From the NCBI RefSeq assembly GCF_056746865.1, contig NZ_CM163382.1: a DNA stretch of 64,000 nt. The stretch is one strand, 5' to 3'. This document shows positions 1-64,000 of the stretch, one piece after another. How positions within the stretch are numbered: position 1 is the first letter of the stretch; every line of letters starts with the position of its first letter. The notes under the pieces are model-generated. The model was given only the letters and a program-made list of their open reading frames with translations. It did not search any database and was not told where the DNA came from. The position numbers were made by a program, and so were the translations under genes.

Positions 1-31
1 GCCCTGAAAGGCATGGTCATTCCGCATTGCA
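1..31 (-). other. Fragment homologous to an internal region of the beta-propeller paralogs; possible truncated fourth copy continuing left of the window
   Basis: 18-nt exact match (gaaaggcatggtcattcc, positions 7-24) to paralog B at about 3118-3135; minus-strand translation gives GMTMPF, a motif shared with paralogs B and C; the adjacent 32-119 is AT-rich non-coding. Confidence 0.3.
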
Positions 32-767
32 TTTTTAAAGTTTTTTATCCATTATTTATTCTGATTAATAATCAAAATTGAAATCCTGTCTTTGAAATGT
101 AATGGCAGTGCAACAATCACTATTCAGAACAGAAATCACCTTTCTCTGCCTGAACACAATTAATCAATATATCCCAGTGACCGTTCTCTAAGCGAGCTAC
201 ACCATAATACCCAGCCAGAACCAGGGTTTTTTCTGTACAACTGATATAACCAGTGCACATTTTTACCTCGCTGGGTAAATCTGGCTGAACAACATCATCC
301 CCGATTATTTGCCACACACCATAATCAGACGTTGCCCAGACACAATTTTCATACCATACCATTTGCCTGAACGGTAAGGTTAACTCCCCCCGATGAATCA
401 TCTTCCATTGATCTTTTCGACCTTTAAATACAGTACCGCTTTGCGCACCGATATAAACATAGCCATCCTGACCACAACAGATAGATTCAATGAGCATGTT
501 GCTGGGAAAATGAATTTGCCTCCATTCATCACCATCGAAATTCCAGACATCTCCTTTACCGCCTGCGGCATAGATATCATTTTCAGAGAAGCCATCCACA
601 CAACTAAAACCAGCAGCATCCAGGAATAGCATCTGTTCACGGATTGTTTTAATTTCATCTTGCGCAGGGAGATGGATACCTTTATTTAGTTTCTCCCAAT
701 TATTTCTATCTATCCTGCGAACAACACTACGTGCGGATCCTACAACATACAATCGATGGATTTGCCC

Positions 768-1673
768 CTATATTTCCAGACACCTGTTATCACTTAACCC
801 ATTACTGGCCCGCTGCCGTAGATATTCCCGTGGCGAGCGATAACCCAGTGCACTATGCGGATGCCATTCGTTATAATGCTCGAACGCCTCTGCAAGGTTC
901 TTTGCTGCCGTTAACCCGTCTGGTTTAGGCATGATACTGATGTAGTCACGCTTTATCGTTTTCACGAAGCTCTCTGCTATGCCGTTACTCTCCGGACTCC
1001 GCACCGCCGTGTTCTTCGGTTCAAGCCCCAACATCCGGGCAAACTGCCGTGTTTCATTAGCCCGGTAGCATGAACCATTATCCGTCAGCCACTCTACTGG
1101 AGACGCCGGAAGCTCGTTGCCGAAGCGGCGTTCCACCGCTCCCAGCATTACGTCCTGTACTGTTTCACTGTCGAAGCCGCCCGTAGTGACTGCCCAGTGC
1201 AGTGCCTCACGGTCACAGCAGTCCAGCGCGAACGTGACTCGCAGTTTTTCTCCGTTATCACAGCGGAACTCGAACCCGTCAGAGCACCATCGTTGATTGC
1301 TTTCTTTCACGGCCACTTTGCCAGTATGTGCCCGTTTCGATGGCGGTACAGCGGTTTTTCGCTCAAGCAACAGCGCATTCTGGCGCATGATCCGGTAAAC
1401 ACGTTTGGCATTGATCGCAGGCATACCATCAAGTTCGGCCTGTCTGCGAAGCAGCGCCCATACCCGACGATAACCATACGTGGGCAGCTCTCCGATAACA
1501 TGGTGTATACGGAGAAGCACATCCGTATCATCTGAGTGACGGCTGCGGCGACCATCTTTCCAGTCATCGGTTCGTCTGAGAATGACGTGCAACTGCGCAC
1601 GCGACACCCGGAGACAACGGCTGACTAAGCTTACTCCCCATCCCCGGGCAATAAGGGCGCGTGCGCTATCCAC
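768..1673 (-). CDS. insD: IS2 transposase OrfB (InsD)
   Basis: 301-aa ORF recognised as IS2 InsD (ends ...[31 protein letters not shown]); integrase catalytic core. Confidence 0.9.
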
Positions 1674-1996
1674 TTTTTTGCACGCCCGTATTCAACGGCT
1701 TCTTTAAGGAGTTCATTTTCCATCGTTTTTTTGCCGAGCAGGCGCTGGAGTTCTTTAATCTGCTTCATGGCAGCAGCAAGTTCAGAGGCAGGAACGACCT
1801 GCTCTCCTGCGGCCACAGCAGTAAGACTTCCCTCCTGGTATTGCTTGCGCCAGAGAAATAACTGGCTGGCTGCCACACCGTGTTGCCGGGCAACAAGGGA
1901 GACCGTCATTCCCGGTTCAAAACTCTGCTGAACAATAGCGATCTTTTCCTGTGTAGTACGCCGTCTGCGTTTCTCCGGTCCTAAGACATCAATCAT
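1631..1996 (-). CDS. insC: IS2 OrfA (InsC), helix-turn-helix protein
   Basis: ORF contains [56 protein letters not shown]; start placed at the internal Met matching the 121-aa InsC; overlaps insD as expected for a frameshift-fused transposase. Confidence 0.85.
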
Positions 1997-2497
1997 CTGC
2001 TCTCCAATGACTAGTCTAAAAACTAGTATTAAGACTATCACTTATTTAAGTGATATTGGTTGTCTGGAGATTCAGGGGGCCAGTCTAATCGACCACCAAT
2101 AGTCCGGGTATTGCTAATGGCAAATTCATATGGGATCGGTTCTTCAAGCCCTTCAAAACCACTACCTATAGCAAAAACCTCATTTTCCATTGTAACGCCC
2201 ACGTACTGACTGAATGGAATACTGGTTGTAGCCGAAAATATCTTGTCCATTCCTTCATAACCGCTGTATCCCCATTGCTCTCCTAATGGTTCATCAAAAA
2301 AAAAGGAAACAAAATTTTTTCTTGCCAGATGTTCTTCCATTACAGGGTCTATATCATCTCGCTTTTCTCGTGTAGTTATATAAATATAACCAGTGTCTCT
2401 TACTGCAACACCATTAATATAAAACCCTTTGAATATTTCATTGTACTCATCTTGAGTAATAATCATGTTTTTAATCTCATATTATTTTCATTTGTTT

Positions 2498-2812
2498 TTA
2501 CTGGAGTAAGAGTATGGACGGGATTGTTTTCCACCCATGCCCTTTCTGGAATCCCGGTGTCGCCGGAACATTCCCTTCACTGGTAGAGAAATACGAGCGA
2601 TCTTTCTGTGCCACCATCGACTTACAGATAAATACGGTAGCTGTTCCGTTCTGCAAATCCCGGGCATACGCCGTGTTGGAATAAGGCACAACGACCGGGC
2701 CTGTGGGCGGAGGAGGAGGGGACCAGCAGGGATCGGGAAATGCGCCAGCAGATTTCCCGTCAGACGCTCTGGAGCAGGCTTCCCGCCCGTTGATATAAAC
2801 GTTAGTTTCCAT
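2498..2812 (-). CDS. Hypothetical small ORF (104 aa, proline-rich) between paralog B and paralog A
   Basis: ORF ends 31 bp upstream of the paralog A start; its first codons (METNVY) lie in the conserved repeat downstream of B and C; the remainder is a GC-rich segment absent from the C-to-B spacer; coding status uncertain. Confidence 0.25.
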   Translation of the reverse strand: METNVYINGREACSRASDGKSAGAFPDPCWSPPPPPTGPVVVPYSNTAYARDLQNGTATVFICKSMVAQKDRSYFSTSEGNVPATPGFQKGHGWKTIPSILLLQ

Positions 2813-3365
2813 AATGTGCTATCCGTGTACCCACTTTCCTTTAAATTAACTGCTGGCCCGGGAGGCTATTCAAACGCCATTGAATCAAAGAGGACATTCC
2901 AGGCATTACCATCATAAATAGCAGCTCCTCTGGAGCCACAAACCATCATCACTGTCCCATCGGGGGAAACATCAATTCTTTTACTTAAAACGGCCACTTC
3001 AGGAGGGACGGGTTTATGTTTTGCATGCATGGCGAGCACCAGTTTGTCATCTTCCAGTACCCAGATGCCATAATCACTGGCACACCAGAGACGTCCATCA
3101 AACCATCCCATGTCGAGGAAAGGCATGGTCATTCCACCATGCGTAATTTGTGTCCATTGCTCATTGCGACCCTTCCATATAGCACCGTCAAAATCAGCAA
3201 TATAAACAAATCCGTCACCGGCACAGCAAACTGTGTACAGAAGTTTATTTGTCGGAAAAGGGAGTTTTTTCCATTGCTCACCATTAAAGTGATAAACGGT
3301 TCCCGTTCCACCCACTGCATACATATCTGACTCGGAAAAACCAGATAAATCCTGAAATAAGCTTC
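2796..3365. repeat. Direct repeat copy 1, about 570 bp: 3' half of paralog B plus about 70 bp of its 3' flank
   Basis: Near-identical to 3943..4512 (a handful of mismatches); repeat spacing 1147 bp. Confidence 0.85.
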
Positions 3366-3906
3366 TGGACATCGACTCAGCCTTCCGTTCCAGGAATCCA
3401 TCGGGAACAGGAATAGTTTGTGAAGCATCCAGCCAAACCTGATGATTAATTCGTTTATATATTCTTAACCCTCCCCCAATTGCATAGACACTTGTTCCTA
3501 CTCTGACTACCTTAATTATAGCTGTTCTCATGTCTGAGGATTTAGAAATAGGAATATCCAGATTATTTTCTCGTCCCTTGTATTCTCTGGTTTTGTAGCT
3601 TATGACTTCACAGTCGATATCAACTATAACTAATTCAGTTTGGGAAGGTGACCATCCAGCCGATATCGTTGGATAGCTCAAATTACCGAAAGACATCCCA
3701 AACACCCTGTTTTCAGGAGGGTTGTCAATAACTATTGATACCAGCTTGTGTTTAGGCATGTAATAGTCGTTGCCATATTCGATATGATTTTCATCAATTT
3801 TTTCAATTAATAATAAGCCAACGCGGCCATGTTCAAAGCCATATGTACAATCATATACTTCAAAATTTTTAAAGGTTTTATCCCAACGTTCTTGACTAAT
3901 AATCAT
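2866..3906 (-). CDS. Hypothetical protein, paralog B (346 aa) with beta-propeller-like repeats resembling BNR/Ycf48 or Kelch blades
   Basis: Intact 346-aa ORF; the C-terminal ~155-160 aa (from DLSGFSESDMYAVGG) are identical to paralog C, the N-terminal half about 60 percent identical; repeated blade-like motifs (YAIGGG...W, YAVGGTGTVYHFNGEQW, FDGAIWKGRNEQW, YDGNAW). Confidence 0.75.
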   Translation of the reverse strand: MIISQERWDKTFKNFEVYDCTYGFEHGRVGLLLIEKIDENHIEYGNDYYMPKHKLVSIVIDNPPENRVFGMSFGNLSYPTISAGWSPSQTELVIVDIDCEVISYKTREYKGRENNLDIPISKSSDMRTAIIKVVRVGTSVYAIGGGLRIYKRINHQVWLDASQTIPVPDGFLERKAESMSRSLFQDLSGFSESDMYAVGGTGTVYHFNGEQWKKLPFPTNKLLYTVCCAGDGFVYIADFDGAIWKGRNEQWTQITHGGMTMPFLDMGWFDGRLWCASDYGIWVLEDDKLVLAMHAKHKPVPPEVAVLSKRIDVSPDGTVMMVCGSRGAAIYDGNAWNVLFDSMAFE

Positions 3907-3942
3907 TTCATTTCCTTAGTTATCACAATTATCATCATAGCT

Positions 3943-4512
3943 ATCTATAAACGTTAGTTTCCATAATATGCTATCCGTGTGCCCACTTTCCTTTAAATTA
4001 ACTGCTGGCCCGGGAGGCTATTCAAACGCCATTGAATCAAAGAGGACATTCCAGGCATTACCATCATAAATAGCAGCTCCTCTGGAACCACAAACCATCA
4101 TCACGGTCCCATCGGGTGAAACATCAATTCTTTTACTTAAAACGGCCACTTCAGGAGGGACGGGTTTATGTTTTGCATGCATGGCAAGCACCAGTTTGTC
4201 ATCTTCCAGCACCCAGATGCCATAATCACTGGCACACCAGAGACGTCCATCAAACCATCCCATGTCGAGGAATGGCATGGTCATTCCACCATGCGTAATT
4301 TGTGTCCATTGTTCATTGCGACCCTTCCATATAGCACCGTCAAAATCAGCAATATAAACAAATCCGTCACCGGCACAGCAAACTGTGTACAGAAGTTTAT
4401 TTGTCGGAAAAGGGAGTTGTTTCCATTGCTCACCATTAAAGTGATAAACCGTTCCCGTTCCGCCCACTGCATACATATCCGATTCGGAAAAACCAGATAA
4501 ATCTCGGAATCG
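3943..4512. repeat. Direct repeat copy 2, about 570 bp: 3' half of paralog C plus its 3' flank
   Basis: Near-identical to 2796..3365. Confidence 0.85.
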
Positions 4513-5058
4513 ACTTCTGGTTATTGCTTCTACCTTCCTATCTAACAATCCATCGGGGACAGGCAGGTATGTAGAATGTTCCCGCCAAATTTGGTGATCA
4601 ACACGTTTGTATATTCTGAAACCACTACCGATAGCGTAAACACTGTTTTCAATTCGTACTACTTTTATTATAACGGAAAACATATCGATAGAACCTGGTA
4701 TGAGTATATTTATACTTTCTTCTACTCCTTTGTATACATCTTCTTTATAACTCATAACATCACGGTCCTGACTGACCATAACATATTCGGTCTGAGATGG
4801 GGGCCAACCAGAAGATATAGTCATCAGAGATATCCCTGTTGCGCGACGACCATATATGCGATATTTTTTGGAGAGGGTAAACGTAATGGAAATTAATCTC
4901 TTTTCAGGTGGGTAAAAAGGGTTTTCATATTCGGCATGCTCCTCATCTACCACTTCAATCAATGAAAGACCTACTTTTCCATGCTCGTAACCATAGGTGC
5001 AGTCATATATATAAAAGCCTTTGAGATATTTCTGATACGATTCTATATCTATGATCAT
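4018..5058 (-). CDS. Hypothetical protein, paralog C (346 aa) with beta-propeller-like repeats
   Basis: Intact 346-aa ORF; C-terminal half identical to paralog B, N-terminal half diverged; low GC. Confidence 0.75.
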   Translation of the reverse strand: MIIDIESYQKYLKGFYIYDCTYGYEHGKVGLSLIEVVDEEHAEYENPFYPPEKRLISITFTLSKKYRIYGRRATGISLMTISSGWPPSQTEYVMVSQDRDVMSYKEDVYKGVEESINILIPGSIDMFSVIIKVVRIENSVYAIGSGFRIYKRVDHQIWREHSTYLPVPDGLLDRKVEAITRSRFRDLSGFSESDMYAVGGTGTVYHFNGEQWKQLPFPTNKLLYTVCCAGDGFVYIADFDGAIWKGRNEQWTQITHGGMTMPFLDMGWFDGRLWCASDYGIWVLEDDKLVLAMHAKHKPVPPEVAVLSKRIDVSPDGTVMMVCGSRGAAIYDGNAWNVLFDSMAFE

Positions 5059-5083
5059 TTATCACCTCAAATATCTTCATCGT

Positions 5084-5383
5084 TTATAACACCCCCATCA
5101 CCTGCATTGATTTTTGCAGAGTTAAATCACCACAGGTATAAGCGTCTTGGTAAGCTTTATCCAGTTGCGCTTTCAAACAAGATTTATCACAACCGTACAT
5201 TAATGCAACCTCATCAATTACCATACATCTGGCATCTTTATAACTCATTTCTTTTCCAAAATGCTTTTCTTCTATTAGAGTGCCTGTAGCTGAGTGTAAT
5301 GCACCATGTGAACCAGTACGATTGTCTTTTCCTTCCAGACAAATTGTAGGCGCTTTGCCTTCGGTATATTCCCCCCCCAGCAC
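5084..5383 (-). CDS. Hypothetical small protein (99 aa), tightly coupled upstream of paralog C
   Basis: ORF ends 26 bp before the paralog C start; GTG start codon inferred; a run of 8 G on the coding strand sits at codons 3-5; no recognisable homology. Confidence 0.35.
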   Translation of the reverse strand: MLGGEYTEGKAPTICLEGKDNRTGSHGALHSATGTLIEEKHFGKEMSYKDARCMVIDEVALMYGCDKSCLKAQLDKAYQDAYTCGDLTLQKSMQVMGVL

Positions 5384-5751
5384 TTTCTTGTTGGATATTT
5401 GCTACGGGGCATTCTTTATATTAATTTTTCTTCCTTATGGAGTATCTCTGTTTGACACTTTAAAGTCTCTATGAGAATTATAAGATTTTTTTTAAAATAA
5501 TACGTTTTCAGATTTAGCAACAGGATTTTCACTCATACGATTAATATACGATATTTTAATCTCAAAAATATATTTGGCTGGTGAAGCTATCTGGGGTGTA
5601 TATTCACACCACATATATTATCAAAAGGCAGTTACGCTACCGCCATACCCTGATAAAACTCACCATCTGCACGAAACGGATTTTACGCTTTTTCTTCCGG
5701 CGAAATATCAAATTCTCAATTCAAATAATATCTATTGCGTTATATGACCTA

Positions 5752-7200
5752 TCACTCCCTCTCCGGCAGCACAATCACAAACCTTGTTCCTCGCGCATCT
5801 GACGTTACCGCAACTGTGCCTTTATGCGCGACAACAATCGATTTCACTATCGCCAGCCCAATGCCGCTACCTTCGCCTTTTCGCTGGCGGGAAGGATCAA
5901 CGCGGTAGAAACGGTCAAACAATCGCGGTAAGTGTTCGGGCGCAATGGGCGTACCGGGGTTTTCGACGGTAACTTGCACCTGATGATCGACCGCCTGGCA
6001 GCGTACTACAATAGCCTCTCCGGGTGGCGTATAACGCAGGGCATTAGAAAGCAGGTTGTTTAACGCCCGACGCAGCATCAGCGGATCGCCCGCAACCTGA
6101 CACTCGTCACCAACAAACCGCAACTCCACGCCGCGATCTTCCGCTAACGCCTCGAAAAAATCGAACACTTTGCCGACTTCATCCGCCAGGTTGAGCATTT
6201 TCTTTTCGGGGATTAACTGGTTGTTATCGGCCTGGGCGAGAAACAACATATCGCTGACCATTTTCGCCATTCGCGTCAGCTCTTCGAGATTAGAGTAGAG
6301 CACATCTTCCAGCTCCTTCTGGCTGCGTGACTGGCTGAGGGCGATTTCGGTTTGCGTTATGAGATTCGTAATTGGTGTACGAATTTCGTGAGCGATATCC
6401 GCTGAGAAATTGGACTGGCGAGTAAAGACATCCTCAATACGCTCGATCATATGGTTGAACGACAGTACCAGCTGTTCCAGCTCAATCGGCACGGTCTGCG
6501 GGTCAAGGCGAACGTCGAGATCTTTCGAGGTGATATTCTGGATTTGACGGCTGACGCTGCGGATCGGCGCGTGACCTTTATGTACCGCCAATAGCACGAT
6601 AAAGACGATCAGGATGCTGATGATCGATGCGGTCATAATAAGTTTATTCATCAAATCATTTATGTAATGAAGATGAAAATCGATCGAAAGCGCGATGTAG
6701 AGCGTATAAATCGGTTTGCCGTCCACCAACGGGCCAACCGGCAAGTTAATCATCCGCCAGTTGCTGTGTTCCATATGCCCGTGACCGTGGCCCGGCATCA
6801 TCATTGTCGGGCCGGAAAGGAGATACACCTCGCCGCCCCGCGCGTCTTTATCGGGTATGGCATCACGTGCAAACTCGCGGATATCGGGCGCACCGGGGGA
6901 GTGATATACCGTTTTACCGTGGCTATCTGCCAGGGAGATCAACACATTGGAATAACCACTGACAATATCTTCCAGCGTCATTAAGCGTCGGGCTTGCGTT
7001 TCGTCAGGGTGATTAAGTACCCGTTCAAGTGTGGCGCTAATTTCTTTTAAATCATTAATATCCTGCTCGGCAAAATGCACTTTTACCGAGTGGATCATTA
7101 TCCATGCAAAGGCGAAAAACGCCGCGATGGTGGCGAGGCTGATAAAAAAGGTCAGGCGGGTTGCCAGCGAAAACGGGCGCTGAAATGGCTTACTGACCAT
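5752..7200 (-). CDS. cusS: Copper/silver-sensing histidine kinase CusS
   Basis: Translation matches CusS ([16 protein letters not shown]...; periplasmic sensor, HAMP, HisKA and ATPase regions); start set at the internal Met of the 486-aa ORF. Confidence 0.92.
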
Positions 7201-7873
7201 CCGGCACCTCAAGCATGTAACCCACGCCGCGCACGGTTTGAATCAGCTTCGGCTCAAAGTCGTTGTCGATTTTGCCACGCAGCCGCTTCACCGCCACATC
7301 AATGGCGTTAGTGTCGCTGTCGAAATTCATGTCCCACACCTGCGAGGCGATAAGCGAGCGGGGCAGCACTTCGCCCTGATGGCGAAGGAAAAACTCCAGC
7401 AGAGTAAACTCTTTACTGGTCAGAGTGATGCGCGTACCGCTGCGGGTGACTTTGCGGCTGACGAGATCGACCATCAAATCGGCAACCTGAAACTGACTTT
7501 CGATAATCACCGCCGCCCCGCGCCGCAGTAATGTGCGCACCCGCGCCAGCAGTTCAGCAAAAGCGAATGGCTTCACCAGGTAGTCATCTGCCCCCAACTC
7601 CAGCCCCTTGACGCGATGTTCAATGGTGCCAAGCGCGGTAAGCAACAGAATCGGCATCCCTTTATTGGCGGAACGCAACATACGCACGATATCCCAGCCG
7701 TTCACGTCTGGCAGCATAATATCGAGGATTATCAGGTCATAATCACCGGTCATCGCCAGATGGTAGCCATTCAGCCCGTTGTCGGCCAAATCGACCACAA
7801 AACCGGCTTCGGTTAACCCTTTGGTCAAGTATTCTCCGGTTTTCTTTTCATCTTCGACAATCAACAGTTTCAT
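7190..7873 (-). CDS. cusR: Copper-responsive response regulator CusR (OmpR family)
   Basis: 227-aa [23 protein letters not shown]...; receiver plus winged-helix domains; overlaps the cusS start by 11 bp. Confidence 0.95.
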
Positions 7874-7938
7874 ATTTCCTCCGCATGTTGCCCGGGCAAT
7901 TCTAGAGTAGCGGGATCAGATGGCAATCGCTTATTGGC

Positions 7939-7960
7939 AAAATGACAATTTTGTCATTTT
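7939..7960. promoter_or_regulatory. CusR box palindrome in the cusR-cusC divergent promoter region
   Basis: Perfect inverted repeat aaaatgacaa-tt-ttgtcatttt between divergent cusR and cusC. Confidence 0.7.
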
Positions 7961-8029
7961 CCTGTCACCGGAAAATCAGAGCCTGGCGGGTAAAGTTGGC
8001 GACATAAAATCACCAGAAATTATGTGCCT

Positions 8030-9412
8030 ATGTCTCCTTGTAAACTTCTGCCATTTTGTGTGGCCCTTGCGCTAACCGGTTGTTCACTGGCACCGGATTA
8101 TCAGCGCCCGGCAATGCCCGTGCCGCAGCAGTTCTCACTCAACCAGAACGGCCTGGTTAACGCAGCAGATAACTACCAGAACGCGGGCTGGCGCACCTTT
8201 TTTGTTGATAATCAGGTGAAGACGCTGATTAGCGAGGCGCTGGTGAATAACCGGGATTTGCGCATGGCGACGCTGAAAGTGCAGGAAGCGCGGGCGCAAT
8301 ATCGTCTGACCGATGCCGACCGCTACCCACAGCTCAATGGCGAGGGCAGCGGCAGCTGGAGCGGCAATCTTAAAGGCGATTCAGCCACGACGCGGGAGTT
8401 CTCGACTGGCCTTAACGCCAGCTTTGATCTCGATTTTTTCGGTCGCTTAAAGAACATGAGCGAAGCCGAGCGACAAAATTATTTAGCCACTGAGGAAGCC
8501 CAGCGCGCGGTGCATATTCTGCTGGTTTCTAATGTCGCGCAAAGCTATTTCAATCAGCAGCTGGCGTATGCGCAATTGCAAATCGCCGAAGAAACGCTGC
8601 GTAATTATCAGCAGTCATATGCGTTTGTCGAAAAACAACTGTTGACCGGTAGCAGCAATGTTCTGGCGCTGGAACAGGCTCGCGGGGTGATTGAAAGTAC
8701 CCGCAGCGACATCGCTAAACGTCAGGGGGAACTGGCGCAGGCGAATAATGCATTGCAACTGTTATTGGGAAGCTACGGCAAGCTGCCGCAAGCGCAGACA
8801 GTAAACAGCCACAGCCTGCAAAGCGTTAAATTACCGGCGGGCTTGTCGTCGCAAATTTTATTGCAGCGCCCGGATATTATGGAAGCTGAACACGCGTTAA
8901 TGGCGGCTAATGCCAATATTGGTGCTGCACGTGCAGCATTTTTCCCGTCTATCAGCCTGACCAGCGGAATATCGACCACCAGCAGCGATCTGTCGTCATT
9001 ATTTAACGCCAGCAGCGGGATGTGGAATTTTATTCCCAAAATTGAGATCCCCATTTTTAATGCCGGACGCAACCAGGCCAATCTGGATATCGCCGAAATT
9101 CGCCAGCAGCAGTCGGTGGTGAATTATGAACAGAAAATCCAGAACGCCTTTAAAGAAGTGGCAGATGCGCTGGCATTACGTCAAAGCCTGAACGATCAAA
9201 TTAGCGCCCAGCAGCGTTATCTGGCGTCGCTGCAAATTACTTTGCAACGGGCGCGGGCATTATATCAGCACGGCGCGGTAAGTTATCTGGAAGTGCTGGA
9301 TGCTGAGCGTTCTTTATTTGCAACCCGACAAACTTTACTTGACCTGAATTATGCCCGTCAGGTTAATGAAATTTCTTTATATACCGCCTTAGGCGGCGGT
9401 TGGCAGCAATAA
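8030..9412 (+). CDS. cusC: Outer-membrane efflux lipoprotein CusC
   Basis: Translation MSPCKLLPFCVALALTGCSLAPDYQRP... with a lipobox; TolC-like channel. Confidence 0.93.
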   Translation: MSPCKLLPFCVALALTGCSLAPDYQRPAMPVPQQFSLNQNGLVNAADNYQNAGWRTFFVDNQVKTLISEALVNNRDLRMATLKVQEARAQYRLTDADRYPQLNGEGSGSWSGNLKGDSATTREFSTGLNASFDLDFFGRLKNMSEAERQNYLATEEAQRAVHILLVSNVAQSYFNQQLAYAQLQIAEETLRNYQQSYAFVEKQLLTGSSNVLALEQARGVIESTRSDIAKRQGELAQANNALQLLLGSYGKLPQAQTVNSHSLQSVKLPAGLSSQILLQRPDIMEAEHALMAANANIGAARAAFFPSISLTSGISTTSSDLSSLFNASSGMWNFIPKIEIPIFNAGRNQANLDIAEIRQQQSVVNYEQKIQNAFKEVADALALRQSLNDQISAQQRYLASLQITLQRARALYQHGAVSYLEVLDAERSLFATRQTLLDLNYARQVNEISLYTALGGGWQQ

Positions 9413-9435
9413 TTTTTAACTCCAGGAGAGAATAA

Positions 9436-9768
9436 ATGAAAAAAGCACTGCAAGTCGCAATGTTCAGTCTGTTTACCGTTATTGGCTTTAATGCCCAGGC
9501 TAACGAACATCATCATGAAACCATGAGCGAGGCACAACCACAGGTCATTAGCGCCACCGGTGTGGTAAAAACCATTGATCTGGAAAGCAAAAAAATCACC
9601 ATCCACCACGATCCAATTACCGCGGTGAACTGGCCGGAGATGACCATGCGCTTTACCATCACCCCGCAGACGAAAATGAGTGAAATTAAAACCGGCGACA
9701 AAGTGGCGTTTAATTTTGTCCAGCAGGGCAACCTTTCTTTATTACAGGATATTAAAGTCAGCCAGTAA
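9436..9768 (+). CDS. cusF: Periplasmic copper chaperone CusF
   Basis: 110-aa ORF MKKALQVAMFSLFTVIGFNAQANEHHHETMSEAQPQ... Confidence 0.95.
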   Translation: MKKALQVAMFSLFTVIGFNAQANEHHHETMSEAQPQVISATGVVKTIDLESKKITIHHDPITAVNWPEMTMRFTITPQTKMSEIKTGDKVAFNFVQQGNLSLLQDIKVSQ

Positions 9769-9783
9769 CCCAGGTTTAATGAG

Positions 9784-11007
9784 ATGAAAAAAATCGCGCT
9801 TATTATCGGCAGCATGATCGCGGGCGGTATTATTTCTGCGGCAGGTTTTACCTGGTTTGCAAAGGCGGAACCGCCCGCAGAAAAAACGTCGACCGCAGAA
9901 CGTAAAATTTTATTCTGGTACGACCCGATGTATCCCAATACGCGGTTCGATAAACCAGGTAAATCGCCGTTTATGGATATGGATCTGGTGCCGAAATATG
10001 CCGATGAAGAGAGTTCTGCGTCTGGTGTGCGCATTGACCCGACTCAGACGCAGAATCTGGGGGTGAAAACGGCTACCGTCACGCGCGGGCCGCTGACTTT
10101 TGCCCAGAGTTTCCCGGCGAATGTCAGTTACAACGAGTATCAGTATGCCATTGTGCAGGCTCGCGCTGCCGGGTTTATCGACAAGGTGTATCCGCTTACC
10201 GTGGGCGATAAAGTGCAAAAGGGCACACCGCTTCTCGACCTGACCATTCCCGACTGGGTGGAAGCGCAGAGTGAGTATTTACTGCTGCGCGAAACCGGCG
10301 GTACGGCGACCCAGACTGAAGGCATTCTTGAGCGGCTGCGACTGGCGGGAATGCCGGAGGCGGATATTCGCCGCCTGATCGCCACGCAAAAAATCCAGAC
10401 TCGCTTTACGCTCAAAGCGCCCATTGATGGCGTGATCACCGCGTTTGATCTGCGCGCGGGAATGAATATCGCCAAAGATAATGTGGTAGCGAAAATTCAG
10501 GGTATGGACCCGGTGTGGATCACTGCCGCGATCCCGGAGTCCATCGCCTGGCTGGTGAAAGATGCCTCGCAGTTTACGCTCACCGTTCCGGCGCGACCTG
10601 ATAAAACACTCACCATTCGCAAATGGACCCTGCTACCCGGCGTGGATGCCGCGACCCGCACGCTGCAGCTGCGTCTGGAAGTCGACAACGCCGACGAGGC
10701 GCTAAAACCGGGAATGAACGCCTGGTTGCAACTCAACACCGCCAGCGAACCGATGCTGCTCATTCCGTCACAGGCGCTGATTGATACCGGCAACGAACAG
10801 CGGGTGATTACCGTTGATGCCGACGGACGCTTTGTACCGAAACGCGTTGCCGTTTTCCAGGCATCGCAAGGCGTCACCGCGTTACGCTCTGGTCTGGCGG
10901 AAGGTGAAAAGGTGGTTTCCAGCGGCCTGTTCCTGATTGATTCCGAAGCCAATATTTCTGGCGCACTGGAGCGGATGCGCTCTGAAAGTGCTACCCATGC
11001 GCATTGA
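9784..11007 (+). CDS. cusB: Membrane fusion protein CusB
   Basis: 407-aa ORF matches CusB. Confidence 0.95.
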   Translation: MKKIALIIGSMIAGGIISAAGFTWFAKAEPPAEKTSTAERKILFWYDPMYPNTRFDKPGKSPFMDMDLVPKYADEESSASGVRIDPTQTQNLGVKTATVTRGPLTFAQSFPANVSYNEYQYAIVQARAAGFIDKVYPLTVGDKVQKGTPLLDLTIPDWVEAQSEYLLLRETGGTATQTEGILERLRLAGMPEADIRRLIATQKIQTRFTLKAPIDGVITAFDLRAGMNIAKDNVVAKIQGMDPVWITAAIPESIAWLVKDASQFTLTVPARPDKTLTIRKWTLLPGVDAATRTLQLRLEVDNADEALKPGMNAWLQLNTASEPMLLIPSQALIDTGNEQRVITVDADGRFVPKRVAVFQASQGVTALRSGLAEGEKVVSSGLFLIDSEANISGALERMRSESATHAH

Positions 11008-11018
11008 GGGAATAGCCA

Positions 11019-14000
11019 ATGATTGAATGGATTATTCGTCGCTCGGTGGCGAACCGTTTTCTGGTGCTGATGGGCGCGTTGTGTCTGAGTATCTGGGGCA
11101 CCTGGACCATCATTAACACGCCAGTGGATGCACTGCCGGATCTCTCTGATGTACAGGTGATTATTAAAACCAGCTATCCCGGTCAGGCACCGCAAATCGT
11201 TGAAAATCAGGTGACTTATCCGCTAACCACCACTATGTTGTCGGTGCCTGGCGCGAAGACTGTGCGCGGTTTCTCGCAGTTTGGCGACTCTTATGTGTAT
11301 GTCATTTTCGAAGATGGCACCGATCCATACTGGGCGCGCTCGCGGGTGCTGGAGTACCTCAACCAGGTACAGGGTAAGCTGCCTGCGGGAGTCAGCGCCG
11401 AGCTGGGGCCAGATGCCACGGGTGTTGGCTGGATCTATGAATATGCACTGGTGGATCGCAGCGGTAAGCACGATCTTGCCGATTTACGCTCATTGCAGGA
11501 CTGGTTTCTCAAATATGAGCTGAAAACCATTCCTGACGTTGCGGAAGTGGCGTCGGTAGGCGGTGTGGTGAAAGAGTATCAGGTGGTTATCGATCCTCAG
11601 CGCCTGGCGCAATATGGCATCAGTCTCGCCGAAGTAAAAAGCGCGCTGGATGCTTCAAACCAGGAAGCGGGCGGTTCGTCGATCGAACTGGCGGAAGCGG
11701 AATATATGGTGCGCGCCAGCGGCTATCTGCAAACGCTCGACGACTTTAATCACATCGTTTTAAAAGCCAGTGAAAATGGCGTGCCCGTTTATCTGCGCGA
11801 TGTTGCGAAGGTCCAGATTGGCCCGGAGATGCGCCGGGGCATTGCCGAACTGAGCGGCGAAGGCGAAGTGGCGGGCGGGGTGGTGATCCTGCGCTCCGGC
11901 AAAAACGCCCGAGAAGTGATCGCCGCCGTGAAAGACAAACTGGAAACGCTGAAAAGTAGTCTGCCGGAAGGCGTGGAGATAGTTACAACATACGATCGCA
12001 GCCAGCTCATTGACCGCGCCATCGACAACCTCAGCGGCAAGTTGCTGGAAGAGTTTATTGTGGTGGCGGTAGTCTGTGCGCTGTTTCTCTGGCATGTGCG
12101 CTCGGCGCTGGTGGCGATTATTTCGTTGCCGCTGGGGTTGTGTATTGCTTTTATTGTCATGCACTTTCAGGGACTGAACGCCAATATTATGTCGCTGGGC
12201 GGCATTGCGATTGCCGTCGGGGCGATGGTCGATGCCGCTATCGTCATGATCGAGAATGCGCATAAACGGCTGGAAGAGTGGCAGCACCAGCATCCTGACG
12301 CCACGCTGGATAATAAAACGCGCTGGCAGGTGATCACCGATGCGTCTGTTGAAGTGGGTCCGGCGTTGTTTATCAGTCTGCTGATTATCACGTTGTCGTT
12401 TATCCCGATCTTCACCCTGGAAGGGCAGGAAGGGCGTCTGTTTGGCCCGCTGGCGTTCACCAAAACGTATGCGATGGCGGGTGCGGCGCTGCTGGCGATC
12501 ATAGTGATCCCTATCCTGATGGGTTACTGGATCCGTGGCAAAATTCCGCCAGAAAGCAGTAACCCGCTCAATCGCTTTTTGATTCGTGCTTATCATCCGC
12601 TGTTGCTGAAAGTACTGCACTGGCCAAAAACCACGCTGCTGGTGGCAGCGCTTTCGGTGCTGACGGTTCTCTGGCCGCTCAATAAAGTTGGCGGGGAATT
12701 TTTACCGCAGATCAATGAAGGCGACTTGTTGTATATGCCATCGACGCTGCCGGGGATTTCCGCAGCAGAGGCGGCGAGTATGCTGCAAAAAACCGACAAG
12801 CTGATTATGAGCGTACCTGAAGTGGCGCGGGTATTTGGCAAAACCGGGAAAGCGGAAACCGCCACCGATTCTGCTCCGCTGGAGATGGTAGAAACGACCA
12901 TCCAGCTTAAGCCACAAGATCAGTGGCGGCCAGGCATGACGATGGACAAAATCATTGAAGAACTGGATAACACCGTGCGTCTGCCGGGGCTGGCGAATCT
13001 GTGGGTGCCGCCAATTCGTAACCGTATCGATATGCTCTCAACCGGCATTAAAAGCCCTATCGGCATTAAAGTTTCCGGCACTGTGCTGGCGGATATCGAC
13101 GCGATGGCGGAGCAAATTGAAGAAGTGGCGCGAACGGTGCCAGGCGTAGCTTCTGCGCTTGCCGAGCGTCTGGAAGGTGGGCGCTATATTAACGTTGAGA
13201 TTAACCGTGAAAAAGCCGCGCGTTACGGTATGACGGTGGCGGATGTGCAATTGTTTGTGACATCTGCGGTGGGCGGGGCGATGGTTGGCGAAACGGTGGA
13301 AGGGATTGCCCGTTATCCAATTAATCTGCGTTATCCGCAAAGCTGGCGCGATAGTCCGCAGGCGCTGCGCCAGTTGCCGATTCTGACGCCGATGAAGCAG
13401 CAAATCACCCTGGCAGACGTGGCTGACGTTAAAGTCTCTACCGGACCGTCGATGCTGAAAACCGAGAATGCGCGCCCGACGAGCTGGATTTATATCGATG
13501 CCCGCGATCGTGACATGGTGTCGGTGGTTCACGATCTGCAAAAAGCGATAGCTGAAAAAGTGCAGTTAAAACCGGGCACCAGCGTGGCATTCTCCGGGCA
13601 GTTCGAGCTACTGGAGCGCGCCAACCATAAGCTGAAACTGATGGTGCCGATGACGTTGATGATCATCTTCGTGCTGTTGTATCTGGCGTTCCGTCGGGTG
13701 GGCGAAGCGTTGCTGATTATCAGCAGCGTACCGTTTGCGCTGGTGGGCGGCATCTGGTTGCTGTGGTGGATGGGCTTTCATCTTTCCGTGGCGACGGGCA
13801 CCGGTTTTATTGCCCTTGCCGGGGTTGCCGCCGAATTTGGCGTGGTGATGCTGATGTATTTACGTCATGCCATAGAGGCCGAGCCGTCGTTGAATAATCC
13901 GCAAACATTCAGCGAGCAGAAGCTGGATGAGGCGTTGTATCACGGCGCTGTCCTGCGCGTGCGCCCGAAAGCGATGACGGTGGCGGTGATTATCGCTGGT

Positions 14001-14162
14001 CTGCTGCCGATTCTGTGGGGAACGGGAGCAGGTTCAGAGGTGATGAGCCGGATTGCCGCGCCGATGATTGGCGGCATGATCACCGCGCCTTTGCTATCGC
14101 TGTTTATTATCCCGGCGGCGTATAAGCTGATGTGGCTGCACCGACATCGGGTACGGAAATAA
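11019..14162 (+). CDS. cusA: RND copper/silver efflux pump CusA
   Basis: 1047-aa [30 protein letters not shown]...; heavy-metal-efflux RND family. Confidence 0.97.
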
Positions 14163-14263
14163 AAGCAGGATACCCGGTTTAACCGTGTGGATTGTGTCTT
14201 GCGACGATGGGCACTAAATGTTAAAAGGTGCCCCTCAACAAAAAAGACACACAGGGGAAAGGC

Positions 14264-15640
14264 GTGAAAAACGCGTCAACCGTATCGGAAGATACTGCGT
14301 CGAATCAAGAGCCGACGCTTCATCGCGGATTACATAACCGTCATATTCAACTGATTGCGCTGGGTGGCGCAATTGGTACTGGTCTGTTTCTAGGCATTGG
14401 CCCGGCGATTCAGATGGCGGGTCCGGCTGTATTGCTGGGCTACGGCGTCGCCGGGATCATCGCTTTCCTGATTATGCGCCAGCTTGGCGAAATGGTGGTT
14501 GAGGAGCCGGTATCCGGTTCATTTGCCCACTTTGCCTATAAATACTGGGGACCGTTTGCGGGCTTCCTCTCTGGCTGGAACTACTGGGTAATGTTCGTGC
14601 TGGTGGGAATGGCAGAGCTGACCGCTGCGGGCATCTATATGCAGTACTGGTTCCCGGATGTTCCAACGTGGATTTGGGCTGCCGCCTTCTTTATTATCAT
14701 CAACGCCGTTAACCTGGTGAACGTGCGCTTATATGGCGAAACCGAGTTCTGGTTTGCGCTGATTAAAGTGCTGGCAATCATCGGTATGATCGGCTTTGGC
14801 CTGTGGCTGCTGTTTTCTGGTCACGGCGGCGAGAAAGCCAGTATCGACAACCTCTGGCGCTACGGTGGTTTCTTTGCCACCGGCTGGAATGGGCTGATTT
14901 TGTCGCTGGCGGTGATTATGTTCTCCTTCGGCGGTCTGGAGCTGATTGGGATTACTGCCGCTGAAGCGCGCGATCCGGAAAAAAGCATTCCGAAAGCGGT
15001 AAATCAGGTAGTGTATCGCATCCTGCTGTTTTATATCGGTTCACTGGTAGTTTTACTGGCACTCTATCCGTGGGTGGAAGTGAAATCCAACAGTAGCCCG
15101 TTTGTGATGATTTTCCATAATCTCGACAGCAACGTGGTAGCTTCTGCGCTGAACTTCGTCATTCTGGTAGCATCGCTGTCAGTGTATAACAGCGGGGTTT
15201 ACTCTAACAGCCGCATGCTGTTTGGCCTTTCTGTGCAGGGTAATGCGCCGAAGTTTTTGACTCGCGTCAGCCGTCGCGGCGTGCCGATTAACTCGCTGAT
15301 GCTTTCCGGAGCGATCACTTCGCTGGTGGTGTTAATCAACTATCTGCTGCCGCAAAAAGCGTTTGGTCTGCTGATGGCGCTGGTGGTAGCAACGCTGCTG
15401 TTGAACTGGATTATGATCTGCCTGGCGCATCTGCGTTTTCGCGCGGCGATGCGACGTCAGGGACGTGAAACACAGTTTAAGGCGCTGCTTTATCCGTTCG
15501 GCAACTATCTTTGTATTGCCTTCCTCGGCATGATTTTGCTGCTGATGTGCACGATGGATGATATGCGCTTGTCAGCGATCCTGCTGCCGGTGTGGATTGT
15601 ATTCCTGTTTGTGGCATTTAAAACGCTGCGTCGGAAATAA
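14264..15640 (+). CDS. pheP: Phenylalanine-specific permease PheP
   Basis: Translation from the GTG start (VKNASTVSEDTASNQEPTLHRGLHNRHIQLIALGGAIGTGLF...) matches PheP; amino-acid permease family. Confidence 0.93.
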   Translation: MKNASTVSEDTASNQEPTLHRGLHNRHIQLIALGGAIGTGLFLGIGPAIQMAGPAVLLGYGVAGIIAFLIMRQLGEMVVEEPVSGSFAHFAYKYWGPFAGFLSGWNYWVMFVLVGMAELTAAGIYMQYWFPDVPTWIWAAAFFIIINAVNLVNVRLYGETEFWFALIKVLAIIGMIGFGLWLLFSGHGGEKASIDNLWRYGGFFATGWNGLILSLAVIMFSFGGLELIGITAAEARDPEKSIPKAVNQVVYRILLFYIGSLVVLLALYPWVEVKSNSSPFVMIFHNLDSNVVASALNFVILVASLSVYNSGVYSNSRMLFGLSVQGNAPKFLTRVSRRGVPINSLMLSGAITSLVVLINYLLPQKAFGLLMALVVATLLLNWIMICLAHLRFRAAMRRQGRETQFKALLYPFGNYLCIAFLGMILLLMCTMDDMRLSAILLPVWIVFLFVAFKTLRRK

Positions 15641-15671
15641 GGCATTCACGCTACATCCGACAAAACGATGT

Positions 15672-15705
15672 CCGCTCTCATCCATTCGATGAGAGCGGTT
15701 TTTTT
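15672..15705. terminator. Rho-independent terminator between convergent pheP and ybdG
   Basis: Hairpin ccgctctcatc/gatgagagcgg followed by a T run (ggttttttt). Confidence 0.75.
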
Positions 15706-15707
15706 AA

Positions 15708-17003
<1,296 letters not shown>

Positions 17004-17062
17004 TTATGCAAATCAGGAGAATCTGAGGGGAAATAGCCGGGCAGATGCCCGGCAAGAGAGAA

Positions 17063-17716
17063 TTACACTTCGGTTAAGGTGATGTTTTGCGGCAGACGAG
17101 ATTTCGGCAGCGTAGCGTTAAAATCTTCAACGCTGTGATGACCCACCGGAACAACTACCAGACTGGTGTAGCCTTTCTCTTTCAGACCAAATTCTGCATC
17201 GAGGATTGCGGCGTCAAAACCTTCGATGGGTACCGCGTCCAGACCCAGCGCCGCCACGCCGAGCAGGAAGTTGCCGACGTTGAGATAAACCTGTTTTGCC
17301 ATCCACTCTGCATCATCATGCAGATCTTTACGGTGCATATCGGCGAAGAACTTGCGACCTTTATCGTTCGCGGCTTTCGCTTCCGGCGTGGCAAAGCGGC
17401 CATCGGCATCTTCCTGGTCAACAACCAGCTTCAGCCAGGCATCGTCCATCGCGGTTTTTGCACAGAACACCACAACGTGCGAGGCATCAAGCATTTTACG
17501 CTCGTTGAACACGTAATTACCGGCAGCGGATTTGGCAACACGCGCTTTACCTTCTTCCGTGCTGGCAACAATAAAATGCCACGGCTGGGAGTTGGTGCTG
17601 GATGGGCTGTATTGCAGGAGAGTTTTGATCTGCTCGGCCTGTTCCGGGGTTAGTTTTTTGCTGGCATCAAATGCCTTAGTGGAATGACGCTTTAAGGCGA
17701 CAGAAATGATATCCAT
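17063..17716 (-). CDS. nfsB: Oxygen-insensitive NAD(P)H nitroreductase NfsB
   Basis: 217-aa [53 protein letters not shown]... matches NfsB. Confidence 0.97.
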
Positions 17717-17794
17717 AAAGACTCCATGTGAAAGTAATTTTGCGTGCCAGCAGATTACAAGGATCGAGATGAAATGGTAAGCGAGAAAAATGCG

Positions 17795-18178
17795 CTATTG
17801 ATTTACGGTTGAGTAAGGACGCAGTCGTTTTTGATCGCGTTTAGCCAGACCATCAACCACCAGATTCCACGAATCGTTGATCAGATCGCGAAGTAACGCT
17901 TCGGAGATTTCCTCGCCGGGATACACCGAAATCCAGTGCTTTTTATTCATGTGATACCCTGGCTTGATGCTTGGGTATATTTGCTGATTTAGCAGGGATT
18001 TTTGTGGATCGGACTTCAGATTGATAAAGGGGACGCCGCGCAGCTCCGACGACAGCATAAAAATCTTGCCGCCAATTTTAAAAACATCGAACTCCGGGCC
18101 AAAAGGCCAGCAAAGCTCGACAAAGGGTAACTCAAGGGCCAGGCGTTTCGTCGTTTCGTGCGGTGATTGCTTATCCAT
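17795..18178 (-). CDS. ybdF: YbdF (DUF419-family protein)
   Basis: Translation from the internal Met ([44 protein letters not shown]...) matches YbdF; the longer upstream ORF extension overlaps ybdJ and is discounted. Confidence 0.85.
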
Positions 18179-18242
18179 AAACGTTCCTTTAGGCGAAGGA
18201 GAATAAGCAAAGTATGCCGCGAAGTTCGGCGATAATCGACGT

Positions 18243-18491
18243 TTAATCCGCCAGCGAGAACCAGCGTCGCCAGATAAAGCGCAGAACAAAATACTCAATA
18301 GCGCCCAGCACTAAAAACCACAGACAAAACAATAAAGTGTAAAGCTGGCTAAGATCCATCAGATGGAACGTGGTCACCAGTTTTTGTGCCAGCGTCAGCC
18401 CCAATGCGGGGGCGGGAAGCAGCAGGCAAGAGAGGAAAGCCATCAGCAAAATGCCTGCTGCGGTGGTCAAGGTTTCTAAAGGGTGTTTCAT
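18243..18491 (-). CDS. ybdJ: Small membrane protein YbdJ
   Basis: 82-aa [85 protein letters not shown]. Confidence 0.9.
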
Positions 18492-18556
18492 AACATTGTT
18501 AAATGTAAGTTAAAACACCATTGTCAGGGATATTCTTCTGTAAGGCAATTCCCGAC

Positions 18557-19684
<1,128 letters not shown>

Positions 19685-20019
19685 TTATGTTGGCGTTTTC
19701 TATTCAGTATAGAAGTCGGAGCGGCTGGGCGAGATGCGGAAGTTCTGGAATGCTTCTTTTTTTTGGTGATGGTGAACTGATTGTGACTGAAGAAGTTTGG
19801 CTACTTTTGCAATGTGACAAGTTATGGCAGAGCTGGCTGGTGGCGAAGAATTTTGACGATTGAGGCATGCAGAAAAATACGGGTTCAGCTTCAGTTGATC
19901 AAATGAGGAGTGAGAAGTCCGAAACAGGACTCACTGTATAAATAAACAGCTATTTTGCTGAAGAAGGGTAAGATAACGGCGGGTGCCTGAAGCTTTCCGG
20001 TTTCAGGTTTACTCTGAGG

Positions 20020-20085
20020 TCTGGAAAGATGAAGCCCCAGGACGATATTTCTATCAACCCTGGGGCTGCCACTCCAAACCCAAAC
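20020..20085 (-). ncRNA. sokE: Putative SokE antisense RNA region
   Basis: Placed by analogy with hok/sok loci, where Sok is antisense to the mok translation-initiation region; no promoter or terminator was resolved, so boundaries are approximate. Confidence 0.3.
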
Positions 20086-20217
20086 AATTTGGATGGTAGT
20101 CCCTTCTTCGCATGGAGGCAATATAAACATGCTGACGAAATATGCCCTTGTGGCTGTCATAGTGCTGTGTTTAACGGTGCTGGGATTTACGCTTCTGGTC
20201 GGAGACTCGCTGTGTGA
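20029..20217 (+). CDS. mokE: MokE, overlapping reading frame needed for hok translation
   Basis: 62-aa ORF starting ATGAAGCCCCAGG upstream of hokE and overlapping it in another frame, as is typical for mok. Confidence 0.55.
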
Positions 20218-20281
20218 GTTTACGGTGAAGGAACGTAATATTGAGTTTAAGGCTGTTCTCGCTTACGAACCGAAGAAGTAG
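20129..20281 (+). CDS. hokE: Hok-family toxin HokE (50 aa), copy 1
   Basis: [50 protein letters not shown], Hok/Gef family. Confidence 0.9.
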
Positions 20282-20302
20282 CCGTTGTGCGGGGAGTAAT
20301 CC

Positions 20303-21641
20303 CATAAGCGCTAACTTAAGGGTTGTGGTATTACGCCTGATATGATTTAACGTGCCGATGAATTACTCTCACGATAACTGGTCAGCAATTCTGGCCCATA
20401 TTGGTAAGCCCGAAGAACTGGATACTTCGGCACGTAATGCCGGGGCTCTAACCCGCCGCCGCGAAATTCGTGATGCTGCAACTCTGCTACGTCTGGGGCT
20501 GGCTTACGGCCCCGGGGGGATGTCATTACGTGAAGTCACTGCATGGGCTCAGCTCCATGACGTTGCAACATTATCTGACGTGGCTCTCCTGAAGCGGCTG
20601 CGGAATGCCGCCGACTGGTTTGGCATACTTGCCGCACAAACACTTGCTGTACGCGCCGCAGTTACGGGTTGTACAAGCGGAAAGAGATTGCGTCTTGTCG
20701 ATGGAACAGCAATCAGTGCGCCCGGGGGCGGCAGCGCTGAATGGCGACTACATATGGGATATGATCCTCATACCTGTCAGTTCACTGATTTTGAGCTAAC
20801 CGACAGCAGAGACGCTGAACGGCTGGACCGATTTGCGCAAACGGCAGACGAGATACGCATTGCTGACCGGGGATTCGGTTCGCGTCCCGAATGTATCCGC
20901 TCACTTGCTTTTGGAGAAGCTGATTATATCGTCCGGGTTCACTGGCGAGGATTGCGCTGGTTAACTGCAGAAGGAATGCGCTTTGACATGATGGGTTTTC
21001 TGCGCGGGCTGGATTGCGGTAAGAACGGTGAAACCACTGTAATGATAGGCAATTCAGGTAATAAAAAAGCCGGAGCTCCTTTTCCGGCACGTCTCATTGC
21101 CGTATCACTTCCTCCCGAAAAAGCATTAATCAGTAAAACCCGACTGCTCAGCGAGAATCGTCGAAAAGGACGAGTAGTTCAGGCGGAAACGCTGGAAGCA
21201 GCGGGCCATGTGCTATTGCTAACATCATTACCGGAAGATGAATATTCAGCAGAGCAAGTGGCTGATTGTTACCGTCTGCGATGGCAAATTGAACTGGCTT
21301 TTAAGCGGCTCAAAAGTTTGCTGCACCTGGATGCTTTGCGTGCAAAGGAACCTGAACTCGCGAAAGCGTGGATATTTGCTAATCTACTCGCCGCATTTTT
21401 AATTGACGACATAATCCAGCCATCGCTGGATTTCCCCCCCAGAAGTGCCGGATCCGAAAAGAAGAACTAACTCGTTGTGGAGAATAACAAAAATGGTCAT
21501 CTGGAGCTTACAGGTGGCCATTCGTGGGACAGTATCCCTGACAGCCTACAAAACGCAATTGAAGAACGCGAGGCATCGTCTTAACGAGGCACCGAGGCGT
21601 CGCATTCTTCAGATGGTTCAACCCTTAAGTTAGCGCTTATG
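20303..21641 (+). mobile_element. IS186 insertion sequence with a 10-bp target site duplication (ggagtaatcc)
   Basis: Terminal inverted repeats cataagcgctaacttaagggttg (20303-) and caacccttaagttagcgcttatg (-21641); flanked by ggagtaatcc at 20293-20302 and 21642-21651; target is the GC-rich palindrome gcggggagtaatccccgc. Confidence 0.9.
20352..21470 (+). CDS. insL: IS186 (IS4-family) transposase
   Basis: 372-aa ORF MPMNYSHDNWSAILAHIGKPEELDTSARNAGALTRRREIRDAATLLRLGLAYGPGGMSLREV... Confidence 0.93.
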   Translation: MPMNYSHDNWSAILAHIGKPEELDTSARNAGALTRRREIRDAATLLRLGLAYGPGGMSLREVTAWAQLHDVATLSDVALLKRLRNAADWFGILAAQTLAVRAAVTGCTSGKRLRLVDGTAISAPGGGSAEWRLHMGYDPHTCQFTDFELTDSRDAERLDRFAQTADEIRIADRGFGSRPECIRSLAFGEADYIVRVHWRGLRWLTAEGMRFDMMGFLRGLDCGKNGETTVMIGNSGNKKAGAPFPARLIAVSLPPEKALISKTRLLSENRRKGRVVQAETLEAAGHVLLLTSLPEDEYSAEQVADCYRLRWQIELAFKRLKSLLHLDALRAKEPELAKAWIFANLLAAFLIDDIIQPSLDFPPRSAGSEKKN

Positions 21642-21765
21642 GGAGTAATCCCCGCATATCCGGTTGTCAGGTCAGGGTGGTAAGGCACCTGCTTTACACT
21701 TTCGCCCGCGGTCAGCAATGGCTGCGGGCGATTTCGTTTTACGAACAATAACGAGCGTTGCCAAC

Positions 21766-22235
21766 AGAAGTCCGAAACAGGACTCGCTGTATAAATAAAC
21801 AGCTATTTTGATAAGGAAGGGTAAGATAACGGCGGGTGCCTGAAGCTTTCCGGTTTCAGGTTTACTCTGAGGTCTGGAAAGATGAAGCCCCAGGAGATAT
21901 TTCTATCAACCCTGGGGCTGCCACTCCAAACCAGACAATTTGGATGGTAGTCCCTTCTTCGCATGGAGGCAATATAAACATGCTGACGAAATATGCCCTT
22001 GTGGCAGTCATAGTGCTGTGTTTAACGGTGCTGGGATTTACGCTTCTGGTCGGAGACTCGCTGTGTGAGTTTACGGTGAAGGAACGTAATATTGAGTTTA
22101 AGGCTGTTCTCGCTTACGAACCGAAGAAGTAGCCGTTGTGCGGGGAGTAATCCCCGCATATCCGGTTGTCAGGTCAGGGTGGTAAGGCACCTGCTTTACA
22201 CTTTCGCCCGCGGTCAGTGATGGCTGCGGGCGAAT
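21766..22235. repeat. hokE locus repeat unit, copy 2 (complete unit between IS186 and entD)
   Basis: Matches copy 1 (19913..20302 plus 21642..21765) apart from a few substitutions and two 1-nt deletions in the mok region; contains an intact copy of the IS186 target palindrome at about 22139-22156. Confidence 0.85.
21980..22132 (+). CDS. hokE: Hok-family toxin HokE, copy 2 (50-aa frame intact; upstream mok frame altered)
   Basis: Identical Hok peptide; in this copy two 1-nt deletions truncate mok to about 22 codons and open an upstream-extended ORF (21836..22132) in the hok frame. Confidence 0.75.
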
Positions 22236-22253
22236 CGTACCAGAAGTTGTCAA

Positions 22254-22874
22254 TTAATCGTGTTGGCACAGCGTTATGACTATCTTTTCTTTTATCTGCC
22301 AGTGCACAGCAAACTGCTCATCCTCTAGTCGAATGATGATCCGCTGTTTATTCCAGCTAATTATCTGATAATCCAGAAAACCTTGAGCGGCCTGTATCTT
22401 GCTTGCCTTAAATGCGCTCTCTTTGGCGGAAAATGCCAGTGTCAGCGCCAGAGAAAAGGTTAAACCGCATTCTGCGAGTCGCTCGTGTTCTGCTGGTGTA
22501 ATAATGTTGTCTGTCAATTCTCTTGCGGTTTGTACAGAGAAAATCTCTTCGATATCAATGCCAATCGGTTGACGAGATACCACGGCTAATGCCGTAGTCC
22601 CGCAGTGGCTAATACTGCCGTATACCTCCGCAGGCCACACAGGTTGGCGTAGCTCGCCGATAGCGGGCACATATTTATAGCCATATTCCCGCAAGGCATA
22701 AACAGCAGCGATTCGTCCAGCTAAATGCTCTGTTTTACGTTTACGTCCAGCGTGTTGCAGTTGTGCGTAGTGTGGCAGCCAGAGTAAATCCTGCTCGCGA
22801 AAACTCGCCGGATCGAACTCAACAAAATGCAGCGTATGTCCGGCAAAGGGGAGGGCGGTATGCGTAGTTTTCAT
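22254..22874 (-). CDS. entD: Phosphopantetheinyl transferase EntD
   Basis: Translation from the internal Met (MKTTHTALPFAGHTLHFVEFDPASFREQDLLWLPHYAQLQHAGRKRKTEHLAGRIAAVYALREYG...) matches EntD; the exact start is ambiguous. Confidence 0.9.
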   Translation of the reverse strand: MKTTHTALPFAGHTLHFVEFDPASFREQDLLWLPHYAQLQHAGRKRKTEHLAGRIAAVYALREYGYKYVPAIGELRQPVWPAEVYGSISHCGTTALAVVSRQPIGIDIEEIFSVQTARELTDNIITPAEHERLAECGLTFSLALTLAFSAKESAFKASKIQAAQGFLDYQIISWNKQRIIIRLEDEQFAVHWQIKEKIVITLCQHD

Positions 22875-23048
22875 ATCGACTATATTCGAGACTGATGACA
22901 AACGCAAAACTGCCTGATGCGCTACGCTTATCAGGCCTACATGGTCCTGCAATATATTGAATTGGCAAGATTTTTGTAGGCCGGATAAGGCGTTCACGCC
23001 GCATCCGGCATGAACGACGCGCACTTTGTCAACAATCTGACGTTAGCA

Positions 23049-25289
23049 TCAGAAGTGAGTATTAATGCTCATATACCACGTACGTCCCGGCTCGTTATAG
23101 GTATACGCCCCGGCACCGGCGATATAGTTGGCTCCTGCCAGATCGCCCGTGGTCTGGGCATTACCCGCACGCCACAAACGTTTGTCGAACAGGTTGTCCA
23201 CGCCGCCGGTCAGACTGACATTCTTCGTTACATCCCAGGTCGCGCTCAGGCCAACAATGCTGTACGGGCTGATTTCTTTGGTTTCCGGTCCAACCGCTGG
23301 CTGACCTTTATAGTTGTACTTCTTCGGCTGCTGCTTGCCGTACCAGGTGAAGGTTGTTTGCATCGACAAATCTTCCCGTGCCTGCCAGCTCAGCGTTGAG
23401 TTCAACGTATACTCCGGGATGATCGACAAACGGTCGCCCGTGGTTTTGTTTTCACTCTTCAGCATATAAGTGATGTTATTGGTCCACATCACCGTTTCGC
23501 TAACCGGTACGTTTAACGATCCTTCCAGACCTTCAACCACCGCTTTCGGTACGTTATCCCACTGATAGAGATCGGTGCCGACTGCGTTTTGCCCTACAGC
23601 CACATAGCCCGCTTCAATCTTATTGCGATAATCGTTACGGAACCAGGTGACGCCCGCCAGCCAGCCGTCGCGTTTGAACTCCAGACCAATCTCCTTGTTG
23701 ATACTGGTTTCCGCTTTCAGGTCATCATTACCTTGCAGATAGCAGCCGCCCGCGCTGGCATAGCAGCCCTGACCTTTACTGTAGAGAATGTAGTTTGGGT
23801 TAGTCTGGTACAGACTCGGCGCTTTATAAGCACGGGCAATGCCCATTTTCAGCGTGAAGTCATCGCCTAAACCTTGCGAGATATTCAGCGCCGGACTCCA
23901 GTTATTGCCAACAATGCTGTGATGATCGAAACGCAGCCCCGGCGTTACGATGGTGCTGTCAGTCAGCTCCATATTGTTTTCGGCAAACAGCGAGAAAATT
24001 TCTGCTTTTGAATATGGGCTACGGTCGGTGGCACTCACGCCATCAATAGCGCCACCGGTATTCGTCCCGGTGAGCGCCTGGGTGTTGGAACTTAAGTCCT
24101 TCATCCGTTGCTGATTCCACTCCGTACCCAGCGTCAGCGTCTGGTTAACGAGGAAATCAATCGGCAGGTTAACTTCGCTATGCAGCATCACGTCATCGAG
24201 ATCGATATCGACGAAATCCTGTGTCGCTTTTTCGTTAAATTTCCCTTCTGTGCCGCCCGCCAGACCTTCCGGGATGCGCGAGTTACGGGTGTGTTCGTAC
24301 TGCACCCAGTTGCTGGTGGTCACGCCGTTATCCCAGCCGCCGTTCCAGGTCAGCGAGTAGTTCTGGCGATACAGACGGTTGGTTTCATCGCCATATTTCG
24401 AGCGGGTATAGGAGTCAGAGTTGGTGTTCTGGGTATCGCCCGCATACAGGTTACCCTGGCGGCTGTAACCCGCTTCCAGTTCCAGCGATTGCAATGGTGC
24501 GAAGTCCCAGCGCACCACGCCATTAATATCTTTGTTGATCACCCCTTCGCGCCCGGCTGGTAACGTCGTGGCATAGGTTCCGGCACGCGCGGACTGATGG
24601 CCCTGGTTGATATCCCACGCGTCAGCCTGGGTTTTGTCGAGGTTGCCATACAAGCGGAAGCTGAATTCGTCGCCCAGCGGACCGGTGAGGCTAAAGTTAG
24701 TGCGTTTGGTGGCACCTTCCTCTTTATGTTCTGGCGCATTGAAATATGCGTCCCAGGAGCCGTGCCACTCACCACTGCCTTTTTTGGTAATGATGTTAAC
24801 CACGCCGCCCGCCGCGCCGTTGCCATAACGCGCAGCTGCCGGACCACGCAGAACTTCAATACGTTCAATCATTTCAGGTGGCACCCAGGAGGTATCACCA
24901 CGGGTATCGCGCTCGCCACGCCAGCCCTGACGCACCGAGTTACGGCTGCTTACCGGCTTGCCGTCAATCAAAATCAGCGTGTTTTCCGGACCCATGCCGC
25001 GAATATCAATTTGTCGGTTATTCCCACGCTGACCACTGGTGGAGTTACCGGTCAGGTTAACGCCTGGCATGGTACGGATGATCTCCGACACATCGCGGGC
25101 AACGGGGTTTTTGCGGATTTCATCTGCGGTGATGGTCGAAACGCCAGGCGCTTGCAAGTTCTGCTCGGCGGCGGTAACGACAATGGTATCGTCGTGTGAA
25201 ACAGGAGTATCGGTTGGCTCTTGTGCCTGTGCTACCCCATAAATCCCCAGATTGACCAACAAGGCCAGGGAATGAATCTTCTTGTTCAT
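23049..25289 (-). CDS. fepA: Ferric enterobactin outer-membrane receptor FepA (TonB-dependent)
   Basis: Translation MNKKIHSLALLVNLGIYGVAQAQEPTDTPVSHDDTIVVTAAEQNLQAPGVSTITADEIRKNPVARDVSEIIRTMPGVNLTG... ending ...TWYMSINTHF. Confidence 0.95.
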   Translation of the reverse strand: MNKKIHSLALLVNLGIYGVAQAQEPTDTPVSHDDTIVVTAAEQNLQAPGVSTITADEIRKNPVARDVSEIIRTMPGVNLTGNSTSGQRGNNRQIDIRGMGPENTLILIDGKPVSSRNSVRQGWRGERDTRGDTSWVPPEMIERIEVLRGPAAARYGNGAAGGVVNIITKKGSGEWHGSWDAYFNAPEHKEEGATKRTNFSLTGPLGDEFSFRLYGNLDKTQADAWDINQGHQSARAGTYATTLPAGREGVINKDINGVVRWDFAPLQSLELEAGYSRQGNLYAGDTQNTNSDSYTRSKYGDETNRLYRQNYSLTWNGGWDNGVTTSNWVQYEHTRNSRIPEGLAGGTEGKFNEKATQDFVDIDLDDVMLHSEVNLPIDFLVNQTLTLGTEWNQQRMKDLSSNTQALTGTNTGGAIDGVSATDRSPYSKAEIFSLFAENNMELTDSTIVTPGLRFDHHSIVGNNWSPALNISQGLGDDFTLKMGIARAYKAPSLYQTNPNYILYSKGQGCYASAGGCYLQGNDDLKAETSINKEIGLEFKRDGWLAGVTWFRNDYRNKIEAGYVAVGQNAVGTDLYQWDNVPKAVVEGLEGSLNVPVSETVMWTNNITYMLKSENKTTGDRLSIIPEYTLNSTLSWQAREDLSMQTTFTWYGKQQPKKYNYKGQPAVGPETKEISPYSIVGLSATWDVTKNVSLTGGVDNLFDKRLWRAGNAQTTGDLAGANYIAGAGAYTYNEPGRTWYMSINTHF

Positions 25290-25454
25290 TGTTTTATTCC
25301 TGCATTTTTGCCACGAATTGCAACTGTCGGGCATGGTCGTCATCAATACGACGCACCCCGCTACCGCGAAAACCTTTGATCCTGAAAGACACGCAGTGCA
25401 GTTGGTTAATTAATGTCCGCGCTTCCCACGGCGCGCCATTACGCTATTGCAAAT

Positions 25455-25490
25455 GCAAATAGTTATCAATAATATTATCAATATATTTCT
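25455..25490. promoter_or_regulatory. Fur box in the divergent fepA / fes-ybdZ-entF promoter region
   Basis: Sequence aaatagttatcaataatattatcaatata resembles the Fur consensus gataatgataatcattatc; lies between divergent iron-regulated operons. Confidence 0.6.
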
Positions 25491-25531
25491 GCAATCAATG
25501 AAAAATTGCACAGTAAACATGGGGTTATGGT

Positions 25532-26734
25532 GTGACGGCGTTAAAAGTAGGAAGTGAGAGCTGGTGGCAGTCGAAACATGGCCCGGAATGGCAGCGTCTG
25601 AATGACGAAATGTTTGAGGTCACTTTCTGGTGGCGTGATCCCCAAGGTTCTGAAGAATACTCGACGATAAAGCGGGTATGGGTCTACGTCACTGGTGTGA
25701 CCGATCACCATCAGAACAGCCAGCCCCAGTCGATGCAGCGAATTGCAGGCACCAACGTCTGGCAGTGGACGACACAACTCAATGCCAACTGGCGCGGCAG
25801 CTACTGTTTTATTCCCACCGAACGCGATGACATTTTTTCTGCACCATCCCCCGATCGCCTCGAATTACGTGAAGGCTGGCGAAAACTATTACCCCAGGCG
25901 ATAGCCGATCCGCTGAATCCACAAAGCTGGAAAGGCGGGCGAGGGCACGCTGTTTCTGCACTCGAAATGCCGCAAGCGCCTCTGCAACCGGGATGGGATT
26001 GTCCGCAAGCGCCAGAAATACCTGTCAAAGAAATTATCTGGAAAAGTGAACAGTTGAAAAATTCACGCCGTGTATGGATTTTTACCACCGGCGATGCAAC
26101 AGCAGAAGAACGCCCGCTGGCAGTTTTGCTTGATGGCGAATTTTGGGCGCAGAGTATGCCCGTCTGGCCTGCGCTGACTTCGCTGACCCATCGTCGGCAA
26201 CTTCCTCCCGCCGTGTATGTGTTGATCGACGCTATCGACACCACGCACCGCGCTCACGAACTGCCGTGTAATGCGGATTTCTGGCTGGCAGTACAGCAAG
26301 AGTTATTACCCCTGGTGAAAGCTATTGCCCCTTTTAGCGATCGCGCCGATCGCACCGTGGTCGCCGGGCAGAGTTTTGGTGGGCTTTCCGCGCTGTATGC
26401 CGGACTGCACTGGCCTGAACGTTTTGGCTGTGTATTAAGCCAGTCAGGATCGTACTGGTGGCCGCATCGGGGCGGGCAGCAAGAAGGTGTTTTACTTGAG
26501 CAACTTAAAGCTGGTGAAGTTAGCGCCGAAGGTCTGCGCATTGTGCTGGAAGCGGGTATTCGCGAGCCGATGATCATGCGGGCCAATCAGGCGCTGTATG
26601 CGCAATTACACCCTATAAAAGAATCCATTTTCTGGCGTCAGGTTGACGGCGGACATGATGCGCTTTGTTGGCGCGGTGGCTTGATGCAGGGGCTAATCGA
26701 CCTCTGGCAACCACTTTTCCATGACAGGAGTTGA
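25532..26734 (+). CDS. fes: Enterochelin esterase Fes
   Basis: 400-aa ORF from a GTG start, MTALKVGSESWWQSKHGPEWQRLNDEMFEVTFWWRDPQGSEEYSTIKRVWVY... Confidence 0.93.
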   Translation: MTALKVGSESWWQSKHGPEWQRLNDEMFEVTFWWRDPQGSEEYSTIKRVWVYVTGVTDHHQNSQPQSMQRIAGTNVWQWTTQLNANWRGSYCFIPTERDDIFSAPSPDRLELREGWRKLLPQAIADPLNPQSWKGGRGHAVSALEMPQAPLQPGWDCPQAPEIPVKEIIWKSEQLKNSRRVWIFTTGDATAEERPLAVLLDGEFWAQSMPVWPALTSLTHRRQLPPAVYVLIDAIDTTHRAHELPCNADFWLAVQQELLPLVKAIAPFSDRADRTVVAGQSFGGLSALYAGLHWPERFGCVLSQSGSYWWPHRGGQQEGVLLEQLKAGEVSAEGLRIVLEAGIREPMIMRANQALYAQLHPIKESIFWRQVDGGHDALCWRGGLMQGLIDLWQPLFHDRS

Positions 26735-26736
26735 AT

Positions 26737-26955
26737 ATGGCATTCAGTAATCCCTTCGATGATCCGCAGGGAGCGTTTTACATTTTGCGCAATGCGCAGG
26801 GGCAATTCAGTCTGTGGCCGCAACAATGCGCCTTACCGGCAGGCTGGGACGTTGTGTGTCAGCCGCAGTCACAGGCGTCCTGCCAGCAGTGGCTGGAAGC
26901 CCACTGGCGTACTCTGACACCGTCGAATTTCACCCAGTTGCAGGAGGCGCAATGA
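26737..26955 (+). CDS. ybdZ: MbtH-like protein YbdZ
   Basis: MAFSNPFDDPQGAFYILRNAQGQFSLWPQQCALPAGWDVVCQPQSQASCQQWLEAHWRTLTPSNFTQLQEAQ; overlaps the fes stop and the entF start. Confidence 0.9.
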   Translation: MAFSNPFDDPQGAFYILRNAQGQFSLWPQQCALPAGWDVVCQPQSQASCQQWLEAHWRTLTPSNFTQLQEAQ

Positions 26956-29900
26956 GCCAGCATTTACCTTTGGTCGCCGCACAGCCCGGCATCTGGATGG
27001 CAGAAAAACTGTCAGATTTACCCTCCGCCTGGAGCGTGGCGCATTACGTTGAGTTAACCGGAGAGGTTGATGCGCCATTACTGGCCCGCGCGGTGGTTGC
27101 CGGATTAGCGCAAGCAGATACGCTGCGGATGCGTTTTACGGAAGATAACGGCGAAGTCTGGCAGTGGGTCGATGATGCGCTGACGTTCGAACTGCCAGAA
27201 ATTATCGACCTGCGAACCAACATTGATCCGCACGGTACTGCGCGGGCATTAATGCAGGCGGATTTGCAACAAGATCTGCGCGTCGATAGCGGTAAACCAC
27301 TGGTCTTTCATCAGTTGATACAGGTGGCGGATAACCGCTGGTACTGGTATCAGCGTTATCACCATTTGCTGGTCGATGGCTTCAGTTTCCCGGCCATTAC
27401 ACGCCAGATCGCCAATATTTACTGCGCATTGCTGCGTGGCGAACCAACGCCTGCTTCGCCGTTTACGTCTTTCGCTGATGTAGTGGAAGAGTATCAGCAG
27501 TACCGCGAAAGTGAAGCCTGGCAGCGTGATGCGGCATTCTGGGCGGAACAGCGTCGTCAACTGCCACCGCCCGCGTCACTTTCTCCGGCACCTTTACCGG
27601 GGCGCAGCGCTTCGGCAGATATTTTGCGCCTGAAACTGGAATTTACCGACGGGGAATTCCGCCAGCTGGCTATGCAACTTTCAGGTGTGCAGCGTACCGA
27701 TTTAGCCCTTGCGCTGGCGGCTTTGTGGCTGGGGCGATTGTGCAATCGCATGGACTACGCCGCCGGATTTATCTTTATGCGTCGACTGGGCTCGGCGGCG
27801 CTGACGGCTACCGGACCCGTGCTCAACGTTTTGCCGTTGGGGATTCACATTGCGGCACAAGAAACGCTGCCGGAACTGGCAACCCGACTGGCAGCACAAC
27901 TGAAAAAAATGCGTCGTCATCAACGTTACGATGCCGAACAAATTGTCCGTGACAGCGGGCGAGCGGCAGGAGAGGAACCGCTGTTCGGTCCGGTACTCAA
28001 TATCAAGGTATTTGATTACCAACTGGATATTCATGGTGTTCAGACGCAAACCCATACCCTGGCAACCGGTCCGGTTAATGACCTTGAACTGGCCCTGTTC
28101 CCAGATGAACACGGTGATTTGAGTATTGAGATCCTCGCCAATAAACAGCGTTACGATGAGCCAACGTTAATTCAACACGCTGAACGCCTGAAAATGCTGA
28201 TTGCCCAGTTCGCCGCGGATCCGGCGCTGTTGTGCGGCGATGTCGATATTATGCTGCCAGGTGAATATGCGCAGCTGGCGCAGATCAACGCCACTCAGGT
28301 TGAGATTCCAGAAACCACGCTGAGCGCGCTAGTGGCAGAACAAGCGGCAAAAACACCGGATGCTCCGGCGCTGGTTGATGCGCGTTACCAGTTTAGCTAT
28401 CGGGAAATGCGCGAACAGGTGGTGGCGCTGGCGAATCTGCTGCGTGAGCGCGGCGTTAAACCAGGCGACAGCGTGGCGGTGGCGCTACCGCGCTCGGTCT
28501 TTTTGACCCTGGCGCTGCATGCAATTGTTGAAGCAGGCGCGGCCTGGCTACCGCTGGATACCGGCTATCCGGACGATCGTCTGAAGATGATGCTGGAAGA
28601 TGCGCGCCCGTCGCTGTTAATCACCACCGACGATCAACTGCCGCGCTTTGCCGATGTTCCAGATTTAACCAGCCTTTGCTATAACGCCCCGCTTAAACCG
28701 CAGGGCAGTGCGCCGCTGCAACTTTCACAACCGCACCACACGGCTTATATCATCTTTACCTCCGGTTCCACCGGCAGACCGAAAGGGGTAATGGTCGGGC
28801 AGACGGCTATCGTCAACCGCCTGTTGTGGATGCAAAACCATTACCCGCTTACAGGCGAAGATGTCGTTGCCCAAAAAACGCCGTGCAGTTTTGATGTCTC
28901 GGTGTGGGAGTTTTTCTGGCCGTTTATTGCCGGGGCGAAACTGGTGATGGCTGAACCGGAAGCGCACCGCGACCCGCTCGCTATGCAGCAATTCTTTGCC
29001 GAATATGGCGTAACGACCACGCACTTTGTGCCCTCTATGCTGGCGGCATTTGTTGCTTCGCTGACGCCGGAAACTGCTCGCCAGAGTTGCGCGACCTTGA
29101 AACAGGTTTTTTGTAGCGGTGAAGCCTTACCGGCCGATTTATGCCGCGAATGGCAACAGTTAACCGGCGTGCCGTTGCATAATCTATATGGCCCGACGGA
29201 AGCGGCGGTAGATGTCAGCTGGTATCCGGCTTTTGGCGAGGAACTGGCACAGGTGCGCGGTAGCAGCGTGCCGATTGGTTATCCAGTGTGGAATACGGGC
29301 CTGCGTATTCTTGATGCGATGTTGCATCCGGTGCCGCCGGGTGTGGCAGGCGATCTCTATCTCACCGGCATCCAACTGGCGCAAGGGTATCTGGGACGAC
29401 CCGATCTGACCGCCAGCCGCTTTATTGCCGATCCTTTTACCCCAGGTGAACGCATGTACCGTACCGGAGATGTTGCCCGCTGGCTGGAAAACGGCGCGGT
29501 GGAGTATCTCGGGCGTAGTGACGATCAGCTAAAAATTCGTGGTCAGCGAATTGAACTGGGCGAAATCGATCGCGTGATGCAGGCGCTGCCGGATGTCGAG
29601 CAAGCTGTTACCCACGCTTGTGTGATTAATCAGGCGACAGCCACCGGGGGGGATGCGCGTCAGCTGGTGGGCTATCTGGTGTCGCAATCAGGTCTGCCGT
29701 TGGATACCAGCGCATTGCAGGCGCAACTGCGCGAAACATTGCCGCCGCATATGGTACCCGTCGTTCTGCTGCAACTTCCACAGTTACCTCTTAGCGCCAA
29801 CGGCAAGCTGGATCGCAAAGCCTTACCGTTGCCTGAACTGAAAGCACAAGCGCCGGGGCGTGCGCCGAAAGCGGGCAGTGAAACGATTATCGCCGCGGCA

Positions 29901-30833
29901 TTCTCGTCGTTGCTGGGTTGTGACGTGCAGGATGCCGATGCTGATTTCTTTGCGCTTGGCGGTCATTCGCTACTGGCAATGAAACTGGCTGCGCAGTTAA
30001 GTCGGCAGTTTGCCCGTCAGGTGACGCCGGGGCAGGTGATGGTCGCGTCAACTGTCGCCAAACTGGCAACGATTATTGATGGTGAAGAAGACAGCTCCCG
30101 GCGCATGGGATTCGAAACCATTCTGCCGTTGCGTGAAGGTAATGGCCCGACGCTGTTTTGTTTCCATCCTGCGTCCGGTTTTGCCTGGCAGTTCAGCGTG
30201 CTCTCGCGTTATCTCGATCCACAATGGTCGATTATCGGCATTCAGTCGCCGCGCCCTCATGGCCCCATGCAGACCGCGGCAAACCTGGATGAAGTCTGCG
30301 AAGCGCATCTGGCAACGTTACTTGAACAACAACCGCACGGCCCTTATTACCTGCTGGGGTATTCGCTGGGCGGTACGCTGGCGCAGGGCATAGCGGCGCG
30401 ACTGCGTACCCGTGGTGAACAGGTGGCATTTCTTGGCTTGCTGGATACCTGGCCGCCAGAAACGCAAAACTGGCAGAAAAAAGAGGCTAATGGTCTGGAC
30501 CCGGAAGTACTGGCGGAGATTAACCGCGAGCGCGAGGCCTTCCTGGCGGCACAGCAGGGAAGTACTTCAACGGAGTTGTTTACCACCATTGAAGGCAACT
30601 ACGCTGATGCTGTGCGCCTGCTGACGACTGCTCATAGTGTACCGTTTGACGGTAAAGCGACGCTGTTTGTTGCTGAACGCACGCTTCAGGAAGGTATGAA
30701 TCCCGAACGCGCCTGGTCGCCGTGGATTGCGGAGCTGGATATCTATCGTCAGGATTGTGCGCATGTGGATATTATCTCTCCGGTGGCGTTTGAAAAAATT
30801 GGGCCGATTATTCGTGCGACGCTAAATAAGTAA
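26952..30833 (+). CDS. entF: Enterobactin synthase component F (NRPS: C-A-PCP-TE, serine-activating)
   Basis: Translation from MSQHLPLVAAQPGIWMAEKLSDLPSAWSVAHYVELTGEVDAPLLARAV... matches EntF; contains the adenylation core FTSGSTGRPKGV, the PCP motif FFALGGHSL and the thioesterase GYSLGG. Confidence 0.95.
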   Translation: MSQHLPLVAAQPGIWMAEKLSDLPSAWSVAHYVELTGEVDAPLLARAVVAGLAQADTLRMRFTEDNGEVWQWVDDALTFELPEIIDLRTNIDPHGTARALMQADLQQDLRVDSGKPLVFHQLIQVADNRWYWYQRYHHLLVDGFSFPAITRQIANIYCALLRGEPTPASPFTSFADVVEEYQQYRESEAWQRDAAFWAEQRRQLPPPASLSPAPLPGRSASADILRLKLEFTDGEFRQLAMQLSGVQRTDLALALAALWLGRLCNRMDYAAGFIFMRRLGSAALTATGPVLNVLPLGIHIAAQETLPELATRLAAQLKKMRRHQRYDAEQIVRDSGRAAGEEPLFGPVLNIKVFDYQLDIHGVQTQTHTLATGPVNDLELALFPDEHGDLSIEILANKQRYDEPTLIQHAERLKMLIAQFAADPALLCGDVDIMLPGEYAQLAQINATQVEIPETTLSALVAEQAAKTPDAPALVDARYQFSYREMREQVVALANLLRERGVKPGDSVAVALPRSVFLTLALHAIVEAGAAWLPLDTGYPDDRLKMMLEDARPSLLITTDDQLPRFADVPDLTSLCYNAPLKPQGSAPLQLSQPHHTAYIIFTSGSTGRPKGVMVGQTAIVNRLLWMQNHYPLTGEDVVAQKTPCSFDVSVWEFFWPFIAGAKLVMAEPEAHRDPLAMQQFFAEYGVTTTHFVPSMLAAFVASLTPETARQSCATLKQVFCSGEALPADLCREWQQLTGVPLHNLYGPTEAAVDVSWYPAFGEELAQVRGSSVPIGYPVWNTGLRILDAMLHPVPPGVAGDLYLTGIQLAQGYLGRPDLTASRFIADPFTPGERMYRTGDVARWLENGAVEYLGRSDDQLKIRGQRIELGEIDRVMQALPDVEQAVTHACVINQATATGGDARQLVGYLVSQSGLPLDTSALQAQLRETLPPHMVPVVLLQLPQLPLSANGKLDRKALPLPELKAQAPGRAPKAGSETIIAAAFSSLLGCDVQDADADFFALGGHSLLAMKLAAQLSRQFARQVTPGQVMVASTVAKLATIIDGEEDSSRRMGFETILPLREGNGPTLFCFHPASGFAWQFSVLSRYLDPQWSIIGIQSPRPHGPMQTAANLDEVCEAHLATLLEQQPHGPYYLLGYSLGGTLAQGIAARLRTRGEQVAFLGLLDTWPPETQNWQKKEANGLDPEVLAEINREREAFLAAQQGSTSTELFTTIEGNYADAVRLLTTAHSVPFDGKATLFVAERTLQEGMNPERAWSPWIAELDIYRQDCAHVDIISPVAFEKIGPIIRATLNK

Positions 30834-30848
30834 ATTTATATTATCTAT

Positions 30849-30890
30849 AAACCCATAATTACAGAAAATAATTATGGGTTTATCATTTGT
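30849..30890 (+). terminator. Putative rho-independent terminator after entF
   Basis: Perfect 13-bp inverted repeat aaacccataatta / taattatgggttt with a 7-nt loop, followed by a T-rich stretch. Confidence 0.6.
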
Positions 30891-31048
30891 TTAATTTATA
30901 AATTTGGTGGGTGTTTCTCTGAAATAGAGTGAATGTTGCATTCAGTGGGAGTAATTTACAAACTTCAGCTTCGGATAAATCTCACCAACTGGTAGAGTGG
31001 GGGCCGTGGAGATTTACTCTTATTGGACTCATTTTCAGGTTATACCCC

Positions 31049-32167
31049 ATGTCATCACTGAATATTAAACAGGGAAGTGACACTCATTTTCCCGAGTATC
31101 CTCTGGCGTCGCCCAGTAATAATGAAATTGATTTACTTAATCTAATCGAAGTTTTATGGCGGGCCAAAAAAACGGTCATGGCGGTCGTTTTTGCGTTTGC
31201 CTGCACAGGATTGCTGATCTCTTTCATCCTGCCGCAAAAATGGACCAGCGCGGCGGTTGTCACGCCTCCAGAACCTGTTCAGTGGCAGGCGCTTGAGAAA
31301 ACATTCACTAAGCTTCGTGTGCTGGATCTGGATATCAAAATTGATCGTACAGAAGCATTTAACCTGTTTATCAAGAAGTTTCAGTCGGTTAGCTTGCTGG
31401 AAGAGTACCTGCGCTCAACACCTTATGTGATGGACCAATTAAAAGAGGCGAAAATCGACGAGCTGGATTTGCATCGCGCAATTGTCGCATTGAGCGAAAA
31501 AATGAAAGCGGTTGATGACAATGCCAGTAAGAAAAAAGATGAACCGTCACTGTATAACTCCTGGACGCTAAGTTTTACCGCGCCAACCAGTGAAGAGGCG
31601 CAGACCGTTTTGAGCGGGTATATCGATTATATCTCTGCGTTGGTGGTGAAAGAGTCGATAGAAAACGTCCGTAATAAACTGGAGATCAAAACCCAGTTTG
31701 AAAAAGAAAAACTGGCTCAGGACCGCATTAAAACGAAAAATCAACTTGATGCAAACATTCAGCGCCTCAATTATTCACTCGACATTGCTAACGCGGCAGG
31801 AATTAAAAAGCCCGTTTACAGTAATGGTCAGGCCGTTAAAGATGACCCCGATTTCTCTATTTCTCTCGGCGCAGACGGTATTGAACGCAAACTGGAAATT
31901 GAAAAAGCGGTTACTGACGTTGCGGAACTGAACGGTGAATTACGTAATCGTCAGTATCTTGTTGAGCAGTTAACAAAAGCAAATATCAACGATGTGAATT
32001 TTACGCCGTTTAAATATCAGTTAAGCCCGTCATTGCCAGTGAAAAAAGACGGTCCGGGTAAGGCGATTATTGTGATCCTTTCTGCGATGATCGGCGGGAT
32101 GGTGGCTTGTGGTGGCGTGCTGTTGCGCCATGCGATGGCATCCAGAAAACAGGATGCCGTGATGTAA
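31049..32167 (+). CDS. fepE: FepE, polysaccharide co-polymerase (Wzz-like chain-length regulator)
   Basis: Translation from the internal Met, MSSLNIKQGSDTHFPEYPLASPSNNEIDLLNLIEVLWRAKKTVMAVVFAFACTGLLISFILPQKW... Confidence 0.9.
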   Translation: MSSLNIKQGSDTHFPEYPLASPSNNEIDLLNLIEVLWRAKKTVMAVVFAFACTGLLISFILPQKWTSAAVVTPPEPVQWQALEKTFTKLRVLDLDIKIDRTEAFNLFIKKFQSVSLLEEYLRSTPYVMDQLKEAKIDELDLHRAIVALSEKMKAVDDNASKKKDEPSLYNSWTLSFTAPTSEEAQTVLSGYIDYISALVVKESIENVRNKLEIKTQFEKEKLAQDRIKTKNQLDANIQRLNYSLDIANAAGIKKPVYSNGQAVKDDPDFSISLGADGIERKLEIEKAVTDVAELNGELRNRQYLVEQLTKANINDVNFTPFKYQLSPSLPVKKDGPGKAIIVILSAMIGGMVACGGVLLRHAMASRKQDAVM

Positions 32168-32178
32168 GAGCACTTAGT

Positions 32179-32994
32179 TTAACTATTTGCGGTTGAAGGT
32201 GCCGTTCGTCCGAGCGGCACCACGAGCGGCGTTCCGGCAACCGGGTCGTCAATAATCATGCAGCGCAGACCATAAATGCGCTCGATCAATTCAGCAGTGA
32301 CAATCTCTTTCGGCGCTCCCTGAGCAACAATTTTCCCTTCCCGCAATGCAATCAAATGGCTGGCGTAACGACAGGCCTGATTAAGATCGTGCAGCACCGC
32401 CGCCAGGGTATAGCCTTTCTCGCGGTTCAGTTCGCTTAACAGTTCCAGGAGATCAATCTGATGACTGATATCCAGCCAGGTCGTGGGTTCATCGAGCAGC
32501 ATAATTGCCGTTTCCTGGGCCAGCACCATCGCGATCCACGCTCTCTGGCGTTGCCCACCGGAGAGGGTATCCACGCTTTGATCCGCCAGATGGGTGATTC
32601 CCGTGGCCTGCATCGCTTTTGTGACGGCCTCTTCATCTTCTTTGCGCCAGCGGGTAAACAGCGGTTGATGCGGGTAACGCCCACGCGCCACCAGCTCCTG
32701 CACGGTGATATCTCCCGGCGTGGTGGCGTTTTGCGCCAACAGGCCAATCCGGCGTGCAACCTCTTTACTGGCGTAATGTTGAATGTGCTCACCATCCAGC
32801 CAGACATGCCCGTGAGCAGGCGTCATCAGGCGGCTTAAGGTACGCAGTAACGTGGATTTACCGCAGCCATTTGGCCCGATAATTGCCGTGAAGTGACCAT
32901 CAGGTATTTCTACAGTCAGATTTTCCGCAACGGTATATTTGCCATATCCGAGGGTTAACTGTTCGCCACGCAAACGGGCTACTGATTCGGTCAT
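32179..32994 (-). CDS. fepC: Ferric enterobactin ABC transporter ATPase FepC
   Basis: Translation MTESVARLRGEQLTLGYGKYTVAENLTVEIPDGHFTAIIGPNGCGKSTLLRTL... (Walker A); start at the internal Met of the longer ORF. Confidence 0.93.
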   Translation of the reverse strand: MTESVARLRGEQLTLGYGKYTVAENLTVEIPDGHFTAIIGPNGCGKSTLLRTLSRLMTPAHGHVWLDGEHIQHYASKEVARRIGLLAQNATTPGDITVQELVARGRYPHQPLFTRWRKEDEEAVTKAMQATGITHLADQSVDTLSGGQRQRAWIAMVLAQETAIMLLDEPTTWLDISHQIDLLELLSELNREKGYTLAAVLHDLNQACRYASHLIALREGKIVAQGAPKEIVTAELIERIYGLRCMIIDDPVAGTPLVVPLGRTAPSTANS

Positions 32995-33983
32995 TTTTTG
33001 CGAGACTCCTGAATTAACAAGACGATAAGGTAAATACCGCCGAGGCTGACGGTAACGACGCCAACCGGAAGTTGATACGGCATAAACAGTTGTTGGGCGC
33101 AGAGATCGGCCGCCAGCAGTAACAACGCCCCGCACAGCGCCGCCTGGGTCAGCCCCCAGCGAGCGGTGCCGCTAATGCGTCGGGCAATGTGCGGCGCGAC
33201 TAAAGCAATAAAGGAAATCGGCCCGGCAAGCGCTGTTGCCGCAGCGGTAAGCACCACTGCAACCAGCATCATTAACAGACGCGAACGTTCGACGCTGACG
33301 CCCAGCGCACACGCGGTATCATCGCCCATTTCCAGCAAGCGCATCCGGCGTACCAGTAAGGCGGCGGCAATGAGCATCAATATAATGATGGGTGCGGAAG
33401 GCGAGGTTTTTGCCCACGTCAGGCCGTTGAGCGATCCGGCATTCCACAAACCCGCTGTTAGCGCCGTTTCTAAAGACGCTTTCAGCAACAGCCAGGTATT
33501 AAAGGCCACCAGCATGGCGCGAACGCCGATGCCGATAATAATCAACCGAAAGGTGTCGATGCCGTTACGCCAGGCAAGCAGCCAGACCAACAGCGAAGTG
33601 ATAATGCCCCCCGCCATTGCTGCCAGGGCAATAGCCGTCAGGTCCTGACCAAACAGCACCATCGCCACCAGCACGCCGCTCCACGCCCCGGTGTTAAAGC
33701 CCATTACGTCAGGGCTGCCGAGCGGGTTACGCATCAGCGACTGAAAAATCGCGCCGCTGACGCCCAGTGCCGCGCCAATCAACAGCGCCATCAGCACGCG
33801 TGGTAAACGCCATTCGGTGACCACCATCGTCATACTGCGCGGCGCATCGCCCATCAGCGCGGCGAATATCTGCGAGGTTTCCAGCGTGACGGTACCGCTG
33901 CGTAATCCCCAGATACCTGCAACCACACAGGCGGTAATTAGCAGCAAACAGGTGATGATTAATCGGCGAGAGACGTAAATCAT
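32991..33983 (-). CDS. fepG: Ferric enterobactin ABC transporter permease FepG
   Basis: 330-aa ORF MIYVSRRLIITCLLLITACVVAGIWGLRSGTVTLETSQIFAALMGDAPRSMTMVVTEWRLPRV... Confidence 0.95.
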   Translation of the reverse strand: MIYVSRRLIITCLLLITACVVAGIWGLRSGTVTLETSQIFAALMGDAPRSMTMVVTEWRLPRVLMALLIGAALGVSGAIFQSLMRNPLGSPDVMGFNTGAWSGVLVAMVLFGQDLTAIALAAMAGGIITSLLVWLLAWRNGIDTFRLIIIGIGVRAMLVAFNTWLLLKASLETALTAGLWNAGSLNGLTWAKTSPSAPIIILMLIAAALLVRRMRLLEMGDDTACALGVSVERSRLLMMLVAVVLTAAATALAGPISFIALVAPHIARRISGTARWGLTQAALCGALLLLAADLCAQQLFMPYQLPVGVVTVSLGGIYLIVLLIQESRKK

Positions 33984-34984
33984 GCGCCACCTCGCGTTTT
34001 ACGTCGCACGAGGAAGATCAGCACCGGTGCGCCAATAAAGGCACTGACTACAGAAACGCGCAGTTCGCCGGGCACAATCACCCGCCCGATGATATCGGCA
34101 AACAGCAGCAGGGCAGGGGTGGCAAGTAGTGTGACGGGCAGCGACCAGCGATGATCTGCTCCAACCAACCAACGTGCCATATGCGGCATCATCAGGCCAA
34201 TAAAGGCAATCGGGCCAACTACCGCCGTCGCACTACCACAAAGCACGGTAATCGCCAGCAGACCAATCAACTGTGTGCGCGCCACGCGACTACCCAGCGC
34301 CGTCGCGGTGTCACTGCCGAGGCTTAAACTGTTCAGCGCGCGGCTCAGTAATAGCGCGGTTGCTCCGGCGATCAGCACCGGGATCAGCACCACTTTTAAG
34401 GTATGTAGATTGCGAATATCCAGCGAACCGGCTTGCCAGAAACGCAACTGATCGTAGACGTCAGGATTAAGCAGGGCGATGCCGCTGGTCAGCCCTTCCA
34501 GCACCGCCGCCAGTGCCACGCCCGCCAGGGTTAAACGCACCGGACTTAACTGCCCGCCGCCCTGGCTGCCGGTAAAGGCAACAATCAATGAGGCCACCAG
34601 CGCCCCGGCGAAGGCCATCGCCAGTTGTTCCTGCGCGGATGAGTAACCAAACAGCGCCGCACCCAGCACAATGGCAAAGCTGGCTCCGGCGTTCACACCA
34701 AGCAAGCCGGGGTCGGCAAGTGGGTTTCGGGTGAGGGTTTGCATCAACGCCCCGGCAAGGCCAAGCGCACCGCCGGCCAGTAAACCGGCAAGGGTGCGCG
34801 GCAGTCGCGCGTCGAGCACGATGGTGCAGTCGGCGCTCTGGCAGGTGCCGGAGAAGGCCTCCAGCACTACGGAAGCGGGGAGTGATTTTGCCCCAATGAG
34901 CAGGCTTAATGCCGTCGCGATAATCAGTAATAACAGCAATCCGGGCACGGCAATGGCGCGTGTCACGGCAACAGAACCAGACAT
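33980..34984 (-). CDS. fepD: Ferric enterobactin ABC transporter permease FepD
   Basis: Translation MSGSVAVTRAIAVPGLLLLLIIATALSLLIGAKSLPASVVLEAF... Confidence 0.95.
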   Translation of the reverse strand: MSGSVAVTRAIAVPGLLLLLIIATALSLLIGAKSLPASVVLEAFSGTCQSADCTIVLDARLPRTLAGLLAGGALGLAGALMQTLTRNPLADPGLLGVNAGASFAIVLGAALFGYSSAQEQLAMAFAGALVASLIVAFTGSQGGGQLSPVRLTLAGVALAAVLEGLTSGIALLNPDVYDQLRFWQAGSLDIRNLHTLKVVLIPVLIAGATALLLSRALNSLSLGSDTATALGSRVARTQLIGLLAITVLCGSATAVVGPIAFIGLMMPHMARWLVGADHRWSLPVTLLATPALLLFADIIGRVIVPGELRVSVVSAFIGAPVLIFLVRRKTRGGA

Positions 34985-34995
34985 ACGAACTTCCA

Positions 34996-35024
34996 TGATA
35001 ATGAAATTAATTATCGTTATCGAT
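34996..35024. promoter_or_regulatory. Fur box in the divergent fepDGC / entS promoter region
   Basis: gataatgaaattaattatcgttatcgat resembles the Fur consensus. Confidence 0.6.
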
Positions 35025-35094
35025 CATATTTGGATATGTTAGCATGTGCAGCCTAAGAATAGGTATTTAAAATATTTGATGGCAAGGTATTGTA

Positions 35095-36345
35095 ATGAAT
35101 AAACAATCCTGGCTGCTTAACCTCAGCCTGTTGAAAACGCACCCGGCGTTTCGCGCAGTATTCCTCGCTCGTTTTATCTCAATTGTGTCTCTGGGTTTGC
35201 TCGGCGTCGCGGTACCGGTGCAGATCCAGATGATGACGCATTCTACCTGGCAGGTGGGGCTTTCGGTGACGCTGACCGGCGGCGCGATGTTTGTTGGCCT
35301 GATGGTCGGCGGTGTGCTGGCGGATCGCTATGAACGCAAAAAAGTGATTTTGCTGGCGCGCGGCACCTGTGGCATTGGCTTCATTGGACTGTGCCTTAAT
35401 GCACTGCTGCCGGAGCCATCTCTATTGGCAATCTATTTACTCGGTTTATGGGATGGTTTTTTCGCATCGCTTGGCGTTACGGCGCTACTGGCGGCGACAC
35501 CTGCACTGGTAGGGCGTGAAAACTTAATGCAGGCCGGGGCGATCACCATGTTGACCGTGCGTCTGGGGTCGGTGATTTCGCCTATGATTGGCGGTTTATT
35601 GCTGGCGACCGGCGGCGTAGCCTGGAACTACGGGCTGGCGGCGGCGGGCACGTTTATTACCTTGCTACCGTTGTTAAGCCTTCCGGCGTTGCCACCGCCA
35701 CCGCAGCCGCGTGAGCATCCGTTGAAATCATTACTGGCAGGATTTCGTTTTCTGCTCGCCAGCCCGCTGGTGGGAGGGATTGCGCTGCTGGGTGGTTTAT
35801 TGACGATGGCGAGCGCGGTGCGGGTACTGTATCCGGCGCTGGCTGACAACTGGCAGATGTCGGCGGCACAGATTGGTTTTCTCTATGCGGCGATCCCGCT
35901 CGGTGCGGCTATTGGCGCGTTAACCAGCGGGAAGCTGGCACATAGCGCGCGACCAGGGTTATTGATGCTGCTTTCCACGCTGGGATCGTTCCTCGCCATT
36001 GGTCTGTTTGGCCTGATGCCGATGTGGATTTTAGGCGTGGTTTGTCTGGCGCTGTTCGGCTGGCTGAGCGCGGTTAGTTCGTTGCTGCAATACACAATGC
36101 TGCAAACGCAAACCCCGGAAGCGATGTTAGGGCGGATTAACGGTTTGTGGACGGCGCAAAACGTGACGGGCGATGCCATAGGCGCGGCGCTGCTGGGCGG
36201 TTTGGGCGCGATGATGACACCGGTTGCTTCCGCAAGCGCGAGCGGTTTTGGTTTGTTGATTATCGGCGTGTTGTTATTGCTGGTGCTGGTGGAGTTGCGG
36301 CGTTTTCGCCAGACGCCGCCGCAGGTGACAGCGTCCGACAGTTAA
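35095..36345 (+). CDS. entS: Enterobactin exporter EntS (MFS)
   Basis: 416-aa [72 protein letters not shown]... Confidence 0.95.
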
Positions 36346-36348
36346 TGC

Positions 36349-37305
36349 TTAAAACAGCGCCTTAAGCCGTTCCAGCACTTGCATGGCGCTGTAGTAATCC
36401 AGACGGAACGTCTCGGTTCCCAGCGCATAAACCTGCTTGTTTTGTACTGCAGGCAGGTGCGCGAGCAGCGGATTAGCATAAATCGCATCGGCATCTTTCT
36501 GATCACCGGCGAACAGGAATAGTGACTCGCCATTTAACCCTGAAGCCAGATTTTCCCCACCAAGCTGAATGATGTCATGGCGTTTGCCCTGGCTTTGGCT
36601 GGCGTTTAACCCTGCTGGCAACTTCGCCAGCGTAAAGCCGAGTTGTTCCAGCATCTGCCCTTGTGCTGATTCAGGCGTCCAGAGATTAGCACTGTGTGCA
36701 GCGGCGGTATAGACAATGGCAGTGACCGGCTGCGGAGGTAATTTGATTTGCTCTTTCGCCGCCGCCAGTTGCTTATCAAACTGCGCAATCCGCTCTGCCG
36801 CTTGTTTCTCATGCCCGGTAATTTCGCCAAGCTGCGTTAACAGCGACTGCCAGCTTTTGTCGTCGTAATTGATGATTAATGTTGGGGCGATGGTGGAAAG
36901 CTGATCGTACAGCGCCAGCGCCGAATCGCCGCCGGTTGCGCTAATTAAAATCAGATCCGGCATTTGCGCGGCAACGGCTTCTGCACTTGGTTCGCCGATA
37001 TAGAGCCGTTGCAGTTTGCGTTCTTTCGCCACCTTGCTCCACTGGCGTAAAAAGCCCTGGTCATCCGCGACGCGGTTATTCGGCGTGGTCGCGCCGCTGG
37101 CAATCACCGGAGCATCAATCGCCAGCAGTGAGCCGGTCAGGGTGACGCTGGTGGAAACAATACGCTGCGGCTGGCTTTCCAGGGTATGAGTGCCCCGGCT
37201 GTCAGTAATCTGACGCGGCCAGTCGGCGGCCTGAACTGCGACTATTCCTGAAAGCAAAAGTCCTGTTAATAGAAGGGCGTTGCGGTAGAGCGGGGCGAGT
37301 CTCAC
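36349..37305 (-). CDS. fepB: Periplasmic ferric enterobactin-binding protein FepB
   Basis: 318-aa [70 protein letters not shown]... Confidence 0.95.
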
Positions 37306-37445
37306 AAGTCAGCTTCCTGTTATTAATGAAGTTAATGCTTCTCATTTTCATTGTAACCACAACCAGATGCAACCCCGAGTTGCAGATTGCGTTACCTCAA
37401 GAGTTGACATAGTGCGCGTTTGCTTTTAGGTTAGCGACCGAAAAT

Positions 37446-37464
37446 ATAAATGATAATCATTATT
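37446..37464. promoter_or_regulatory. Fur box in the divergent fepB / entCEBAH promoter region
   Basis: ataaatgataatcattatt is a near-consensus Fur box. Confidence 0.75.
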
Positions 37465-37493
37465 AAAGCCTTTATCATTTTGTGGAGGATGAT

Positions 37494-38669
<1,176 letters not shown>

Positions 38670-38678
38670 GGAGTGAGG

Positions 38679-40289
38679 ATGAGCATTCCATTCACCCGCT
38701 GGCCGGAAGAGTTTTCCCGTCGCTATCGGGAAAAAGGCTACTGGCAGGATTTGCCGCTGACCGACATTCTGACCCGTCATGCCGCAAGCGACAGCATCGC
38801 GGTCATCGACGGCGAGCGGCAGTTGAGTTACCGGGAGCTGAATCAGGCGGCGGATAACCTCGCGTGTAGTTTGCGCCGTCAGGGCATTAAACCTGGTGAA
38901 ACCGCGCTGGTACAACTGGGTAACGTCGCTGAACTTTACATTACCTTTTTCGCGCTGCTGAAACTGGGCGTTGCGCCGGTGCTGGCGCTGTTCAGCCATC
39001 AGCGTAGTGAACTGAACGCCTATGCCAGCCAGATTGAACCGGCGTTACTGATTGCCGATCGCCAGCATGCGCTGTTTAGCGGAGATGATTTCCTCAATAC
39101 ATTTGTTGCAGAGCATTCCTCCATTCGCGTGGTGCAACTGCACAACGACAGCGGTGAGCATAACTTGCAGGATGCGATTAACCATCCGGCTGAGGATTTT
39201 ACTGCCACGCCGTCACCTGCTGATGAAGTGGCCTATTTCCAGCTTTCCGGCGGCACCACCGGCACACCGAAGCTGATCCCGCGCACTCATAACGACTACT
39301 ACTACAGCGTGCGTCGTAGCGTCGAGATTTGTCAGTTCACACAACAGACACGCTACCTGTGCGCGATCCCGGCGGCTCATAACTACGCCATGAGTTCGCC
39401 AGGATCGCTGGGCGTATTTCTCGCTGGCGGCACTGTCGTTCTGGCTGCCGACCCCAGCGCCACGCTCTGCTTCCCATTGATTGAAAAACATCAGGTGAAC
39501 GTCACCGCGCTGGTGCCACCCGCAGTCAGCCTGTGGTTACAGGCGCTGACCGAAGGCGAAAGCCGGGCGCAGCTTGCCTCGCTGAAACTGTTACAGGTCG
39601 GTGGTGCACGTCTTTCTGCCACGCTTGCGGCGCGTATTCCCGCAGAGATTGGCTGCCAGTTACAGCAGGTATTCGGCATGGCGGAAGGGCTGGTGAACTA
39701 CACCCGTCTTGATGATAGCGCGGAGAAAATTATCCATACCCAGGGCTATCCAATGTGTCCGGACGATGAAGTGTGGGTTGCCGATGCTGAAGGAAATCCA
39801 CTACCGCAAGGAGAAGTTGGACGCCTGATGACGCGCGGTCCGTACACCTTCCGTGGCTATTACAAAAGCCCGCAGCACAATGCCAGCGCCTTTGATGCCA
39901 ACGGTTTTTACTGTTCTGGCGATCTGATCTCTATTGATCCAGAGGGGTACATCACCGTGCAGGGGCGCGAGAAAGATCAGATCAACCGTGGCGGCGAGAA
40001 GATCGCTGCCGAAGAGATCGAAAACCTGCTGCTGCGCCATCCGGCGGTGATCTACGCCGCACTGGTGAGCATGGAAGATGAGCTGATGGGCGAAAAAAGC
40101 TGTGCTTATCTGGTGGTAAAAGAGCCTCTACGCGCGGTGCAGGTGCGTCGTTTCCTGCGTGAACAGGGTATTGCCGAATTTAAATTACCGGATCGCGTGG
40201 AGTGTGTGGATTCACTTCCGCTGACGGCGGTCGGGAAAGTCGATAAAAAACAATTACGTCAGTGGCTGGCGTCACGCGCATCAGCCTGA
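38679..40289 (+). CDS. entE: 2,3-dihydroxybenzoate-AMP ligase EntE
   Basis: Translation [74 protein letters not shown]... Confidence 0.95.
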
Positions 40290-40302
40290 AGGAGAGAACA
40301 CG

Positions 40303-41159
40303 ATGGCTATTCCAAAATTACAGGCTTACGCACTGCCGGAGTCTCACGATATTCCGCAGAATAAAGTCGACTGGGCCTTTGAACCGCAACGTGCCGCGTT
40401 GTTAATCCATGATATGCAGGACTATTTTGTCAGCTTCTGGGGCGAGAACTGCCCGATGATGGAGCAGGTGATCGCGAATATTGCGGCACTACGCGACTAC
40501 TGCAAACAGCACAATATCCCGGTTTATTACACCGCCCAGCCGAAAGAGCAGAGCGATGAAGATCGGGCGCTGTTGAATGATATGTGGGGGCCTGGCCTGA
40601 CCCGTTCGCCGGAACAGCAAAAGGTGGTGGATAGCCTGACGCCAGATGCCGACGACACGGTGCTGGTGAAGTGGCGCTACAGCGCGTTTCATCGTTCCCC
40701 GCTGGAGCAAATGCTGAAAGAGAGTGGACGTAACCAGCTGATTATTACCGGGGTATATGCCCACATTGGCTGTATGACCACCGCAACCGACGCATTTATG
40801 CGCGATATTAAACCGTTTATGGTGGCAGATGCGCTGGCCGATTTCAGCCGTGACGAGCATTTGATGTCGCTGAAATATGTGGCCGGACGTTCTGGCCGGG
40901 TGGTGATGACCGAAGAATTACTGCCAGCACCTATCCCCGCCAGCAAAGCGGCGCTGCGTGAGGTGATCCTGCCGTTGCTGGACGAGTCCGATGAACCGTT
41001 CGATGACGACAACCTGAACGACTACGGTCTGGATTCGGTGCGGATGATGGCGCTGGCGGCGCGCTGGCGCAAAGTGCATGGCGATATCGACTTTGTCATG
41101 CTGGCGAAAAACCCGACCATCGACGCCTGGTGGAAGCTACTTTCCCGCGAGGTGAAATA

Positions 41160-41160
<1 letters not shown>
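40303..41160 (+). CDS. entB: Isochorismatase / aryl carrier protein EntB
   Basis: 285-aa ORF MAIPKLQAYALPESHDIPQNKVDWAFEPQRAALLIHDMQDYFVSFWGENCPMMEQVIANIAALRDYC... Confidence 0.95.
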
Positions 41161-42322
<1,162 letters not shown>

Positions 42323-42502
42323 GCCCGACAGAATTAAATGAGATTGCAGGAAAACTCGGTTAACGGAGTGATCGAGTTAACATTGTTAAGTTAAATATTG
42401 GTTTCAACTCCGATTTACATGGTTGCCGTGTTGTTAAATTGTACAAAGATGTTATAGAAACAAAATGTAACATCTCTATGGACACGCACACGGATAACAA
42501 CT

Positions 42503-44608
42503 ATGAACAAATCAGGGAAATACCTCGTCTGGACAGTGCTCTCTGTAATGGGAGCATTTGCTCTGGGATACATTGCTTTAAATCGTGGGGAACAGATCAA
42601 CGCGCTGTGGATTGTGGTGGCGTCGGTCTGTATCTATCTGATCGCTTACCGTTTTTATGGGCTGTATATCGCCAAAAATGTGCTGGCGGTTGACCCGACG
42701 CGTATGACGCCAGCGGTGCGCCATAACGACGGGCTGGACTATGTGCCGACGGACAAAAAAGTGCTGTTCGGTCACCATTTTGCGGCCATTGCCGGAGCAG
42801 GTCCGTTGGTTGGGCCGGTACTGGCGGCGCAAATGGGTTACCTGCCAGGGATGATCTGGCTGCTCGCTGGGGTGGTTCTCGCCGGTGCGGTGCAGGATTT
42901 CATGGTGCTGTTTGTTTCTACGCGCCGCGATGGTCGCTCGCTGGGTGAGCTGGTCAAAGAAGAGATGGGGCCAACCGCCGGGGTGATTGCGCTGGTGGCC
43001 TGCTTTATGATCATGGTCATTATCCTTGCAGTACTGGCGATGATCGTGGTGAAAGCCCTGACCCATAGTCCGTGGGGAACGTATACCGTTGCGTTCACCA
43101 TTCCGCTGGCGCTGTTTATGGGGATCTACCTGCGTTATCTGCGTCCGGGGCGTATTGGCGAAGTGTCGGTGATTGGCCTGGTATTCCTGATTTTCGCCAT
43201 TATCTCTGGCGGCTGGGTGGCAGAAAGTCCGACCTGGGCACCGTACTTTGATTTTACGGGTGTGCAGCTGACCTGGATGCTGGTGGGTTACGGCTTCGTG
43301 GCGGCGGTGCTGCCAGTGTGGTTGCTGCTGGCTCCGCGCGACTACCTCTCAACCTTCCTGAAAATCGGGACTATCGTCGGTCTGGCGGTAGGCATTTTGA
43401 TTATGCGCCCGACGCTGACCATGCCTGCGCTAACTAAATTTGTCGATGGCACAGGCCCGGTATGGACCGGTAACCTGTTCCCGTTCCTGTTTATCACCAT
43501 CGCTTGTGGCGCGGTGTCTGGCTTCCATGCGCTGATCTCTTCCGGTACCACGCCGAAGATGCTGGCGAACGAAGGGCAGGCGTGTTTTATCGGCTACGGC
43601 GGGATGTTAATGGAATCCTTCGTAGCGATTATGGCGCTGGTTTCCGCCTGTATCATCGATCCGGGTGTGTACTTCGCCATGAACAGCCCGATGGCGGTGC
43701 TGGCTCCGGCAGGGACGGCGGATGTGGTTGCTTCTGCCGCGCAGGTGGTGAGTAGCTGGGGCTTTGCGATTACCCCGGATACGCTAAACCAGATTGCCAG
43801 CGAAGTGGGTGAACAGTCGATCATTTCCCGTGCGGGCGGTGCGCCGACCCTGGCGGTGGGGATGGCCTACATTCTGCACGGTGCGCTGGGCGGCATGATG
43901 GATGTGGCGTTCTGGTATCACTTCGCCATTCTGTTTGAAGCACTGTTTATTCTGACGGCGGTGGATGCAGGTACGCGTGCCGCGCGCTTTATGTTGCAGG
44001 ATCTGCTGGGCGTGGTGTCTCCGGGCCTGAAACGGACCGATTCACTGCCTGCTAACCTGCTGGCAACGGCGCTGTGCGTACTGGCGTGGGGCTACTTCCT
44101 CCATCAGGGTGTGGTCGATCCGCTGGGCGGTATTAACACCTTGTGGCCGCTGTTTGGTATTGCCAACCAGATGCTGGCAGGGATGGCGCTGATGCTCTGT
44201 GCTGTGGTGCTGTTCAAAATGAAACGTCAACGTTACGCCTGGGTGGCGCTGGTACCAACGGCCTGGCTGCTGATTTGTACCCTGACCGCAGGCTGGCAGA
44301 AAGCGTTTAGCCCGGATGCGAAAGTCGGCTTCCTGGCGATTGCTAACAAGTTCCAGGCAATGATCGACAGCGGCAATATTCCATCGCAGTATACTGAGTC
44401 ACAACTGGCGCAACTGGTGTTCAACAACCGTCTTGATGCCGGGTTAACCATCTTCTTTATGGTGGTCGTGGTGGTTCTGGCACTGTTCTCGATTAAGACG
44501 GCACTGGCGGCATTGAAAGAGCCGAAGCCAACGGCGAAAGAAACGCCGTATGAGCCAATGCCGGAAAATGTCGAGGAGATCGTGGCGCAGGCGAAAGGCG
44601 CGCACTAA
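42503..44608 (+). CDS. cstA: Carbon starvation protein CstA (peptide/pyruvate transporter family)
   Basis: 701-aa ORF MNKSGKYLVWTVLSVMGAFALGYIALNRGEQINALWIVVASVCIYLIAYRFYGLYIAKNVLAVDPTRMTPAV... Confidence 0.97.
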   Translation: MNKSGKYLVWTVLSVMGAFALGYIALNRGEQINALWIVVASVCIYLIAYRFYGLYIAKNVLAVDPTRMTPAVRHNDGLDYVPTDKKVLFGHHFAAIAGAGPLVGPVLAAQMGYLPGMIWLLAGVVLAGAVQDFMVLFVSTRRDGRSLGELVKEEMGPTAGVIALVACFMIMVIILAVLAMIVVKALTHSPWGTYTVAFTIPLALFMGIYLRYLRPGRIGEVSVIGLVFLIFAIISGGWVAESPTWAPYFDFTGVQLTWMLVGYGFVAAVLPVWLLLAPRDYLSTFLKIGTIVGLAVGILIMRPTLTMPALTKFVDGTGPVWTGNLFPFLFITIACGAVSGFHALISSGTTPKMLANEGQACFIGYGGMLMESFVAIMALVSACIIDPGVYFAMNSPMAVLAPAGTADVVASAAQVVSSWGFAITPDTLNQIASEVGEQSIISRAGGAPTLAVGMAYILHGALGGMMDVAFWYHFAILFEALFILTAVDAGTRAARFMLQDLLGVVSPGLKRTDSLPANLLATALCVLAWGYFLHQGVVDPLGGINTLWPLFGIANQMLAGMALMLCAVVLFKMKRQRYAWVALVPTAWLLICTLTAGWQKAFSPDAKVGFLAIANKFQAMIDSGNIPSQYTESQLAQLVFNNRLDAGLTIFFMVVVVVLALFSIKTALAALKEPKPTAKETPYEPMPENVEEIVAQAKGAH

Positions 44609-44611
44609 AGT

Positions 44612-44700
44612 CAGAGTGAGGGGGGAATGTTGGCGAAAGTTGGCATGGTGCCGAGTGTTCCCCCTCACCCTAACCCTCTCCCCGTTGGGGCGAGGGGACT
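44612..44700. repeat. REP-like palindromic element or terminator between cstA and ybdD
   Basis: Two GC-rich hairpins: gagtgaggggggaa ... ttccccctcac, and ccctctcccc-gttg-gggcgagggg. Confidence 0.5.
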
Positions 44701-44758
44701 GACCGAGCGCGTTGATAGCTATTAATGCACTCTATCAGCAACCTGTTTACCGGAGGTA

Positions 44759-44959
44759 TTGATGTTTGATTCACTGGCAAAAGCCGGAAAATATTTAGGT
44801 CAGGCGGCGAAACTGATGATTGGTATGCCTGATTACGACAACTATGTCGAACATATGCGGGTTAACCATCCCGATCAAACGCCGATGACCTACGAGGAGT
44901 TTTTCCGTGAGCGGCAGGACGCGCGCTACGGTGGAAAAGGCGGCGCGCGCTGCTGCTAA
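44759..44959 (+). CDS. ybdD: Small protein YbdD (DUF466)
   Basis: [65 protein letters not shown]; immediately downstream of cstA. Confidence 0.9.
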
Positions 44960-44968
44960 ATATGTACG

Positions 44969-46057
44969 TCAGGCTTTAAACGATTCCACTTTTTCGAACG
45001 CTGCACGCAACGTATCCGGTGTCAGCGTGACCGGCAGGTAATGAATGGATTCCACCGGACGCAAGGTGTGGGCAATCACTTTGTCGATCTCCGCCTGATT
45101 ATTGATATCCACTTCCAGCTCCGCCAGCGTAGTCGGCAGATGAAAACGCTGATACGCTCCAGTTAATTGCGCCAGCACATCATCCTGACCCAGCAAGGCG
45201 CTTTGCACCAGAATTCCGTAGGCGACTTTGGTGCCGTGGAGAAACTTCTCGGTTTGCGGCAGCACGGTCAGACCGTTATGCACGGCATGAGCTGCTGCCA
45301 CACGCGTAAAACGATCGCCCAGACCACCGACCATTCCACCTCCGGCAATAATCGCATCCACCACATCGCAAAATGATTGCGTTAACTGGTGATTTTGCTG
45401 ATCGGCAAGCGCCTGTTCGCTACTGTTTAACAAGACGTCGCGAATGGCCTGCGCATTATTGATCCCCAGTCGCACGGTTAGCGGCAACGTTTCTGGTTGC
45501 GGGGCCAGCACCACCGCTTCATACCATTTCGCCAGCGTGTCACCGATCCCCGCCAGCAGATATTCTTGCGGCGCATTGAGGATAATCTCTGGCTCCACCA
45601 GCACCATAAAATTGGCGTCGTCGAAAATCTCATAATGCAGCGCCTGTCCGGCATCGTTATACCAGACGGAGAGCGGTGTCCAGGCGGCGCAGGTGGCGGC
45701 GATCGTCGGAACGGCAACAAACGGCAGACCGAGACGGCGGGCGAGGGCTTTCGCGGTGTCGAGCAGTGCGCCGCCGCCGACGCCAATCACCACGCTGCGA
45801 TCGTCACCGGACTCAGCCGCCAGTTGTTGTACATCGCTTTCGCTGCAATGGCCGCGAAACAAAATATGCTTTGCCCCTGGCAGTTCAAACGCTGGCGGAA
45901 GTTTTGTTTGCGCCGCAGCAATGGCGCGTTCGCCGTAGATCCACACCGCGCGAGAAAGTTGTTCATCAGTGAAAAAATCGTGCAGGTGATTGAGACTGCC
46001 GGGATGTGAAAAGTAGTTAGCCGGGCCGACGACCACGCGGATAGGATTGTGAGGCAT
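44969..46057 (-). CDS. ybdH: YbdH, iron-containing alcohol dehydrogenase / glycerol dehydrogenase family oxidoreductase
   Basis: 362-aa ORF MPHNPIRVVVGPANYFSHPGSLNHLHDFFTDEQLSRAVWIYGERAIAAAQTKLPPAFELPGAKHILFRGHC... Confidence 0.93.
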   Translation of the reverse strand: MPHNPIRVVVGPANYFSHPGSLNHLHDFFTDEQLSRAVWIYGERAIAAAQTKLPPAFELPGAKHILFRGHCSESDVQQLAAESGDDRSVVIGVGGGALLDTAKALARRLGLPFVAVPTIAATCAAWTPLSVWYNDAGQALHYEIFDDANFMVLVEPEIILNAPQEYLLAGIGDTLAKWYEAVVLAPQPETLPLTVRLGINNAQAIRDVLLNSSEQALADQQNHQLTQSFCDVVDAIIAGGGMVGGLGDRFTRVAAAHAVHNGLTVLPQTEKFLHGTKVAYGILVQSALLGQDDVLAQLTGAYQRFHLPTTLAELEVDINNQAEIDKVIAHTLRPVESIHYLPVTLTPDTLRAAFEKVESFKA

Positions 46058-46164
46058 GTTGTGTTGTCCTTATTGTTTTATTTAGACATCTAAACGTCTT
46101 GATTGCCAAATACTAGCATCGTGTTATAGTGCCTTCAACACAACTTCGTCAGGCACAATAAAAA

Positions 46165-47325
46165 ATGACAAATAACCCTCTGATTCCACAAAGCAAACTT
46201 CCACAACTTGGCACCACTATTTTCACCCAGATGAGCGCGCTGGCGCAGCAACACCAGGCGATTAACCTTTCGCAAGGCTTTCCTGATTTTGATGGTCCGC
46301 GCTATTTGCAGGAGCGGCTGGCGTACCATGTTGACCAGGGGGCAAACCAATACGCGCCTATGACTGGCGTGCAGGCCTTGCGCGAGGCGATTGCTCAGAA
46401 AACGGAACGTCTGTATGGCTATCAACCGGATGCCGATAGTGATATCACCGTAACGGCAGGGGCGACGGAAGCGTTATATGCAGCGATTACCGCATTGGTG
46501 CGCAATGGTGATGAAGTGATCTGCTTTGATCCCAGCTATGACAGTTACGCGCCCGCCATCGCGCTTTCGGGGGGAATAGTGAAACGTATTGCACTGCAAC
46601 CACCGCATTTTCGCGTGGACTGGCAGGAATTTGCCGCATTGTTAAGCGAGCGCACCCGACTGGTGATCCTCAACACCCCGCATAACCCCAGTGCAACTGT
46701 CTGGCAGCAGGCTGATTTCGCCGCTTTGTGGCAGGCAATTGCCGGGCACGAGATTTTTGTCATTAGCGATGAAGTTTACGAGCACATCAACTTTTCACAA
46801 CAGGGCCATGCCAGCGTGCAGGCGCATCCGCAGCTGCGTGAGCGGGCGGTGGCAGTTTCTTCATTTGGCAAGACCTATCATATGACCGGCTGGAAAGTGG
46901 GTTATTGCGTTGCGCCAGCGCCCATCAGTGCCGAAATTCGCAAGGTACATCAGTATCTGACCTTTTCGGTGAATACCCCGGCACAGCTGGCGCTTGCCGA
47001 TATGCTACGTGCAGAACCTGAGCATTATCTTGCGTTACCGGACTTTTATCGCCAGAAGCGCGATATTCTGGTGAATGCCTTAAATGAAAGCCGGCTGGAG
47101 ATTTTACCGTGCGAAGGTACATACTTTTTGCTGGTGGATTACAGCGCCGTATCTACCCTGGATGACGTTGAGTTTTGCCAGTGGCTGACGCAGGAGCACG
47201 GCGTAGCGGCGATTCCGCTATCGGTGTTTTGCGCCGATCCCTTCCCACATAAACTGATTCGTCTCTGTTTTGCCAAGAAGGAATCGACGTTGCTGGCAGC
47301 AGCTGAACGCCTGCGCCAGCTTTAG
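46165..47325 (+). CDS. ybdL: Methionine aminotransferase YbdL (PLP-dependent)
   Basis: 386-aa ORF MTNNPLIPQSKLPQLGTTIFTQMSALAQQHQAINLSQGFPDFDGPRYLQERLAYHVDQGANQYAPMTGVQALREAIA... Confidence 0.95.
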   Translation: MTNNPLIPQSKLPQLGTTIFTQMSALAQQHQAINLSQGFPDFDGPRYLQERLAYHVDQGANQYAPMTGVQALREAIAQKTERLYGYQPDADSDITVTAGATEALYAAITALVRNGDEVICFDPSYDSYAPAIALSGGIVKRIALQPPHFRVDWQEFAALLSERTRLVILNTPHNPSATVWQQADFAALWQAIAGHEIFVISDEVYEHINFSQQGHASVQAHPQLRERAVAVSSFGKTYHMTGWKVGYCVAPAPISAEIRKVHQYLTFSVNTPAQLALADMLRAEPEHYLALPDFYRQKRDILVNALNESRLEILPCEGTYFLLVDYSAVSTLDDVEFCQWLTQEHGVAAIPLSVFCADPFPHKLIRLCFAKKESTLLAAAERLRQL

Positions 47326-47955
47326 CTATTTAACCGTCCAGGCGCGGGAATATTGACGGTCGGCAAACAACTCTTGCAGGCCGTTAATTTGCTTCAGGCG
47401 TAGCACTTCGTCGCTGTCCATTCCCAGCTCTTTGCCAATTTTATTATCGTCCCATCCCAACTGGCTGAGTTCACGGACGATTTCTGACATGGCAGTGATT
47501 TGGTGACGTCCACGAGCGCGGTTATGACGAATAGTCGCGGCGATGCGTTGATTACGCGTACCTTCCAGACAGGTCACCGGCAAATAACCTTTTAAGCGTA
47601 ATTTTAACGATGATGAGCCTTTACCAATTTCATGGCGGTGAAAACCATCCACGATTTCCAGGGCATTTTTATCCGTATGCGTGACCACAATGGGTTGGGT
47701 AAAACCATCTATTTCAATGGATTTTTTCAGCAGTTTTTTTTCGGGTGGTGCCACGTTGTTTGGGTTGTAATCATTAGGCATAAGTTGGCTGTTTTTAACC
47801 CACAGAACGCAATCCACTGGCTCTTCTCGAAAGGGGCTAACCTGATGGATCGCCATGCGGATTTCATTAATCGCTTTGATGCGATCGTCTTCCGGCAAGC
47901 TGGCGAGAAATTGGGTTAAATCCTGCGTTAATCGTTGTTGCATAGTATCCCCCAT
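47326..47955 (-). CDS. ybdM: YbdM, ParB/Srx-like nuclease-domain protein
   Basis: 209-aa ORF MGDTMQQRLTQDLTQFLASLPEDDRIKAINEIRMAIHQVSPFREEPVDCVLWVKNSQLMPNDYNPNNVAPPEKKLLKKSIEIDGFTQPIVV... Confidence 0.9.
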   Translation of the reverse strand: MGDTMQQRLTQDLTQFLASLPEDDRIKAINEIRMAIHQVSPFREEPVDCVLWVKNSQLMPNDYNPNNVAPPEKKLLKKSIEIDGFTQPIVVTHTDKNALEIVDGFHRHEIGKGSSSLKLRLKGYLPVTCLEGTRNQRIAATIRHNRARGRHQITAMSEIVRELSQLGWDDNKIGKELGMDSDEVLRLKQINGLQELFADRQYSRAWTVK

Positions 47956-49148
47956 TCCTGACGTTTTCCTTTTATTCGTTCGTTATAACGCTGATAGTTC
48001 TTCGCTTTGGTCGGGCTAAATGATAATGCCCGACACCAGTAATCGTTATTGAGTAAAACTTTGCATATTCGCCGCCAGGAGGGGATATCTTTCGCGCCAA
48101 TGTCCCCTTGCTGGGTTTGTGGAACCTCGATGCCTTTTTTCTGATACCAGTGCAAATAAATGGCGATTTTATTGCGATAATGCTCAGCTGTTTTCTCCGG
48201 CATGCTGTTGAGTAGCAATAATGCATACTCCTGCCAGTCTAAATGTTCGGGCTTGAGGATTTTCCGATGACCATAAAAATGGTTGTCATGTCCGGCGTAA
48301 ATGCCGCCACTTTTTACCCCGCTGACTCGTGCGCACATAGCAGCCCAGCGATCCGGTTCGATAACGTGATAGAGCCATAATCCTTGCCGTTGTTCCGGAC
48401 CAAAAGGTTCGCAAATTCGCATATGACGTAGAGGAACGCCTGCCTGATACATTATATTATACAGTGGGTTACAGAGGCGTTGATGGCTAGCATACCAGGT
48501 CCAGATATCAGCGACTTTCCAGTCGTAGATGGGGTAAATGTACCAGCTATGACCGCCTGGTGCGGCAGTAGTCCAGGGCTTATCATCGGCAAAACGTTGT
48601 TTATTTAAACTGGCGATGGCGACAAAACGGTTGTAGGACTCATCCGCACGGATGCCGATCATCATCGCCGCCGGACGTTTTTGCGAAAACCATTCGGCAA
48701 ACTCACGCACAAATTGTTCGAAGGTCATGCCAGGCTGGTAAAAGGAGAAAAAGTCAGGATCGGTTATCGCATCTTGCGGGGGCTGACGTACCCATTCGAC
48801 ATCAGGTTCCCAGCACTGCCATTCGGGTTGGTATTGTGATAGGGAATTTTGCGTTGTAAGCGGGAGCGCAATCCAGTAAAACTCTTCGATGACATCGGTG
48901 TACAACTCGCGCAGAGACTGAACATAGTTAATGGTGCAAGAGAACTGAGCTTCCCAGTCGATAAATAAAACACAAATTTTTTTGCCCATTTGTCGGGCAA
49001 GTTCGGCGGTCAGATGCAGCATTAATCCGGAATCTTTACCACCCGAAAAAGAAACGCAGACGCGGGGTAGGGTGTTAAGTGTCCAGGTAATACGTTCTTT
49101 TGCAGCTTCCAGAATATTCAGTGGAAGCGGGATTTTATAAATAGACAT
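47928..49148 (-). CDS. ybdN: YbdN, PAPS reductase-like (adenine nucleotide alpha hydrolase) domain protein
   Basis: 406-aa ORF MSIYKIPLPLNILEAAKERITWTLNTLPRVCVSFSGGKDSGLMLHLTAELARQMGKKICVLFIDWEAQF... with the PP-loop motif SFSGGKDS; 3' end overlaps the ybdM start by 28 bp. Confidence 0.9.
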   Translation of the reverse strand: MSIYKIPLPLNILEAAKERITWTLNTLPRVCVSFSGGKDSGLMLHLTAELARQMGKKICVLFIDWEAQFSCTINYVQSLRELYTDVIEEFYWIALPLTTQNSLSQYQPEWQCWEPDVEWVRQPPQDAITDPDFFSFYQPGMTFEQFVREFAEWFSQKRPAAMMIGIRADESYNRFVAIASLNKQRFADDKPWTTAAPGGHSWYIYPIYDWKVADIWTWYASHQRLCNPLYNIMYQAGVPLRHMRICEPFGPEQRQGLWLYHVIEPDRWAAMCARVSGVKSGGIYAGHDNHFYGHRKILKPEHLDWQEYALLLLNSMPEKTAEHYRNKIAIYLHWYQKKGIEVPQTQQGDIGAKDIPSWRRICKVLLNNDYWCRALSFSPTKAKNYQRYNERIKGKRQEWGILCNND

Positions 49149-49294
49149 CTGAAAACGCTCTCTGAACGTTACGGGGTGACTCGTGAGATGAATCCGTTAA
49201 TTATAGGGTAAACGAAGCAAGATAGAGCACATTATTTTATATTCACACAATGAATTAATTGATGCGTAATATAACATTTATCCGTGGTAATAAA

Positions 49295-50197
49295 TCAGAA
49301 GCTATCATTTAAACGATCTATGAATCGTGAGAAGACAAGGTTGTTCAACGAAGCCTTGTTATAGGAAATATAAAGTTTAACCGCAGGAAGTGGTCGTTCC
49401 AGTTTTATCTCTTGTAACTTCAAAAAATCACGATGTAAATCGTACAGTTCGGTGGGCACAATGCCCAATAAGTCAGTAACAGAAATACTATTAATTATCG
49501 TCAACAAAGAAGAACTGCGAAATGAAACTTTACGGTTCATAAAACGTTCATCTATGTCCATTTGAATTTCGTCAATCCCTGCTGATTTAGATATCAACAA
49601 GGTGAATTCTTCGGCGATAATTTGTTCATAGTTACTGGTATCGGTAATACGAGGATGTTTGTTGCTACATATAAGAGAATTGCGAATAGTATGTAACGGC
49701 ATGCAGATGACAGAGCGGCTAATTACTGGTTGTAGTGTAATTGCCAGGTCAGTTTTGCGTTGAACCAACAGTTCTTCGGCATTTTCAGCTGAAAGCAGTA
49801 TGTCATGGCATTCTATATCGATTGAAGTATCTTGTCTAAGACAGCGGATTAGCATGTTGTTATTAGTACAAGAAATAAGCTGAGGACCGTAGATAATAAA
49901 ATTTTTCTTTAGCTCAGACTTATTAACAATATTGATCGTTTGTTCAATGCCTCTGAGATTTTTCTCAAGATGATGATGCAGATTTAACCCTGTCGTAGTC
50001 GGCGCGATACCTTTCCCTGAGCGAATGAATAACGGGTCATTAAATTGCGCACGTAAACGTTGTAACGACTGACTAACAGCAGAGGGCGTTATATATAATG
50101 ATTCTGCCGCTTTACTAATGCTGAGATGTTGATAAATACACTCAAATATGACCAGTAAATTCAGATCAAATTTTTTTAGGTCATAAAGATTCGCCAT
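49295..50197 (-). CDS. ybdO: LysR-family transcriptional regulator YbdO
   Basis: Translation MANLYDLKKFDLNLLVIFECIYQHLSISKAAESLYITPSAVSQSLQRLRAQFNDPLFIRSGKGIAPTTTG... (HTH plus LysR substrate-binding domain); AT-rich gene. Confidence 0.9.
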   Translation of the reverse strand: MANLYDLKKFDLNLLVIFECIYQHLSISKAAESLYITPSAVSQSLQRLRAQFNDPLFIRSGKGIAPTTTGLNLHHHLEKNLRGIEQTINIVNKSELKKNFIIYGPQLISCTNNNMLIRCLRQDTSIDIECHDILLSAENAEELLVQRKTDLAITLQPVISRSVICMPLHTIRNSLICSNKHPRITDTSNYEQIIAEEFTLLISKSAGIDEIQMDIDERFMNRKVSFRSSSLLTIINSISVTDLLGIVPTELYDLHRDFLKLQEIKLERPLPAVKLYISYNKASLNNLVFSRFIDRLNDSF

Positions 50198-50404
50198 AAC
50201 ATACTCCGTTATATTATCTCTTCTATAAATCATTCATTTGTTCAATAATGTTGCTGTTGTATTTATTTGTATTATGTTTTTTTGCTTAACTCAGAATTAA
50301 GTTTTTCTAAAATAGCACAGCCACTTAGGGCAGAGCGAGCAATTCATGCTTTTTTAGGATGGTTGAAAAATAGGGATATATTTCAACCATCCATGAATTA
50401 TCTT

Positions 50405-51151
50405 TTATTTATTCCCCATAATGATATTAAGCGTTTTCTGATCGGGCAACCCCACGGCCTGTTGCAGTGTATTTTCCTTACTCATGTAGTAGATAGCTGG
50501 TGTGACATTTGCCCCCAGATCGTCCATCAGTTTCTCGTTGTCGCTTAACACTTTCATTTGCTCTGTACTTACGTTTGCAGGCACGTTTAGCTTAAGCTTG
50601 CCACCAGAGGCTTCATATTCTTGCCAGGTTTTTGCGGGATCTTTGGAGGCAAGAATTGCCGCTGCTGTCGCCGGGCTTTCTGGCTTGATAACGCCAACCA
50701 ACAATGTTCTTAATTGCACTTTGCCAGAATCAACCCACGGGCGAGCCTGCTGCCAGAACTGTTTACAATATGGGCAGAACGGATCGGCGAAGACGTAGAC
50801 AATGACCGGCGCGTCTTTTTTACCGTCGAGGAGCCAGTGGGATTGTTCCATCCGTTGCCACATTTCGCGCCCGGCTGGTGCGTAAATTTCTTTTTCGATA
50901 AGTGTGTTACTCAGGTTTTCACCTTTCTCGTTGTACATGTAACCGGAGATAGCGTGCTTACCATCTGGAGTCAGGTAGATGGTGACGCCCATATCCTGAT
51001 ACTTGCCGAGATAACCTTTCATTCCTCCGGGAGCATCGAACGTTTTGATGATTGTAATGCCCTGTTTTTCAATCGCTTTTACTGGATCAGGAAGTTCCTC
51101 TGCGAAGGCGATTGCAGGAAGCAGAGCCAGTAAAAGTATCTTTTTTAACAT
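50405..51151 (-). CDS. dsbG: Periplasmic thiol:disulfide interchange protein DsbG
   Basis: Translation [75 protein letters not shown]... with the CPYC active site. Confidence 0.95.
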
Positions 51152-51522
51152 TAATTTGTCCTTTTCAGTCAGTGCAAAAGTCGGGTAAAAGGCATAACCT
51201 ATCACTGTCATAGGTAAGAGCTTAGATCAGGTGATTGCCCTTTGTTTATGAGGGTGTTGTAATCCATGTCGTTGTTGCATTTGTAAGGGCAACACCTCAG
51301 CCTGCAGGCAGGCGCTGAAGATACCAAAGGGTAGTTCAGATTACACGGTCACCTGGAAAGGGGGCCATTTTACTTTTTATCGCCGCTGGCGGTGCAAAGT
51401 TCACAAAGTTGTCTTACGAAGGTTGTAAGGTAAAACTTATCGATTTGATAATGGAAACGCATTAGCCGAATCGGCAAAAATTGGTTACCTTACATCTCAT
51501 CGAAAACACGGAGGAAGTATAG

Positions 51523-52086
51523 ATGTCCTTGATTAACACCAAAATTAAACCTTTTAAAAACCAGGCATTCAAAAACGGCGAATTCATCGAAATCACCGAA
51601 AAAGATACCGAAGGCCGCTGGAGCGTCTTCTTCTTCTACCCGGCTGACTTTACTTTCGTATGCCCGACCGAACTGGGTGACGTTGCTGACCACTACGAAG
51701 AACTGCAGAAACTGGGCGTAGACGTATACGCAGTATCTACCGATACTCACTTCACCCACAAAGCATGGCACAGCAGCTCTGAAACCATCGCTAAAATCAA
51801 ATATGCGATGATCGGCGACCCGACTGGCGCCCTGACCCGTAACTTCGACAACATGCGTGAAGATGAAGGTCTGGCTGACCGTGCGACCTTCGTTGTTGAC
51901 CCGCAGGGTATCATCCAGGCAATCGAAGTTACCGCTGAAGGCATTGGCCGTGACGCGTCTGACCTGCTGCGTAAAATCAAAGCAGCACAGTACGTAGCTT
52001 CTCACCCAGGTGAAGTTTGCCCGGCTAAATGGAAAGAAGGTGAAGCAACTCTGGCTCCGTCTCTGGACCTGGTTGGTAAAATCTAA
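51523..52086 (+). CDS. ahpC: Alkyl hydroperoxide reductase peroxiredoxin AhpC
   Basis: 187-aa [86 protein letters not shown]... Confidence 0.98.
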
Positions 52087-52150
52087 ATTTCCTTCGTCTT
52101 TCGCGCTACCAACTCCGGCGCGAAATACTTCGGAAATTCACCTAATTCTT

Positions 52151-52177
52151 CGGGTGCTGCGGCACCCGATTTTCTTC
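52151..52177 (+). terminator. Putative partial terminator or attenuator hairpin between ahpC and ahpF
   Basis: Stem cgggtgc / gcacccg with a 4-nt loop, followed by a T-rich stretch (attttcttcc). Confidence 0.5.
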
Positions 52178-52256
52178 CCCGCACCATGATGCAAGCTGCA
52201 TCCAGGTAGCCGCAGAGGCCGCTTGCATGATGATGTTTAAAGCCCAGGAGATAAAC

Positions 52257-53822
52257 ATGCTCGACACAAATATGAAAACTCAACTCAAGGCTTACCTTGA
52301 GAAATTGACCAAGCCTGTTGAGTTAATTGCCACGCTGGATGACAGCGCTAAATCGGCAGAAATCAAGGAACTGTTGGCTGAAATCGCAGAACTGTCAGAC
52401 AAAGTCACCTTTAAAGAAGATAACAGCTTGCCGGTGCGTAAGCCGTCTTTCCTGATCACTAACCCAGGTTCCAACCAGGGGCCACGTTTTGCAGGTTCCC
52501 CGCTGGGCCACGAGTTTACCTCGCTGGTACTGGCGTTGTTGTGGACCGGTGGTCATCCGTCGAAAGAAGCGCAGTCTCTGCTGGAGCAGATTCGCCATAT
52601 TGACGGTGATTTTGAATTCGAAACCTATTACTCGCTCTCTTGCCACAACTGCCCGGATGTGGTGCAGGCGCTGAATCTGATGAGCGTACTGAACCCGCGC
52701 ATCAAGCACACTGCAATTGACGGCGGCACCTTCCAGAACGAAATCACCGATCGCAACGTGATGGGCGTTCCGGCAGTGTTCGTAAACGGGAAAGAGTTTG
52801 GTCAGGGTCGCATGACGTTGACTGAAATCGTCGCCAAAATTGATACTGGCGCGGAAAAACGTGCGGCAGAAGAGCTGAACAAGCGTGATGCTTATGACGT
52901 ATTAATCGTCGGTTCCGGCCCGGCGGGTGCAGCGGCAGCAATTTACTCCGCACGTAAAGGCATCCGTACCGGTCTGATGGGCGAACGTTTTGGTGGTCAG
53001 ATCCTCGATACCGTTGATATCGAAAACTACATTTCTGTACCGAAGACCGAAGGCCAGAAACTGGCAGGTGCGCTGAAAGTTCACGTTGATGAATACGACG
53101 TTGATGTGATCGACAGCCAGAGCGCCAGCAAACTGATCCCGGCAGCGGTTGAAGGTGGCCTGCATCAGATTGAAACAGCTTCTGGCGCGGTACTGAAAGC
53201 ACGCAGCATTATCGTGGCGACCGGTGCAAAATGGCGCAACATGAACGTTCCGGGCGAAGATCAGTATCGCACCAAAGGCGTGACCTACTGCCCGCACTGC
53301 GACGGCCCGCTGTTTAAAGGTAAACGCGTAGCGGTTATCGGCGGCGGTAACTCCGGCGTGGAAGCGGCAATTGACCTGGCGGGTATCGTTGAGCACGTAA
53401 CGCTGCTGGAATTTGCGCCAGAAATGAAAGCCGACCAGGTTCTGCAGGACAAACTGCGCAGCCTGAAAAACGTCGAAATTATTCTGAATGCGCAAACCAC
53501 GGAAGTGAAAGGCGACGGCAGCAAAGTCGTTGGTCTGGAATATCGCGATCGTGTCAGCGGCGATATTCACAACATCGAACTGGCCGGTATTTTCGTGCAG
53601 ATTGGTCTGCTGCCGAACACCAACTGGCTCGAAGGCGCAGTCGAACGTAACCGCATGGGCGAGATTATCATTGATGCGAAATGCGAAACCAACGTGAAAG
53701 GCGTGTTCGCAGCGGGTGACTGTACAACGGTTCCGTACAAGCAGATCATCATCGCCACTGGCGAAGGTGCCAAAGCCTCTCTGAGTGCTTTTGACTACCT
53801 GATTCGCACCAAAACAGCATAA
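52257..53822 (+). CDS. ahpF: Alkyl hydroperoxide reductase flavoprotein AhpF
   Basis: Translation [71 protein letters not shown]...; redox-active CHNC and CPHC motifs. Confidence 0.97.
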
Positions 53823-53851
53823 GAAGAAGTAAGATTCACCTGCAATTGCTT

Positions 53852-53882
53852 AGCCGCCGGGGTCAAACCTGGCGGCTTTTTT
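53852..53882 (+). terminator. Rho-independent terminator of ahpF
   Basis: Hairpin agccgccgg...ccggcggct followed by tttttt. Confidence 0.75.
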
Positions 53883-53887
53883 ATGGC

Positions 53888-53933
53888 AATAAAAAGCCCC
53901 GCCGGGATGGCTCCGGGCAGGGCGGGATATTTA
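53888..53933 (-). terminator. Putative rho-independent terminator of uspG
   Basis: GC-rich hairpin (gccccgccgggatggctccgggcagggcggg) with an A run on the plus strand, giving a U run on the minus-strand transcript, just downstream of the uspG stop. Confidence 0.55.
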
Positions 53934-53942
53934 TTCTGGCAA

Positions 53943-54371
53943 TTAACGCACAACCAGCACCGGCAGATTGGCGTGGCGGATCACGCTCGAGGCGTTAGAA
54001 CCTAACAGATGGGTCGAAATCGATGGGTTGCGAGAACCGATAACTACAACATCAGCCCCCAGTTCTTCTGCCAACTCATTGACTTCATCCCGCACGCTAC
54101 CAAAACGGACATGTTGCTTAATGCGGGAAGGATCGATGGTGAAGTGGCTGACCATCGTTTGCAGACGTTCTTCTGCTTCATGTTGCAGATGCTCTTCAAA
54201 ACGACGCACATCAGCGGCAAAACGGTGCAGGCTCAGGCTGGCTGACCCGGGTAGTACGTGAAGTAGATGAATAACTCCGTCATCCTGGGCGAGGAATTCA
54301 GCGTGGCGAACAGCTTTGTCGCTCAATTCCATTTCGAAAACATCCACTGGCATGATGATTGTCTTGTACAT
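53943..54371 (-). CDS. uspG: Universal stress protein UspG (YbdQ)
   Basis: Translation [81 protein letters not shown]... ; start at the internal Met. Confidence 0.93.
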
Positions 54372-54494
54372 AAGCATTCTCTCCTTGTTTTTGCATGTAT
54401 ACATAACAGCACATTATTGGTTATGAATCTATGATTTGCGAGGCTGATTTGATCTGAATTTGCTATTGAGCTGGAAAATAAATAAAACCAGGCG

Positions 54495-54584
54495 CTACCA
54501 GCGTTGTTCAAGGTATAGCACTGCAGCAACAATAATCGCGGCTATGAATATATAAAATGCAGTGATACCGAGAGCTTCGCTCAT
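54495..54584 (-). CDS. Candidate small hydrophobic protein (29 aa), not in the supplied ORF track
   Basis: ATG-initiated minus-strand ORF MSEALGITAFYIFIAAIIVAAVLYLEQRW: one predicted transmembrane helix and a charged C-terminal tail; weak Shine-Dalgarno sequence; sits in the uspG-rnk intergenic region. Confidence 0.25.
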   Translation of the reverse strand: MSEALGITAFYIFIAAIIVAAVLYLEQRW

Positions 54585-54726
54585 ATGAGGTTCCGCAGAT
54601 GAATAACCAGTTCAGATTAGAATGCTGCGCTTAAGAGCAAAATGATAAATCTGGTTGATATTTGAGCGAAAAGAGGATGCGAGTGCATCCTCTGGGCAAA
54701 GCGAGTTATCGCTTGTGCAGATGGGA

Positions 54727-55137
54727 TTAAAGCAGGTAGTCGCCAGCAGCTTCTGGCTGGTATTCGAGTTCCAGCACTTCAAGGTGGGTTGCAACGCCGC
54801 CCGGAAGTTCCCAGTGAATGGAATCGCCAACGCGCAGCCCCAGCAGTGCGGCACCTACCGGAGCCATAACGGAAAGCTGAGTATTGCTGTCGGTCATTTT
54901 TGCCGGATACACCAGCGTGCGCACACGCACTTCGCCATCGCTAAGATTGCGGAATTTAACCCGGCTGTTCATTGTCACCACGTCGTGTGGCATCTCTTCT
55001 GGCGAACACATTTGGGCGCGATCCAACTCTGCGTTTAACGCGTCGGCGATTGGCAAACCAGCATAGGCGGGTTGCTCCAGCAGAATATCGATGCGTTCGG
55101 CATCCAGGTCGTTAATGATGATAGTTGGTCTGGACAT
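54727..55137 (-). CDS. rnk: Regulator of nucleoside diphosphate kinase Rnk (GreA/GreB-like)
   Basis: 136-aa [83 protein letters not shown]... Confidence 0.95.
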
Positions 55138-55366
55138 TTTTACTCCATGTCGTCGGTACTGCGAGTGTCGCAGATAAACATACCCAAAAGAAAACCCTCA
55201 CCGTCAGGCGGCGAGGGTTTAACTCACATGATGATACTGACTGTTGCTCACTCTTTGAAGTGATTTGCGTCACATTCAGGGAATTCCTCAATGTAGCGCA
55301 TTATGTATAAATCTTAATCGTCATGGTTTATGGAAGACGAATTAGCGTGTTTTGTAAATCAGAGGA

Positions 55367-56173
55367 TTAATAACCTGCTTTATCAATCACAAAGGTTTTG
55401 CCACAGTTGCCTGGGTGTGGTTGTGGCAAGAATGAGTTGGCAGAAAGCGGAGCGTTGATGGCGTCAGCTTTGATCGAGATCTGAATTTCAGTCAAATACG
55501 CAGGGTTACCCTGGCACGTTAGCTTAACTGCTTTCACGTTCTCTTTTCCCCAGCTTTTGGCAAAGGCGGCATCAAAGTCACGGCGGCTCACTGTGTTACC
55601 GTAGTTATCCGCAAGGAATTTTCCGGCTTCGCTCTCTTTAATTTCTTGATTCAGGCGTACCATCGTGCCGAAGTATGCGTCTGGATCAAAACCAAAGCAG
55701 GCACCGTGTTTGGCATATTCGTAGCGTTCCAGGCAGGAACGTCCGCCAGCTCCTGGCATGACTTCACTTAGTTTAGCGGCCGTTTCCAGCGATAACCCGG
55801 TTTCCGGCGATGAACACATTCGGCTGGCGCGCGCTTCTGGTAGATTCGGGATTGGGCGAGTAGCGCAACCGAAGCGCATCCAGCGGCGTTCATCAACACC
55901 ACGGGCAGCAACCGATTTAGGCAATCCTGGCCATAGACCATGTACGGTCAGAAAATCAGCTTTGTTGGTCGTTTCGGTTTGCAGGCGACATTCATCTCGT
56001 TCGTTACGATTTCGATCGTGTTGACTCTGGCAAAATCCGGTTTGCCAGGAGAGGGCCAGGACATAGCGATCAAAATCGCCATACTGTTTTGCCTGCAACG
56101 CCACGGCGTTGGCAGAAGAGAAGGGAAGCAGAGAAACCGCGAGCAACGCGGCGTTACGCCAGAATGCTTTCAT
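55367..56173 (-). CDS. rna: Periplasmic ribonuclease I (RNase T2 family)
   Basis: Translation MKAFWRNAALLAVSLLPFSSANAVALQAKQYGDFDRYVLALSWQTGFCQSQHDRNRNERDECRLQTE... Confidence 0.95.
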   Translation of the reverse strand: MKAFWRNAALLAVSLLPFSSANAVALQAKQYGDFDRYVLALSWQTGFCQSQHDRNRNERDECRLQTETTNKADFLTVHGLWPGLPKSVAARGVDERRWMRFGCATRPIPNLPEARASRMCSSPETGLSLETAAKLSEVMPGAGGRSCLERYEYAKHGACFGFDPDAYFGTMVRLNQEIKESEAGKFLADNYGNTVSRRDFDAAFAKSWGKENVKAVKLTCQGNPAYLTEIQISIKADAINAPLSANSFLPQPHPGNCGKTFVIDKAGY

Positions 56174-56221
56174 AATGGGTGTGGAACTCATACATACACT
56201 GAATACTATCTATTAAATCAT

Positions 56222-56255
56222 AAAAAAGCCCGCCAGGTGGGCTTACCTGGCGGGC
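56222..56255 (-). terminator. Rho-independent terminator of citT
   Basis: Hairpin gcccgccaggt / acctggcgggc preceded on the plus strand by aaaaaa (a U run on the minus-strand transcript), 30 bp downstream of the citT stop. Confidence 0.7.
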
Positions 56256-56286
56256 GTGATGATTTATTCAGCGTTTGGCGAACGTA

Positions 56287-57750
56287 TTAGTTCCACATGG
56301 CGAGAATCGGCCAGCCAACCAACAGCAGCATAGAGATGTAAATCACCCCGAAGATTGCACCAAGTCGCCAGTAATCTTTTGATTTCACATAGCCACAGCC
56401 GTAAATAATCACCCCAGGACCGGTTGCATACGGCGTCAGACAGCCCATGATACCGATAGACAGCACCAGCAGGATACACAGTTGTTCCATTGGTACGCCC
56501 GGAATACCTTTACCGACGGCCAGAATAACCGGCAGCATGGTTGCGGTGTGCGCAGACAGGCTGGCAAACAGGTAGTGCGCAAAGTAGAACACCAGAACCA
56601 GTACAATCACCGTTGCGTTTGGTGAGAATCCTTCCAGGTGCGTACTCATGGTACCGGCGAACCAGTCAATAAAACCAGAACGAGTCAGGCCATTAGCCAT
56701 CACAACCAGAGTTGCCAGGTTGACCAGTGTGTTCCATGCGCTGTTATAGCGGGTAATGTCTTTCCACGGCACAACGTGCAGGGCCAGCATTAGCGAAACT
56801 GCCAGCAGACCTACCGCAGTAGCATTAATGACTTCACTGCCAAATACCCACAAACCTAAGCTGAGCAATACAAGACCAATCAGCGTCCACTCTCTGCGTG
56901 TCAGCGCACCCATGGTTTTTAGTTCATCACCCGCCCAGGTTGCCACTTCTTCACTGTGTGTGATTTCCGGTTTGTACAGCACGTAGGAAAGCCACGGCGC
57001 AATGATAAGCAAGATAACCCCAACCGGCAGGAAGCAGAGGAACCACTGCAACCAGCTAATCTGGATACCGGCAATTTTGCTGACGAACTCCAGACCCAGT
57101 ACGTTTGGTGCCGCACCGGTGACAAACATGGACGAACTCAGACTGGTACTAATGACCATCATCCACATCAAATAGCCGCCAATACGACGCGCGGACGGAT
57201 CGTTCGGGAATGATTTAAACAGCGGCGGCAGGTTTTTAATGACCGGAAAAACCGTACCCCCGGTACGCGCGGTGTTGGACGGTGTAAACGGTGCCAGCAG
57301 AATGTCGATAATGACAATCGCATAACCCAACGTCAGCGTGCGTTTGCCCATGAATTTCACCAGGAAAAGGGCAATGCGACGACCTAACCCGGAAACTTCA
57401 TACCCTAATGCAAAAATAAATGCGCCAAATACCAGCCATACCGTGGTGCTGGAAAAACCAGCCAGACCCCATTTCAGCGCCTGTTTTTGCGCATTAAACG
57501 CTGGGTCAGCTAATTCTTTGGCATCAAAGAGCAGGTAATTACTGCCAATAACGCAAATAGTAACCGCAATAAAACTGATCGCCGTTGCCGGAATTGGCTC
57601 GAGGATCATGCCGACAATCATTGCCACAAACACTGCAAAGTAATGCCACGCCTGCGGCGGCATACCGTCAGGTACAGGGATAAGAAACATGACACCCATC
57701 ACCACCAGGGGCGCCAATAATTTCCATATATTATCTTTTGCTAAAGACAT
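56287..57750 (-). CDS. citT: Citrate:succinate antiporter CitT
   Basis: 487-aa ORF MSLAKDNIWKLLAPLVVMGVMFLIPVPDGMPPQAWHYFAVFVAMIVGMILEPIPATAISFIAVTICVIG... Confidence 0.95.
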   Translation of the reverse strand: MSLAKDNIWKLLAPLVVMGVMFLIPVPDGMPPQAWHYFAVFVAMIVGMILEPIPATAISFIAVTICVIGSNYLLFDAKELADPAFNAQKQALKWGLAGFSSTTVWLVFGAFIFALGYEVSGLGRRIALFLVKFMGKRTLTLGYAIVIIDILLAPFTPSNTARTGGTVFPVIKNLPPLFKSFPNDPSARRIGGYLMWMMVISTSLSSSMFVTGAAPNVLGLEFVSKIAGIQISWLQWFLCFLPVGVILLIIAPWLSYVLYKPEITHSEEVATWAGDELKTMGALTRREWTLIGLVLLSLGLWVFGSEVINATAVGLLAVSLMLALHVVPWKDITRYNSAWNTLVNLATLVVMANGLTRSGFIDWFAGTMSTHLEGFSPNATVIVLVLVFYFAHYLFASLSAHTATMLPVILAVGKGIPGVPMEQLCILLVLSIGIMGCLTPYATGPGVIIYGCGYVKSKDYWRLGAIFGVIYISMLLLVGWPILAMWN

Positions 57751-57799
57751 ACGGGTTCTCCGACAATTAATATTCCAATTTTATCAAGTGCTTAAATAA

Positions 57800-59204
<1,405 letters not shown>

Positions 59205-59207
59205 GGC

Positions 59208-60740
59208 TTATTCCTTCACCTGATGCACAACATCGATCACCGAGCCATCGCGGTAACGCACAACGGCAACGACGCGGTCGGTGAATTCAATCGGCTGTGG
59301 TTCACCGGTCAGCAGACGCGCACGTTCACGCAGCCACTCAATAGAAACCACTTTGATCCCCGCTTCCTGCAGACGTTCTGCCAGTTCCGGACGTGCCGGG
59401 TTAACTGCGATACCGTGGTCTGTGACCAGAATATCGACACTGGAGCCCGGGGTGATGCAGGTCAGCACGTTATCCACCAGAGTCGGAATACGACCGCGTA
59501 CCAGCGGTGCGACGATGATGGAAAGTGCAGAGGCAATCGCGGTATCGCAGTGACCACCGGAAGCGCCACGCAGTACGCCGTCAGAGCCGGTCAGCACGTT
59601 AACGTTGAACTGGGTGTCAATTTCCAGCGCGCTCAGTACCACCACGTCGAGACGATCAACCGATGCACCTTTTGAACCCCAGTTAGCGTACTGGTTGGCG
59701 CTGATTTCGATGTGATTGGGGTTACGGGCCAGCGATTGTGCAGCGTGGCTGTCAAAGCTCTGTACATCCAGCAGTTTGCGGATCAGACCTTTTTCGTGCA
59801 GATCAACCATCGTTGCGGTAATACCGCCAAGGGCGAAGTCGGCGCGAATATCGCGGCTACGCATTTTGTCTTCCAGGAAACGGGTTACCGCCAGCGATGC
59901 GCCGCCGGTGCCGGTTTGCATGGAGAAACCTTCTTTAAAGTAGCCTGAGTTGAAAATCACATCCGCAGCGCTACGGGCAATAAGCAGTTCGCGCGGGTTA
60001 GTGGTCATACGGGTCGCGCCAGCGCCGATTTTCGCGGCATCGCCAACGCGATCAACTTTGACGATCAGATCAACCTGATCTTGCTCAATGCTTGCCGGAT
60101 TATGAGGATAAGGCAGCAGTTCTTCAGTGAGCATCACAACCTGTTTCGCGTTGTCTGCATCAACCATTGCATAGCCGAGGGAGCCGCAGCAGGCTTTACC
60201 GGTGTAGCCGTTGGCATTACCGAATTCATCACAGGACGGGACGCCGAGGAAAGCCACGTCTATATTCAGTTCGCCGCTCTGTACCAGATGCACACGTCCG
60301 CCGTGAGAGTGGATTTGCACCGGTTCCGCCAGCAGACCACGGGAGATTTCTTCCGCCAGTGGACCGCGCAGGCCAGAGGTATAAATGCGGGTAACCACGC
60401 CCTGGCGAATGTGTTCTACCAGCGGCGCATGGCAATCACTCAGGGAGCTGGAGGCCAGAGTCAGGTTTTTAAAGCCCATCTTCGCGATGACGTCCATCAC
60501 CATATTGACGGTCAGGTCACCGCCACGGAAAGCGTGATGGAAGGAAACCGTCATACCGTCCTGTAAACCCGAGCGACGAATCGCTTCTTCCAGGTTGGCG
60601 CACAGTTTGCGATCGCGCGCTTTTTCAGCCTGGTAGGTTTGCTTTGGCGAGTTCTGGAAAGCGGCAAGATCGCATTCAGCGCGACGATTCCAGGCCGCTA
60701 CCCGTTCTTGTCGTTGAGATTGTTCAATTTTCTGCGTCAT
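59208..60740 (-). CDS. citF: Citrate lyase alpha subunit CitF
   Basis: Translation from the internal Met, MTQKIEQSQRQERVAAWNRRAECDLAAFQNSPKQTYQAEKARDRKLCANLEEAIRRSGLQDGMTVSFHHAF... Confidence 0.93.
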   Translation of the reverse strand: MTQKIEQSQRQERVAAWNRRAECDLAAFQNSPKQTYQAEKARDRKLCANLEEAIRRSGLQDGMTVSFHHAFRGGDLTVNMVMDVIAKMGFKNLTLASSSLSDCHAPLVEHIRQGVVTRIYTSGLRGPLAEEISRGLLAEPVQIHSHGGRVHLVQSGELNIDVAFLGVPSCDEFGNANGYTGKACCGSLGYAMVDADNAKQVVMLTEELLPYPHNPASIEQDQVDLIVKVDRVGDAAKIGAGATRMTTNPRELLIARSAADVIFNSGYFKEGFSMQTGTGGASLAVTRFLEDKMRSRDIRADFALGGITATMVDLHEKGLIRKLLDVQSFDSHAAQSLARNPNHIEISANQYANWGSKGASVDRLDVVVLSALEIDTQFNVNVLTGSDGVLRGASGGHCDTAIASALSIIVAPLVRGRIPTLVDNVLTCITPGSSVDILVTDHGIAVNPARPELAERLQEAGIKVVSIEWLRERARLLTGEPQPIEFTDRVVAVVRYRDGSVIDVVHQVKE

Positions 60741-60750
60741 TTTGATTGCC

Positions 60751-61659
60751 TTATTCTTCGCGGATGCCGGAAAGTTCTGCGCGGGAGAGCACCAGACGGG
60801 CGCGATCGATAACCGGACCGTCCACCATCTTGCCATTCAGGGAAACCACGCCGAGGCCTTCGCGAGCGGCGGCTTCAGCGGCTTCTACGACGCGGCGGGC
60901 GTGATCCACTTCTTTCTGGGTCGGTGCGTAGAGGTTGTGCAGCAGATCAATCTGACGCGGGTTAATCAGCGATTTGCCGTCAAAGCCCAGCTGTTTGATG
61001 TGGGCGGCTTCTTGCAGGAATCCGGCTTCGTTGTTAGCGTCGGAATAGACGGTATCGAACGCCTGAATACCCGCAGAGCGCGCGGCCTGCAAAATGGAGC
61101 AGCGAGCGAACAGCAGTTCAATTCCTTCCGGGGAGCGTTCTGTACGCAGGTTGCGCACATAGTCTTCTGCACCGAGGGCGATACCGATCAAACGCTCGGA
61201 AGCGTGAGCGATTTCCACTGCGCGGGTAATGCCCAGCGGAGATTCAATCGCCGCCAGCAAGCCGGTACTGCCGGGTTCACGACCACAGGCTTTTTCGATA
61301 CGCAGGATCTCTTTTTCGATATCCAGAACATCCTGAGCGGTATCGGTTTTCGGCAGACGCACAACGTCCGCACCACCGCGAACGACGGCTTCCAGGTCGT
61401 TAACACCCCATTCGGAATCCAGCGCGTTTACACGCACAATGGTTTCAATATCGCGATACAGCGGATGTTGCAGCGCGTGGTAAACCATGCGGCGGGCGGT
61501 GTCTTTTTCACGTAATGCCACGGAGTCTTCGAGGTCAAACATCAGGGCATCAGCCGGGTAGATGAAGGAGTTGCTGACCATCGCGGCATTGGCACCAGGC
61601 ACAAACAACATGCTGCGGCGGGTGCGAGTTTTACGTTGTTGCAGCGAAGCGGAAATCAT
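60751..61659 (-). CDS. citE: Citrate lyase beta subunit CitE
   Basis: Translation [79 protein letters not shown]... Confidence 0.93.
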
Positions 61660-61952
61660 TGGCAATCCTCCCATGGCAGAGCCGGGATACCGCTGGCGCG
61701 TGCCAGCAGGGCTTCCAGTCGTGCACGTAAAATGCAGTCCAGTGCGCCTTTGTCATCGACATTCAGCTGTACGCCGCGCACGTTGTAGCGGGCGAGAACG
61801 TCCAGAATGGTGGTGCGAATTGCATCGCCAAACTGTTTCTCAACGCTGCTGTTGATTTGCAGGTCGATATCCTGCGTATCGAGTGGGGCGATGCGTATCA
61901 TCACATCCCCAGACTCAAGGGTGCCTGCAACGGCGGGCTGGTTTATTTTCAT
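61656..61952 (-). CDS. citD: Citrate lyase acyl carrier protein CitD (gamma subunit)
   Basis: 98-aa [85 protein letters not shown]... Confidence 0.95.
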
Positions 61953-61966
61953 TTTTCACCTGTTTC

Positions 61967-63025
61967 TCATGCGGGGGTCTTTTGACGAGCTGCCGCGTCC
62001 TGGCGGGAGTGCTCAAGCAGGTTCTGCAAATAATGCAGCGTGACTGCAGGGACCAGCGGCGCGATAGCCGTGAGATCGTTTTTCGCCAGCAGTTGACGTA
62101 CCCGGGAAGCGGATATCGGCATCTCCTGGTAACGCAGCCGCTCAATTTCAACCAGTTCGATGGGCGGTGCGGAGATAGTCGGCGTTTCCAGCCAGTAGCG
62201 CATATCCTGGTTGTACTGGGCGGTAACGCGACAAAAGGGTTCAGTACCGACAAAGCGGTGAGTTACACCCAGCGCGGGAGCGAGGTACTGACGGAAAATC
62301 TTCAGATCAATTTCGGTGTAACAATGGTTAATGACGCTCTGTTCTTTAATGAAGTAGCAAGGGAACGTAGCGCGGGAGATGATGTATTCGGAGCCGCGAT
62401 GCACAGTCAGGCGTGGAATATCGGCGGTGCCTTTTAACACCAGATCCAGCCGGTCTTCATAGGGAAAGCGTGAAGAATCTTCTTTAACTAAAAACAGATG
62501 CAACCAGTCGCACTGTGCTGCAGCCTGTTGAATCAGATAACGGTGACCATTCGTAAAGGGATTGGCGTTCATCACAATGCAGCCAATCTTGTTCCCTGGA
62601 TGACGAAATTTTTTCAGCGATTCGGCATAGCGTTTCAGTCGCGTGGCGCTGTTTTCCATCAGCACCATCACGCCGGGTACACTGGTCAGCGTGGAAAAAC
62701 CGCACTGGCGGAACAGCGCCTCGTATTCGGTTTTGGTATAAATAAACAGATGCGTGCTGTGCCGCTCATAGGCGAGGTTAATTAGCTCGGTGGCTAATGT
62801 CAGCGCCAGTCCTTCACCGCGAACGGATTCACTGATAGCAACGCATTTAATAATATTTCCGGCAATTCCACCGCACGCGATAAGCTTTTCATCGCGGGTT
62901 ACGGTAATAAATACTTCGACTGTGGTGTCAACGCTCAAATCATTTTCATGCAGGAATTGGGCGATTTCCGCCATTTTTTTATTTTCTGAACGTTTTACAC
63001 GGGTGCAAATATCATTGCCGAACAT
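61967..63025 (-). CDS. citC: [Citrate (pro-3S)-lyase] ligase CitC
   Basis: Translation from the internal Met, MFGNDICTRVKRSENKKMAEIAQFLHENDLSVDTTVEVFITVTRDEKLIACGGIAGNIIKCVAISESVRGEGLALTLATEL... Confidence 0.92.
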   Translation of the reverse strand: MFGNDICTRVKRSENKKMAEIAQFLHENDLSVDTTVEVFITVTRDEKLIACGGIAGNIIKCVAISESVRGEGLALTLATELINLAYERHSTHLFIYTKTEYEALFRQCGFSTLTSVPGVMVLMENSATRLKRYAESLKKFRHPGNKIGCIVMNANPFTNGHRYLIQQAAAQCDWLHLFLVKEDSSRFPYEDRLDLVLKGTADIPRLTVHRGSEYIISRATFPCYFIKEQSVINHCYTEIDLKIFRQYLAPALGVTHRFVGTEPFCRVTAQYNQDMRYWLETPTISAPPIELVEIERLRYQEMPISASRVRQLLAKNDLTAIAPLVPAVTLHYLQNLLEHSRQDAAARQKTPA

Positions 63026-63404
63026 AATAAATAGTATCCTGAAGGTGCATGTTGTTATCGATTTGCAACGAATGTTGTTCGATGTTGCAAACTGATAACC
63101 TTTTATTTTCACTTGGGAGAAAGGGGGGCGATCGAGGTATATCTTTTTCTCCTTTCGCTATACATCCTAAGGAGTATTGCAGCGTGAAATTTTGATTTAT
63201 TTCACATAGAGTTAGTGGTTTTTTATTTATTTAATGGTTTTAAGTTTTTTAATTAATGTAATTACGAAATGACCCGCAGGTTTAAGTGATTTAATTGATT
63301 TAATGAATAAAATTTGCCACGATTATATTTAATATCTATGTATTTTGATTCAACATTTTAATTACATCCGTCAAAGAGGCTCGGGACAACCCGCAAGGAA
63401 AACA

Positions 63405-64000
63405 ATGTTGCAGCTTAACGAGAATAAACAGTTTGCATTTTTCCAAAGACTGGCATTTCCGCTGCGTATCTTTTTGCTGATTCTGGTGTTCTCAATATTT
63501 GTCATTGCAGCCCTGGCGCAATATTTTACGGCCAGTTTTGAGGACTATTTAACGCTTCATGTGCGCGACATGGCAATGAATCAGGCAAAAATTATTGCTT
63601 CTAATGACAGTATCATCAGCGCAGTGAAAACGCGTGACTACAAGAGGCTGGCGACCATCGCTGACAAATTACAAAGAGATACTGATTTCGATTATGTGGT
63701 GATTGGCGATCGGCACTCGATTCGTCTTTACCATCCTAATCCGGAGAAAATTGGTTATCCTATGCAGTTCACCAAACCGGGCGCGCTGGAGAAAGGGGAG
63801 AGCTACTTCATCACCGGGAAAGGGTCAATTGGCATGGCGATGCGTGCCAAAACGCCAATCTTTGATGACGATGGAAAAGTCATCGGCGTGGTGTCGATTG
63901 GCTACCTGGTGAGTAAAATCGATAGCTGGCGTGCTGAGTTTTTATTACCGATGGCAGGTGTGTTTGTCGTGCTGTTAGGGATTCTGATGTTGCTATCGTG
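63405..64000 (+). CDS. citA: Sensor histidine kinase CitA (DpiB), 5' part; truncated by the window end
   Basis: ATG at 63405 gives MLQLNENKQFAFFQRLAFPLRIFLLILVFSIFVIAALAQYFTASFEDYLTLHVRDMAMNQAKIIASNDSIISAVKTRDYKRLATIADKLQRDTDFDYVVIGDRHSIRLYHPNPEKIGYPMQFTKPGALEKGESYFITGKGSIGMAMRAKTPIFDDDGKVIGVVSIGYLVSKIDSWRAEF...; divergent from citC. Confidence 0.9.
   Translation, partial: MLQLNENKQFAFFQRLAFPLRIFLLILVFSIFVIAALAQYFTASFEDYLTLHVRDMAMNQAKIIASNDSIISAVKTRDYKRLATIADKLQRDTDFDYVVIGDRHSIRLYHPNPEKIGYPMQFTKPGALEKGESYFITGKGSIGMAMRAKTPIFDDDGKVIGVVSIGYLVSKIDSWRAEFLLPMAGVFVVLLGILMLLS

Follow-up and report, generated by a model that had tools for sequence, protein, structure and literature searches.

Why should two neighbouring genes of E. 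coli be almost identical over their 3' halves, while the 5' halves of the same genes have diverged strongly? The question is raised by genes B and C in the window analysed here, a stretch of 64,000 nucleotides from contig NZ_CM163382.1, and a sequence-only reading of this stretch had suggested gene conversion as the answer. The two genes and the two repeat copies are:

Gene B, 2866..3906, minus strand: intact open reading frame for a 346-aa single-domain beta-propeller protein; presumed orphan T6SS immunity gene, B type
Gene C, 4018..5058, minus strand: intact open reading frame for a 346-aa beta-propeller protein; presumed orphan T6SS immunity gene, C type, with a 3' half that appears to be converted
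Repeat copy R_B, 2794..3351, minus strand: 3' 486 nt of gene B and 53 nt of spacer, followed by the 19-nt start (METNVY) of a PAAR-like toxin remnant
Repeat copy R_C, 3946..4503, minus strand: 3' 486 nt of gene C, the spacer and the 19-nt start stub of the deleted toxin 2

The direct repeat described by the sequence-only reading is real: the copies at 2794-3351 and 3946-4503 match over 558 bp with 14 mismatches (97.5% identity). Its overall location had also been recognised correctly, although the second of the two proposed intervals (3943..4512) is shifted by 5 nt relative to the first one (2796..3365), since the true gap-free offset is 1152 nt, which is the distance between the stop codons at 2866 and 4018, and not 1147 nt. 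Eleven of the mismatches are synonymous, one leads to a replacement (K214Q) and two are non-coding, both of the latter falling within the 72 nt 3' of the stop codons. The repeat extends by these 72 nt beyond both stops (about 70 bp had been estimated) and takes in ATGGAAACTAACGTTTATA (METNVY). These codons had been taken as the first ones of the next open reading frame downstream; they do lie in that position, but belong to the beginning of a PAAR-like toxin gene that was deleted.

Upstream of 3352/4504 the identity between B and C drops sharply. Nucleotide identity amounts to 57.5% over the 5' 555 nt compared to 97.5% over the 3' 486 coding nt, and protein identity to 52% for residues 1-184 compared to 99.4% for residues 185-346. 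The maximum chi-square breakpoint was located after nt 555 of the gene, at codon 185/186 (window position 3352), with a chi-square value of 229 against a maximum of 21 across 5,000 site permutations. Both the strong divergence of the 5' halves and a sharp identity boundary inside the coding sequence, as read from the letters before, were thus recovered, and uniform divergence across the gene was not found. Chance was rejected as the source of the repeat. An assembly artefact was ruled out, the locus being at least 99% (mostly 100%) identical in 152 complete E. coli genomes.

Remnants of a toxin array and its intact relatives

Genes B and C belong to an island between nfrB and cusS that was found in 152 of 5,426 complete E. 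coli genomes. In the window, they are accompanied by the following features:

Presumed immunity gene A, 3' part, 120..756, minus strand: other half of the IS-split gene A
IS2-like (IS3-family) insertion sequence, 757..2086, minus strand: splits gene A; transposase open reading frames 768-1673 and 1631-2041
Presumed immunity gene A, 5' part, 2087..2466, minus strand: 336-aa type, interrupted; collinear with the intact gene A of strain 118UI (L001 8370-9380)
Toxin 3 remnant, 2498..2812, minus strand: 104-aa open reading frame with most of a PAAR-like (DUF4150/PIPY) domain; the remaining toxin is deleted
Toxin 2 scar, 3916..3964, minus strand: first 19 nt (3964-3946, METNVYR-stop) fused to the last 30 nt (3945-3916, ...DSYDDNCDN-stop)
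Toxin 1 remnant, 5084..5432, minus strand: 3' end of a Tox-GHH2 nuclease effector, 5'-truncated, with decayed C-terminus; open reading frame 5084-5383, 99 aa

The toxin 1 remnant matches the Pfam family Tox-GHH2 (E=3.7e-6, model positions 31-120 of 122) and is collinear with toxin 1 of E. whittamii from L005 4655 on, the toxin C-termini also being aligned. The toxin 3 remnant was recognised as Tox-PAAR-like (Pfam, E=7e-11), and positions 2541-2813 show 93.8% identity with the 5' end of toxin 1 from E. whittamii and about 80% with toxins of Citrobacter and Salmonella. Toxin 2 is reduced to a scar, after which the ribosome-binding site of gene B follows; a comparison of the junction sequences revealed that nt 6155-7704 of E. 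whittamii L005 (1,550 nt) are cleanly absent. The downstream end of the repeat is abrupt as well (2794/3946), and the end of R_C (3946) coincides with this deletion junction; the downstream limit is only the scar of the toxin 2 deletion and no recombination end. As to gene A, 6 nt at the IS insertion site (L001 9001-9006) occur on both sides of the element, and window positions 1-756 and 2087-6000 match L001 8251-9006 and 9001-12914, respectively, at 100% identity. Together with its upstream toxin remnant, gene A is 89% identical to a pair of toxin fragment and 336-aa gene in L010. No full effector with PF13665 and PF15635 was found in the window, only a PAAR-like stub, a GHH2 stub and the 19+30-nt scar; since the window holds toxin fragments only, these are remnants and no members of the PAAR-like plus Tox-GHH2 effector class. 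Among the 5,426 E. coli genomes, none covers at least 80% of a toxin-immunity unit. This disarmed GHH2-nuclease array, with no toxin and with two or three presumed immunity genes intact, occurs in about 3% of complete E. coli genomes.

Intact arrays occur in relatives. Homologues of the propeller genes lie directly after PAAR-like plus Tox-GHH2 nuclease effectors in T6SS clusters of E. whittamii, Citrobacter, Salmonella and Kluyvera, at a distance of 9-20 nt from the toxin, and because of this position we presume them to be immunity genes. B and C are orphans in that their homologues adjoin toxins in other genomes, whereas an intact cognate toxin was found in none of the 5,426 E. coli genomes. 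The arrays start with VgrG, DUF6484, DUF2169 and a thiolase-like gene, followed by repeated pairs of a toxin of about 530 aa (526-538 aa; PAAR-like/PIPY plus Tox-GHH2) and a beta-propeller gene of about 340 aa, with two to four pairs in tandem. A scan of species-representative genomes yielded only three loci, and the metagenomic contigs were short. In E. whittamii, the cassette types follow the same order as in E. coli, first the C type, then the B type.

Comparison of the units within these arrays revealed alternating similar and dissimilar stretches. The E. whittamii units are 91-100% identical over the first approximately 600 nt of the toxins, only 50-76% identical in the toxin C-terminus and in the 5' half of the immunity gene, and 100% identical from about nt 727 of the immunity gene (about codon 243) through the spacer; the middle segment (codons 185-222) is unconverted, and nested tracts are present. 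Within each of four other genomes, the 5' approximately 350-400 nt of the toxins are 90-100% identical, compared to approximately 80% between genera, and the two toxins of C. freundii are 100% identical over about 1.3 kb, differing only at the extreme 3' end and in the immunity gene. The distance between toxin C-termini correlated with the distance between immunity N-halves (Spearman 0.66), the corresponding value for the C-halves being 0.11.

We propose, with a probability of roughly 80%, that the two copies of the repeat represent the constant segment of a tandem T6SS effector-immunity array, the toxins of which have been lost, and that conversion between the units has kept the copies alike. 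The units of such an array would have in common a stretch that begins in the 3' part of the immunity gene, passes the spacer and reaches into the PAAR-like 5' part of the toxin that follows; this stretch would be evened out repeatedly by non-reciprocal gene conversion, through homologous recombination of the RecA type between units. The nuclease end of the toxin and the 5' half of its own immunity gene would stay divergent and be inherited together as a specificity cassette, and at codon 185, the upstream end of the tract, homology and selection for cognate immunity would bring conversion to a halt. With every toxin between cusS and nfrB truncated or deleted, C, B and A would be left as orphan presumed immunity genes.

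Separate histories of the two gene halves

NJ trees (200 bootstraps, segments of 114-552 nt) placed the halves of the genes in different company. For codons 1-184, gene B grouped with E. whittamii gene 2 and P0009 (100% bootstrap), the nearest of these, E. whittamii gene 2, being located after a PAAR-like/Tox-GHH2 toxin. Gene C fell among the C-type genes in this segment, clustering with E. whittamii gene 1, C. koseri and the metagenomic P0002 (100% for P0002), and joined gene B at its 3' end. For codons 223-346, E. coli B and C formed one group (100%) and E. whittamii genes 1 and 2 with P0009 another (99%). B-type genes were encountered in a single E. coli lineage, a single E. whittamii genome and a single short contig from a metagenome, so that this incongruence rests on few independent lineages. 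Between B and C, dS is saturated in codons 1-184 and 0.094 in codons 223-346, where dN is 0, and the tracts start at codon 185 in E. coli compared to about codon 243 in E. whittamii. With 5' halves clustering by type, 3' ends clustering by genome and dS collapsing in the latter, the concerted evolution suspected earlier holds up, and homogenisation of the B and C 3' ends by gene conversion is a well-supported interpretation of these sequence comparisons. A direction from B into C is weakly indicated by the tree of the middle segment (66-75% support).

Could strong purifying selection on the 3' half produce the same picture without any recombination? Among 68 family members, all invariant or near-invariant residues lie at or after residue 152, and paralog A is also closer to B and C in its 3' half (about 57% vs about 40% nucleotide identity), as would be expected under such selection. 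Constraint on the protein, however, can neither hold synonymous sites (dS 0.09 vs saturation) or 72 non-coding nt in place nor make paralogs cluster by genome. Pure purifying selection is refuted by the identity at synonymous and non-coding sites, and we assign a negligible probability to this explanation.

Between E. coli and E. whittamii, dS is 1.1-1.35 for the 'orthologous' 5' halves and 0.29-0.41 for the 3' ends, indicating that conversion within arrays alone is insufficient and that exchange of cassettes or constant segments between lineages is also needed. Such values could also be expected if one toxin-immunity unit had been duplicated in tandem and the variable core of one copy (toxin C-terminus and immunity 5' half) had then been swapped for a foreign allele by homologous recombination, the 3' identity being a remnant of the duplication. 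The C. freundii toxins with their difference confined to the extreme 3' end fit to this scenario, as do the joint movement of toxin C-terminus and immunity N-half, the different histories of the halves throughout the family and the dS between E. coli C and P0002, which is 0.83 in the 5' half but 1.44 in the 3' end. The same two types in the same order are, however, present in E. whittamii, and in both species the 5' halves group by type (100%) and the 3' ends by genome; duplication and replacement would hence have to have occurred independently, and the replacements by the same two types. The different tract ends in the two species and the nested tracts of E. whittamii also speak against it, and the data suggest that the split between B and C is older than all 3' coalescences within genomes. 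We thus consider a duplication followed by replacement unlikely, and conversion between the units of a disarmed array remains our preferred reading.

Presumed immunity proteins and related systems

The AF2 model of the gene B product is all-beta (pLDDT 95.3, pTM 0.93). Foldseek against the PDB returned only generic WD40/tectonin propellers with no immunity protein among the matches, a PDB sequence search with the family profile gave no match, Pfam gave only an insignificant Tectonin match for gene B, and NCBIfam had no match for any of six open reading frames. Judging from gene context, the propeller proteins are probably immunity proteins. They could also be toxin accessory, adaptor or chaperone proteins, with the E. 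coli array being functionless debris, the 3' identity of which has no selective meaning. A scan for promoters of the orphan genes found no convincing candidate and fewer matches than in shuffled controls, IS elements lie in A here and in B or C in some strains, and no propeller homologue from P. aeruginosa, where Tsi7 was defined, appeared among 109 family hits. But one propeller gene follows each toxin at the short distance given above, which is the canonical immunity position, and the known adaptors (DUF2169, DUF6484, thiolase-like) are separate genes upstream. B and C are intact at 346 codons while all three toxins are destroyed, dN/dS between species is approximately 0.14 for the 5' halves, compared to 0.03-0.05 for the 3' ends, and the N-half co-varies with the toxin C-terminus. 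An accessory role is thus very improbable in our view. The orphan genes B and C may be expressed and may protect E. coli from GHH2 toxins of gut competitors; the disarmed array would fit to antidote hoarding by gut bacteria against T6SS toxins of Citrobacter, Salmonella, Kluyvera and E. whittamii.

The boundary within the gene gives a hypothesis for the specificity site of this uncharacterised beta-propeller immunity family, namely that specificity is carried by the N-terminal blades. A more far-reaching and tentative idea, which we regard as possible rather than probable, divides the propeller into two modules. The N-terminal blades would co-evolve and be transferred together with the nuclease domain and set specificity, and the C-terminal blades would serve, along with the spacer and the PAAR-like beginning of the following toxin, as a homogenised, built-in homology arm, the array acting in cassette exchange with its downstream recombination site inside the immunity gene. 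If this were true, specificities could be swapped or toxins lost with the propeller scaffold unbroken.

One of the closest known systems is Tse7-Tsi7 (PA0099-PA0100) in the vgrG1b cluster of P. aeruginosa, the effector of which combines an N-terminal PAAR-like DUF4150 (PIPY) domain with a C-terminal Tox-GHH2 domain, and DUF2169 T6SS clusters of 'synteny type A' contain VgrG, DUF6484, DUF2169, a thiolase-like gene, effector and immunity gene (PMC4067218, PMC11883445, PMC9846239). The arrays of the enterobacterial relatives share this domain architecture and gene order, although their toxins of 526-538 aa stand in tandem arrays and Tse7 homologues were reported to have 315-386 aa; in the window, in contrast, no toxin is intact. 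P. aeruginosa proteins were absent from the 85 family hits and from the 109 hits of a search started with a Pseudomonas member, the latter leaving homology of the 346-aa propeller to Tsi7 unsupported.

Tandem immunity genes without effectors, probably directed against non-kin attackers, are known from auxiliary clusters of V. cholerae (Kirchberger et al. 2017) and as AID/rAID of Bacteroidales (PMC5361080, PMC12247911). There too, remnants of effector 3' ends adjoin immunity genes and homologous recombination shapes the arrays (PMC5361080, PMC12247911). In V. cholerae, an incoming module displaces the old effector, whereas in the E. coli island the toxins were deleted in place, leaving start and stop stubs; moreover, the whole island array lies outside any T6SS cluster (nfrB-cusS), and its neighbouring immunity genes are partly homogenised within their coding sequence. 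Modules of Rhs/CDI polymorphic toxins have a common constant region and a cassette of variable toxin C-terminus and immunity gene (Zhang et al. 2012, PMC3482391), orphan toxin-immunity modules occur at these loci, and recombination via the constant region reshuffles the cassettes (PMC3482391; Koskiniemi et al. 2014 as cited in PMC5361080). The propeller arrays likewise consist of a constant region and a variable toxin/immunity cassette. In Rhs/CDI modules, the constant region is found upstream of the toxin C-terminus only, and the immunity gene varies over its entire length; in the propeller arrays, the constant region crosses the border between two units and covers the 3' half of the immunity gene in front, making the immunity protein itself a mosaic.

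Gene conversion is familiar as a cause of concerted evolution among bacterial paralogs, for example tufA/tufB and rRNA operons. As in such cases, B and C are more alike within a genome than orthologs are between species, homogenisation includes synonymous sites and the non-coding flank, and tract ends are sharp; the difference is that only a part of B and C is converted, up to the boundary between variable and constant half. Orphan immunity arrays and recombining polymorphic toxin loci are already known and no underlying principle is new here, the one unusual feature being a recombination boundary within a single-domain immunity gene. The locus offers a clean natural case of part-gene concerted evolution in a conflict locus.

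Variation within E. coli

Near-identical repeats had been expected to make copy-number change by unequal crossover likely. No such change was seen: all 152 E. coli genomes contain exactly two repeat copies (lowest, median and highest count 2), with the B 5' half in one place and the C 5' half in one copy each, and neither copy-number variants nor alternative breakpoints were found in this set. The recombination had further been called recent, and of this the conversion stands but the recency has to be qualified, as the copies are 2.5% apart and yet the 152 genomes show hardly any variation at the locus, which places the last conversion before the spread of the island. The only structural variants at the locus in these genomes are IS insertions and an ISEc62-mediated inversion; in some strains, the IS elements interrupt B or C.

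Anatomy of the E. coli array

In this E. coli chromosome, cusS, cusR and cusCFBA lie from 5752 onward, and the nfrB-cusS island that holds the repeat was found in 152 of 5,426 complete genomes. On the minus strand, the array consists, in this order, of a toxin 1 remnant, gene C, a toxin-2 scar, gene B, a PAAR-like ORF and gene A:

5432-5084, minus: 3' end of toxin 1; 99-aa ORF matching Tox-GHH2, collinear with E. whittamii toxin 1 from position 4655 of its locus (L005)
5058-4018, minus: gene C, 346-aa protein
3964-3916, minus: toxin-2 scar; a toxin start of 19 nt (3964-3946) directly abutting the final 30 nt of a toxin (3945-3916, ...DSYDDNCDN-stop)
3906-2866, minus: gene B, 346-aa protein
2812-2498, minus: toxin 3 remnant; 104-aa ORF with most of the PAAR-like domain, the rest of the toxin deleted
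after the PAAR-like ORF, minus: gene A, 336-aa type, split by an IS2-like element
757-2086: IS2-like (IS3-family) element, ~1.33 kb, splitting gene A at about codon 127

Genes B and C matched no NCBIfam family and no significant Pfam family. The AlphaFold2 model, for which 68 homologues were used, is a single all-beta propeller predicted with very high confidence (pLDDT 95.3, pTM 0.93), and a structure search of the PDB returned generic WD40/tectonin propellers only. Homologues occur in E. whittamii, Citrobacter koseri, C. freundii, Salmonella enterica and Kluyvera georgiana, with more distant ones in Betaproteobacteria. [quoted passage not shown] Toxin-propeller pairs, often in runs of two to four, belong to T6SS clusters with the order VgrG, DUF6484, DUF2169, thiolase-like gene and toxin, as judged at loci with upstream DNA to hand. 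Because of this position, with one gene per toxin, the propeller genes are presumed to be immunity genes. The toxins are Tse7-like, and the 'synteny type A' DUF2169 arrangement of P. aeruginosa Tse7 is common to the enterobacterial clusters (PMC11883445; PMC4067218). The propeller gene was not classed as Tsi7, because the family search detected no P. aeruginosa homologue. In the survey of Zhang et al. (2012), Tox-GHH2 is without a listed immunity family and propellers were at that time not seen among immunity proteins (PMC3482391). Three propeller-family paralogs share one contig in Roseateles chitinivorans (P0105, P0115, P0137; consecutive locus tags ACQ859_17440/17445/17450) and likewise in R. 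amylovorans (P0106, P0112, P0114); the consecutive tags suggest immunity-only tandem arrays in Betaproteobacteria, far beyond Enterobacteriaceae.

Toxin 2 was cleanly excised in place: relative to E. whittamii, exactly L005 6155-7704 (1,550 nt) is absent, which is almost all of this toxin. The junction has no obvious microhomology, and the scar is followed by gene B with ribosome-binding site and start retained. The 104-aa PAAR-like ORF shares 93.8% identity with the start (5' end) of E. whittamii toxin 1; gene A and the toxin remnant upstream of it are 89% identical to a pair in the locus of another relative (L010). An intact copy of the toxin was found in none of the 5,426 E. coli genomes. 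Together with the toxin stubs, this marks the island as a disarmed effector-immunity array with orphan, presumed immunity genes.

In strain 118UI (L001 2300-8250), the island extends to the left of the window start, in the direction of nfrB. It there comprises small hypothetical genes, two copies of ISEc1, a SUKH-3 immunity gene and 203 nt of the thiolase-like T6SS accessory gene (L001 8027-8229), and resembles a graveyard of parts from polymorphic toxins. A terminator-like hairpin follows cusS (5644-5627), and 5752-64000 comprises cusSR, cusCFBA and then large ORFs, all ordinary E. coli core genome.

Boundaries and origin of the repeat

By repeat finder and direct alignment, the two direct copies are offset by 1152 nt without gaps, which equals the distance between the stop codons at 2866 and 4018. 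The sequence-only reading had placed near-identical direct repeats at 2796-3365 and 3943-4512; the repeat is confirmed, but relative to the first interval the second is thus shifted by 5 nt. The high-identity block is as follows:

2794-3351 = 3946-4503, minus-strand genes: 558 bp, 14 mismatches

Two of these mismatches fall beyond the stop codons, within the next 72 nt; the coding ones comprise 11 synonymous changes and one replacement (K214Q). Upstream, beyond 3352/4504, identity of B and C falls to 57.5% over the other 555 coding nt, and the proteins are 52% identical over residues 1-184 compared to 99.4% over residues 185-346. A breakpoint after gene nt 555 yielded a maximum chi-square of 229 (≤21 in 5,000 permutations). 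The proposed sharp boundary inside the coding sequence (57.5% vs 97.5% nucleotide identity) is thus borne out, and the repeat also takes in the start of the next ORF, ATGGAAACTAACGTTTATA (METNVY), as claimed. An assembly artefact is ruled out since the locus is alike in 152 complete E. coli genomes. Downstream, the repeat ends at 2794/3946 in the scar left by the toxin-2 deletion rather than at a recombination endpoint, and the 558-bp repeat is the remainder of a constant segment once toxin 2 was deleted.

Both gene types also occur in E. whittamii, in unchanged order: gene 1 is C-like and gene 2 B-like.

Nucleotide identity of the gene halves within and across species
Comparison: 5' half; 3' half
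Within E. coli, B vs C: 57.5%; 97.5%
Within E. whittamii, 1 vs 2: 61.3%; 94.2%
Across species: same type, 73.5% (C vs gene 1) and 76.9% (B vs gene 2); all pairs, 90.5-93.4%

In NJ trees of 12 genes, calculated by codon segment, codons 1-184 group E. coli B with E. whittamii 2 and the metagenomic family member P0009 (100%), and E. coli C with the metagenomic P0002 (100%). Codons 223-346 instead unite E. coli B and C (100%) as well as E. whittamii 1, 2 and P0009 (99%). Codons 185-222 place E. coli C with the B-type group and E. whittamii 1 with C. koseri, a grouping which indicates that the conversion tract extends further upstream in E. coli than in E. whittamii, where perfect identity starts at about gene nt 727. 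For B and C, dS reaches saturation over the 5' half, compared to 0.094 over codons 223-346, in which dN = 0. Tree incongruence, dS contrast and differing tract ends all support the gene conversion postulated earlier, and in the few lineages carrying both gene types the pattern is the classical signature of concerted evolution through gene conversion, independent in two lineages. A history of duplication plus replacement retains a small probability, but requires parallel events in two species. Under gene conversion, B may tentatively be named as donor and C as recipient.

Within-array conversion alone does not account for the dS pattern. Same-type 5' halves of E. coli and E. whittamii differ by a dS of 1.1-1.35 compared to 0.29-0.41 at the 3' ends, and exchange between lineages, of cassettes or constant segments, must therefore also have occurred. 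The relation is reversed between E. coli C and P0002 (0.83 in the 5' half vs 1.44 at the 3' end), and family-wide the two gene halves have separate histories.

Variable cassettes and constant segments

Sliding identity between the two E. whittamii units starts at 91-100% (toxins, first ~600 nt), falls to 80-90% in mid-toxin and to 52-76% at the nuclease end, is 50-73% in the immunity 5' half and returns to 97-100% in the final ~350 nt of the immunity gene plus spacer. Paralogous toxins within a genome (Salmonella, C. freundii, L010) are 90-100% identical over their first 350-400 nt, compared to ~80% between these starts and the E. coli remnant. In nine toxin-immunity pairs, toxin C-terminal distance correlates with immunity N-half distance (Spearman 0.66) and does not track C-half distance (0.11); N-half and C-half distances are uncorrelated (0.08). 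Sliding identities and correlations thus define separate units: variation concerns the nuclease end of the toxin together with the 5' half of the immunity gene, and homogenisation the immunity 3' half, spacer and PAAR-like toxin start.

RecA-type recombination between units could use the long, near-identical PAAR-like segments as substrate; VgrG/DUF2169 loading presumably constrains these segments (PMC11883445). Where neighbouring immunity genes are both of the 346-aa type, heteroduplex might spread upstream, across the spacer and into the conserved C-terminal blades, and sequence divergence would bar its spread into the divergent N-terminal blades. In armed arrays, selection would do so as well, because loss of cognate immunity would be lethal. 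Anatomy, tree incongruence and differing tract ends are demonstrated; immunity function, N-terminal specificity and any present protective role we infer.

Orphan immunity arrays are well described in V. cholerae (PMC5361080) and Bacteroidales (PMC12247911), as is constant/variable recombination in Rhs/CDI loci (PMC3482391; PMC5361080). The E. coli array differs from these in three respects: its toxins were excised in place, it stands outside any T6SS cluster, and its recombination boundary falls inside a single-domain immunity ORF.

Two C. freundii toxins (L009 6427-7991 and 9983-11583), both split into two ORFs by gene calling, share 100% identity over ~1.3 kb. Their differences are confined to the final ~150 nt and to the immunity genes downstream, one of them frameshifted (232 + 86 aa). 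Here duplication or conversion was very recent and its boundary is different. The E. whittamii contig stops 65 nt past immunity gene 2 (L005 8785-8849), within the constant segment and just beyond the ATGGAAAC start of another toxin, which points to an assembly break in the repeat and to three units or more.

Copy number, timing and insertion elements

Copy-number change by unequal crossover, considered likely from the sequence alone, was not seen: all 152 genomes have exactly two repeat copies. The copies differ by 2.5%, while variation among genomes is near zero; hence, the last conversion is older than the spread of the island. Homogenisation of the 3' halves is supported as proposed, but the term 'recent' has to be qualified for this event.

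The sole variants seen at the locus are IS insertions and an ISEc62-mediated inversion. At the IS2-like insertion in gene A, 6 nt occur on both flanks, and gene A is uninterrupted in strain 118UI. SCU-105 (H1, H110) has an IS3-family element annotated under the array match and a split gene C, while EECO1006 (H111) carries an IS1 inside B's repeat copy (gene B 3' half/PAAR-like stub). The array seems to be an IS sink. In MS 198-1 (NZ_CP146687.1; L017 and L018, at ~3.737 and 3.788 Mb), gene B lies in two pieces of opposite orientation ~50 kb apart, each adjoining one copy of the IS21-family element ISEc62; this split is an IS-mediated inversion of ~50 kb and not recombination between the repeats.

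Follow-up and report, generated by a model that had tools for sequence, protein, structure and literature searches.

The 99-aa open reading frame (ORF) that precedes the paralog C gene carries a run of eight G close to its GTG start, and this arrangement raises the question of whether the two genes form a working, possibly phase-variable, module or whether the small ORF is what remains of a much longer gene. The locus was analysed within a 64-kb window (i.e., the whole stretch of DNA under study), and its features are collected in Table 1. A sequence-only reading had described the ORF on the minus strand with a GTG start, as it also stands in the list of open reading frames, and had given its distance from paralog C as 26 bp; between the stop codon (TAA, 5086-5084) and the paralog C ATG (5058-5056) there are 25 bases, 26 being the difference of the end coordinates. 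The same reading had noted the G8 run near the 5' end, and the tract was indeed read there, beginning with the third base of codon 2 and ending on the first base of codon 5.

Table 1. Coordinates of the 99-aa ORF, its neighbors and associated sequence features in the window.
Feature	Coordinates	Strand	Description
99-aa ORF	5084..5383	-	GTG start; probable leftover 3' part of a gene for a PAAR-like/Tox-GHH2 T6SS effector ("effector C")
G8 homopolymer (C8 on plus strand)	5371..5378	-	third base of codon 2 through first base of codon 5
HxxxH motif, H26-G-A-L-H30	5294..5308	-	second of the two Tox-GHH2 signature motifs, retained; column conserved in all full-length homologues
-1 frameshift site	5121..5126	-	TTTAAC in place of the TTTAAAC seen in the allele that encodes P0179; gap when compared with E. 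whittamii
Second short G-run, G5	5092..5096	-	near 3' end of the 99-aa ORF
Upstream tail of effector-gene homology	5384..5445	-	from DNA alignments and frame translation
Terminator-like hairpin plus T-run	5627..5644	-	108 nt after the cusS stop
Spacer, stub to paralog C	5059..5083	-	holds paralog C Shine-Dalgarno GAGGTG (5068-5063) and ancestral-frame stop TGA (5069-5067)
Paralog C, 346 aa	4018..5058	-	predicted beta-propeller; presumed cognate immunity protein of effector C
Effector B remnant	3907..4017	-	putative second gutted effector gene
Paralog B, 346 aa	2866..3906	-	immunity-type beta-propeller
PAAR-like domain ORF, 104 aa	2498..2812	-	putative 5' remnant of a third effector gene ("effector A"), with ~91 native codons
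Paralog A, 336 aa when intact	120..2466	-	third immunity-type paralog; split here, intact at locus L001

The ORF was initially thought to have no recognisable homology, but this was overturned by a Pfam match to Tox-GHH2 (PF15635; E = 3.7e-6, score 27.7) over ORF residues 5-76, and by the RefSeq entry for the identical ORF (WP_001305542.1), named "HNH/endonuclease VII fold toxin-2 domain-containing protein" and called by PGAP as an ordinary CDS rather than a pseudogene. The Pfam match spans model positions 31-120 of 122, leaving the domain incomplete. An exhaustive phmmer search with the 99-aa ORF recovered 138 relatives, most of them 400-575 aa in length and matched at their C-terminus; in P0014 (521 aa), for instance, residues 408-507 match the ORF at 72% identity. 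The ORF aligns to approximately the same residues (408-507) of 521-575-aa effectors, and corresponds to roughly the last 100 of the ~520-550 residues of PAAR-like/Tox-GHH2 type VI secretion system (T6SS) effectors of the Tse7 family. Its start falls at about residue 408 of P0014 and of Salmonella effector 2 (521-530 aa), and there is no PAAR-like domain in the 99-aa polypeptide.

The Tox-GHH2 family is defined by two signature motifs, s[AGP]HH and HxxxH (Zhang et al., PMC3482391), of which the first sits, in this subfamily, inside a CCPGQTGHH block that is invariant in an alignment of 12 full-length C-termini. No counterpart of this block was found in the 99-aa ORF when aligned with the 12 full-length homologues, and what the ORF retains are columns downstream of it, Y..AP.IC.EG...GSH...H and C...C..QL. 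Pfam also left the GHH block of the intact Salmonella effector unaligned, because an insertion of ~40 aa splits the domain there (insertions of ~30-45 aa between the GHH and the rest of the domain occur in the closest relatives of the stub, namely Salmonella effector 2, P0014 and the Escherichia whittamii protein), and the loss of the motif from the ORF was therefore shown by the multiple alignment. A PDB sequence search with the intact Salmonella effector returned nothing meaningful. Lacking both the PAAR-like delivery domain and the CCPGQTGHH catalytic block, the stub is predicted to be neither secretable nor catalytic, and would be neither exported nor active as a DNase.

Aligning the stub DNA to the intact genes of E. 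whittamii, Salmonella and a metagenome located the lesions more closely. The stub DNA is nearly identical to the 3' end of the intact E. whittamii gene, relative to which the G8 run represents a +2 frameshift over an in-frame G6 (TGG GGG GAA, encoding Trp-Gly-Glu); the Salmonella and metagenome genes read GGGGAAAA at the tract position. By this comparison the tract originates as an internal Trp-Gly-Glu codon run of a long gene and not as a 5'-end switch. A -1 frameshift nearer the 3' end swaps the native acidic tail ...NSAKINAGDGGVINDEDI for ...TLQKSMQVMGVL, each followed by a stop; the alternative frame at this site reads FNSAKINAGDGGVINDEDI to its stop, and related forms are P0012 and P0179. 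Some assemblies (P0003, P0152) have G4 in place of the short G5 run, giving a tail ...QVMGCYKR. The ancestral toxin-domain frame is kept from residue 5 to about residue 87, so that the first 4 and the last 12 residues of the ORF are non-native. Upstream, homology to the effector gene fades out at ~5440, about 30 nt past an ATG at 5412-5410, and the DNA beyond is not homologous and contains stop codons; the 5' edge of the homology falls within the toxin domain, on the 3' side of the conserved GHH block. This ATG is out of frame with the 99-aa ORF in the G8 allele and corresponds to a Met codon inside the intact effector gene (MPRSKYPTRKCWG...), the same peptide being found inside the long homologues. 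Two codons upstream of it is an in-frame TAA (5418-5416), the frame reading ...HKEEKLI, a stop, and then RMPRSKYPTRKCWGG. A Salmonella protein record that begins at the equivalent of ATG 5412 made this codon a candidate "ancestral start", which was rejected when the Salmonella DNA proved to be a single intact 530-aa ORF with the Met internal.

What the long gene looks like in an intact setting can be seen at Salmonella locus L004, where the order is VgrG, DUF6484, DUF2169, a 347-aa gene, a 538-aa PAAR-like plus Tox-GHH2 gene and a 342-aa gene, followed by an intact 530-aa PAAR-like plus Tox-GHH2 ORF, a 346-aa gene and a HEAT-repeat gene. The last 123 aa of the 530-aa effector are the homologue of the 99-aa ORF. 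An armed cluster of the same kind is present in E. coli ETEC6335, so that the intact homologues in Salmonella and in ETEC6335 both have the vgrG-DUF2169 setting, and a beta-propeller gene of ~340-346 aa directly follows the intact effectors in the vgrG-DUF6484-DUF2169 clusters of Salmonella and some E. coli. Paralog C shares 68% identity, over all 346 residues, with the Salmonella gene located 9 nt after the intact effector. An AF2 model of paralog C (pLDDT 93.9) consists of all-beta repeats, in keeping with its RefSeq name (WD40/YVTN/BNR-like). Foldseek comparison of the model with the PDB gave only generic WD40, tectonin and Ycf48 propellers; Pfam gave only an insignificant Tectonin match, a PDB sequence search nothing meaningful, and the best 50 Foldseek matches in AFDB50 were mainly uncharacterised homologues, with P. 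aeruginosa Tsi7 not visible among them. The beta-propeller genes are presumed, from synteny, to be immunity genes. The earlier suggestion that a piece of a toxin lies here beside its partner was essentially right: the ORF is a C-terminal Tox-GHH2 fragment and a homologue of its neighbor follows an intact effector in Salmonella, but the pair does not make a working two-gene module, because the fragment has no delivery domain or GHH block, carries two frameshifts and lacks a Shine-Dalgarno sequence.

The remainder of the island repeats the pattern. The effector B remnant contains a 53-nt leader, which recurs before the PAAR-like ORF, then 19 nt from the start of a PAAR-like gene (ATGGAAACTAACGTTTATA, 3964-3946), and in its last ~39 nt an acidic C-terminal tail (...DSYDDNCDN and stop) with the paralog B ribosome-binding site; effector B has thus kept 19 nt of its 5' end and ~30 nt of its 3' end. 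Paralogs B and C are 97-100% identical over the 3' ~450 nt and mostly 57-72% identical over the first 540 nt. The PAAR-like ORF, named for that domain in RefSeq, belongs to a separate gutted gene 2.3 kb downstream of the stub. Its N-terminus is patterned as in the 530-538-aa effectors up to ...PGFQKG and then diverges, the 5' remnant being fused out of frame to the extreme 3' end of the gene. In the window, paralog A is divided into 2038-2466 and 120-752 by an IS3-family element (768-2041). A scan of six island proteins against NCBIfam assigned no family.

The island has a GC content of 40.7%, adjoins cusS and is flanked in E. coli by cusS and IS elements; neither vgrG nor DUF2169 was found in the ~6 kb examined beyond it, and no T6SS genes were visible in the flanks examined. 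The locus is carried by 152 of 5,426 complete E. coli genomes, with the stub present in a single copy per chromosome at one chromosomal locus. A 92%-identical match on a 14.6-kb linear "plasmid" record proved to be a noisy copy of the cusS region of the chromosome, its genes frameshifted, and was discarded. No second copy of the PAAR-like fragment was found in the island-bearing genomes listed, and thus no intact partner gene was detected at ~65% or more DNA identity.

Together, these findings make it very probable that what survives as the 99-aa ORF is the non-functional 3' stub of a T6SS "evolved" PAAR-like nuclease effector gene, left beside its presumed orphan immunity gene. The intact protein would have begun with a PAAR-like/DUF4150 domain and ended, after a long linker, in a Tox-GHH2 HNH/EndoVII DNase domain, as in Tse7. 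In armed strains such an effector would be carried on the VgrG spike with the help of DUF2169 and would kill neighbors by DNA damage, while the producing cell would be shielded by the ~340-346-aa beta-propeller protein encoded directly downstream. Ancestrally, the island would have consisted of three tandem effector-immunity pairs, all three effector genes having since been gutted: effector C would have been reduced to its last ~100 codons and effector A to ~91 5' codons, with the immunity genes retaining their own ribosome-binding sites through the loss. The G8 run would be an expanded TGG-GGG-GAA run whose length drifts by replication slippage because nothing selects on the tract. The stub itself is probably untranslated and without function, and the retained beta-propeller genes likely provide orphan immunity against the Tox-GHH2 effectors of T6SS-armed Enterobacteriaceae.

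An alternative that follows from the position of the G run is that the ORF is a phase-variable contingency gene, in which slippage turns expression on or off, or switches between a 99-aa form begun at the GTG and a 108/109-aa form begun at ATG 5412, with the outcome being a heterogeneous toxin-related product or an effect on the downstream immunity gene through translational coupling. The tract does vary among isolates: in 152 complete genomes it was G8 in 139 (91%), G7 in 8 and G9 in 5, and was the only variable site in 88 nt, the 80 flanking bases showing no other difference. In a large collection the 99-aa G8 protein form was found on at least 1000 contigs, the 109-aa G9 form on 188 and the 103-aa G7 form on 90, with rarer 108-aa G6 and 100-aa G5 forms on 64 and 8, respectively. 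Homopolymer error could account for part of the +/-1 differences among long-read assemblies, however, and several listed assemblies of laboratory derivatives from a single strain, too few to give a rate, were all G8. The tract was variable in 13 of 152 genomes as compared with at most 4 of 153 for an A9 run in the same island (Fisher p = 0.026), a difference that fits relaxed constraint and is also compatible with a faster-switching tract. It is the only G/C run that reaches 8 nt in the window, where 1.8 would be expected on average from mononucleotide shuffles and 1.1 from a first-order Markov model, and hence there is no excess of such runs. The G6 and G9 alleles bring the ORF in frame with ATG 5412 (where PGAP starts the 109-aa product of the G9 allele), and the ORF is open in every common allele, at 99, 103, 108 or 109 aa. 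None of the tract lengths, though, regains the PAAR-like domain or the GHH block, the longest product being 109 aa, and the in-frame TAA closes the reading frame just ahead of the ATG. Nor did anti-Shine-Dalgarno pairing reveal a Shine-Dalgarno sequence at either possible stub start (-0.7 kcal/mol at GTG 5383 and -0.9 at ATG 5412, versus -6.9 and -6.0 for paralogs C and B, respectively); paralog C comes with a strong ribosome-binding site of its own, 5 nt upstream of its start, and translational coupling to the stub is therefore unnecessary. Functional phase variation is unsupported because any tract length gives at most 108-109 aa without the catalytic block, and with the tract being an internal codon run of a ~1.6-kb gene in the relatives, a contingency gene is very unlikely. 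Of the earlier suggestion of slipped-strand phase variation, the length polymorphism (G5-G9) is borne out and the functional switching is not; neutral slippage in a pseudogene fits the tract better.

The remaining alternatives grant that the ORF is a remnant and differ as to why it persists. Were selection acting on the DNA or RNA rather than on the peptide, the old effector 3' end might hold the promoter or 5' UTR of the immunity gene. Every gutted effector does keep a few dozen bases and a Shine-Dalgarno sequence before its immunity gene, and the terminator-like hairpin after cusS, which argues against read-through from cusRS into the remnant, implies that the array needs a promoter of its own. 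A perfect -10 hexamer (TATAAT, 5482-5477) makes transcription of the stub region possible; however, it lies upstream of the effector-derived sequence and outside it, and scanning 4900-5900 for consensus sites gave no sigma-70-like promoter on the coding strand (an Rfam search of the same interval gave only a sub-threshold BsrC match, E = 0.7, which was rejected). Because effector B was cut to ~58 nt with paralog B still kept, a long stub appears generally unneeded, and retention for regulatory sequence is considered unlikely. It is far less plausible that stub and immunity gene form an orphan toxin cassette, a silent spare part to be recombined onto a full-length effector so as to change its toxin type. 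The C-terminal piece of a toxin with its cognate immunity gene behind it is the layout of the classic Rhs/CDI orphan modules, described as "strings of orphaned 3' regions" (PMC5361080), and the near identity of the stub to the 3' end of an intact E. whittamii gene is in line with this; yet no intact recipient gene of the family was detected in the island-bearing genomes, the stub has two frameshifts and its homology stops short of the GHH block, and the wrecking of three effectors in different ways suggests purging more than storage. Finally, since the ORF is open in the common alleles, its HxxxH/Cys-rich half may possibly keep some function, such as binding the immunity protein. That a dead fragment translated at a low level binds the beta-propeller protein as a decoy, stabiliser or titrator, with the G run toggling the GTG 99-aa and ATG 108/109-aa forms, can hardly be credited. 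If it were true, the fragment would be a phase-variable modulator of orphan immunity, with slippage tuning the free immunity protein from cell to cell.

In summary, by itself the 99-aa ORF, read as a decayed effector 3' end, is an ordinary gene fragment that already bears a domain label in databases, and the main correction is that the "toxin-2 domain-containing protein" of RefSeq and the gene caller lacks both the catalytic motif and the delivery domain. The locus as a whole is a tidy case of effector purging with immunity kept, two beta-propeller genes being intact in the window and armed copies persisting in other E. coli and in Salmonella. If the retained genes protect, the locus would be a candidate determinant of survival in T6SS warfare among gut Enterobacteriaceae.

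Poly-G/C contingency loci are known in Neisseria, Haemophilus and Campylobacter, where the ON length yields a complete functional protein. A G8 near the annotated 5' end of an ORF, differing in length between isolates, resembles these loci, but here every tract length gives a product without the catalytic block or a ribosome-binding site. Closer is the resemblance of the intact relatives to Tse7-Tsi7 (PA0099-PA0100), encoded in the vgrG1b cluster of P. aeruginosa, in which a DUF4150/PAAR-like N-terminus is likewise joined to a C-terminal domain of the Tox-GHH2 family, and for which an S(A/G/P)HH motif was highlighted by Hachani et al. (PMC4067218). The Tse7-type cluster comprises VgrG, an OB-fold/DUF6484 protein, DUF2169, a thiolase-like protein, effector, immunity and HEAT-repeat proteins (PMC11872809, PMC11883445), much as for the intact Salmonella and E. 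coli relatives, and the vgrG-DUF2169 arrangement is synteny type A (PMC11883445). PMC11872809 reports a structural match to Tsi7 that covers residues 2-340 of its partner, a size comparable to the 346-aa paralogs. At 520-550 aa, the enterobacterial effectors exceed the Tse7 homologues (315-386 aa) in length, and the 99-aa ORF differs from Tse7 in being only the last ~100 codons, without PAAR-like domain or GHH, with two frameshifts and outside a T6SS cluster.

Orphan modules of the Rhs/CDI type (Jackson 2009 and Koskiniemi 2014, cited in PMC5361080) are similar in pairing a promoter-less, start-less C-terminal toxin fragment with its cognate immunity gene after C-terminal displacement. Those modules keep an intact toxin domain and a conserved core stretch, such that recombination can re-activate them, whereas the stub is cut inside its toxin domain and frameshifted, with no intact homologue detected in the same genome. 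The auxiliary T6SS clusters of Vibrio cholerae also contain tandem effector-less immunity genes with leftover effector 3' ends (Kirchberger et al. 2017, PMC5361080). Those arrays trail a functional T6SS cluster at its 3' end, following a live effector by which the older ones were displaced (PMC5361080), unlike the E. coli array, which adjoins cusS, has three dead effectors and shows no T6SS genes in the flanks examined. The hallmarks of an orphan array are shared: paralogs B and C are intact (as is A in other strains) beside three effectors that are truncated or internally deleted. And just as the V. cholerae orphan immunity genes resemble those of intact pairs in other strains, pointing to a horizontal origin (PMC5361080), members of this immunity family accompany live effectors in Salmonella L004 and E. 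coli ETEC6335.

The 99-aa ORF at 5084..5383 (-), with its GTG start, is present as claimed in the sequence-only reading, as is its close spacing before paralog C, which encodes a predicted beta-propeller of 346 aa, with 25 nt between the ORF's TAA (5086-5084) and the paralog C ATG (5058-5056). The run of eight G residues is also there (coding strand, 5378-5371), starting at the third position of codon 2 and ending at the first position of codon 5. The same reading found no recognisable homology, which was refuted by a match to Pfam Tox-GHH2 (PF15635; E = 3.7e-6, model positions 31-120 of 122 only) and by the RefSeq name of an identical ORF, WP_001305542.1, "HNH/endonuclease VII fold toxin-2 domain-containing protein". 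When 1.84 billion representative proteins were searched exhaustively, 138 relatives came up, typically of 400-575 aa and matching at the extreme C-terminus; residues 408-507 of one full-length relative (P0014, 521 aa) match the ORF with 72% identity. The long relatives have a PAAR-like (DUF4150) domain at the N-terminal end and Tox-GHH2 at the C-terminal end. In Pseudomonas aeruginosa Tse7 (PA0099), DUF4150 is combined with a Tox-GHH2 domain that carries an S(A/G/P)HH motif (PMC4067218); Zhang et al. (PMC3482391) take s[AGP]HH together with HxxxH as the definition of Tox-GHH2. By its sequence the ORF, hereafter the stub, is a decayed member of this Tse7-type PAAR-like/Tox-GHH2 effector family; because it has neither the s[AGP]HH motif nor the PAAR-like domain by which the family is defined, it should not be filed as a toxin.

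Alignment of the C-termini of 12 full-length homologues showed a CCPGQTGHH block that is invariant in all 12 and has no counterpart in the stub in the same alignment. The later conserved columns Y..AP.IC.EG...GSH...H and C...C..QL...Y are retained, and of the two Tox-GHH2 motifs only HxxxH (H26-H30, 5308-5294). In DNA alignment, recognisable homology to intact genes extends only about 30 nt beyond ATG 5412 on the upstream side. There is an in-frame TAA at 5418-5416, and stops are abundant in every frame further upstream. An intact and nearly identical Escherichia whittamii gene served as the reference for two frameshifts, one a +2 in the G-run (G8 in the window, G6 in E. whittamii, where TGG GGG GAA encodes Trp-Gly-Glu; the Salmonella and metagenome homologues carry GGGGAAAA at this position), the other a -1 at 5126-5121 that changes the native acidic tail before the stop from ...NSAKINAGDGGVINDEDI to ...TLQKSMQVMGVL. 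With these two shifts, the annotated ORF consists of about 83 native toxin-domain codons flanked by 4 and 12 accidental ones, and GTG 5383 is in frame merely by chance. A second short G-run, G5 at 5092-5096, lies at the 3' end of the stub; some assemblies have G4 there, giving the last residues ...QVMGCYKR.

Anti-Shine-Dalgarno pairing is negligible at both stub starts (GTG 5383, -0.7 kcal/mol; ATG 5412, -0.9) whereas paralog C (-6.9; GAGGTG 5068-5063) and paralog B (-6.0) pair strongly. Downstream of cusS lies a terminator-like hairpin (5644-5627). A consensus scan of the coding strand found no sigma-70-like site; a perfect TATAAT at 5482-5477 leaves room for transcription. An Rfam search gave no match.

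Along its entire length, paralog C shares 68% identity with the gene that comes after the intact effector in Salmonella. Its AlphaFold model (45-sequence alignment) is a confident all-beta propeller (pLDDT 93.9, pTM 0.92). Foldseek matched it for the most part to uncharacterised propellers, some of them from E. coli 042 and UMN026, and in the PDB to generic WD40, tectonin and Ycf48 folds only. Conserved effector-adjacent synteny points to paralog C as a predicted immunity protein. The proposal of a toxin fragment with its cognate partner thus holds in that a fragment of a Tox-GHH2 effector adjoins a homologue of the cognate gene, but not as a working pair; the module is a fossil.

The G-run had also been proposed to support slipped-strand phase variation. 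Only one G/C run of at least 8 nt occurs in the 64-kb window, as composition predicts (expected number 1.8 after shuffling, 1.1 under a first-order Markov model). Queries with 40-nt flanks located the locus in 152 of 5,426 complete E. coli genomes, with G8 in 139, G7 in 8 and G9 in 5; these add up to all 152, so that nothing but the tract varies within the 88 nt. In a 15-billion-protein collection, counted by contig, the 99-aa form (G8) was present on at least 1000 contigs, the 109-aa form (G9) on 188, the 103-aa form (G7) on 90, the 108-aa form (G6) on 64 and the 100-aa form (G5) on 8, and PGAP annotates every tract form as a CDS, each with a different start. For comparison, an A9 run inside paralog A (2296-2304; T9 on the coding strand) lies in an 89-nt test segment identical in 149 of 153 complete genomes, the remaining 4 differing in any way, so that at most 4/153 are non-identical there versus 13/152 for the G-run (Fisher p = 0.026). 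Length variation of the G-run is real and somewhat elevated, although homopolymer error may account for some of it in long-read assemblies. Tract length thus varies as suggested, but it cannot make a meaningful switch, as no length restores the toxin. All that G6 and G9 do is bring the ORF into frame with an internal Met two codons past a stop, and the resulting products of 108-109 aa have no GHH block, no PAAR-like domain and no ribosome-binding site. The sequences therefore do not support phase variation as a functional device. Most simply read, the tract is slipping within a relic that is under no constraint. Indels in 8-nt G:C runs arise at rates orders of magnitude above those of substitution per site, which would explain 13 tract variants and zero flanking SNPs without selection.

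Features of the island, its neighbour and an armed E. coli cluster (window coordinates unless a locus is named)
Feature	Position	Description
cusRS + cusCFBA	5752-14162	
Paralog C-paralog B spacer	3907-4017	111 nt, three pieces
Spacer piece 1		53-nt leader, recurring before the PAAR-like ORF
Spacer piece 2		first 19 nt of PAAR-like gene
Spacer piece 3		about 39 nt: the last ~30 nt of the effector gene, with acidic tail (...DSYDDNCDN) and stop, and ribosome-binding site of paralog B
"PAAR-like domain-containing protein" ORF	2498-2812	104 aa
IS3-family element	768-2041	two overlapping transposase ORFs; splits paralog A into 120-752 and 2038-2466
ETEC6335 armed cluster	L014 2421-12917	VgrG, DUF6484, DUF2169, DUF4150 effector, 547-aa PAAR-like/GHH effector, 342-aa propeller, HEAT-like gene

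The window is from an E. coli chromosome, and the island left of cusRS/cusCFBA has a GC content of 40.7% versus 51.6% for the entire window. From its three pieces, the spacer between paralogs C and B is a second effector gene, nearly all deleted. In the PAAR-like ORF about 91 codons match effectors, followed by an out-of-frame jump to the 3' end before paralog A, and it is a third gutted effector: the 5' remnant of a gene for ~530 aa, joined to the 3' end of that gene. The IS3-family element in paralog A we take to be IS2-like; paralog A is intact elsewhere (336 aa, strain WP8-S17-ESBL-12). In other strains paralog C is split by IS5, or the stub and paralogs B and C are removed by an IS21 element. 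Paralogs B (2866-3906) and C (4018-5058) are mosaic, mostly 57-72% identical over the first 540 nt (one 60-nt bin at 25%) versus 97-100% over the last ~450 nt, with protein identity of 52% in the N-terminal half and 99% in the C-terminal half. This mosaic suggests that gene conversion has recently evened out the C-terminal half, while the N-terminal half, which may be the specificity region, stays divergent.

At about 65% DNA identity or more, the stub was found once per chromosome, and no second copy of the PAAR-like fragment was found among the matches listed for island-bearing genomes. A 92%-identical stub copy with frameshifted cusS and cusR fragments on NZ_CP095532.1 (14.6-kb linear "plasmid unnamed1", strain GN06156) seems to be a piece of the chromosomal region in an uncorrected long-read contig rather than a plasmid. 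The stretch from cusS to the stub (5445-5751) is specific to island-bearing strains; further left, other island-bearing strains have ISAs1 copies with a SUKH-3 immunity-type gene between them. The cusS-nfrB gap is a variable spot, which without the island holds other immunity-type genes such as SMI1/KNR4 (loci L010, L011). Together, the sequences present the island as an orphan immunity array without effectors. Such loci are known: in V. cholerae, orphan immunity loci consist of 3' ends and immunity genes left behind by displaced effectors (PMC5361080), and the island likewise has an effector 3' remnant and immunity-type genes without an intact effector. The modestly interesting part is this whole array, together with a stub mislabelled in public annotation.

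Armed relatives are found in Salmonella enterica and E. coli. The Salmonella locus (L004) has, in order, VgrG, DUF6484, DUF2169, a 347-aa gene, a 538-aa PAAR-like+Tox-GHH2 gene, a 342-aa gene, an uninterrupted 530-aa PAAR-like+Tox-GHH2 ORF, a 346-aa gene and a HEAT-repeat gene, and the stub's homologue makes up the C-terminal 123 residues of that 530-aa ORF. The Met used as start by some gene callers (MPRYKSPKKECWG...) is an internal codon of this long gene. The 530-codon ORF (L004 8780-10372) is recorded as a gene for its last 123 codons only, and short "Tox-GHH2" proteins starting MPR.K.P can thus be under-called full-length effectors. Thirteen complete E. coli genomes have PAAR-like genes only 60-80% identical to the island fragment; the one examined, ETEC6335, has the same armed cluster as L004, adjoining yafV-ivy-fadE, whose 547-aa effector contains GKGCCPGQTGHH and is followed by a 342-aa "WD40/YVTN/BNR-like" gene. 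ETEC6335 and the twelve other strains with divergent matches may act as attackers, and the orphan array could shield its bearers from them. The Salmonella and ETEC6335 clusters share their gene order with that reported for the P. aeruginosa vgrG1b/Tse7-Tsi7 cluster (PMC11883445; PMC11872809), termed "synteny type A" for DUF2169 (PMC11883445).

Follow-up and report, generated by a model that had tools for sequence, protein, structure and literature searches.

Chromosomal hok loci close to the one described here are known from several E. coli strains. Those of K-12 have been described as IS-inactivated, and in the AIEC strain NRG857c the pair hok-2.1/hok-2.2 has been described as a duplication of hokE (PMC7232551); hokE has also been reported several times over in strain W (PMC3032704). 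Among Hok genes, 10% lie in islets of two to six (bioRxiv 10.1101/2025.08.07.668861). At the RNA level, the 3′ stem-loop of truncated hok mRNA is required for stability (PMC9841398), and the HokE coding sequence is toxic on overexpression (bioRxiv 10.1101/2025.08.07.668861). The IS-free chromosomal hok loci that have been assayed showed no post-segregational killing (summarised in bioRxiv 10.1101/2025.08.07.668861), and an "intact" locus therefore need not be an active one.

The window analysed here, a 64,000-nucleotide stretch of contig NZ_CM163382.1, carries in its ybdK–entD interval two head-to-tail 468-bp hokE/sokE modules with a repeat period of 502–504 bp. Together they form a chromosomal type I toxin-antitoxin array of two hokE/sokE units, with IS186 in the upstream one. 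Its features, in order, are as follows.

18557–19675, minus strand: ybdK (glutamate-cysteine ligase family 2), left flank (ORF; Pfam GCS2, E 6.5e-98; K-12 annotation)
19913–20302, plus strand: 5′ part of hokE/sokE unit 1, comprising promoter region, leader, hokE and left hairpin half (98.0% identical to 21766–22154)
19978–19988, plus strand: predicted 5′ end of the unit 1 hokE mRNA, tac element GGCGGGUGCCU (RF01794 match from 19981; its unit 2 counterpart has the same sequence and pairs with fbi in the predicted fold)
20025–20085, minus strand: sokE-1 antisense RNA, the antitoxin (coordinates transferred by alignment from the K-12 sokE annotation)
20093–20121, minus strand: candidate sokE-1 promoter, −35 TTGCCT, 17-nt spacer, −10 TACCAT (sequence inspection)
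20129–20281, plus strand: hokE-1 toxin ORF, 50 aa (ORF; HOK_GEF; candidate in-frame mokE ATG at 20093)
20293–20302 (left) and 21642–21651 (right): 10-bp IS186 target duplication GGAGTAATCC
20303–21641, plus strand: IS186 (alias IS421), 1339 bp, with 23-bp terminal inverted repeats
20358–21470: transposase gene insL within IS186 (Pfam DDE_Tnp_1, PF01609, E 1.6e-26)
21642–21731, plus strand: 3′ part of unit 1, displaced by the IS (97.8% identical to 22143–22233), holding the right duplication copy, the right hairpin half, fbi at 21683–21693 and the terminator stem at 21702–21731
21732–21765, plus strand: 34-nt inter-unit linker, opening with the terminator T-run TTTCGTTTT
21766–22233, plus strand: hokE/sokE unit 2, uninterrupted (matches 118UI unit 2 at 100%; sok match at 21834–21988, 83.7 bits)
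21878–21936, minus strand: sokE-2 antisense RNA (homology to sokE-1; fold)
21980–22132, plus strand: hokE-2 toxin ORF, 50 aa (ORF; HOK_GEF; candidate in-frame mokE start at 21944)
22137–22160, plus strand: intact 3′ hairpin of unit 2, a vacant G4-N6-C4 target for IS186 (−21.9 kcal/mol, z −5.7)
22185–22195, plus strand: fbi element AGGCACCUGCU of unit 2 (11 bp with 21831–21841 in the minimum free energy fold)
22203–22234, plus strand: terminal stem-loop of unit 2, a terminator stem without a T-run (−27.4 kcal/mol; tail AATCGTACC)
22254–22874, minus strand: entD (phosphopantetheinyl transferase), right flank, convergent with hokE (Pfam 4PPT_N and ACPS; K-12 entD match)

Alignment of the two units over 468 positions shows 10 differences, made up of 8 substitutions and 2 indels. 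Six of the substitutions and both indels fall in the 391-bp 5′ repeat (19913–20303 against 21766–22154, 98.0% identity), and the 91-bp 3′ repeat (21641–21731 against 22143–22233) is 97.8% identical. HokE-1 and HokE-2 are identical proteins, and both match Pfam HOK_GEF (PF01848), scoring 34 bits where the cutoff is 22; the two Rfam sok (RF01794) matches score 82.4 and 83.7 bits, with a gathering score of 59. The original prediction, made from the letters alone, had placed two 50-aa hokE genes at exactly these coordinates, and both ORFs are borne out. Its two tandem units of about 490 bp are likewise present, although with the longer period given above, and IS186 does separate the two hokE genes but lies inside unit 1 rather than between units.

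Each unit encodes the membrane toxin HokE (50 aa), for which an upstream start in the same frame probably serves as mokE. It is also predicted to specify an approximately 400-nt hokE mRNA closed by pairing of its 5′ tac and 3′ fbi elements, and a SokE antisense RNA of about 60 nt whose promoter would overlap the hokE ribosome-binding site. The transcript ends, sokE promoter and mokE start were assigned by homology and folding alone. In the predicted minimum free energy fold of 21830–22236 (unit 2), an 11-bp helix between 21831–21841 and 22185–22195 closes the transcript (z −8.67); the corresponding tac and fbi partners of unit 1 are separated by IS186. The predicted sokE-1 fold consists of a single-stranded 5′ tail, a hairpin and a U-rich end, and sokE-2 has one substitution and two single-nucleotide indels relative to sokE-1; the indels, at 20043 and about 20081, tell the units apart. 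A promoter scan reported no site at its threshold. The candidate sokE-1 promoter was positioned manually, with the sokE 5′ end annotated in K-12, 7 nt downstream of it, as the reference point. It matches 8 of 12 consensus positions, which is under that threshold, and it overlaps the hokE Shine-Dalgarno sequence.

The in-frame ATG located 36 nt upstream of hokE (20093 and 21944) is kept in all 12 units aligned there and is a candidate mokE start, in parallel with the annotated mokC, which extends hokC in frame. Another ATG, at 20029 and 21882, would give a truncated 22-codon mok in unit 2 and a mok-hok fusion in K-12. It was rejected as the mok start because the annotated mokC extends hokC in frame, because no ATG occupies that position in the leaders of R1 and hokC, and because the two 1-nt indels fall within non-coding leader, in a bulge and a loop. 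Variability within the unit is highest in the 10 nt that form the SokE recognition loop, whose stem is preserved by compensatory changes. This loop differs between co-resident units in six of the six arrays examined.

IS186 is inserted in a GC-rich hairpin, starting 21 nt past the first hokE stop. The position of the element, the palindromic target and the 10-bp duplication were all as originally predicted from the sequence. The element differs from K-12 IS186B at 1 of 1339 nt (99.93% identity). The target duplication can also be read as up to 12 bp when the terminal C and G are counted as target. When IS186 and one copy of the duplication are removed, the window is identical to strain 118UI over 3,121 bp (100%), and IS186 therefore entered an array that already existed. 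The 5′ part of unit 1 (19913–20302) is itself 100% identical to unit 1 of 118UI, and queries for the IS-free junction and for the last unit both match E. coli 042.

In the lineage of this window, the element transposed into the G4-N6-C4 hairpin just beyond the stop codon of the upstream hokE, an event that destroyed the 3′ hairpin of unit 1 and pushed its fbi and terminator 1.35 kb from the coding part. The hairpin that can form at the left IS junction has a predicted stability of −11.9 kcal/mol, compared with −21.9 kcal/mol for the intact one, and to the right of the IS (21642–21765) lie the last 90 bp of unit 1, with fbi and terminator, followed by the 34-bp linker. Because the hairpin is lost and the fbi and terminator are displaced, unit 1 should no longer yield a correctly folded, stable hokE mRNA. 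In unit 2, the palindrome gcggggagtaatccccgc / GCGGGGAGTAATCCCCGC is intact at 22140–22157; it had been expected at about 22139–22156 after the second unit, and it is present but lies within that unit, which ends at 22233. Unit 2 and both sokE genes retain every recognisable element, and unit 2 may be active. The terminator scan reported a site with a T-run in unit 1 (hairpin −26.1 kcal/mol) and did not report the terminal stem-loop of unit 2 as a terminator; termination of the last unit, which has no U-tract after its hairpin, is uncertain.

Repeats that adjoin a multicopy IS element are typically prone to misassembly, and the second unit could in principle be a mis-expanded repeat. However, the 2,801-bp locus has exact matches in four complete-genome records, two of which are perhaps the same genome, and IS186 lies directly upstream of a unit junction in 100 of 5,426 complete E. 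coli genomes; on these grounds misassembly, which the original prediction had named as a way for the duplication to be false, is not credible. Since the two units can also be told apart by their 8 substitutions and 2 indels over 468 nt, and since an IS-free counterpart exists in 118UI, we give an assembly artefact practically no chance.

The two-unit arrangement with IS186 is instead a common and already documented variant of the K-12 locus. The unit-to-unit junction is found in at least 546 of the 5,426 genomes, at 81–100% identity. Arrays of two or three units exist with zero to two copies of IS186, and such two- and three-unit arrays were seen in O157:H7, 118UI, 2013C-4282 and WP5-S18. The hairpin is occupied by IS186 in about 47% of genomes, in the K-12 orientation in about 1,697 and in the opposite orientation in 842, where all genome counts are megablast coverage thresholds rather than per-genome parses and come from phylogenetically non-independent genomes. 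In some arrays two units each hold an IS186, the two copies facing opposite ways. A composite query for arrays with an uninterrupted upstream unit was discarded, since it joins non-colinear pieces and 2,460 genomes pass it. A contig scan for outgroup species with a 23-nt pattern from the conserved leader returned a two-unit array in Escherichia sp. MOD1-EC7003 and one chance match in Paenibacillus, neither of them informative on outgroup polarity.

In MG1655 a single hokE is accompanied by IS186B, whose insertion site, orientation and target duplication match those in the window, and entD follows 107 bp after the IS; the order sokE, hokE, IS186B, entD is annotated likewise in K-12. The original prediction had described this layout correctly, with a single hokE upstream of IS186 and entD within about 100 bp, and the K-12 alignment accordingly gave no two-copy arrangement there. 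It had also called the second unit extra. That unit is indeed absent from K-12, but the polarity is probably the reverse, with the single-copy state derived. The head-to-tail repeats, their 98% identity and the single unit of K-12 are what a recent, strain-specific tandem duplication would produce, whether before or after the arrival of IS186. Yet the window units differ from each other at 10 of 468 positions and from the K-12 unit at 9–10 of 468, so that the copies are no closer to each other than to the K-12 orthologue. Nor does the junction simply join the end of the segment to its start, as it includes a 34-nt linker that is missing from single-copy alleles. Furthermore, 118UI holds both haplotypes in the same order without an IS, each window unit being identical to its positional counterpart there, and the 546 genomes with a junction carry diverged linker alleles. 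A recent origin for the second copy is thus very improbable and, to judge from these comparisons, the duplication is neither recent nor strain-specific.

The linker is 34 nt long in all 10 junctions from 8 loci, with alleles that differ by up to about 20% between arrays, and units within an array differ at 8–25 of 468 positions, as much as units of different strains. The linker has no significant similarity to either flank, and its derivation from a decayed entD 3′ end was rejected by global alignment against shuffled controls (p = 0.18–0.66). Because it is absent from single-copy alleles, single-copy loci such as that of K-12 can derive from arrays by unequal crossover, whereas arrays cannot be derived from a present single-copy locus by simple duplication. 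The most likely origin of single-copy alleles such as that of K-12 is therefore unequal crossover between units. Copy number at this locus, from one to three units per array, is an old polymorphism of E. coli. Taken as a whole, an old two-unit hokE/sokE array in which IS186, in the hairpin of the upstream unit, disables unit 1 and leaves unit 2 complete is very likely the correct explanation of the locus.

IS186 targets consist of a G-run, a short spacer and a C-run, with a duplication of 10 bp or longer. Hot-spot insertion of IS186 was reportedly described by SaiSree and colleagues in 2001, with the lon promoter as a case. Unit 2 and 118UI both have the intact target GGGGAGTAATCCCC, and the unit 2 hairpin is the only site of at least four G, 3–6 nt and at least four C remaining in the 64-kb window. 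The hokE 3′ hairpin is a preferred IS186 target. Across E. coli it has been struck many times over, with the element in either orientation and in more than one unit of the same array.

The identical site, orientation and duplication in K-12 could also mean that a single ancient insertion was inherited jointly, the K-12 allele having arisen by recombination of the 91-bp post-hairpin segments with deletion of unit 2; the K-12 segment after the IS does carry a terminator loop (GTGATGG) and downstream sequence of the unit 2 type. However, the flanks of the window and K-12 are 1.5–4.4% divergent whereas the IS differs by 0.07%, and the insertion is on this basis probably independent of the K-12 event. 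The K-12 unit is moreover equally distant from window units 1 and 2, the window allele is the 118UI allele plus a clean insertion, both orientations and several units of one array have been struck, and IS186 is known for hot-spot insertion, all of which make joint inheritance improbable. The window and K-12 might still share the IS through a short recombination tract, less than 148 bp on the left and less than 36 bp on the right. K-12 and ST540 have identical units with IS186 in opposite orientation, and some of the opposite-orientation alleles could have arisen by inversion of the element in place.

The hairpin needed at the hok mRNA 3′ end is itself the preferred IS186 target. Going beyond repeated insertion, hokE arrays and IS186 might take part in a recurrent cycle in which units are knocked out singly, their number shifts by unequal crossover and SokE loops are kept distinct, so that each unit might keep its own cognate antitoxin. 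We regard this proposal as speculative and rather unlikely; if true, IS occupancy and loop divergence would be shaped by selection, beyond target preference and drift.

There is a substantial chance, although we lean against it, that both units are inert relics, the structurally intact unit 2 giving neither toxin expression nor killing and the IS insertion being phenotypically neutral. The last unit, with no terminator U-tract, would fit such a state. On the other hand, the entire 468-nt unit, including its non-coding RNA elements, is conserved at 95–98% while the adjacent linker varies by up to about 20% between arrays, the stem of the SokE target is maintained by compensatory changes, and overexpressed HokE coding sequence is toxic (bioRxiv 10.1101/2025.08.07.668861). 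Together, these observations suggest selection on the RNA architecture.

In practice our analysis serves mostly annotation hygiene. Many E. coli have two or three hokE units, which makes K-12 a poor guide to this locus, and the statement that hokE is inactivated by IS186 fails for strains with an intact neighbouring unit. In thermal-stress evolution lines of E. coli, deletions starting from hokE removed the fep/ent operons (PMC4557228), and the IS186 described here, adjoining the enterobactin (ent/fep) cluster, may act as an endpoint for rearrangements. The occupancy figures are a small and possibly useful addition: about half of complete genomes have IS186 in the hairpin, either orientation occurs, and separate units of one array can be hit. 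Our understanding of the toxin-antitoxin module and of IS186 is unchanged.

Compared with known systems, the K-12 hokE/sokE locus (b4415, b4835) with IS186B resembles the window in its ybdK–entD position, its module, and the site, orientation and 10-bp duplication of its IS, and the lesion in unit 1 is the same as that regarded as inactivating hokE of K-12. K-12 differs in having a single unit and no 34-nt linker, in a haplotype 9–10 of 468 positions from each window unit, and at HokE residue 8 (Ala8 in K-12, Val8 in the window). The hokE array of 118UI is the window allele base for base, minus IS186. The arrays of NRG857c (hok-2.1/hok-2.2), 118UI, 042 and O157:H7 likewise have head-to-tail units at this locus, spaced by about 503 bp, but they carry no IS186, whereas in the window IS186 occupies the upstream unit. 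Plasmid R1 hok/sok, the archetype of the family, shares the Hok/Gef toxin, the cis-antisense Sok, the tac/fbi closure and a stable stem-loop 3′ of the toxin ORF. The window module differs from it in being chromosomal and arrayed and in its mok, which is seemingly an in-frame extension (as for mokC) rather than the out-of-frame overlap of R1. In contrast to R1, killing has not been demonstrated for chromosomal hok loci (bioRxiv 10.1101/2025.08.07.668861). In hokC of K-12, IS186A sits in the homologous hairpin GCGGGGAGTGATCCCCGC. This site and the lon promoter of E. coli B are IS186 hot spots that share with the window a G-run/C-run target, a 10-bp duplication and use of both orientations; unlike at lon, the sequence struck in the window is a toxin mRNA's 3′ hairpin, of which an array holds two copies.

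The original prediction described two tandem hokE units, each with a 50-aa gene, and the sequence matches that description: positions 19913-20303 and 21766-22154 are 98.0% identical over 391 bp, and 21641-21731 and 22143-22233 are 97.8% identical. The repeat period is 502-504 bp, longer than the unit size of about 490 bp originally proposed. The placement of IS186 in the palindrome of the first unit, about 21 bp past the hokE stop and with a 10-bp target duplication, is likewise observed (the element starts 21 nt past the stop codon), although it lies inside unit 1, the last 90 bp of which, together with a 34-bp linker, stand to the right of IS186. An intact palindrome is present in the second unit, one base from the predicted coordinates. 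The HokE-1 and HokE-2 proteins are identical to each other. The features of the locus are as follows.

20129-20281: hokE-1 ORF, 50 aa, Pfam HOK_GEF match
21980-22132: hokE-2 ORF, 50 aa, Pfam HOK_GEF match
20303-21641: IS186, 1339 bp, with 23-bp terminal inverted repeats and a DDE transposase
20293-20302 and 21642-21651: 10-bp direct duplication GGAGTAATCC flanking IS186
22140-22157: uninterrupted palindrome GCGGGGAGTAATCCCCGC (IS186 target) in unit 2
20025-20085, minus strand: SokE-1, transferred from the K-12 sokE annotation
21878-21936, minus strand: SokE-2, transferred from the K-12 sokE annotation
20076-20085 and 21929-21936: variable SokE tail/target loop, with a 1-nt indel at 20043

In its target form the hokE hairpin reads G4-N6-C4, which fits the IS186 target consensus reportedly published by SaiSree et al. 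in 2001. A search of the whole 64-kb window for the pattern G≥4 N3-6 C≥4 returned the unit-2 hairpin (22142-22155) as the sole free site, the other instance being the hokE site that already holds IS186. At K-12 hokC, IS186A occupies the homologous hairpin with the duplication GGAGTGATCC.

The gene order in K-12 MG1655 is ybdK, sokE, hokE, IS186B, entD, with a single hokE unit and entD starting 107 bp past the IS; the statement that K-12 has one hokE before IS186 and entD close after was therefore right, and the interpretation of an array carrying IS186 in its first unit and an extra unit relative to K-12 is supported. Aligned with K-12, the window matches continuously from the left flank across IS186 as far as 21731 and again from 22143, and the K-12 unit is equidistant from both window units (9-10 of 468 positions). 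Once IS186 and one copy of the duplication are taken out, the window sequence is 100% identical to strain 118UI over 3,121 bp; the insertion was therefore a clean event into an already existing two-unit allele. Site, orientation and duplication are the same in the window and K-12, and recombination over a very short tract may have transferred the IS. However, the IS differs by 0.07% (1 of 1339 positions relative to IS186B), whereas divergence is 3.2% in the left flank, 1.5% in the unit and 4.4% in the post-IS segment, and the simplest reading is that the insertions were independent, at a hot spot.

Orientation of the IS varies elsewhere. With IS186 removed, the K-12 and ST540 hokE units show 0 differences in 468 positions, yet their IS orientations are opposite, which could reflect separate insertions into one haplotype or in-place inversion; the ST540 duplication copies differ by 1 nt (GGAGTAATCC vs GGAGCAATCC). 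In unit 1 of the two-unit array of GPEC403-625 (NZ_CM142769.1; locus coordinates 870-894 and 2232-2256), the left duplication copy GGATTACTCC reads as the reverse complement of its right-hand counterpart GGAGTAATCC, so that only one side of the hairpin has a flipped loop. This suggests that recombination took place across the 38-nt inverted arms (IS ends plus palindrome), or that an inversion occurred in place.

Both leaders exceed the gathering score of the Rfam sok model RF01794 (82.4 and 83.7 bits vs 59), and both SokE RNAs are predicted to form a hairpin preceded by an unpaired 5' tail and followed by a U-rich end. A candidate weak sokE promoter (TTGCCT, 17 nt, TACCAT), by our reading, lies 7 nt upstream of the sokE 5' end, where it overlaps the hokE Shine-Dalgarno sequence; it fell below the threshold of the promoter scan. 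The predicted fold of the unit-2 transcript (21830-22236; z -8.67) is closed by 11 bp pairing the 5' end GGCGGGUGCCU with AGGCACCUGCU at 22185-22195, which is the tac/fbi closure described for R1 hok mRNA (PMC9841398). Immediately 3' of the hokE ORF, the palindrome hairpin (-21.9 kcal/mol by folding) takes the position where hok mRNA has the 3' stem-loop that shields its processed, active form (PMC9841398), and a second strong hairpin forms the unit end. The annotated mokC extends hokC in frame at the N terminus, and by analogy mokE likely starts at the conserved in-frame ATG that precedes hokE by 36 nt. RefSeq records carry a "hypothetical protein" of ~89 aa, often frameshift-flagged, antisense to each hok leader (19891-20160 and 21803-22011 in the window, minus strand), which is probably not a real gene but a false call across the hok/sok RNA region. 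Between entD and fepA, 22933-23039 matches Rfam ES036/CssrF (above gathering score) and naRNA4 (below gathering score), and these matches look like REP-type repeats.

IS186 divides the unit-1 hairpin, and the fold at the left junction (-11.9 kcal/mol, z -1.6) is no better than that of shuffled sequence. The unit-1 fbi element and terminator are displaced 1.35 kb downstream of the coding part, and this terminator, with a proper T-run, now stands between IS186 and unit 2. Transcripts of unit 1 would enter the IS without their own 3' hairpin or closing helix; PMC7232551, citing Pedersen & Gerdes 1999, regards the same lesion as inactivating K-12 hokE. Unit 2 keeps all of the unit elements described above, as predicted from sequence and folding. 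According to the summary in bioRxiv 10.1101/2025.08.07.668861, IS-free chromosomal hok loci tested earlier gave no post-segregational killing.

Units that share an array differ at 8-25 of 468 positions, at least as much as units from different strains, and a neighbour-joining tree groups units partly by position (positional orthology) and not by genome. The inter-unit linkers are exactly 34 nt in 10 of 10 examined and mutually homologous, those of homologous type differing by up to ~20% and one linker being far more diverged. The linker is missing from single-copy loci, and its comparison with both flanks gave no significant similarity and no detectable source. Because an array minus one 502-bp period is exactly the single-copy arrangement, and duplication of today's single-copy locus cannot yield the linker, we infer that single-copy alleles, that of K-12 among them, descend from arrays, copy number shifting by unequal crossover. 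In all arrays the linker (21732-21765 in the window) bears the upstream unit's terminator U-tract, and the last unit lacks one. In WP5-S18-ESBL-09 (2044 onward in its locus) and Escherichia sp. MOD1-EC7003 (9250 onward), the last hokE unit is followed on the right by an SDR-oxidoreductase region in place of entD; the breakpoint lies immediately after the terminator stem GCGGGCGA, exactly where units end. A 23-nt exact match to the hokE-leader pattern on a Paenibacillus radicis contig (4538-4560) has dissimilar surroundings and was discarded as a chance match, not a hok locus.

A search of 5,426 complete E. coli genomes found the 2,801-bp locus at 100% identity in four records (strains 3347558 and 98232 once each, and CB6886 in what appears to be a double deposit), IS186 followed by a unit-to-unit junction in 100 genomes, and the junction itself (81-100% identity) in at least 546. 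IS-free two-unit arrays occur in O157:H7 and 118UI and a three-unit array in 2013C-4282; further genomes have two units, both with IS186, or three, the first and third with IS186. The hokE hairpin holds IS186 in the K-12 orientation in ~1,697 genomes and in the opposite orientation in 842, and 2,898 have an uninterrupted last unit, so ~47% of genomes are occupied, with counts set by coverage thresholds and genomes that are phylogenetically non-independent. A hokE duplication is on record for NRG857c (PMC7232551) and multiple hokE for strain W (PMC3032704), ~10% of Hok genes lie in islets of 2-6 (bioRxiv 10.1101/2025.08.07.668861), and in public genomes PGAP annotation already shows the arrangement, as two hokE genes plus an IS421-family transposase.

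Of all 10-nt stretches across 18 hokE units, two tie as the most variable (6 variable columns each), and one of these is the SokE 5' tail/target-hairpin loop; the target-hairpin stem shows compensatory changes (CCAAA/TTTGG vs CCGAG/CTCGG), and co-resident units carry different loop variants in six of six arrays examined. This divergence could reflect antitoxin specificity, but the pattern is equally expected if the loop is simply free to vary, since one DNA sequence is the template for both RNAs. The IS186 occupancy figures and the pattern of SokE-loop variability are the only modestly new points; otherwise the feature is ordinary, combining a known toxin-antitoxin module, a known kind of array, a known IS and a known insertion site.

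Follow-up and report, generated by a model that had tools for sequence, protein, structure and literature searches.

Two tandem hokE/sokE units in the ybdK-entD interval that differ by two single-nucleotide leader indels and by an IS186 insertion

The hok/mok/sok system of plasmid R1 combines a Hok/Gef toxin, an RF01794 leader that switches between two conformations, pairing between the 5′ and 3′ ends of the mRNA, and an antisense Sok RNA with a single-stranded 5′ tail, and the hokE units described here resemble it in each of these respects. R1 mok begins with GAGG and, 7 to 8 nt further on, a start codon located in the 5′ arm of hairpin 3. The mok frame overlaps hok out of frame and its translation has been proven necessary (PMC9841398). 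Translation of R1 mok up to the hok Shine-Dalgarno (SD) sequence is mandatory, and stop codons in mok upstream of hok abolish toxicity; at the other end of the transcript, the terminal stem-loop of the processed mRNA blocks exonucleases and the fbi element holds the full-length form closed (PMC9841398).

Among the chromosomal loci of K-12 MG1655, hokC/mokC/sokC has the same leader architecture as hokE and carries IS186A past the toxin stop, in a G4N6C4 hairpin homologous to the one found 3′ of hokE. It possesses a canonical mok start (GAGG, 8 nt, and an ATG 57 nt upstream, in frame and under the 5′ end of SokC), which hokE lacks. Since mokC has its stop in common with hokC, it is an in-frame N-terminal extension; the MG1655 annotation includes mokC and contains no mokE. 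The hokE/sokE locus of the same strain, with IS186B (b4415, b4835), occupies the same ybdK-entD site as the units studied here. Its Hok is identical to theirs bar one residue, and the position of Sok, the LexA box, the IS186 site and the target duplication all match. Tandem arrangements of such genes have been described as Hok "islets," with 10% of Hok genes occurring in tandem duplications (bioRxiv 10.1101/2025.08.07.668861). The present pair likewise belongs to a single hok cluster, with under 2 kb between its genes, but differs in that one member is interrupted by IS186 in its 3′ untranslated region (UTR).

The window analyzed here is a stretch of 64,000 nucleotides of contig NZ_CM163382.1 (RefSeq assembly GCF_056746865.1). 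Its ybdK-entD interval harbors two tandem hokE/sokE type I toxin-antitoxin units at 19900-22260, with ybdK (18557-19675, minus strand) on one side and entD/fepA on the other. Unit 1, or copy 1 (hok at 20129-20281), comprises 19913-20303 together with a displaced tail that runs from 21641 to approximately 21765, and unit 2, or copy 2 (hok at 21980-22132), extends from 21766 to approximately 22240. With IS186 taken out, alignment of the units gives a repeat period of about 502 bp. An 801-nt query that covers copy 2 finds a 100% identical match in the genome of E. coli strain 3347558 (NZ_CP071073), whose PGAP annotation reports the order hokE, IS4-like IS421-family transposase, a second hokE and entD; the window is thus not K-12 DNA. 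The locus is an ordinary hokE pair, already catalogued, with a familiar IS186 lesion.

Both copies encode a toxin of the Hok/Gef type with the expected length of about 50 amino acids (aa). The hokE coding sequence (CDS) of unit 1 lies at 20129..20281 on the plus strand (50 aa, PGAP WP_000956465.1), and that of unit 2, at 21980..22132 on the same strand, encodes an identical 50-aa protein, which matches Pfam PF01848 (E = 2.2e-8) at 34 bits, the cutoff being 22. A strong GGAGG precedes hok, with a predicted unpaired probability of 0.4-0.55, and overexpression of the HokE CDS is toxic (bioRxiv 10.1101/2025.08.07.668861). In our comparison, hok is intact in 53 of 56 units, spread over all three of the frame classes described below. 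The segregating sites in hok comprise 19 nonsynonymous and 9 synonymous ones and give no clear selection signal, since many of them were drawn from low-coverage metagenome contigs; selection on Hok looks weak by this count. In the hokE units of two metagenome contigs, the hok frame is wholly divergent from around codon 15 onward, as though unrelated DNA had taken its place or broken into it.

The complete hok mRNA of unit 2 is predicted at 21834..22236 on the plus strand and includes the leader, the CDS and a 3′ UTR with the fbi element at 22185-22191 and a 3′ hairpin at 22205-22232. In its full-length minimum-energy fold, the 5′ sequence GGGUGCCU pairs with the 3′ AGGCACC, as in a tac/fbi interaction. 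The mRNA of unit 1 (19981..20303, plus strand) contains the leader and the hokE CDS but only 22 nt of 3′ UTR, at which point IS186 cuts off the rest. The displaced 3′ tail of unit 1 is found at 21641..21741 (plus strand), where it carries an fbi-like AGGCACC at 21683-21689 and an intrinsic terminator, detected by a terminator scan, at 21702-21741; it forms a 91-nt repeat with the tail of unit 2. The hairpin at 21702-21741, in the internal unit, followed by its T-run, makes a good intrinsic terminator. Its counterpart in the entD-proximal unit (22205-22240) lacks a T-run in every species compared and continues into AATCGTACC instead.

IS186 occupies 20304..21640 on the plus strand (1337 bp, with the transposase at 20358-21470) and starts 22 nt past the hok stop of copy 1, inside the G4N6C4 hairpin of the hok 3′ UTR. 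The element lies in the 3′ UTR of copy 1, consistent with the 3′ region named in the first-pass annotation, and at the same site as in K-12 hokE. The transposase of this IS4-family element is annotated by PGAP as IS4-like and of the IS421 family. The hairpin that hosts the element reads GCGGGGAGTAATCCCCGC. A 12-bp target duplication, GGGAGTAATCCC, is present at 20292-20303 and 21641-21652, and a 38-nt inverted repeat corresponds to the IS186 terminal repeats plus the flanking target copies. The site agrees with the target preference of IS186, namely, a run of G followed by a run of C with a duplication of 10-12 bp; a consensus for this target was reportedly given by SaiSree in 2001. An intact target, GGGGAGTAATCCCC, remains at 22142..22155 (plus strand) within the 3′ UTR hairpin of unit 2. 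Beyond hokC, where the homologous hairpin holds IS186A in MG1655, one metagenome contig has IS186 at the same hokE site with the duplicated target GGGAGCAATCCC, which, being different, indicates an independent insertion. The GGGG-N6-CCCC hairpin of the hok 3′ UTR is a recurrent landing site of IS186. In 179 of 5,426 complete genomes, the element sits in the first of two units. As a consequence of the insertion, the fbi element of copy 1 is moved 1.3 kb away, and IS186 is the solid difference between the two copies.

Each unit is preceded by a LexA box of the CTGT-N8-ACAG type, with the same sequence, CTGTATAAATAAACAG, at 19934..19949 for unit 1, just 5′ of a −10 element TAAGAT at 19969-19974, and at 21787..21802 for unit 2, both on the plus strand and both recognized by sequence match. 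The box in front of hokE does not vary across Escherichia species and has been described before (PMC2826370, PMC11228462); its heterology index in the literature is 4.9, and AZT gave no hokE induction in K-12. Since a box stands in front of each unit, a two-unit strain carries two SOS-box hok promoters. A scan of 19850-22300 with the sigma-70 consensus returned no promoters, and the promoters named here are based on homology and on reading of the sequence.

Both leaders match Rfam RF01794 well above its gathering score of 59, with 82.4 bits for unit 1 (19981-20137) and 83.7 bits for unit 2 (21834-21988). When they were folded, a comparison that the first-pass annotation had put forward, the same three hairpins were predicted for both, with near-equal energies of −59.0 and −59.6 kcal/mol. 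The structure was further evaluated on 18 leaders from Escherichia, Citrobacter and Klebsiella, in which 97.1% of the pairing cells were filled by pairs, against 33-56% in slid controls; nine pairs were changed on both sides, against 4.5 ± 1.3 in shuffles, a number reached in 0 of 500 shuffles. Both columns in which the two copies differ in length are unpaired in this structure.

The antisense RNA SokE, with coordinates carried over from the MG1655 sokE annotation, is predicted on the minus strand at 20025..20085 in unit 1 (61 nt, with a single-stranded 5′ tail of about 11 nt, a terminator hairpin and a U tail) and at 21878..21936 in unit 2 (59 nt). The predicted folds of both consist of a 5′ tail of 10-11 nt, a hairpin and a U tail, as expected of a Sok RNA, and a Sok promoter can be read on the minus strand as −35 TTGCCT and −10 TACCAT. 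One of the two length differences (site 2 below) falls in the 5′ tail of Sok, and each Sok is perfectly complementary to its own unit; the 5′ 14 nt of Sok pair with the other unit by 7-10 kcal/mol more weakly, although the full cross-duplex is still very stable. We considered that the variable loop might provide unit-specific Sok RNAs. This idea was dropped, because tandem pairs have identical Sok-target regions beyond chance (5 of 14 against 0.11 expected), an excess that indicates gene conversion.

According to the alignment of the two units, their leaders differ by exactly two 1-nt indels. Two such differences had been reported by the first-pass annotation, as deletions in copy 2; the differences are confirmed, but the direction finds no support in the outgroups. 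At site 1, copy 1 reads CAGGACGAT (20038-20046) and copy 2 reads CAGGAGAT (21891-21898). The extra C, at 20043 of unit 1 (plus strand), has no counterpart in unit 2, where it would fall between 21895 and 21896; its place in the structure is the internal loop of the Sok-target hairpin. Site 2 reads AAACCCAAACAA (20076-20087) in copy 1 and AAACCAGACAA (21928-21938) in copy 2, that is, CCC at 20079..20081 against CC at 21931-21932 (plus strand), with an adjacent A-to-G change in copy 2. Site 2 belongs to the apical loop of hairpin 3, where the 5′ tail of Sok would pair, and this stretch is the most variable part of the leader. The C at site 1 is missing in K-12, O157, E. albertii, Klebsiella and hokC and was therefore probably gained by copy 1; the most plausible reading is an insertion carried by some first-position units. 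At site 2, both loop lengths are found in the Citrobacter and Klebsiella relatives. When the single-copy outgroups, which are in frame, serve as the standard, copy 1 is at +1 and copy 2 at −1, and neither copy is the reference state.

The two differences change the reading frame of an open reading frame (ORF) that starts at an ATG upstream of hok. In unit 1, this ORF (20029..20217, plus strand) encodes 62 aa out of the hok frame and overlaps hok by 89 nt, with its ATG 100 nt before the hok ATG, so the overlap previously noted for copy 1 is real. In unit 2, the ORF (21882..21950, plus strand) has 22 codons and ends with a TAG 30 nt before the hok ATG, the TAG overlapping a hok-frame ATG at 21944 (ATGGTAG). 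The claim that mok is truncated in copy 2 to about 22 codons hence stands as to the length of the ATG ORF but not as to its identity, as this ORF is not a canonical mok. Scans of the 62-aa and 22-aa leader ORFs against protein families gave no match. Also present, as listed before, is an ORF of 98 aa in the hok frame of copy 2 (21836..22132, plus strand), which runs into hok from a GTG that lies within the 5′ stem, at nt 3 of the mRNA as predicted. Its matches to the Hok family are confined to residues 49-98, and it is a mechanical by-product of the reading frames; similarly, the 83-aa ORF of K-12 matches the family through its Hok part only. A TTG at 21940 in copy 2 opens a further ORF of 42 codons in the same frame as the 62-aa ORF of copy 1.

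Closer to hok, an ATG in the hok frame lies at −36 and is identical in both units (21944..21946 in unit 2 and 20093-20095 in unit 1, plus strand). It is the complement of the Sok −10 box, and for this reason its conservation is uninformative on its role as an ATG. The hokE-like loci of Citrobacter and Klebsiella have a homologous ATG at −32, which opens an ORF whose TGA stop overlaps the start codon of hok (ATGCTGA). The −36 ATG and its homologues may thus mark a conserved coupling ORF.

To place the two copies in their natural context, we compared 59 hokE units, taken from the window, from representatives of five Escherichia species and from 41 metagenome contigs, and assigned each to a frame class according to how far the upstream ATG lies from that of hok. 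The 100-nt class (62-aa ORF, out of the hok frame) accounts for 25 of the 59 units, among them copy 1 of the window. The 99-nt class (83-aa ORF in the hok frame) accounts for 23 and includes K-12, the E. albertii type strain, Escherichia sp. E1V33 and copy 2 of O157, and the 98-nt class (22-codon ORF) for 11, with copy 2 of the window and copy 1 of O157. The arrangement of copy 1 had been taken as the reference that copy 2 lost. This does not hold with such a distribution, in which all three classes are widespread and the ORF of K-12 is, like mokC, in the hok frame. K-12 has a single unit, of the 99-nt class, whereas the window has one of the 100-nt and one of the 98-nt class. In K-12, the lone unit joins the 5′ flank of a first unit to the 3′ flank of a terminal unit; either it was never duplicated and is ancestral, or a second unit could have been lost by recombination.

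The alleles were also counted among complete-genome records, taking best matches with at least 99% identity to a leader allele of about 95 nt. The common 100-nt leader allele is present in 1808 records, the K-12 99-nt allele in 2156 and a second 99-nt allele in 1099. The leader alleles of the window are found in about 349 (copy 1, 96 nt) and about 596 (copy 2, 94 nt) records of complete E. coli genomes, so both are real variants and not assembly errors. Certain genomes have two units of the 98-nt class. Tandem hokE is common in Escherichia, as seen in O157:H7, E. whittamii, the GTDB representative of E. coli and a cryptic-clade genome, with the units about 502 bp apart, and the median number of matching places per complete E. 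coli genome is two. In three other Escherichia species, the leader and the 3′ UTR are 95-100% identical to the window, with the adjoining entD being only 86-92% identical. A search of a plasmid collection returned only mislabelled chromosomes and one Klebsiella relative.

Whether the upstream ORF can be called mok depends on its start. Identification of mok was called non-trivial by the authors of bioRxiv 10.1101/2025.08.07.668861, and our search of the literature on mokE and on ribosome profiling of hokE found nothing useful. A canonical mok has its SD sequence and start codon in the 5′ arm of hairpin 3, opposite the 5′ end of Sok, and reads across the hok start. Such a mok start is absent from both copies, and its start codon is found in none of the 59 Escherichia hokE units; in its place stands GGGG followed by CTGCCACTCCAAAC or a variant of it. 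The other upstream ATGs of hokE are at −100/−98 and at −36. The former is invariant in all 59 units, where it lies under the 3′ end of the annotated SokE and 43-49 nt 5′ of the canonical mok start position. It has a GAGG 9 nt to its 5′ side, which is paired in the predicted fold, and the ATG itself is placed in the internal loop of a 5′ hairpin of about 58 nt. It is missing from the Citrobacter and Klebsiella relatives and is, on this comparison, specific to Escherichia. In K. pneumoniae and K. oxytoca, the hokE-like locus contains a GAGG, 7 nt and an ATG at −51, in frame, and that of K. electrica has a TTG at the canonical mok start position; many gene-caller products of 67 aa are found at the Klebsiella loci, which adjoin mutS. 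The hokE-like loci of Citrobacter have neither the canonical mok start nor the Escherichia upstream ATG. With the canonical start gone and the sole upstream-ATG ORF varying in frame among alleles, mok is not assignable in hokE by analogy with R1.

We hold it to be the probable explanation, with moderate confidence, that the two indels are natural variants, neutral for RNA structure, which shift the frame of an upstream ORF that is non-canonical and unconstrained, and that IS186 is the meaningful difference between the copies. Each unit would consist of a LexA box, a weak promoter and a hok mRNA of about 400 nt whose 5′ end is paired to the 3′ fbi, with a conserved three-hairpin leader, the 50-aa Hok/Gef toxin and an antisense SokE of about 60 nt whose promoter lies within the leader. 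If Sok behaves as it does in R1, its single-stranded 5′ tail would dock on the apical loop of hairpin 3, and the resulting Sok-hok duplex would block translation and trigger decay. The indels would be standing length polymorphisms that disturb neither the predicted fold nor the match between each Sok and its own hok mRNA and that alter only the frame of the ORF from the Escherichia-specific ATG. Since this ATG is non-canonical and its frame varies freely (98, 99 and 100 nt), we infer that hokE is independent of the frame of the ORF. Copy 2 would then be a complete, ordinary hokE unit and not one silenced by a frameshift. In copy 1, IS186 splits the 3′ UTR hairpin and shifts the fbi element and the terminator by 1.3 kb, the same lesion as in K-12 hokE and hokC; given the roles of the terminal stem-loop and fbi in R1, it should prevent the copy from building a stable, closed and inert mRNA pool, and to this extent the first-pass account of copy 1 stands. 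If this explanation holds, little changes, as the locus remains an annotated hokE pair with a known IS186 lesion.

What counts against independence from the frame is that R1 needs translation of mok up to the hok SD, and that the upstream ATG, being invariant in 59 units, under the 3′ end of SokE and 9 nt from a GAGG, could be a replacement mok start. Were the ORF from this ATG indeed mok, copy 2 would be uncoupled, since its ORF stops short of the hok SD by 14 nt and of the hok ATG by 30 nt, and ribosomes would never open its hok start, leaving little or no Hok, with copy 1 coupled but disabled by IS186. The geometry of the ORFs is as this scenario requires, and the effect of mok stops on toxicity in R1 (PMC9841398) is the reason why we regard it as unlikely and not as negligible. 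It must, however, accommodate an ATG away from the canonical mok position and without counterpart in Citrobacter and Klebsiella, whose GAGG is predicted to be paired and which itself sits in the internal loop of the 5′ hairpin. Furthermore, the 98-nt class is common and old, occurs at both tandem positions and in several species, and always has an intact hok. The overlap of the TAG with the hok-frame ATG could also allow reinitiation, and the 42-codon ORF from the TTG at 21940 is still open in the ORF frame of copy 1. When a ribosome was modelled as parked at the TAG, the predicted unpaired probability of the hok AUG rose from 0.18-0.30 to 0.35-0.50, with an inconsistent shift at the SD. Synthesis of Hok from the 98-nt class may be lowered, if R1 is a guide. 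A further point against the favored explanation is that high allele frequency is no proof of function; chromosomal hok loci may be neutral relics homogenized by gene conversion.

The loss of the canonical mok start throughout the clade could also mean a different outcome, in which all Escherichia hokE units are translationally silent and the indels are irrelevant, conservation being due to a role at the RNA level, to gene conversion, or to the promoter elements for LexA and Sok. In none of the 59 units is the SD-like GGGG followed by a start codon, one being retained in Klebsiella and hokC; K-12 hokE was not induced by AZT; and, according to earlier work summarized in bioRxiv 10.1101/2025.08.07.668861, chromosomal hok loci could not kill after loss of the locus. 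Against this stand the intact Hok CDS in nearly all units for which it was scored, the strong and partly exposed GGAGG before hok, and the toxicity of the overexpressed CDS, and we find general silence improbable. We are just as doubtful that Escherichia hokE swapped its lost mok start for the upstream ATG, that the three frame states set the output of Hok and that indels in the loop bound by the Sok tail alter cross-recognition within tandems. If that were true, the frame states would correspond to a frame fused to hok, an out-of-frame overlap, or a TAG overlapping an in-frame ATG. The hokE locus offers a ready natural series of three leader classes for testing translational coupling in chromosomal hok loci.

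Some further features of the region emerged from the annotation. PGAP predicts an antisense hypothetical protein of 89 aa, WP_071592639.1, at 19891-20160 on the minus strand, opposite the leader of hok in unit 1. The corresponding ORF of unit 2 (21803-22011, minus strand) is labelled "frameshifted," because of the two indels. The protein has no Pfam match and probably represents a spurious gene family. When window positions 17489-19809 were compared by blastn with E. albertii NBRC 107761, ybdF/ybdJ and then the hok unit matched and ybdK did not, which suggests that ybdK is missing or strongly diverged at the E. albertii locus. Finally, in the entD-fepA gap, 22933-23039 matches Rfam ES036 above the gathering score and naRNA4 and Ysr224 below it; these matches probably correspond to REP-type repeats and not to dedicated small RNA genes.

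What the first reader, a model, noticed from the sequence alone, without database searches (positions are those of the whole stretch)
25347..37493. Three Fur-box-like operators in the divergent promoters of the enterobactin cluster
Sequences resembling the Fur consensus gataatgataatcattatc occur in the fepA/fes region (about 25455-25490), the fepD/entS region (about 34996-35024) and the fepB/entC region (37446-37464, the closest match). This is expected for an iron-regulated siderophore cluster and supports the operon calls. The cluster is complete, including the MbtH-like ybdZ.
Basis: partly seen in the sequence, partly recalled or inferred. Interest (0 to 1): 0.2.

Follow-up and report, generated by a model that had tools for sequence, protein, structure and literature searches.

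The report
Known Fur operators of enterobactin cluster
These are the long-known binding sites through which the iron sensor Fur switches off the E. coli enterobactin (iron-scavenging) genes; the sites are real and score far above chance, but there are four mapped sites, not three, and nothing here is new.

Summary
The window is E. coli chromosome, and 25-42 kb holds the intact enterobactin cluster (entD-fepA, fes-ybdZ-entF-fepE, fepDGC, entS, fepB, entCEBAH). I built a Fur weight matrix from 17 K-12 Fur sites outside this cluster. Its six best hits among ~64,000 window positions all fall in the three divergent promoter regions:
- entC: 37449-37467, 24.8 bits.
- fepD/entS: 35000-35018, 19.0 bits.
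- fepA/fes: 25452-25470, 18.0 bits.

The best hit elsewhere scores 9.9. Shuffling each intergenic region gives p<=0.0005. All four sites map onto the published K-12 DNase I footprints (Chen et al. 2007, Table 3) and are conserved in other Escherichia and Citrobacter.

Two corrections. fepB-entC carries two separate operators. The entC site is strongest by matrix, but fepD/entS is closer to the quoted 19-mer (3 mismatches against 4).

Side observation: K-12 and about half of complete E. coli genomes carry a 186-bp hairpin repeat in the fepB leader. It abuts the fepB operator and supplies its best half. This window has the ancestral empty site.

Verdict: already known, low interest.

The parts
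25440..25487 (.). fepA-fes Fur operator. This is the window equivalent of K-12 footprint 611868-611915. Core overlapping sites are 25452-25470 (18.0 bits), 25458-25476 (3.4) and 25464-25482 (9.9).
   Evidence: PWM scan. Local shuffle: 0 of 2000 reached the observed maximum. 100% identical to K-12 here. Footprint coordinates from PMC2189734 Table 3.
34966..35034 (.). fepD-entS Fur operator. This is the window equivalent of K-12 footprint 621394-621462. Core sites at 6-bp steps are 34994-35012 (6.4), 35000-35018 (19.0) and 35006-35024 (15.4).
   Evidence: the only match within 3 mismatches of the 19-mer in the window. Local shuffle p=0.0005. One SNP against K-12, at 35026. Conserved in E. albertii, E. 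whittamii, Escherichia sp. MOD1-EC7003 and Citrobacter.
Sites are 37334-37352 (13.5 bits) and 37328-37346 (8.8 bits). It corresponds to the right ~24 bp of the K-12 footprint 623939-623969. The left end is replaced because this strain lacks the 186-bp repeat insertion.
   Evidence: Local shuffle p=0.0005. The core AATGCTTCTCATTTTCATT is invariant in six outgroup loci that were not selected for it.
37440..37488 (.). entC Fur operator. This is the window equivalent of K-12 footprint 624054-624102.
   Evidence: One mismatch to the 7-1-7 motif. 100% identical to K-12. Footprint coordinates.
37404..37432 (+). Inferred entC promoter: TTGACA (37404-37409), 17-bp spacer, TAGGTT (37427-37432). The implied start is ~37439, so the operator begins at about +1.
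   Evidence: Read from the sequence. Both hexamers sit in blocks invariant across Escherichia and Citrobacter, while the flanking spacers vary. The transcription start was not measured here.
37344..37372 (-). Inferred fepB promoter on the minus strand: TTGCAT (37372-37367), 17-bp spacer, GAAAAT (37349-37344). The implied start is ~37337, giving a ~32-nt leader here against ~218 nt in K-12.
   Evidence: Read from the sequence. GATGCAA and the -10/operator block are invariant across species. The ~103-bp distance between the two implied starts matches my recollection of Brickman et al. 1990, which I could not read.
25469..25498 (-). Promoter-like site for fepA: TTGATT, 18-bp spacer, TATTAT. Its -10 and implied start lie under the Fur sites.
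   Evidence: Consensus scan, (1 found, 0.9 expected by chance, so weak on its own).
35023..35050 (-). Promoter-like site for fepD: TGCACA, 16-bp spacer, TATGAT. It lies immediately next to the Fur sites.
   Evidence: Consensus scan, (3 found, 0.5 expected).
22254..25289 (-). fepA-entD operon.
   Evidence: Annotation of a 100%-identical genome; window coordinate = L001 + 15999.
25532..32167 (+). fes-ybdZ-entF-fepE operon. ybdZ lies at 26737-26955 and is MbtH-like.
   Evidence: Pfam PF03621, E=6.8e-22.
32179..34984 (-). fepDGC operon.
35095..36345 (+). entS (ybdA), the enterobactin exporter.
36349..37305 (-). fepB, the periplasmic binding protein.
37494..42322 (+). entCEBAH operon.

Best explanation
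These are the operators of the ferric uptake regulator Fur in the three bidirectional control regions of the E. coli enterobactin cluster.

When iron is plentiful, Fe2+-Fur dimers bind arrays of overlapping 19-bp (9-1-9) sites offset by 6 bp. The arrays lie over or just downstream of the -10 and start regions of the divergent promoters. Binding blocks RNA polymerase and represses six transcription units: fepA-entD, fes-ybdZ-entF-fepE, fepDGC, entS, fepB and entCEBAH.

fepA-fes and fepD-entS each share one operator array between their two promoters. fepB-entC has two separate arrays about 115 bp apart, one per promoter, so there are four operators in all.

Shown here: sequence match, statistics, register, identity to the footprinted K-12 DNA, and cross-species conservation. 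Taken from the literature: physical Fur binding and iron-dependent repression. Inferred: the exact promoter hexamers and transcription starts.
For: 1. Identity. The region is 100% identical to several complete E. coli genomes, and the cluster occurs in 5418 of 5426 genomes. All genes are annotated intact.
2. Independent matrix. A PWM from 17 Fur sites outside the cluster ranks eight positions in the four operators among the 14 best of the window. The top six score 24.8, 19.0, 18.0, 15.7, 15.4 and 13.5. The best position elsewhere scores 9.9.
3. Calibration. Leave-one-out training sites score 16.7-28.6. The held-out footprinted fur and tonB sites score 11.0 and 10.4.
4. Null models. Whole-window shuffles expect 0.4 hits >=13.5 against 6 observed. 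Shuffles of each intergenic region give p<=0.0005.
5. Positions. The best-site centres 25461, 35009 and 37458 are exactly the strongest-site coordinates that Chen et al. report for K-12 (611889, 621437, 624072). All sites lie inside the DNase I footprints of their Table 3 (mapping).
6. Spacing. Positive-scoring sites within each operator are 6 bp apart, plus one 3-bp and one 12-bp case at entC. This is the cluster pattern described for Fur in PMC2189734.
7. Conservation. The fepB core and the fepD-entS operator are invariant or nearly so in E. albertii, E. whittamii, Escherichia sp. MOD1-EC7003 and Citrobacter spp., while neighbouring spacer sequence varies. In each outgroup locus the top five matrix hits are these same operators.
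8. Literature. Six operons arise from three Fur-controlled bidirectional regions (PMC4911079). fes, fepDGC, entS and entCEBAH are listed as strongly Fur-repressed in K-12 (PMC4676285).
Against: - No binding or expression experiment exists for this strain. Everything physical is transferred from K-12.
- The site coordinates used to train the matrix were chosen by Chen et al.'s model, which itself included ent sites. The independence of the matrix is therefore good but not perfect.
- The outgroup loci were selected by an exact 20-mer inside the entC operator. Conservation of that one operator is by construction and counts for nothing.
- The fepB operator of this strain lacks the half that gives K-12 its best site (18.3 bits in K-12, 8.8 here). 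Fur control of fepB may be weaker than in the footprinted allele.
- Simple sigma-70 scans do not recover clear promoters for fes, entS or entC at the tool's threshold. Chen et al. note that the fepD-entS cluster does not overlap a strong predicted promoter.
Confidence: 0.96

Rival explanations
1. The matches are a by-product of AT-rich promoter DNA. -10-like and UP-like sequence, or H-NS-type AT tracts, happen to resemble the AT-rich Fur consensus without being Fur sites.
For: - The intergenic regions are AT-rich (GC 0.30-0.43).
- The fepA-fes site has 6 mismatches to the classical 19-mer, and 33 other places in the window do as well.
- Other AT-rich parts of the window (the citR gene, the PAAR gene) give 7-10 bit hits.
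Against: - Dinucleotide-preserving shuffles of each intergenic region keep the AT content, yet reach the observed score in <=0.05% of trials.
- The sites coincide base for base with published footprints.
- They are islands of conservation across genera.
Confidence: 0.02
2. In this strain only three of the four operators work. The fepB operator has lost its stronger half with the absence of the repeat element. fepB would then be weakly Fur-controlled or uncontrolled, or controlled only through the entC operator about 115 bp away.
For: - The best K-12 fepB site, ATCAATAATGCTTCTCATT (18.3 bits), spans the insertion junction.
- The window has GAAGTTAATGCTTCTCATT instead (8.8 bits), which leaves 13.5 bits as the best site.
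Against: - The remaining 13.5-bit site scores above the held-out footprinted fur (11.0) and tonB (10.4) sites.
- It overlaps the inferred fepB -10.
- The empty-site form is the ancestral one, and its core is invariant in Citrobacter and other Escherichia. That argues it is a working operator.
Confidence: 0.1
3. The sites are recognised mainly by a different metalloregulator or global factor, such as another Fur-family protein like Zur, rather than by Fur.
For: Fur-family boxes are all AT-rich palindromes. No tool result points to this.
Against: - The matrix was built only from Fur sites of the iron regulon, and the ent sites score within the training range.
- The footprints were obtained with Fur.
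- The genes are iron-acquisition genes derepressed in fur mutants.
Confidence: 0.01

Closest known systems
Fur operators of the E. coli K-12 enterobactin cluster: fepA-fes (Hunt et al. 1994), fepB-entC (Brickman et al. 1990) and fepD-ybdA/entS (Christoffersen et al. 2001; Lavrrar et al. 2002), as compiled by Chen et al. 2007 (PMC2189734)
   Same: Same locus, same genes and same operator positions. The DNA is identical across the fepA-fes and entC footprints and differs by one base within the fepD-entS footprint. The strongest-site centres are the same.
   Different: The fepB operator differs at its fepB-proximal end. K-12 has a 186-bp palindromic repeat inserted there, and this strain has the empty site. 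That changes the second overlapping site (18.3 to 8.8 bits) and shortens the inferred fepB leader from ~218 to ~32 nt.
Classical 19-bp Fur box GATAATGATAATCATTATC and its re-readings: the 7-1-7 model of Baichoo and Helmann, and the 9-1-9 M9 model with 6-bp overlapping clusters of Chen et al.
   Same: The entC site matches 14 of 14 minus 1 positions of the 7-1-7 motif, and every operator shows overlapping sites at 6-bp steps.
   Different: None of the four is a perfect box: 3, 4, 4 and 6 mismatches to the 19-mer. The fepA-fes site is recognisable only with a weight matrix.
Other Fur-repressed iron-uptake promoters of E. coli used here as the training set (fhuA, cir, fiu, fecA, fecI, exbB, fhuF, ryhB, sufA and others)
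   Same: Same motif and the same score range: 16.7-28.6 bits leave-one-out, against 13.5-24.8 here.
   Different: Here single operator arrays serve two divergent promoters (fepA-fes, fepD-entS). One region carries two separate arrays.

Membership tests
Fur operator (E. coli Fur regulon) | Sequence scores in the range of proven Fur sites, and above genomic background, with a Fur weight matrix. | tested here: met
   Scores are 24.8 (entC), 19.0 (fepD-entS), 18.0 (fepA-fes) and 13.5 (fepB). Leave-one-out training sites score 16.7-28.6, and held-out footprinted fur and tonB score 11.0 and 10.4. The best hit elsewhere in the window is 9.9. Local shuffles give p<=0.0005.
Fur operator (E. coli Fur regulon) | Clusters of overlapping sites offset by 6 (or 3) bp. 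| tested here: met
   fepA-fes: 25452/25458/25464. fepD-entS: 34994/35000/35006. fepB: 37328/37334. entC: 37443/37446/37449/37461. The pattern is as described in PMC2189734.
Fur operator (E. coli Fur regulon) | Physical protection by Fur (DNase I footprint or gel shift). | not testable with these tools
   Transferred from K-12. The window is identical to the footprinted DNA at fepA-fes and entC. There is one SNP (35026) in the secondary part of the fepD-entS footprint. About 7 bp at one end of the fepB footprint are replaced.
Fur operator (E. coli Fur regulon) | Overlap with the promoter (-35/-10/+1) of the repressed gene. | tested here: inconclusive
   Promoter-like hexamers overlap or abut the sites for fepA, fepD, fepB and entC (read from sequence). 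The entC and fepB hexamers lie in cross-species invariant blocks. Transcription starts were not measured, and the scan tool finds about as many sites as chance in two regions.
Fur operator (E. coli Fur regulon) | Iron- and fur-dependent repression of the adjacent genes. | not testable with these tools
   Reported for K-12 (PMC4676285; PMC4911079). Not measured for this strain.
Fur operator (E. coli Fur regulon) | Conservation of the site in orthologous promoters of related species. | tested here: met
   The fepB core and the fepD-entS operator are conserved in 5-6 Escherichia and Citrobacter loci that were not selected on those sites. Conservation of the entC operator is uninformative, because it was the selection criterion.
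Complete enterobactin (ent/fep/fes) gene cluster | All biosynthesis, export, uptake and release genes are present and intact, including the MbtH-like ybdZ. | tested here: met
   entD, fepA, fes, ybdZ, entF, fepE, fepC, fepG, fepD, entS, fepB, entC, entE, entB, entA and entH are all annotated without pseudogene flags in a 100%-identical genome. ybdZ matches PF03621 MbtH at E=6.8e-22.

The most novel reading that the evidence does not exclude
A presence/absence polymorphism of a 186-bp hairpin-forming repeat element sits in the fepB leader and abuts the fepB Fur operator. It may split E. coli into two regulatory types.

- Long allele: present in K-12 and in 2755 of 5426 complete genomes. The end of the element supplies the better half of the fepB operator (18.3 bits), and the leader gains a -94 kcal/mol hairpin.
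- Short allele: the ancestral form, present in this window. The operator is weaker (best 13.5, second site 8.8) and the leader is ~32 nt.

If this changes Fur repression or the translation or stability of fepB mRNA, about half of E. coli would regulate enterobactin uptake differently from the K-12 model.
Probability: 0.3. Interest if true: 0.3.

Novelty: already known. Interest (0 to 1): 0.1.

Why it matters
It matters little beyond annotation quality. The Fur operators of the enterobactin cluster were footprinted between 1990 and 2002 and are textbook examples of iron-responsive repression at divergent promoters.

The only point with some forward value is the common repeat-element polymorphism next to the fepB operator. 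The K-12 footprint and leader structure for fepB may not describe about half of E. coli strains, including this urinary-isolate-like sequence.

Tried and rejected
- Primary footprint papers. I tried to read PMC95103, PMC205592 and PMC151488. None is held. Footprint coordinates come second-hand from Chen et al. 2007, whose supplement is also not held.
- Classical consensus alone. It finds one site at <=3 mismatches and cannot separate the fepA-fes site (6 mismatches) from 33 other strand-specific matches in the window. I rejected it as the test and used a weight matrix instead.
- Whole-window shuffles as the only null. Shuffled sequence gives a higher maximum (mean 12.8) than the real non-operator sequence (9.9), so this null is conservative. 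I added local shuffles.
- Extra Fur sites. Candidates in the PAAR gene (3921-3939, 9.9 bits), entH (42032-42050, 9.5) and citR (49484-50146, 7-9.3) are all below the chance-level maximum and intragenic, so I rejected them.
- Rfam on the K-12 fepB leader. It returned only sub-threshold microRNA-hairpin look-alikes.
- Naming the 186-bp element. It looks like the boxC family from memory, but I could not confirm a consensus. The name is left open.
- Literature on the fepB leader polymorphism. The search found nothing relevant.
- One genome-contig hit, in a 'Bulleidia' MAG, is a chance 20-mer match in unrelated context.
- Peptide-pattern scan of genome contigs. I did not run it, because the cost is out of proportion for a known feature.
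Full report
**What the region is.**
- Window 25000-38000 is 100% identical to several complete E. coli chromosomes and is present in 5418 of 5426 complete E. coli genomes.
- The annotation of an identical genome (window coordinate = L001 + 15999) gives these genes, in window coordinates:
  - entD 22254-22874(-), fepA 23049-25289(-)
  - fes 25532-26734(+), ybdZ 26737-26955(+), entF 26952-30833(+), fepE 31049-32167(+)
  - fepC, fepG, fepD 32179-34984(-)
  - entS 35095-36345(+)
  - fepB 36349-37305(-)
  - entC, entE, entB, entA, entH 37494-42322(+)
- All are intact. ybdZ matches Pfam MbtH (PF03621, E=6.8e-22).

**Checking the observation with the quoted consensus.**
- Only one place in the 64-kb window is within 3 mismatches of GATAATGATAATCATTATC: 34997-35015 in the fepD/entS region. 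About 0.01 such matches are expected by chance.
- The fepA/fes site has 6 mismatches by my hand count. 33 strand-specific matches in the window do as well, so the consensus alone would not single it out.
- The 7-1-7 form TGATAATNATTATCA has a one-mismatch match at 37451-37465. It has three-mismatch matches at 25454-25468 and 35002-35016.

- To avoid circularity I did not use any ent site.
- From Chen et al. 2007 (PMC2189734, Table 4) I took the strongest-site coordinates of 17 sites elsewhere in K-12: fhuA, gpmA, fiu, sufA, cir, mntH, exbB, bfd, ryhB, sodA, fhuF, yoeA, yqjH, ydiE, nohA, fecA and fecI.
- I fetched them from NC_000913.3. For the 14 sites whose gene start was annotated in the fetched stretch, I checked the coordinate shift against the reported distances to gene starts.
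- The 19-mers align without further adjustment to AATGATAATnATTATCATT.
- A symmetrised log-odds matrix gave leave-one-out scores of 16.7-28.6 bits for the training sites. The held-out footprinted fur and tonB operators scored 11.0 and 10.4.
- The best hits in the window were:

| Rank | Position | Bits | Operator |
|---|---|---|---|
| 1 | 37449-37467 | 24.8 | entC |
| 2 | 35000-35018 | 19.0 | fepD-entS |
| 3 | 25452-25470 | 18.0 | fepA-fes |
| 4 | 37443-37461 | 15.7 | entC |
| 5 | 35006-35024 | 15.4 | fepD-entS |
| 6 | 37334-37352 | 13.5 | fepB |

- The best position outside these four places scores 9.9.
- In 300 dinucleotide-preserving shuffles of the whole window, 0.4 hits >=13.5 bits are expected against 6 observed.
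- In 2000 shuffles of each intergenic region on its own, which keep its AT-richness, the observed maximum was reached in 0, 0.05%, 0 and 0.05% of cases. These figures are for fepA-fes, fepD-entS, fepB-entC and the fepB-proximal part respectively.

**Comparison with mapped footprints.**
- The primary papers are not in the held library. Chen et al. list the footprinted intervals in NC_000913 coordinates.
- Using K-12 and pairwise alignments, they map to the window as follows:

| Operator | K-12 footprint | Window equivalent |
|---|---|---|
| fepA-fes | 611868-611915 | 25440-25487 |
| fepD-entS | 621394-621462 | 34966-35034 |
| entC | 624054-624102 | 37440-37488 |
| fepB | 623939-623969 | about 37328-37355 |

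- My best-site centres (25461, 35009, 37458) are exactly the positions Chen et al. report as strongest (611889, 621437, 624072).
- The window is identical to K-12 over the fepA-fes and entC footprints. It has one substitution (35026) in the outer part of the fepD-entS footprint.
[quoted passage not shown] The cluster therefore has four operators in three control regions, not three.
- Within each operator the positive-scoring sites are 6 bp apart. Chen et al. interpret this signature as Fur dimers on different faces of the helix.

**Conservation.**
- A scan of species-representative genomes for a 20-mer inside the entC operator returned E. albertii, E. whittamii, two further Escherichia lineages and four Citrobacter genomes.
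- Conservation of the entC site in these loci is by construction and counts for nothing. The other operators were not selected for.
- The fepB core AATGCTTCTCATTTTCATT is invariant at the same distance in all six outgroup loci that extend far enough.
- The fepD-entS operator is identical in Escherichia and closer to consensus in Citrobacter (AATGATAGTAATTATCGTT, 22.8 bits).
- In each 7-12 kb outgroup locus that extends far enough upstream (five of them), the top five matrix hits are these same operators.
- In the fepB-entC alignment the invariant blocks are:
  - the two operators;
  - GATGCAA, which is TTGCAT on the fepB strand;
  - CAAGAGTTGACAT;
  - CTTTTAGGTTAGCG;
  - the entC ribosome-binding site.
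- The spacers between these blocks vary.
- This supports two inferred promoters:
  - entC: TTGACA-17-TAGGTT, start ~37439.
  - fepB: TTGCAT-17-GAAAAT on the minus strand, start ~37337.
- These starts are ~103 bp apart, which agrees with my recollection of Brickman et al. 1990. That is memory, not a checked citation.
- The fepB operator would then cover the -10 and start. The entC operator would begin at about +1.
- Consensus promoter scans give only weak support for promoters in the other two regions.

**Mechanism.**
- Shown here: four arrays of high-scoring, phased, conserved Fur sites in the three divergent control regions, on DNA identical or nearly identical to footprinted K-12 DNA.
- From the literature:
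  - fes, fepDGC, entS and entCEBAH are among the strongly repressed members of the K-12 Fur regulon (PMC4676285).
- Inferred: repression works by occlusion of the -10 and start regions.

**What differs from K-12.**
- The fepB-entC intergenic region is 188 bp here and 374 bp in K-12.
- K-12 carries a 186-bp insertion in the fepB leader. Its junction falls inside the fepB footprint.
- The inserted DNA is a multi-copy palindromic repeat, with a median of 6 places per genome for a query containing it.
- As RNA the K-12 leader folds to -94 kcal/mol (z = -6). It matches no Rfam family.
- 2755 of 5426 complete E. coli genomes have the long form. The remainder have the short form seen here.
- E. albertii, Escherichia sp. 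MOD1-EC7003 and three Citrobacter species have the empty site, so the short form is ancestral. E. whittamii has a ~100-bp version of the insert.
- The end of the element supplies the sequence ATCAATAA. This gives K-12 its best fepB site (ATCAATAATGCTTCTCATT, 18.3 bits by my matrix; Chen et al. report 16.7). The window has GAAGTTAATGCTTCTCATT (8.8 bits) and keeps the 13.5-bit site.
- Whether this changes regulation is untested. I found no paper on it in the held library.

**Verdict.**
- There are two small corrections: four operators rather than three, and 'closest match' is true by matrix score but not by mismatches to the quoted 19-mer.
- The feature is already known and of low interest.

Noticed in passing
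window 37322-37337 (empty site); K-12 locus L002 16541-16726 (insertion): The fepB leader lacks a 186-bp palindromic repeat element that K-12 and 2755 of 5426 complete E. coli genomes carry. The junction lies inside the K-12 fepB Fur footprint, and the element's end supplies K-12's best fepB Fur site (18.3 bits, against 8.8 here). Outgroups show the empty site is ancestral. The element folds into a -94 kcal/mol hairpin in the K-12 leader.
   Followed up: partly
L029 (E. whittamii), about 100-225 bp upstream of the entC operator match: E. whittamii carries a shorter (~100-bp) version of the same insertion at the same site. It lacks the internal GGGTGAGGG/CCCTCACCC hairpin core, so the K-12 element may be composite, one repeat nested inside another.
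   Followed up: no
window 21478-21630 and 21980-22132 (repeat 21641-21731 / 22143-22233): There are two tandem copies of the hokE toxin locus, 502 bp apart, between ybdK and entD. K-12 has an IS186 copy (IS186B) just upstream of entD, which this window lacks.
   Followed up: partly
window 1-6732: Upstream of cusS lies an island that K-12 lacks at this position. It holds two ISEc1 transposase genes, a PAAR-like gene, an HNH/EndoVII-fold toxin-2 gene, a SUKH-3 immunity-type gene and WD40/BNR-repeat genes. It looks like a polymorphic-toxin (Rhs/PAAR-type) orphan cassette array.
   Followed up: no
window 35026: A single A-for-T substitution relative to K-12 and all five outgroup species, 2 bp outside the core fepD-entS Fur sites but inside the extended footprint. 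It is specific to this lineage.
   Followed up: no
window 31049-32179: fepE (annotated wzz(fepE)) is 372 aa here and ends 12 bp before fepC. In K-12 it is 377 aa and overlaps the end of fepC, so the C-terminus differs.
   Followed up: no
window 3918-3939, 42032-42050, 49484-50146: Weak Fur-matrix hits (7-10 bits) lie inside the PAAR-like gene, entH and citR (ybdO). All are below the maximum expected from shuffled sequence, so they are probably chance in AT-rich coding DNA.
   Followed up: yes
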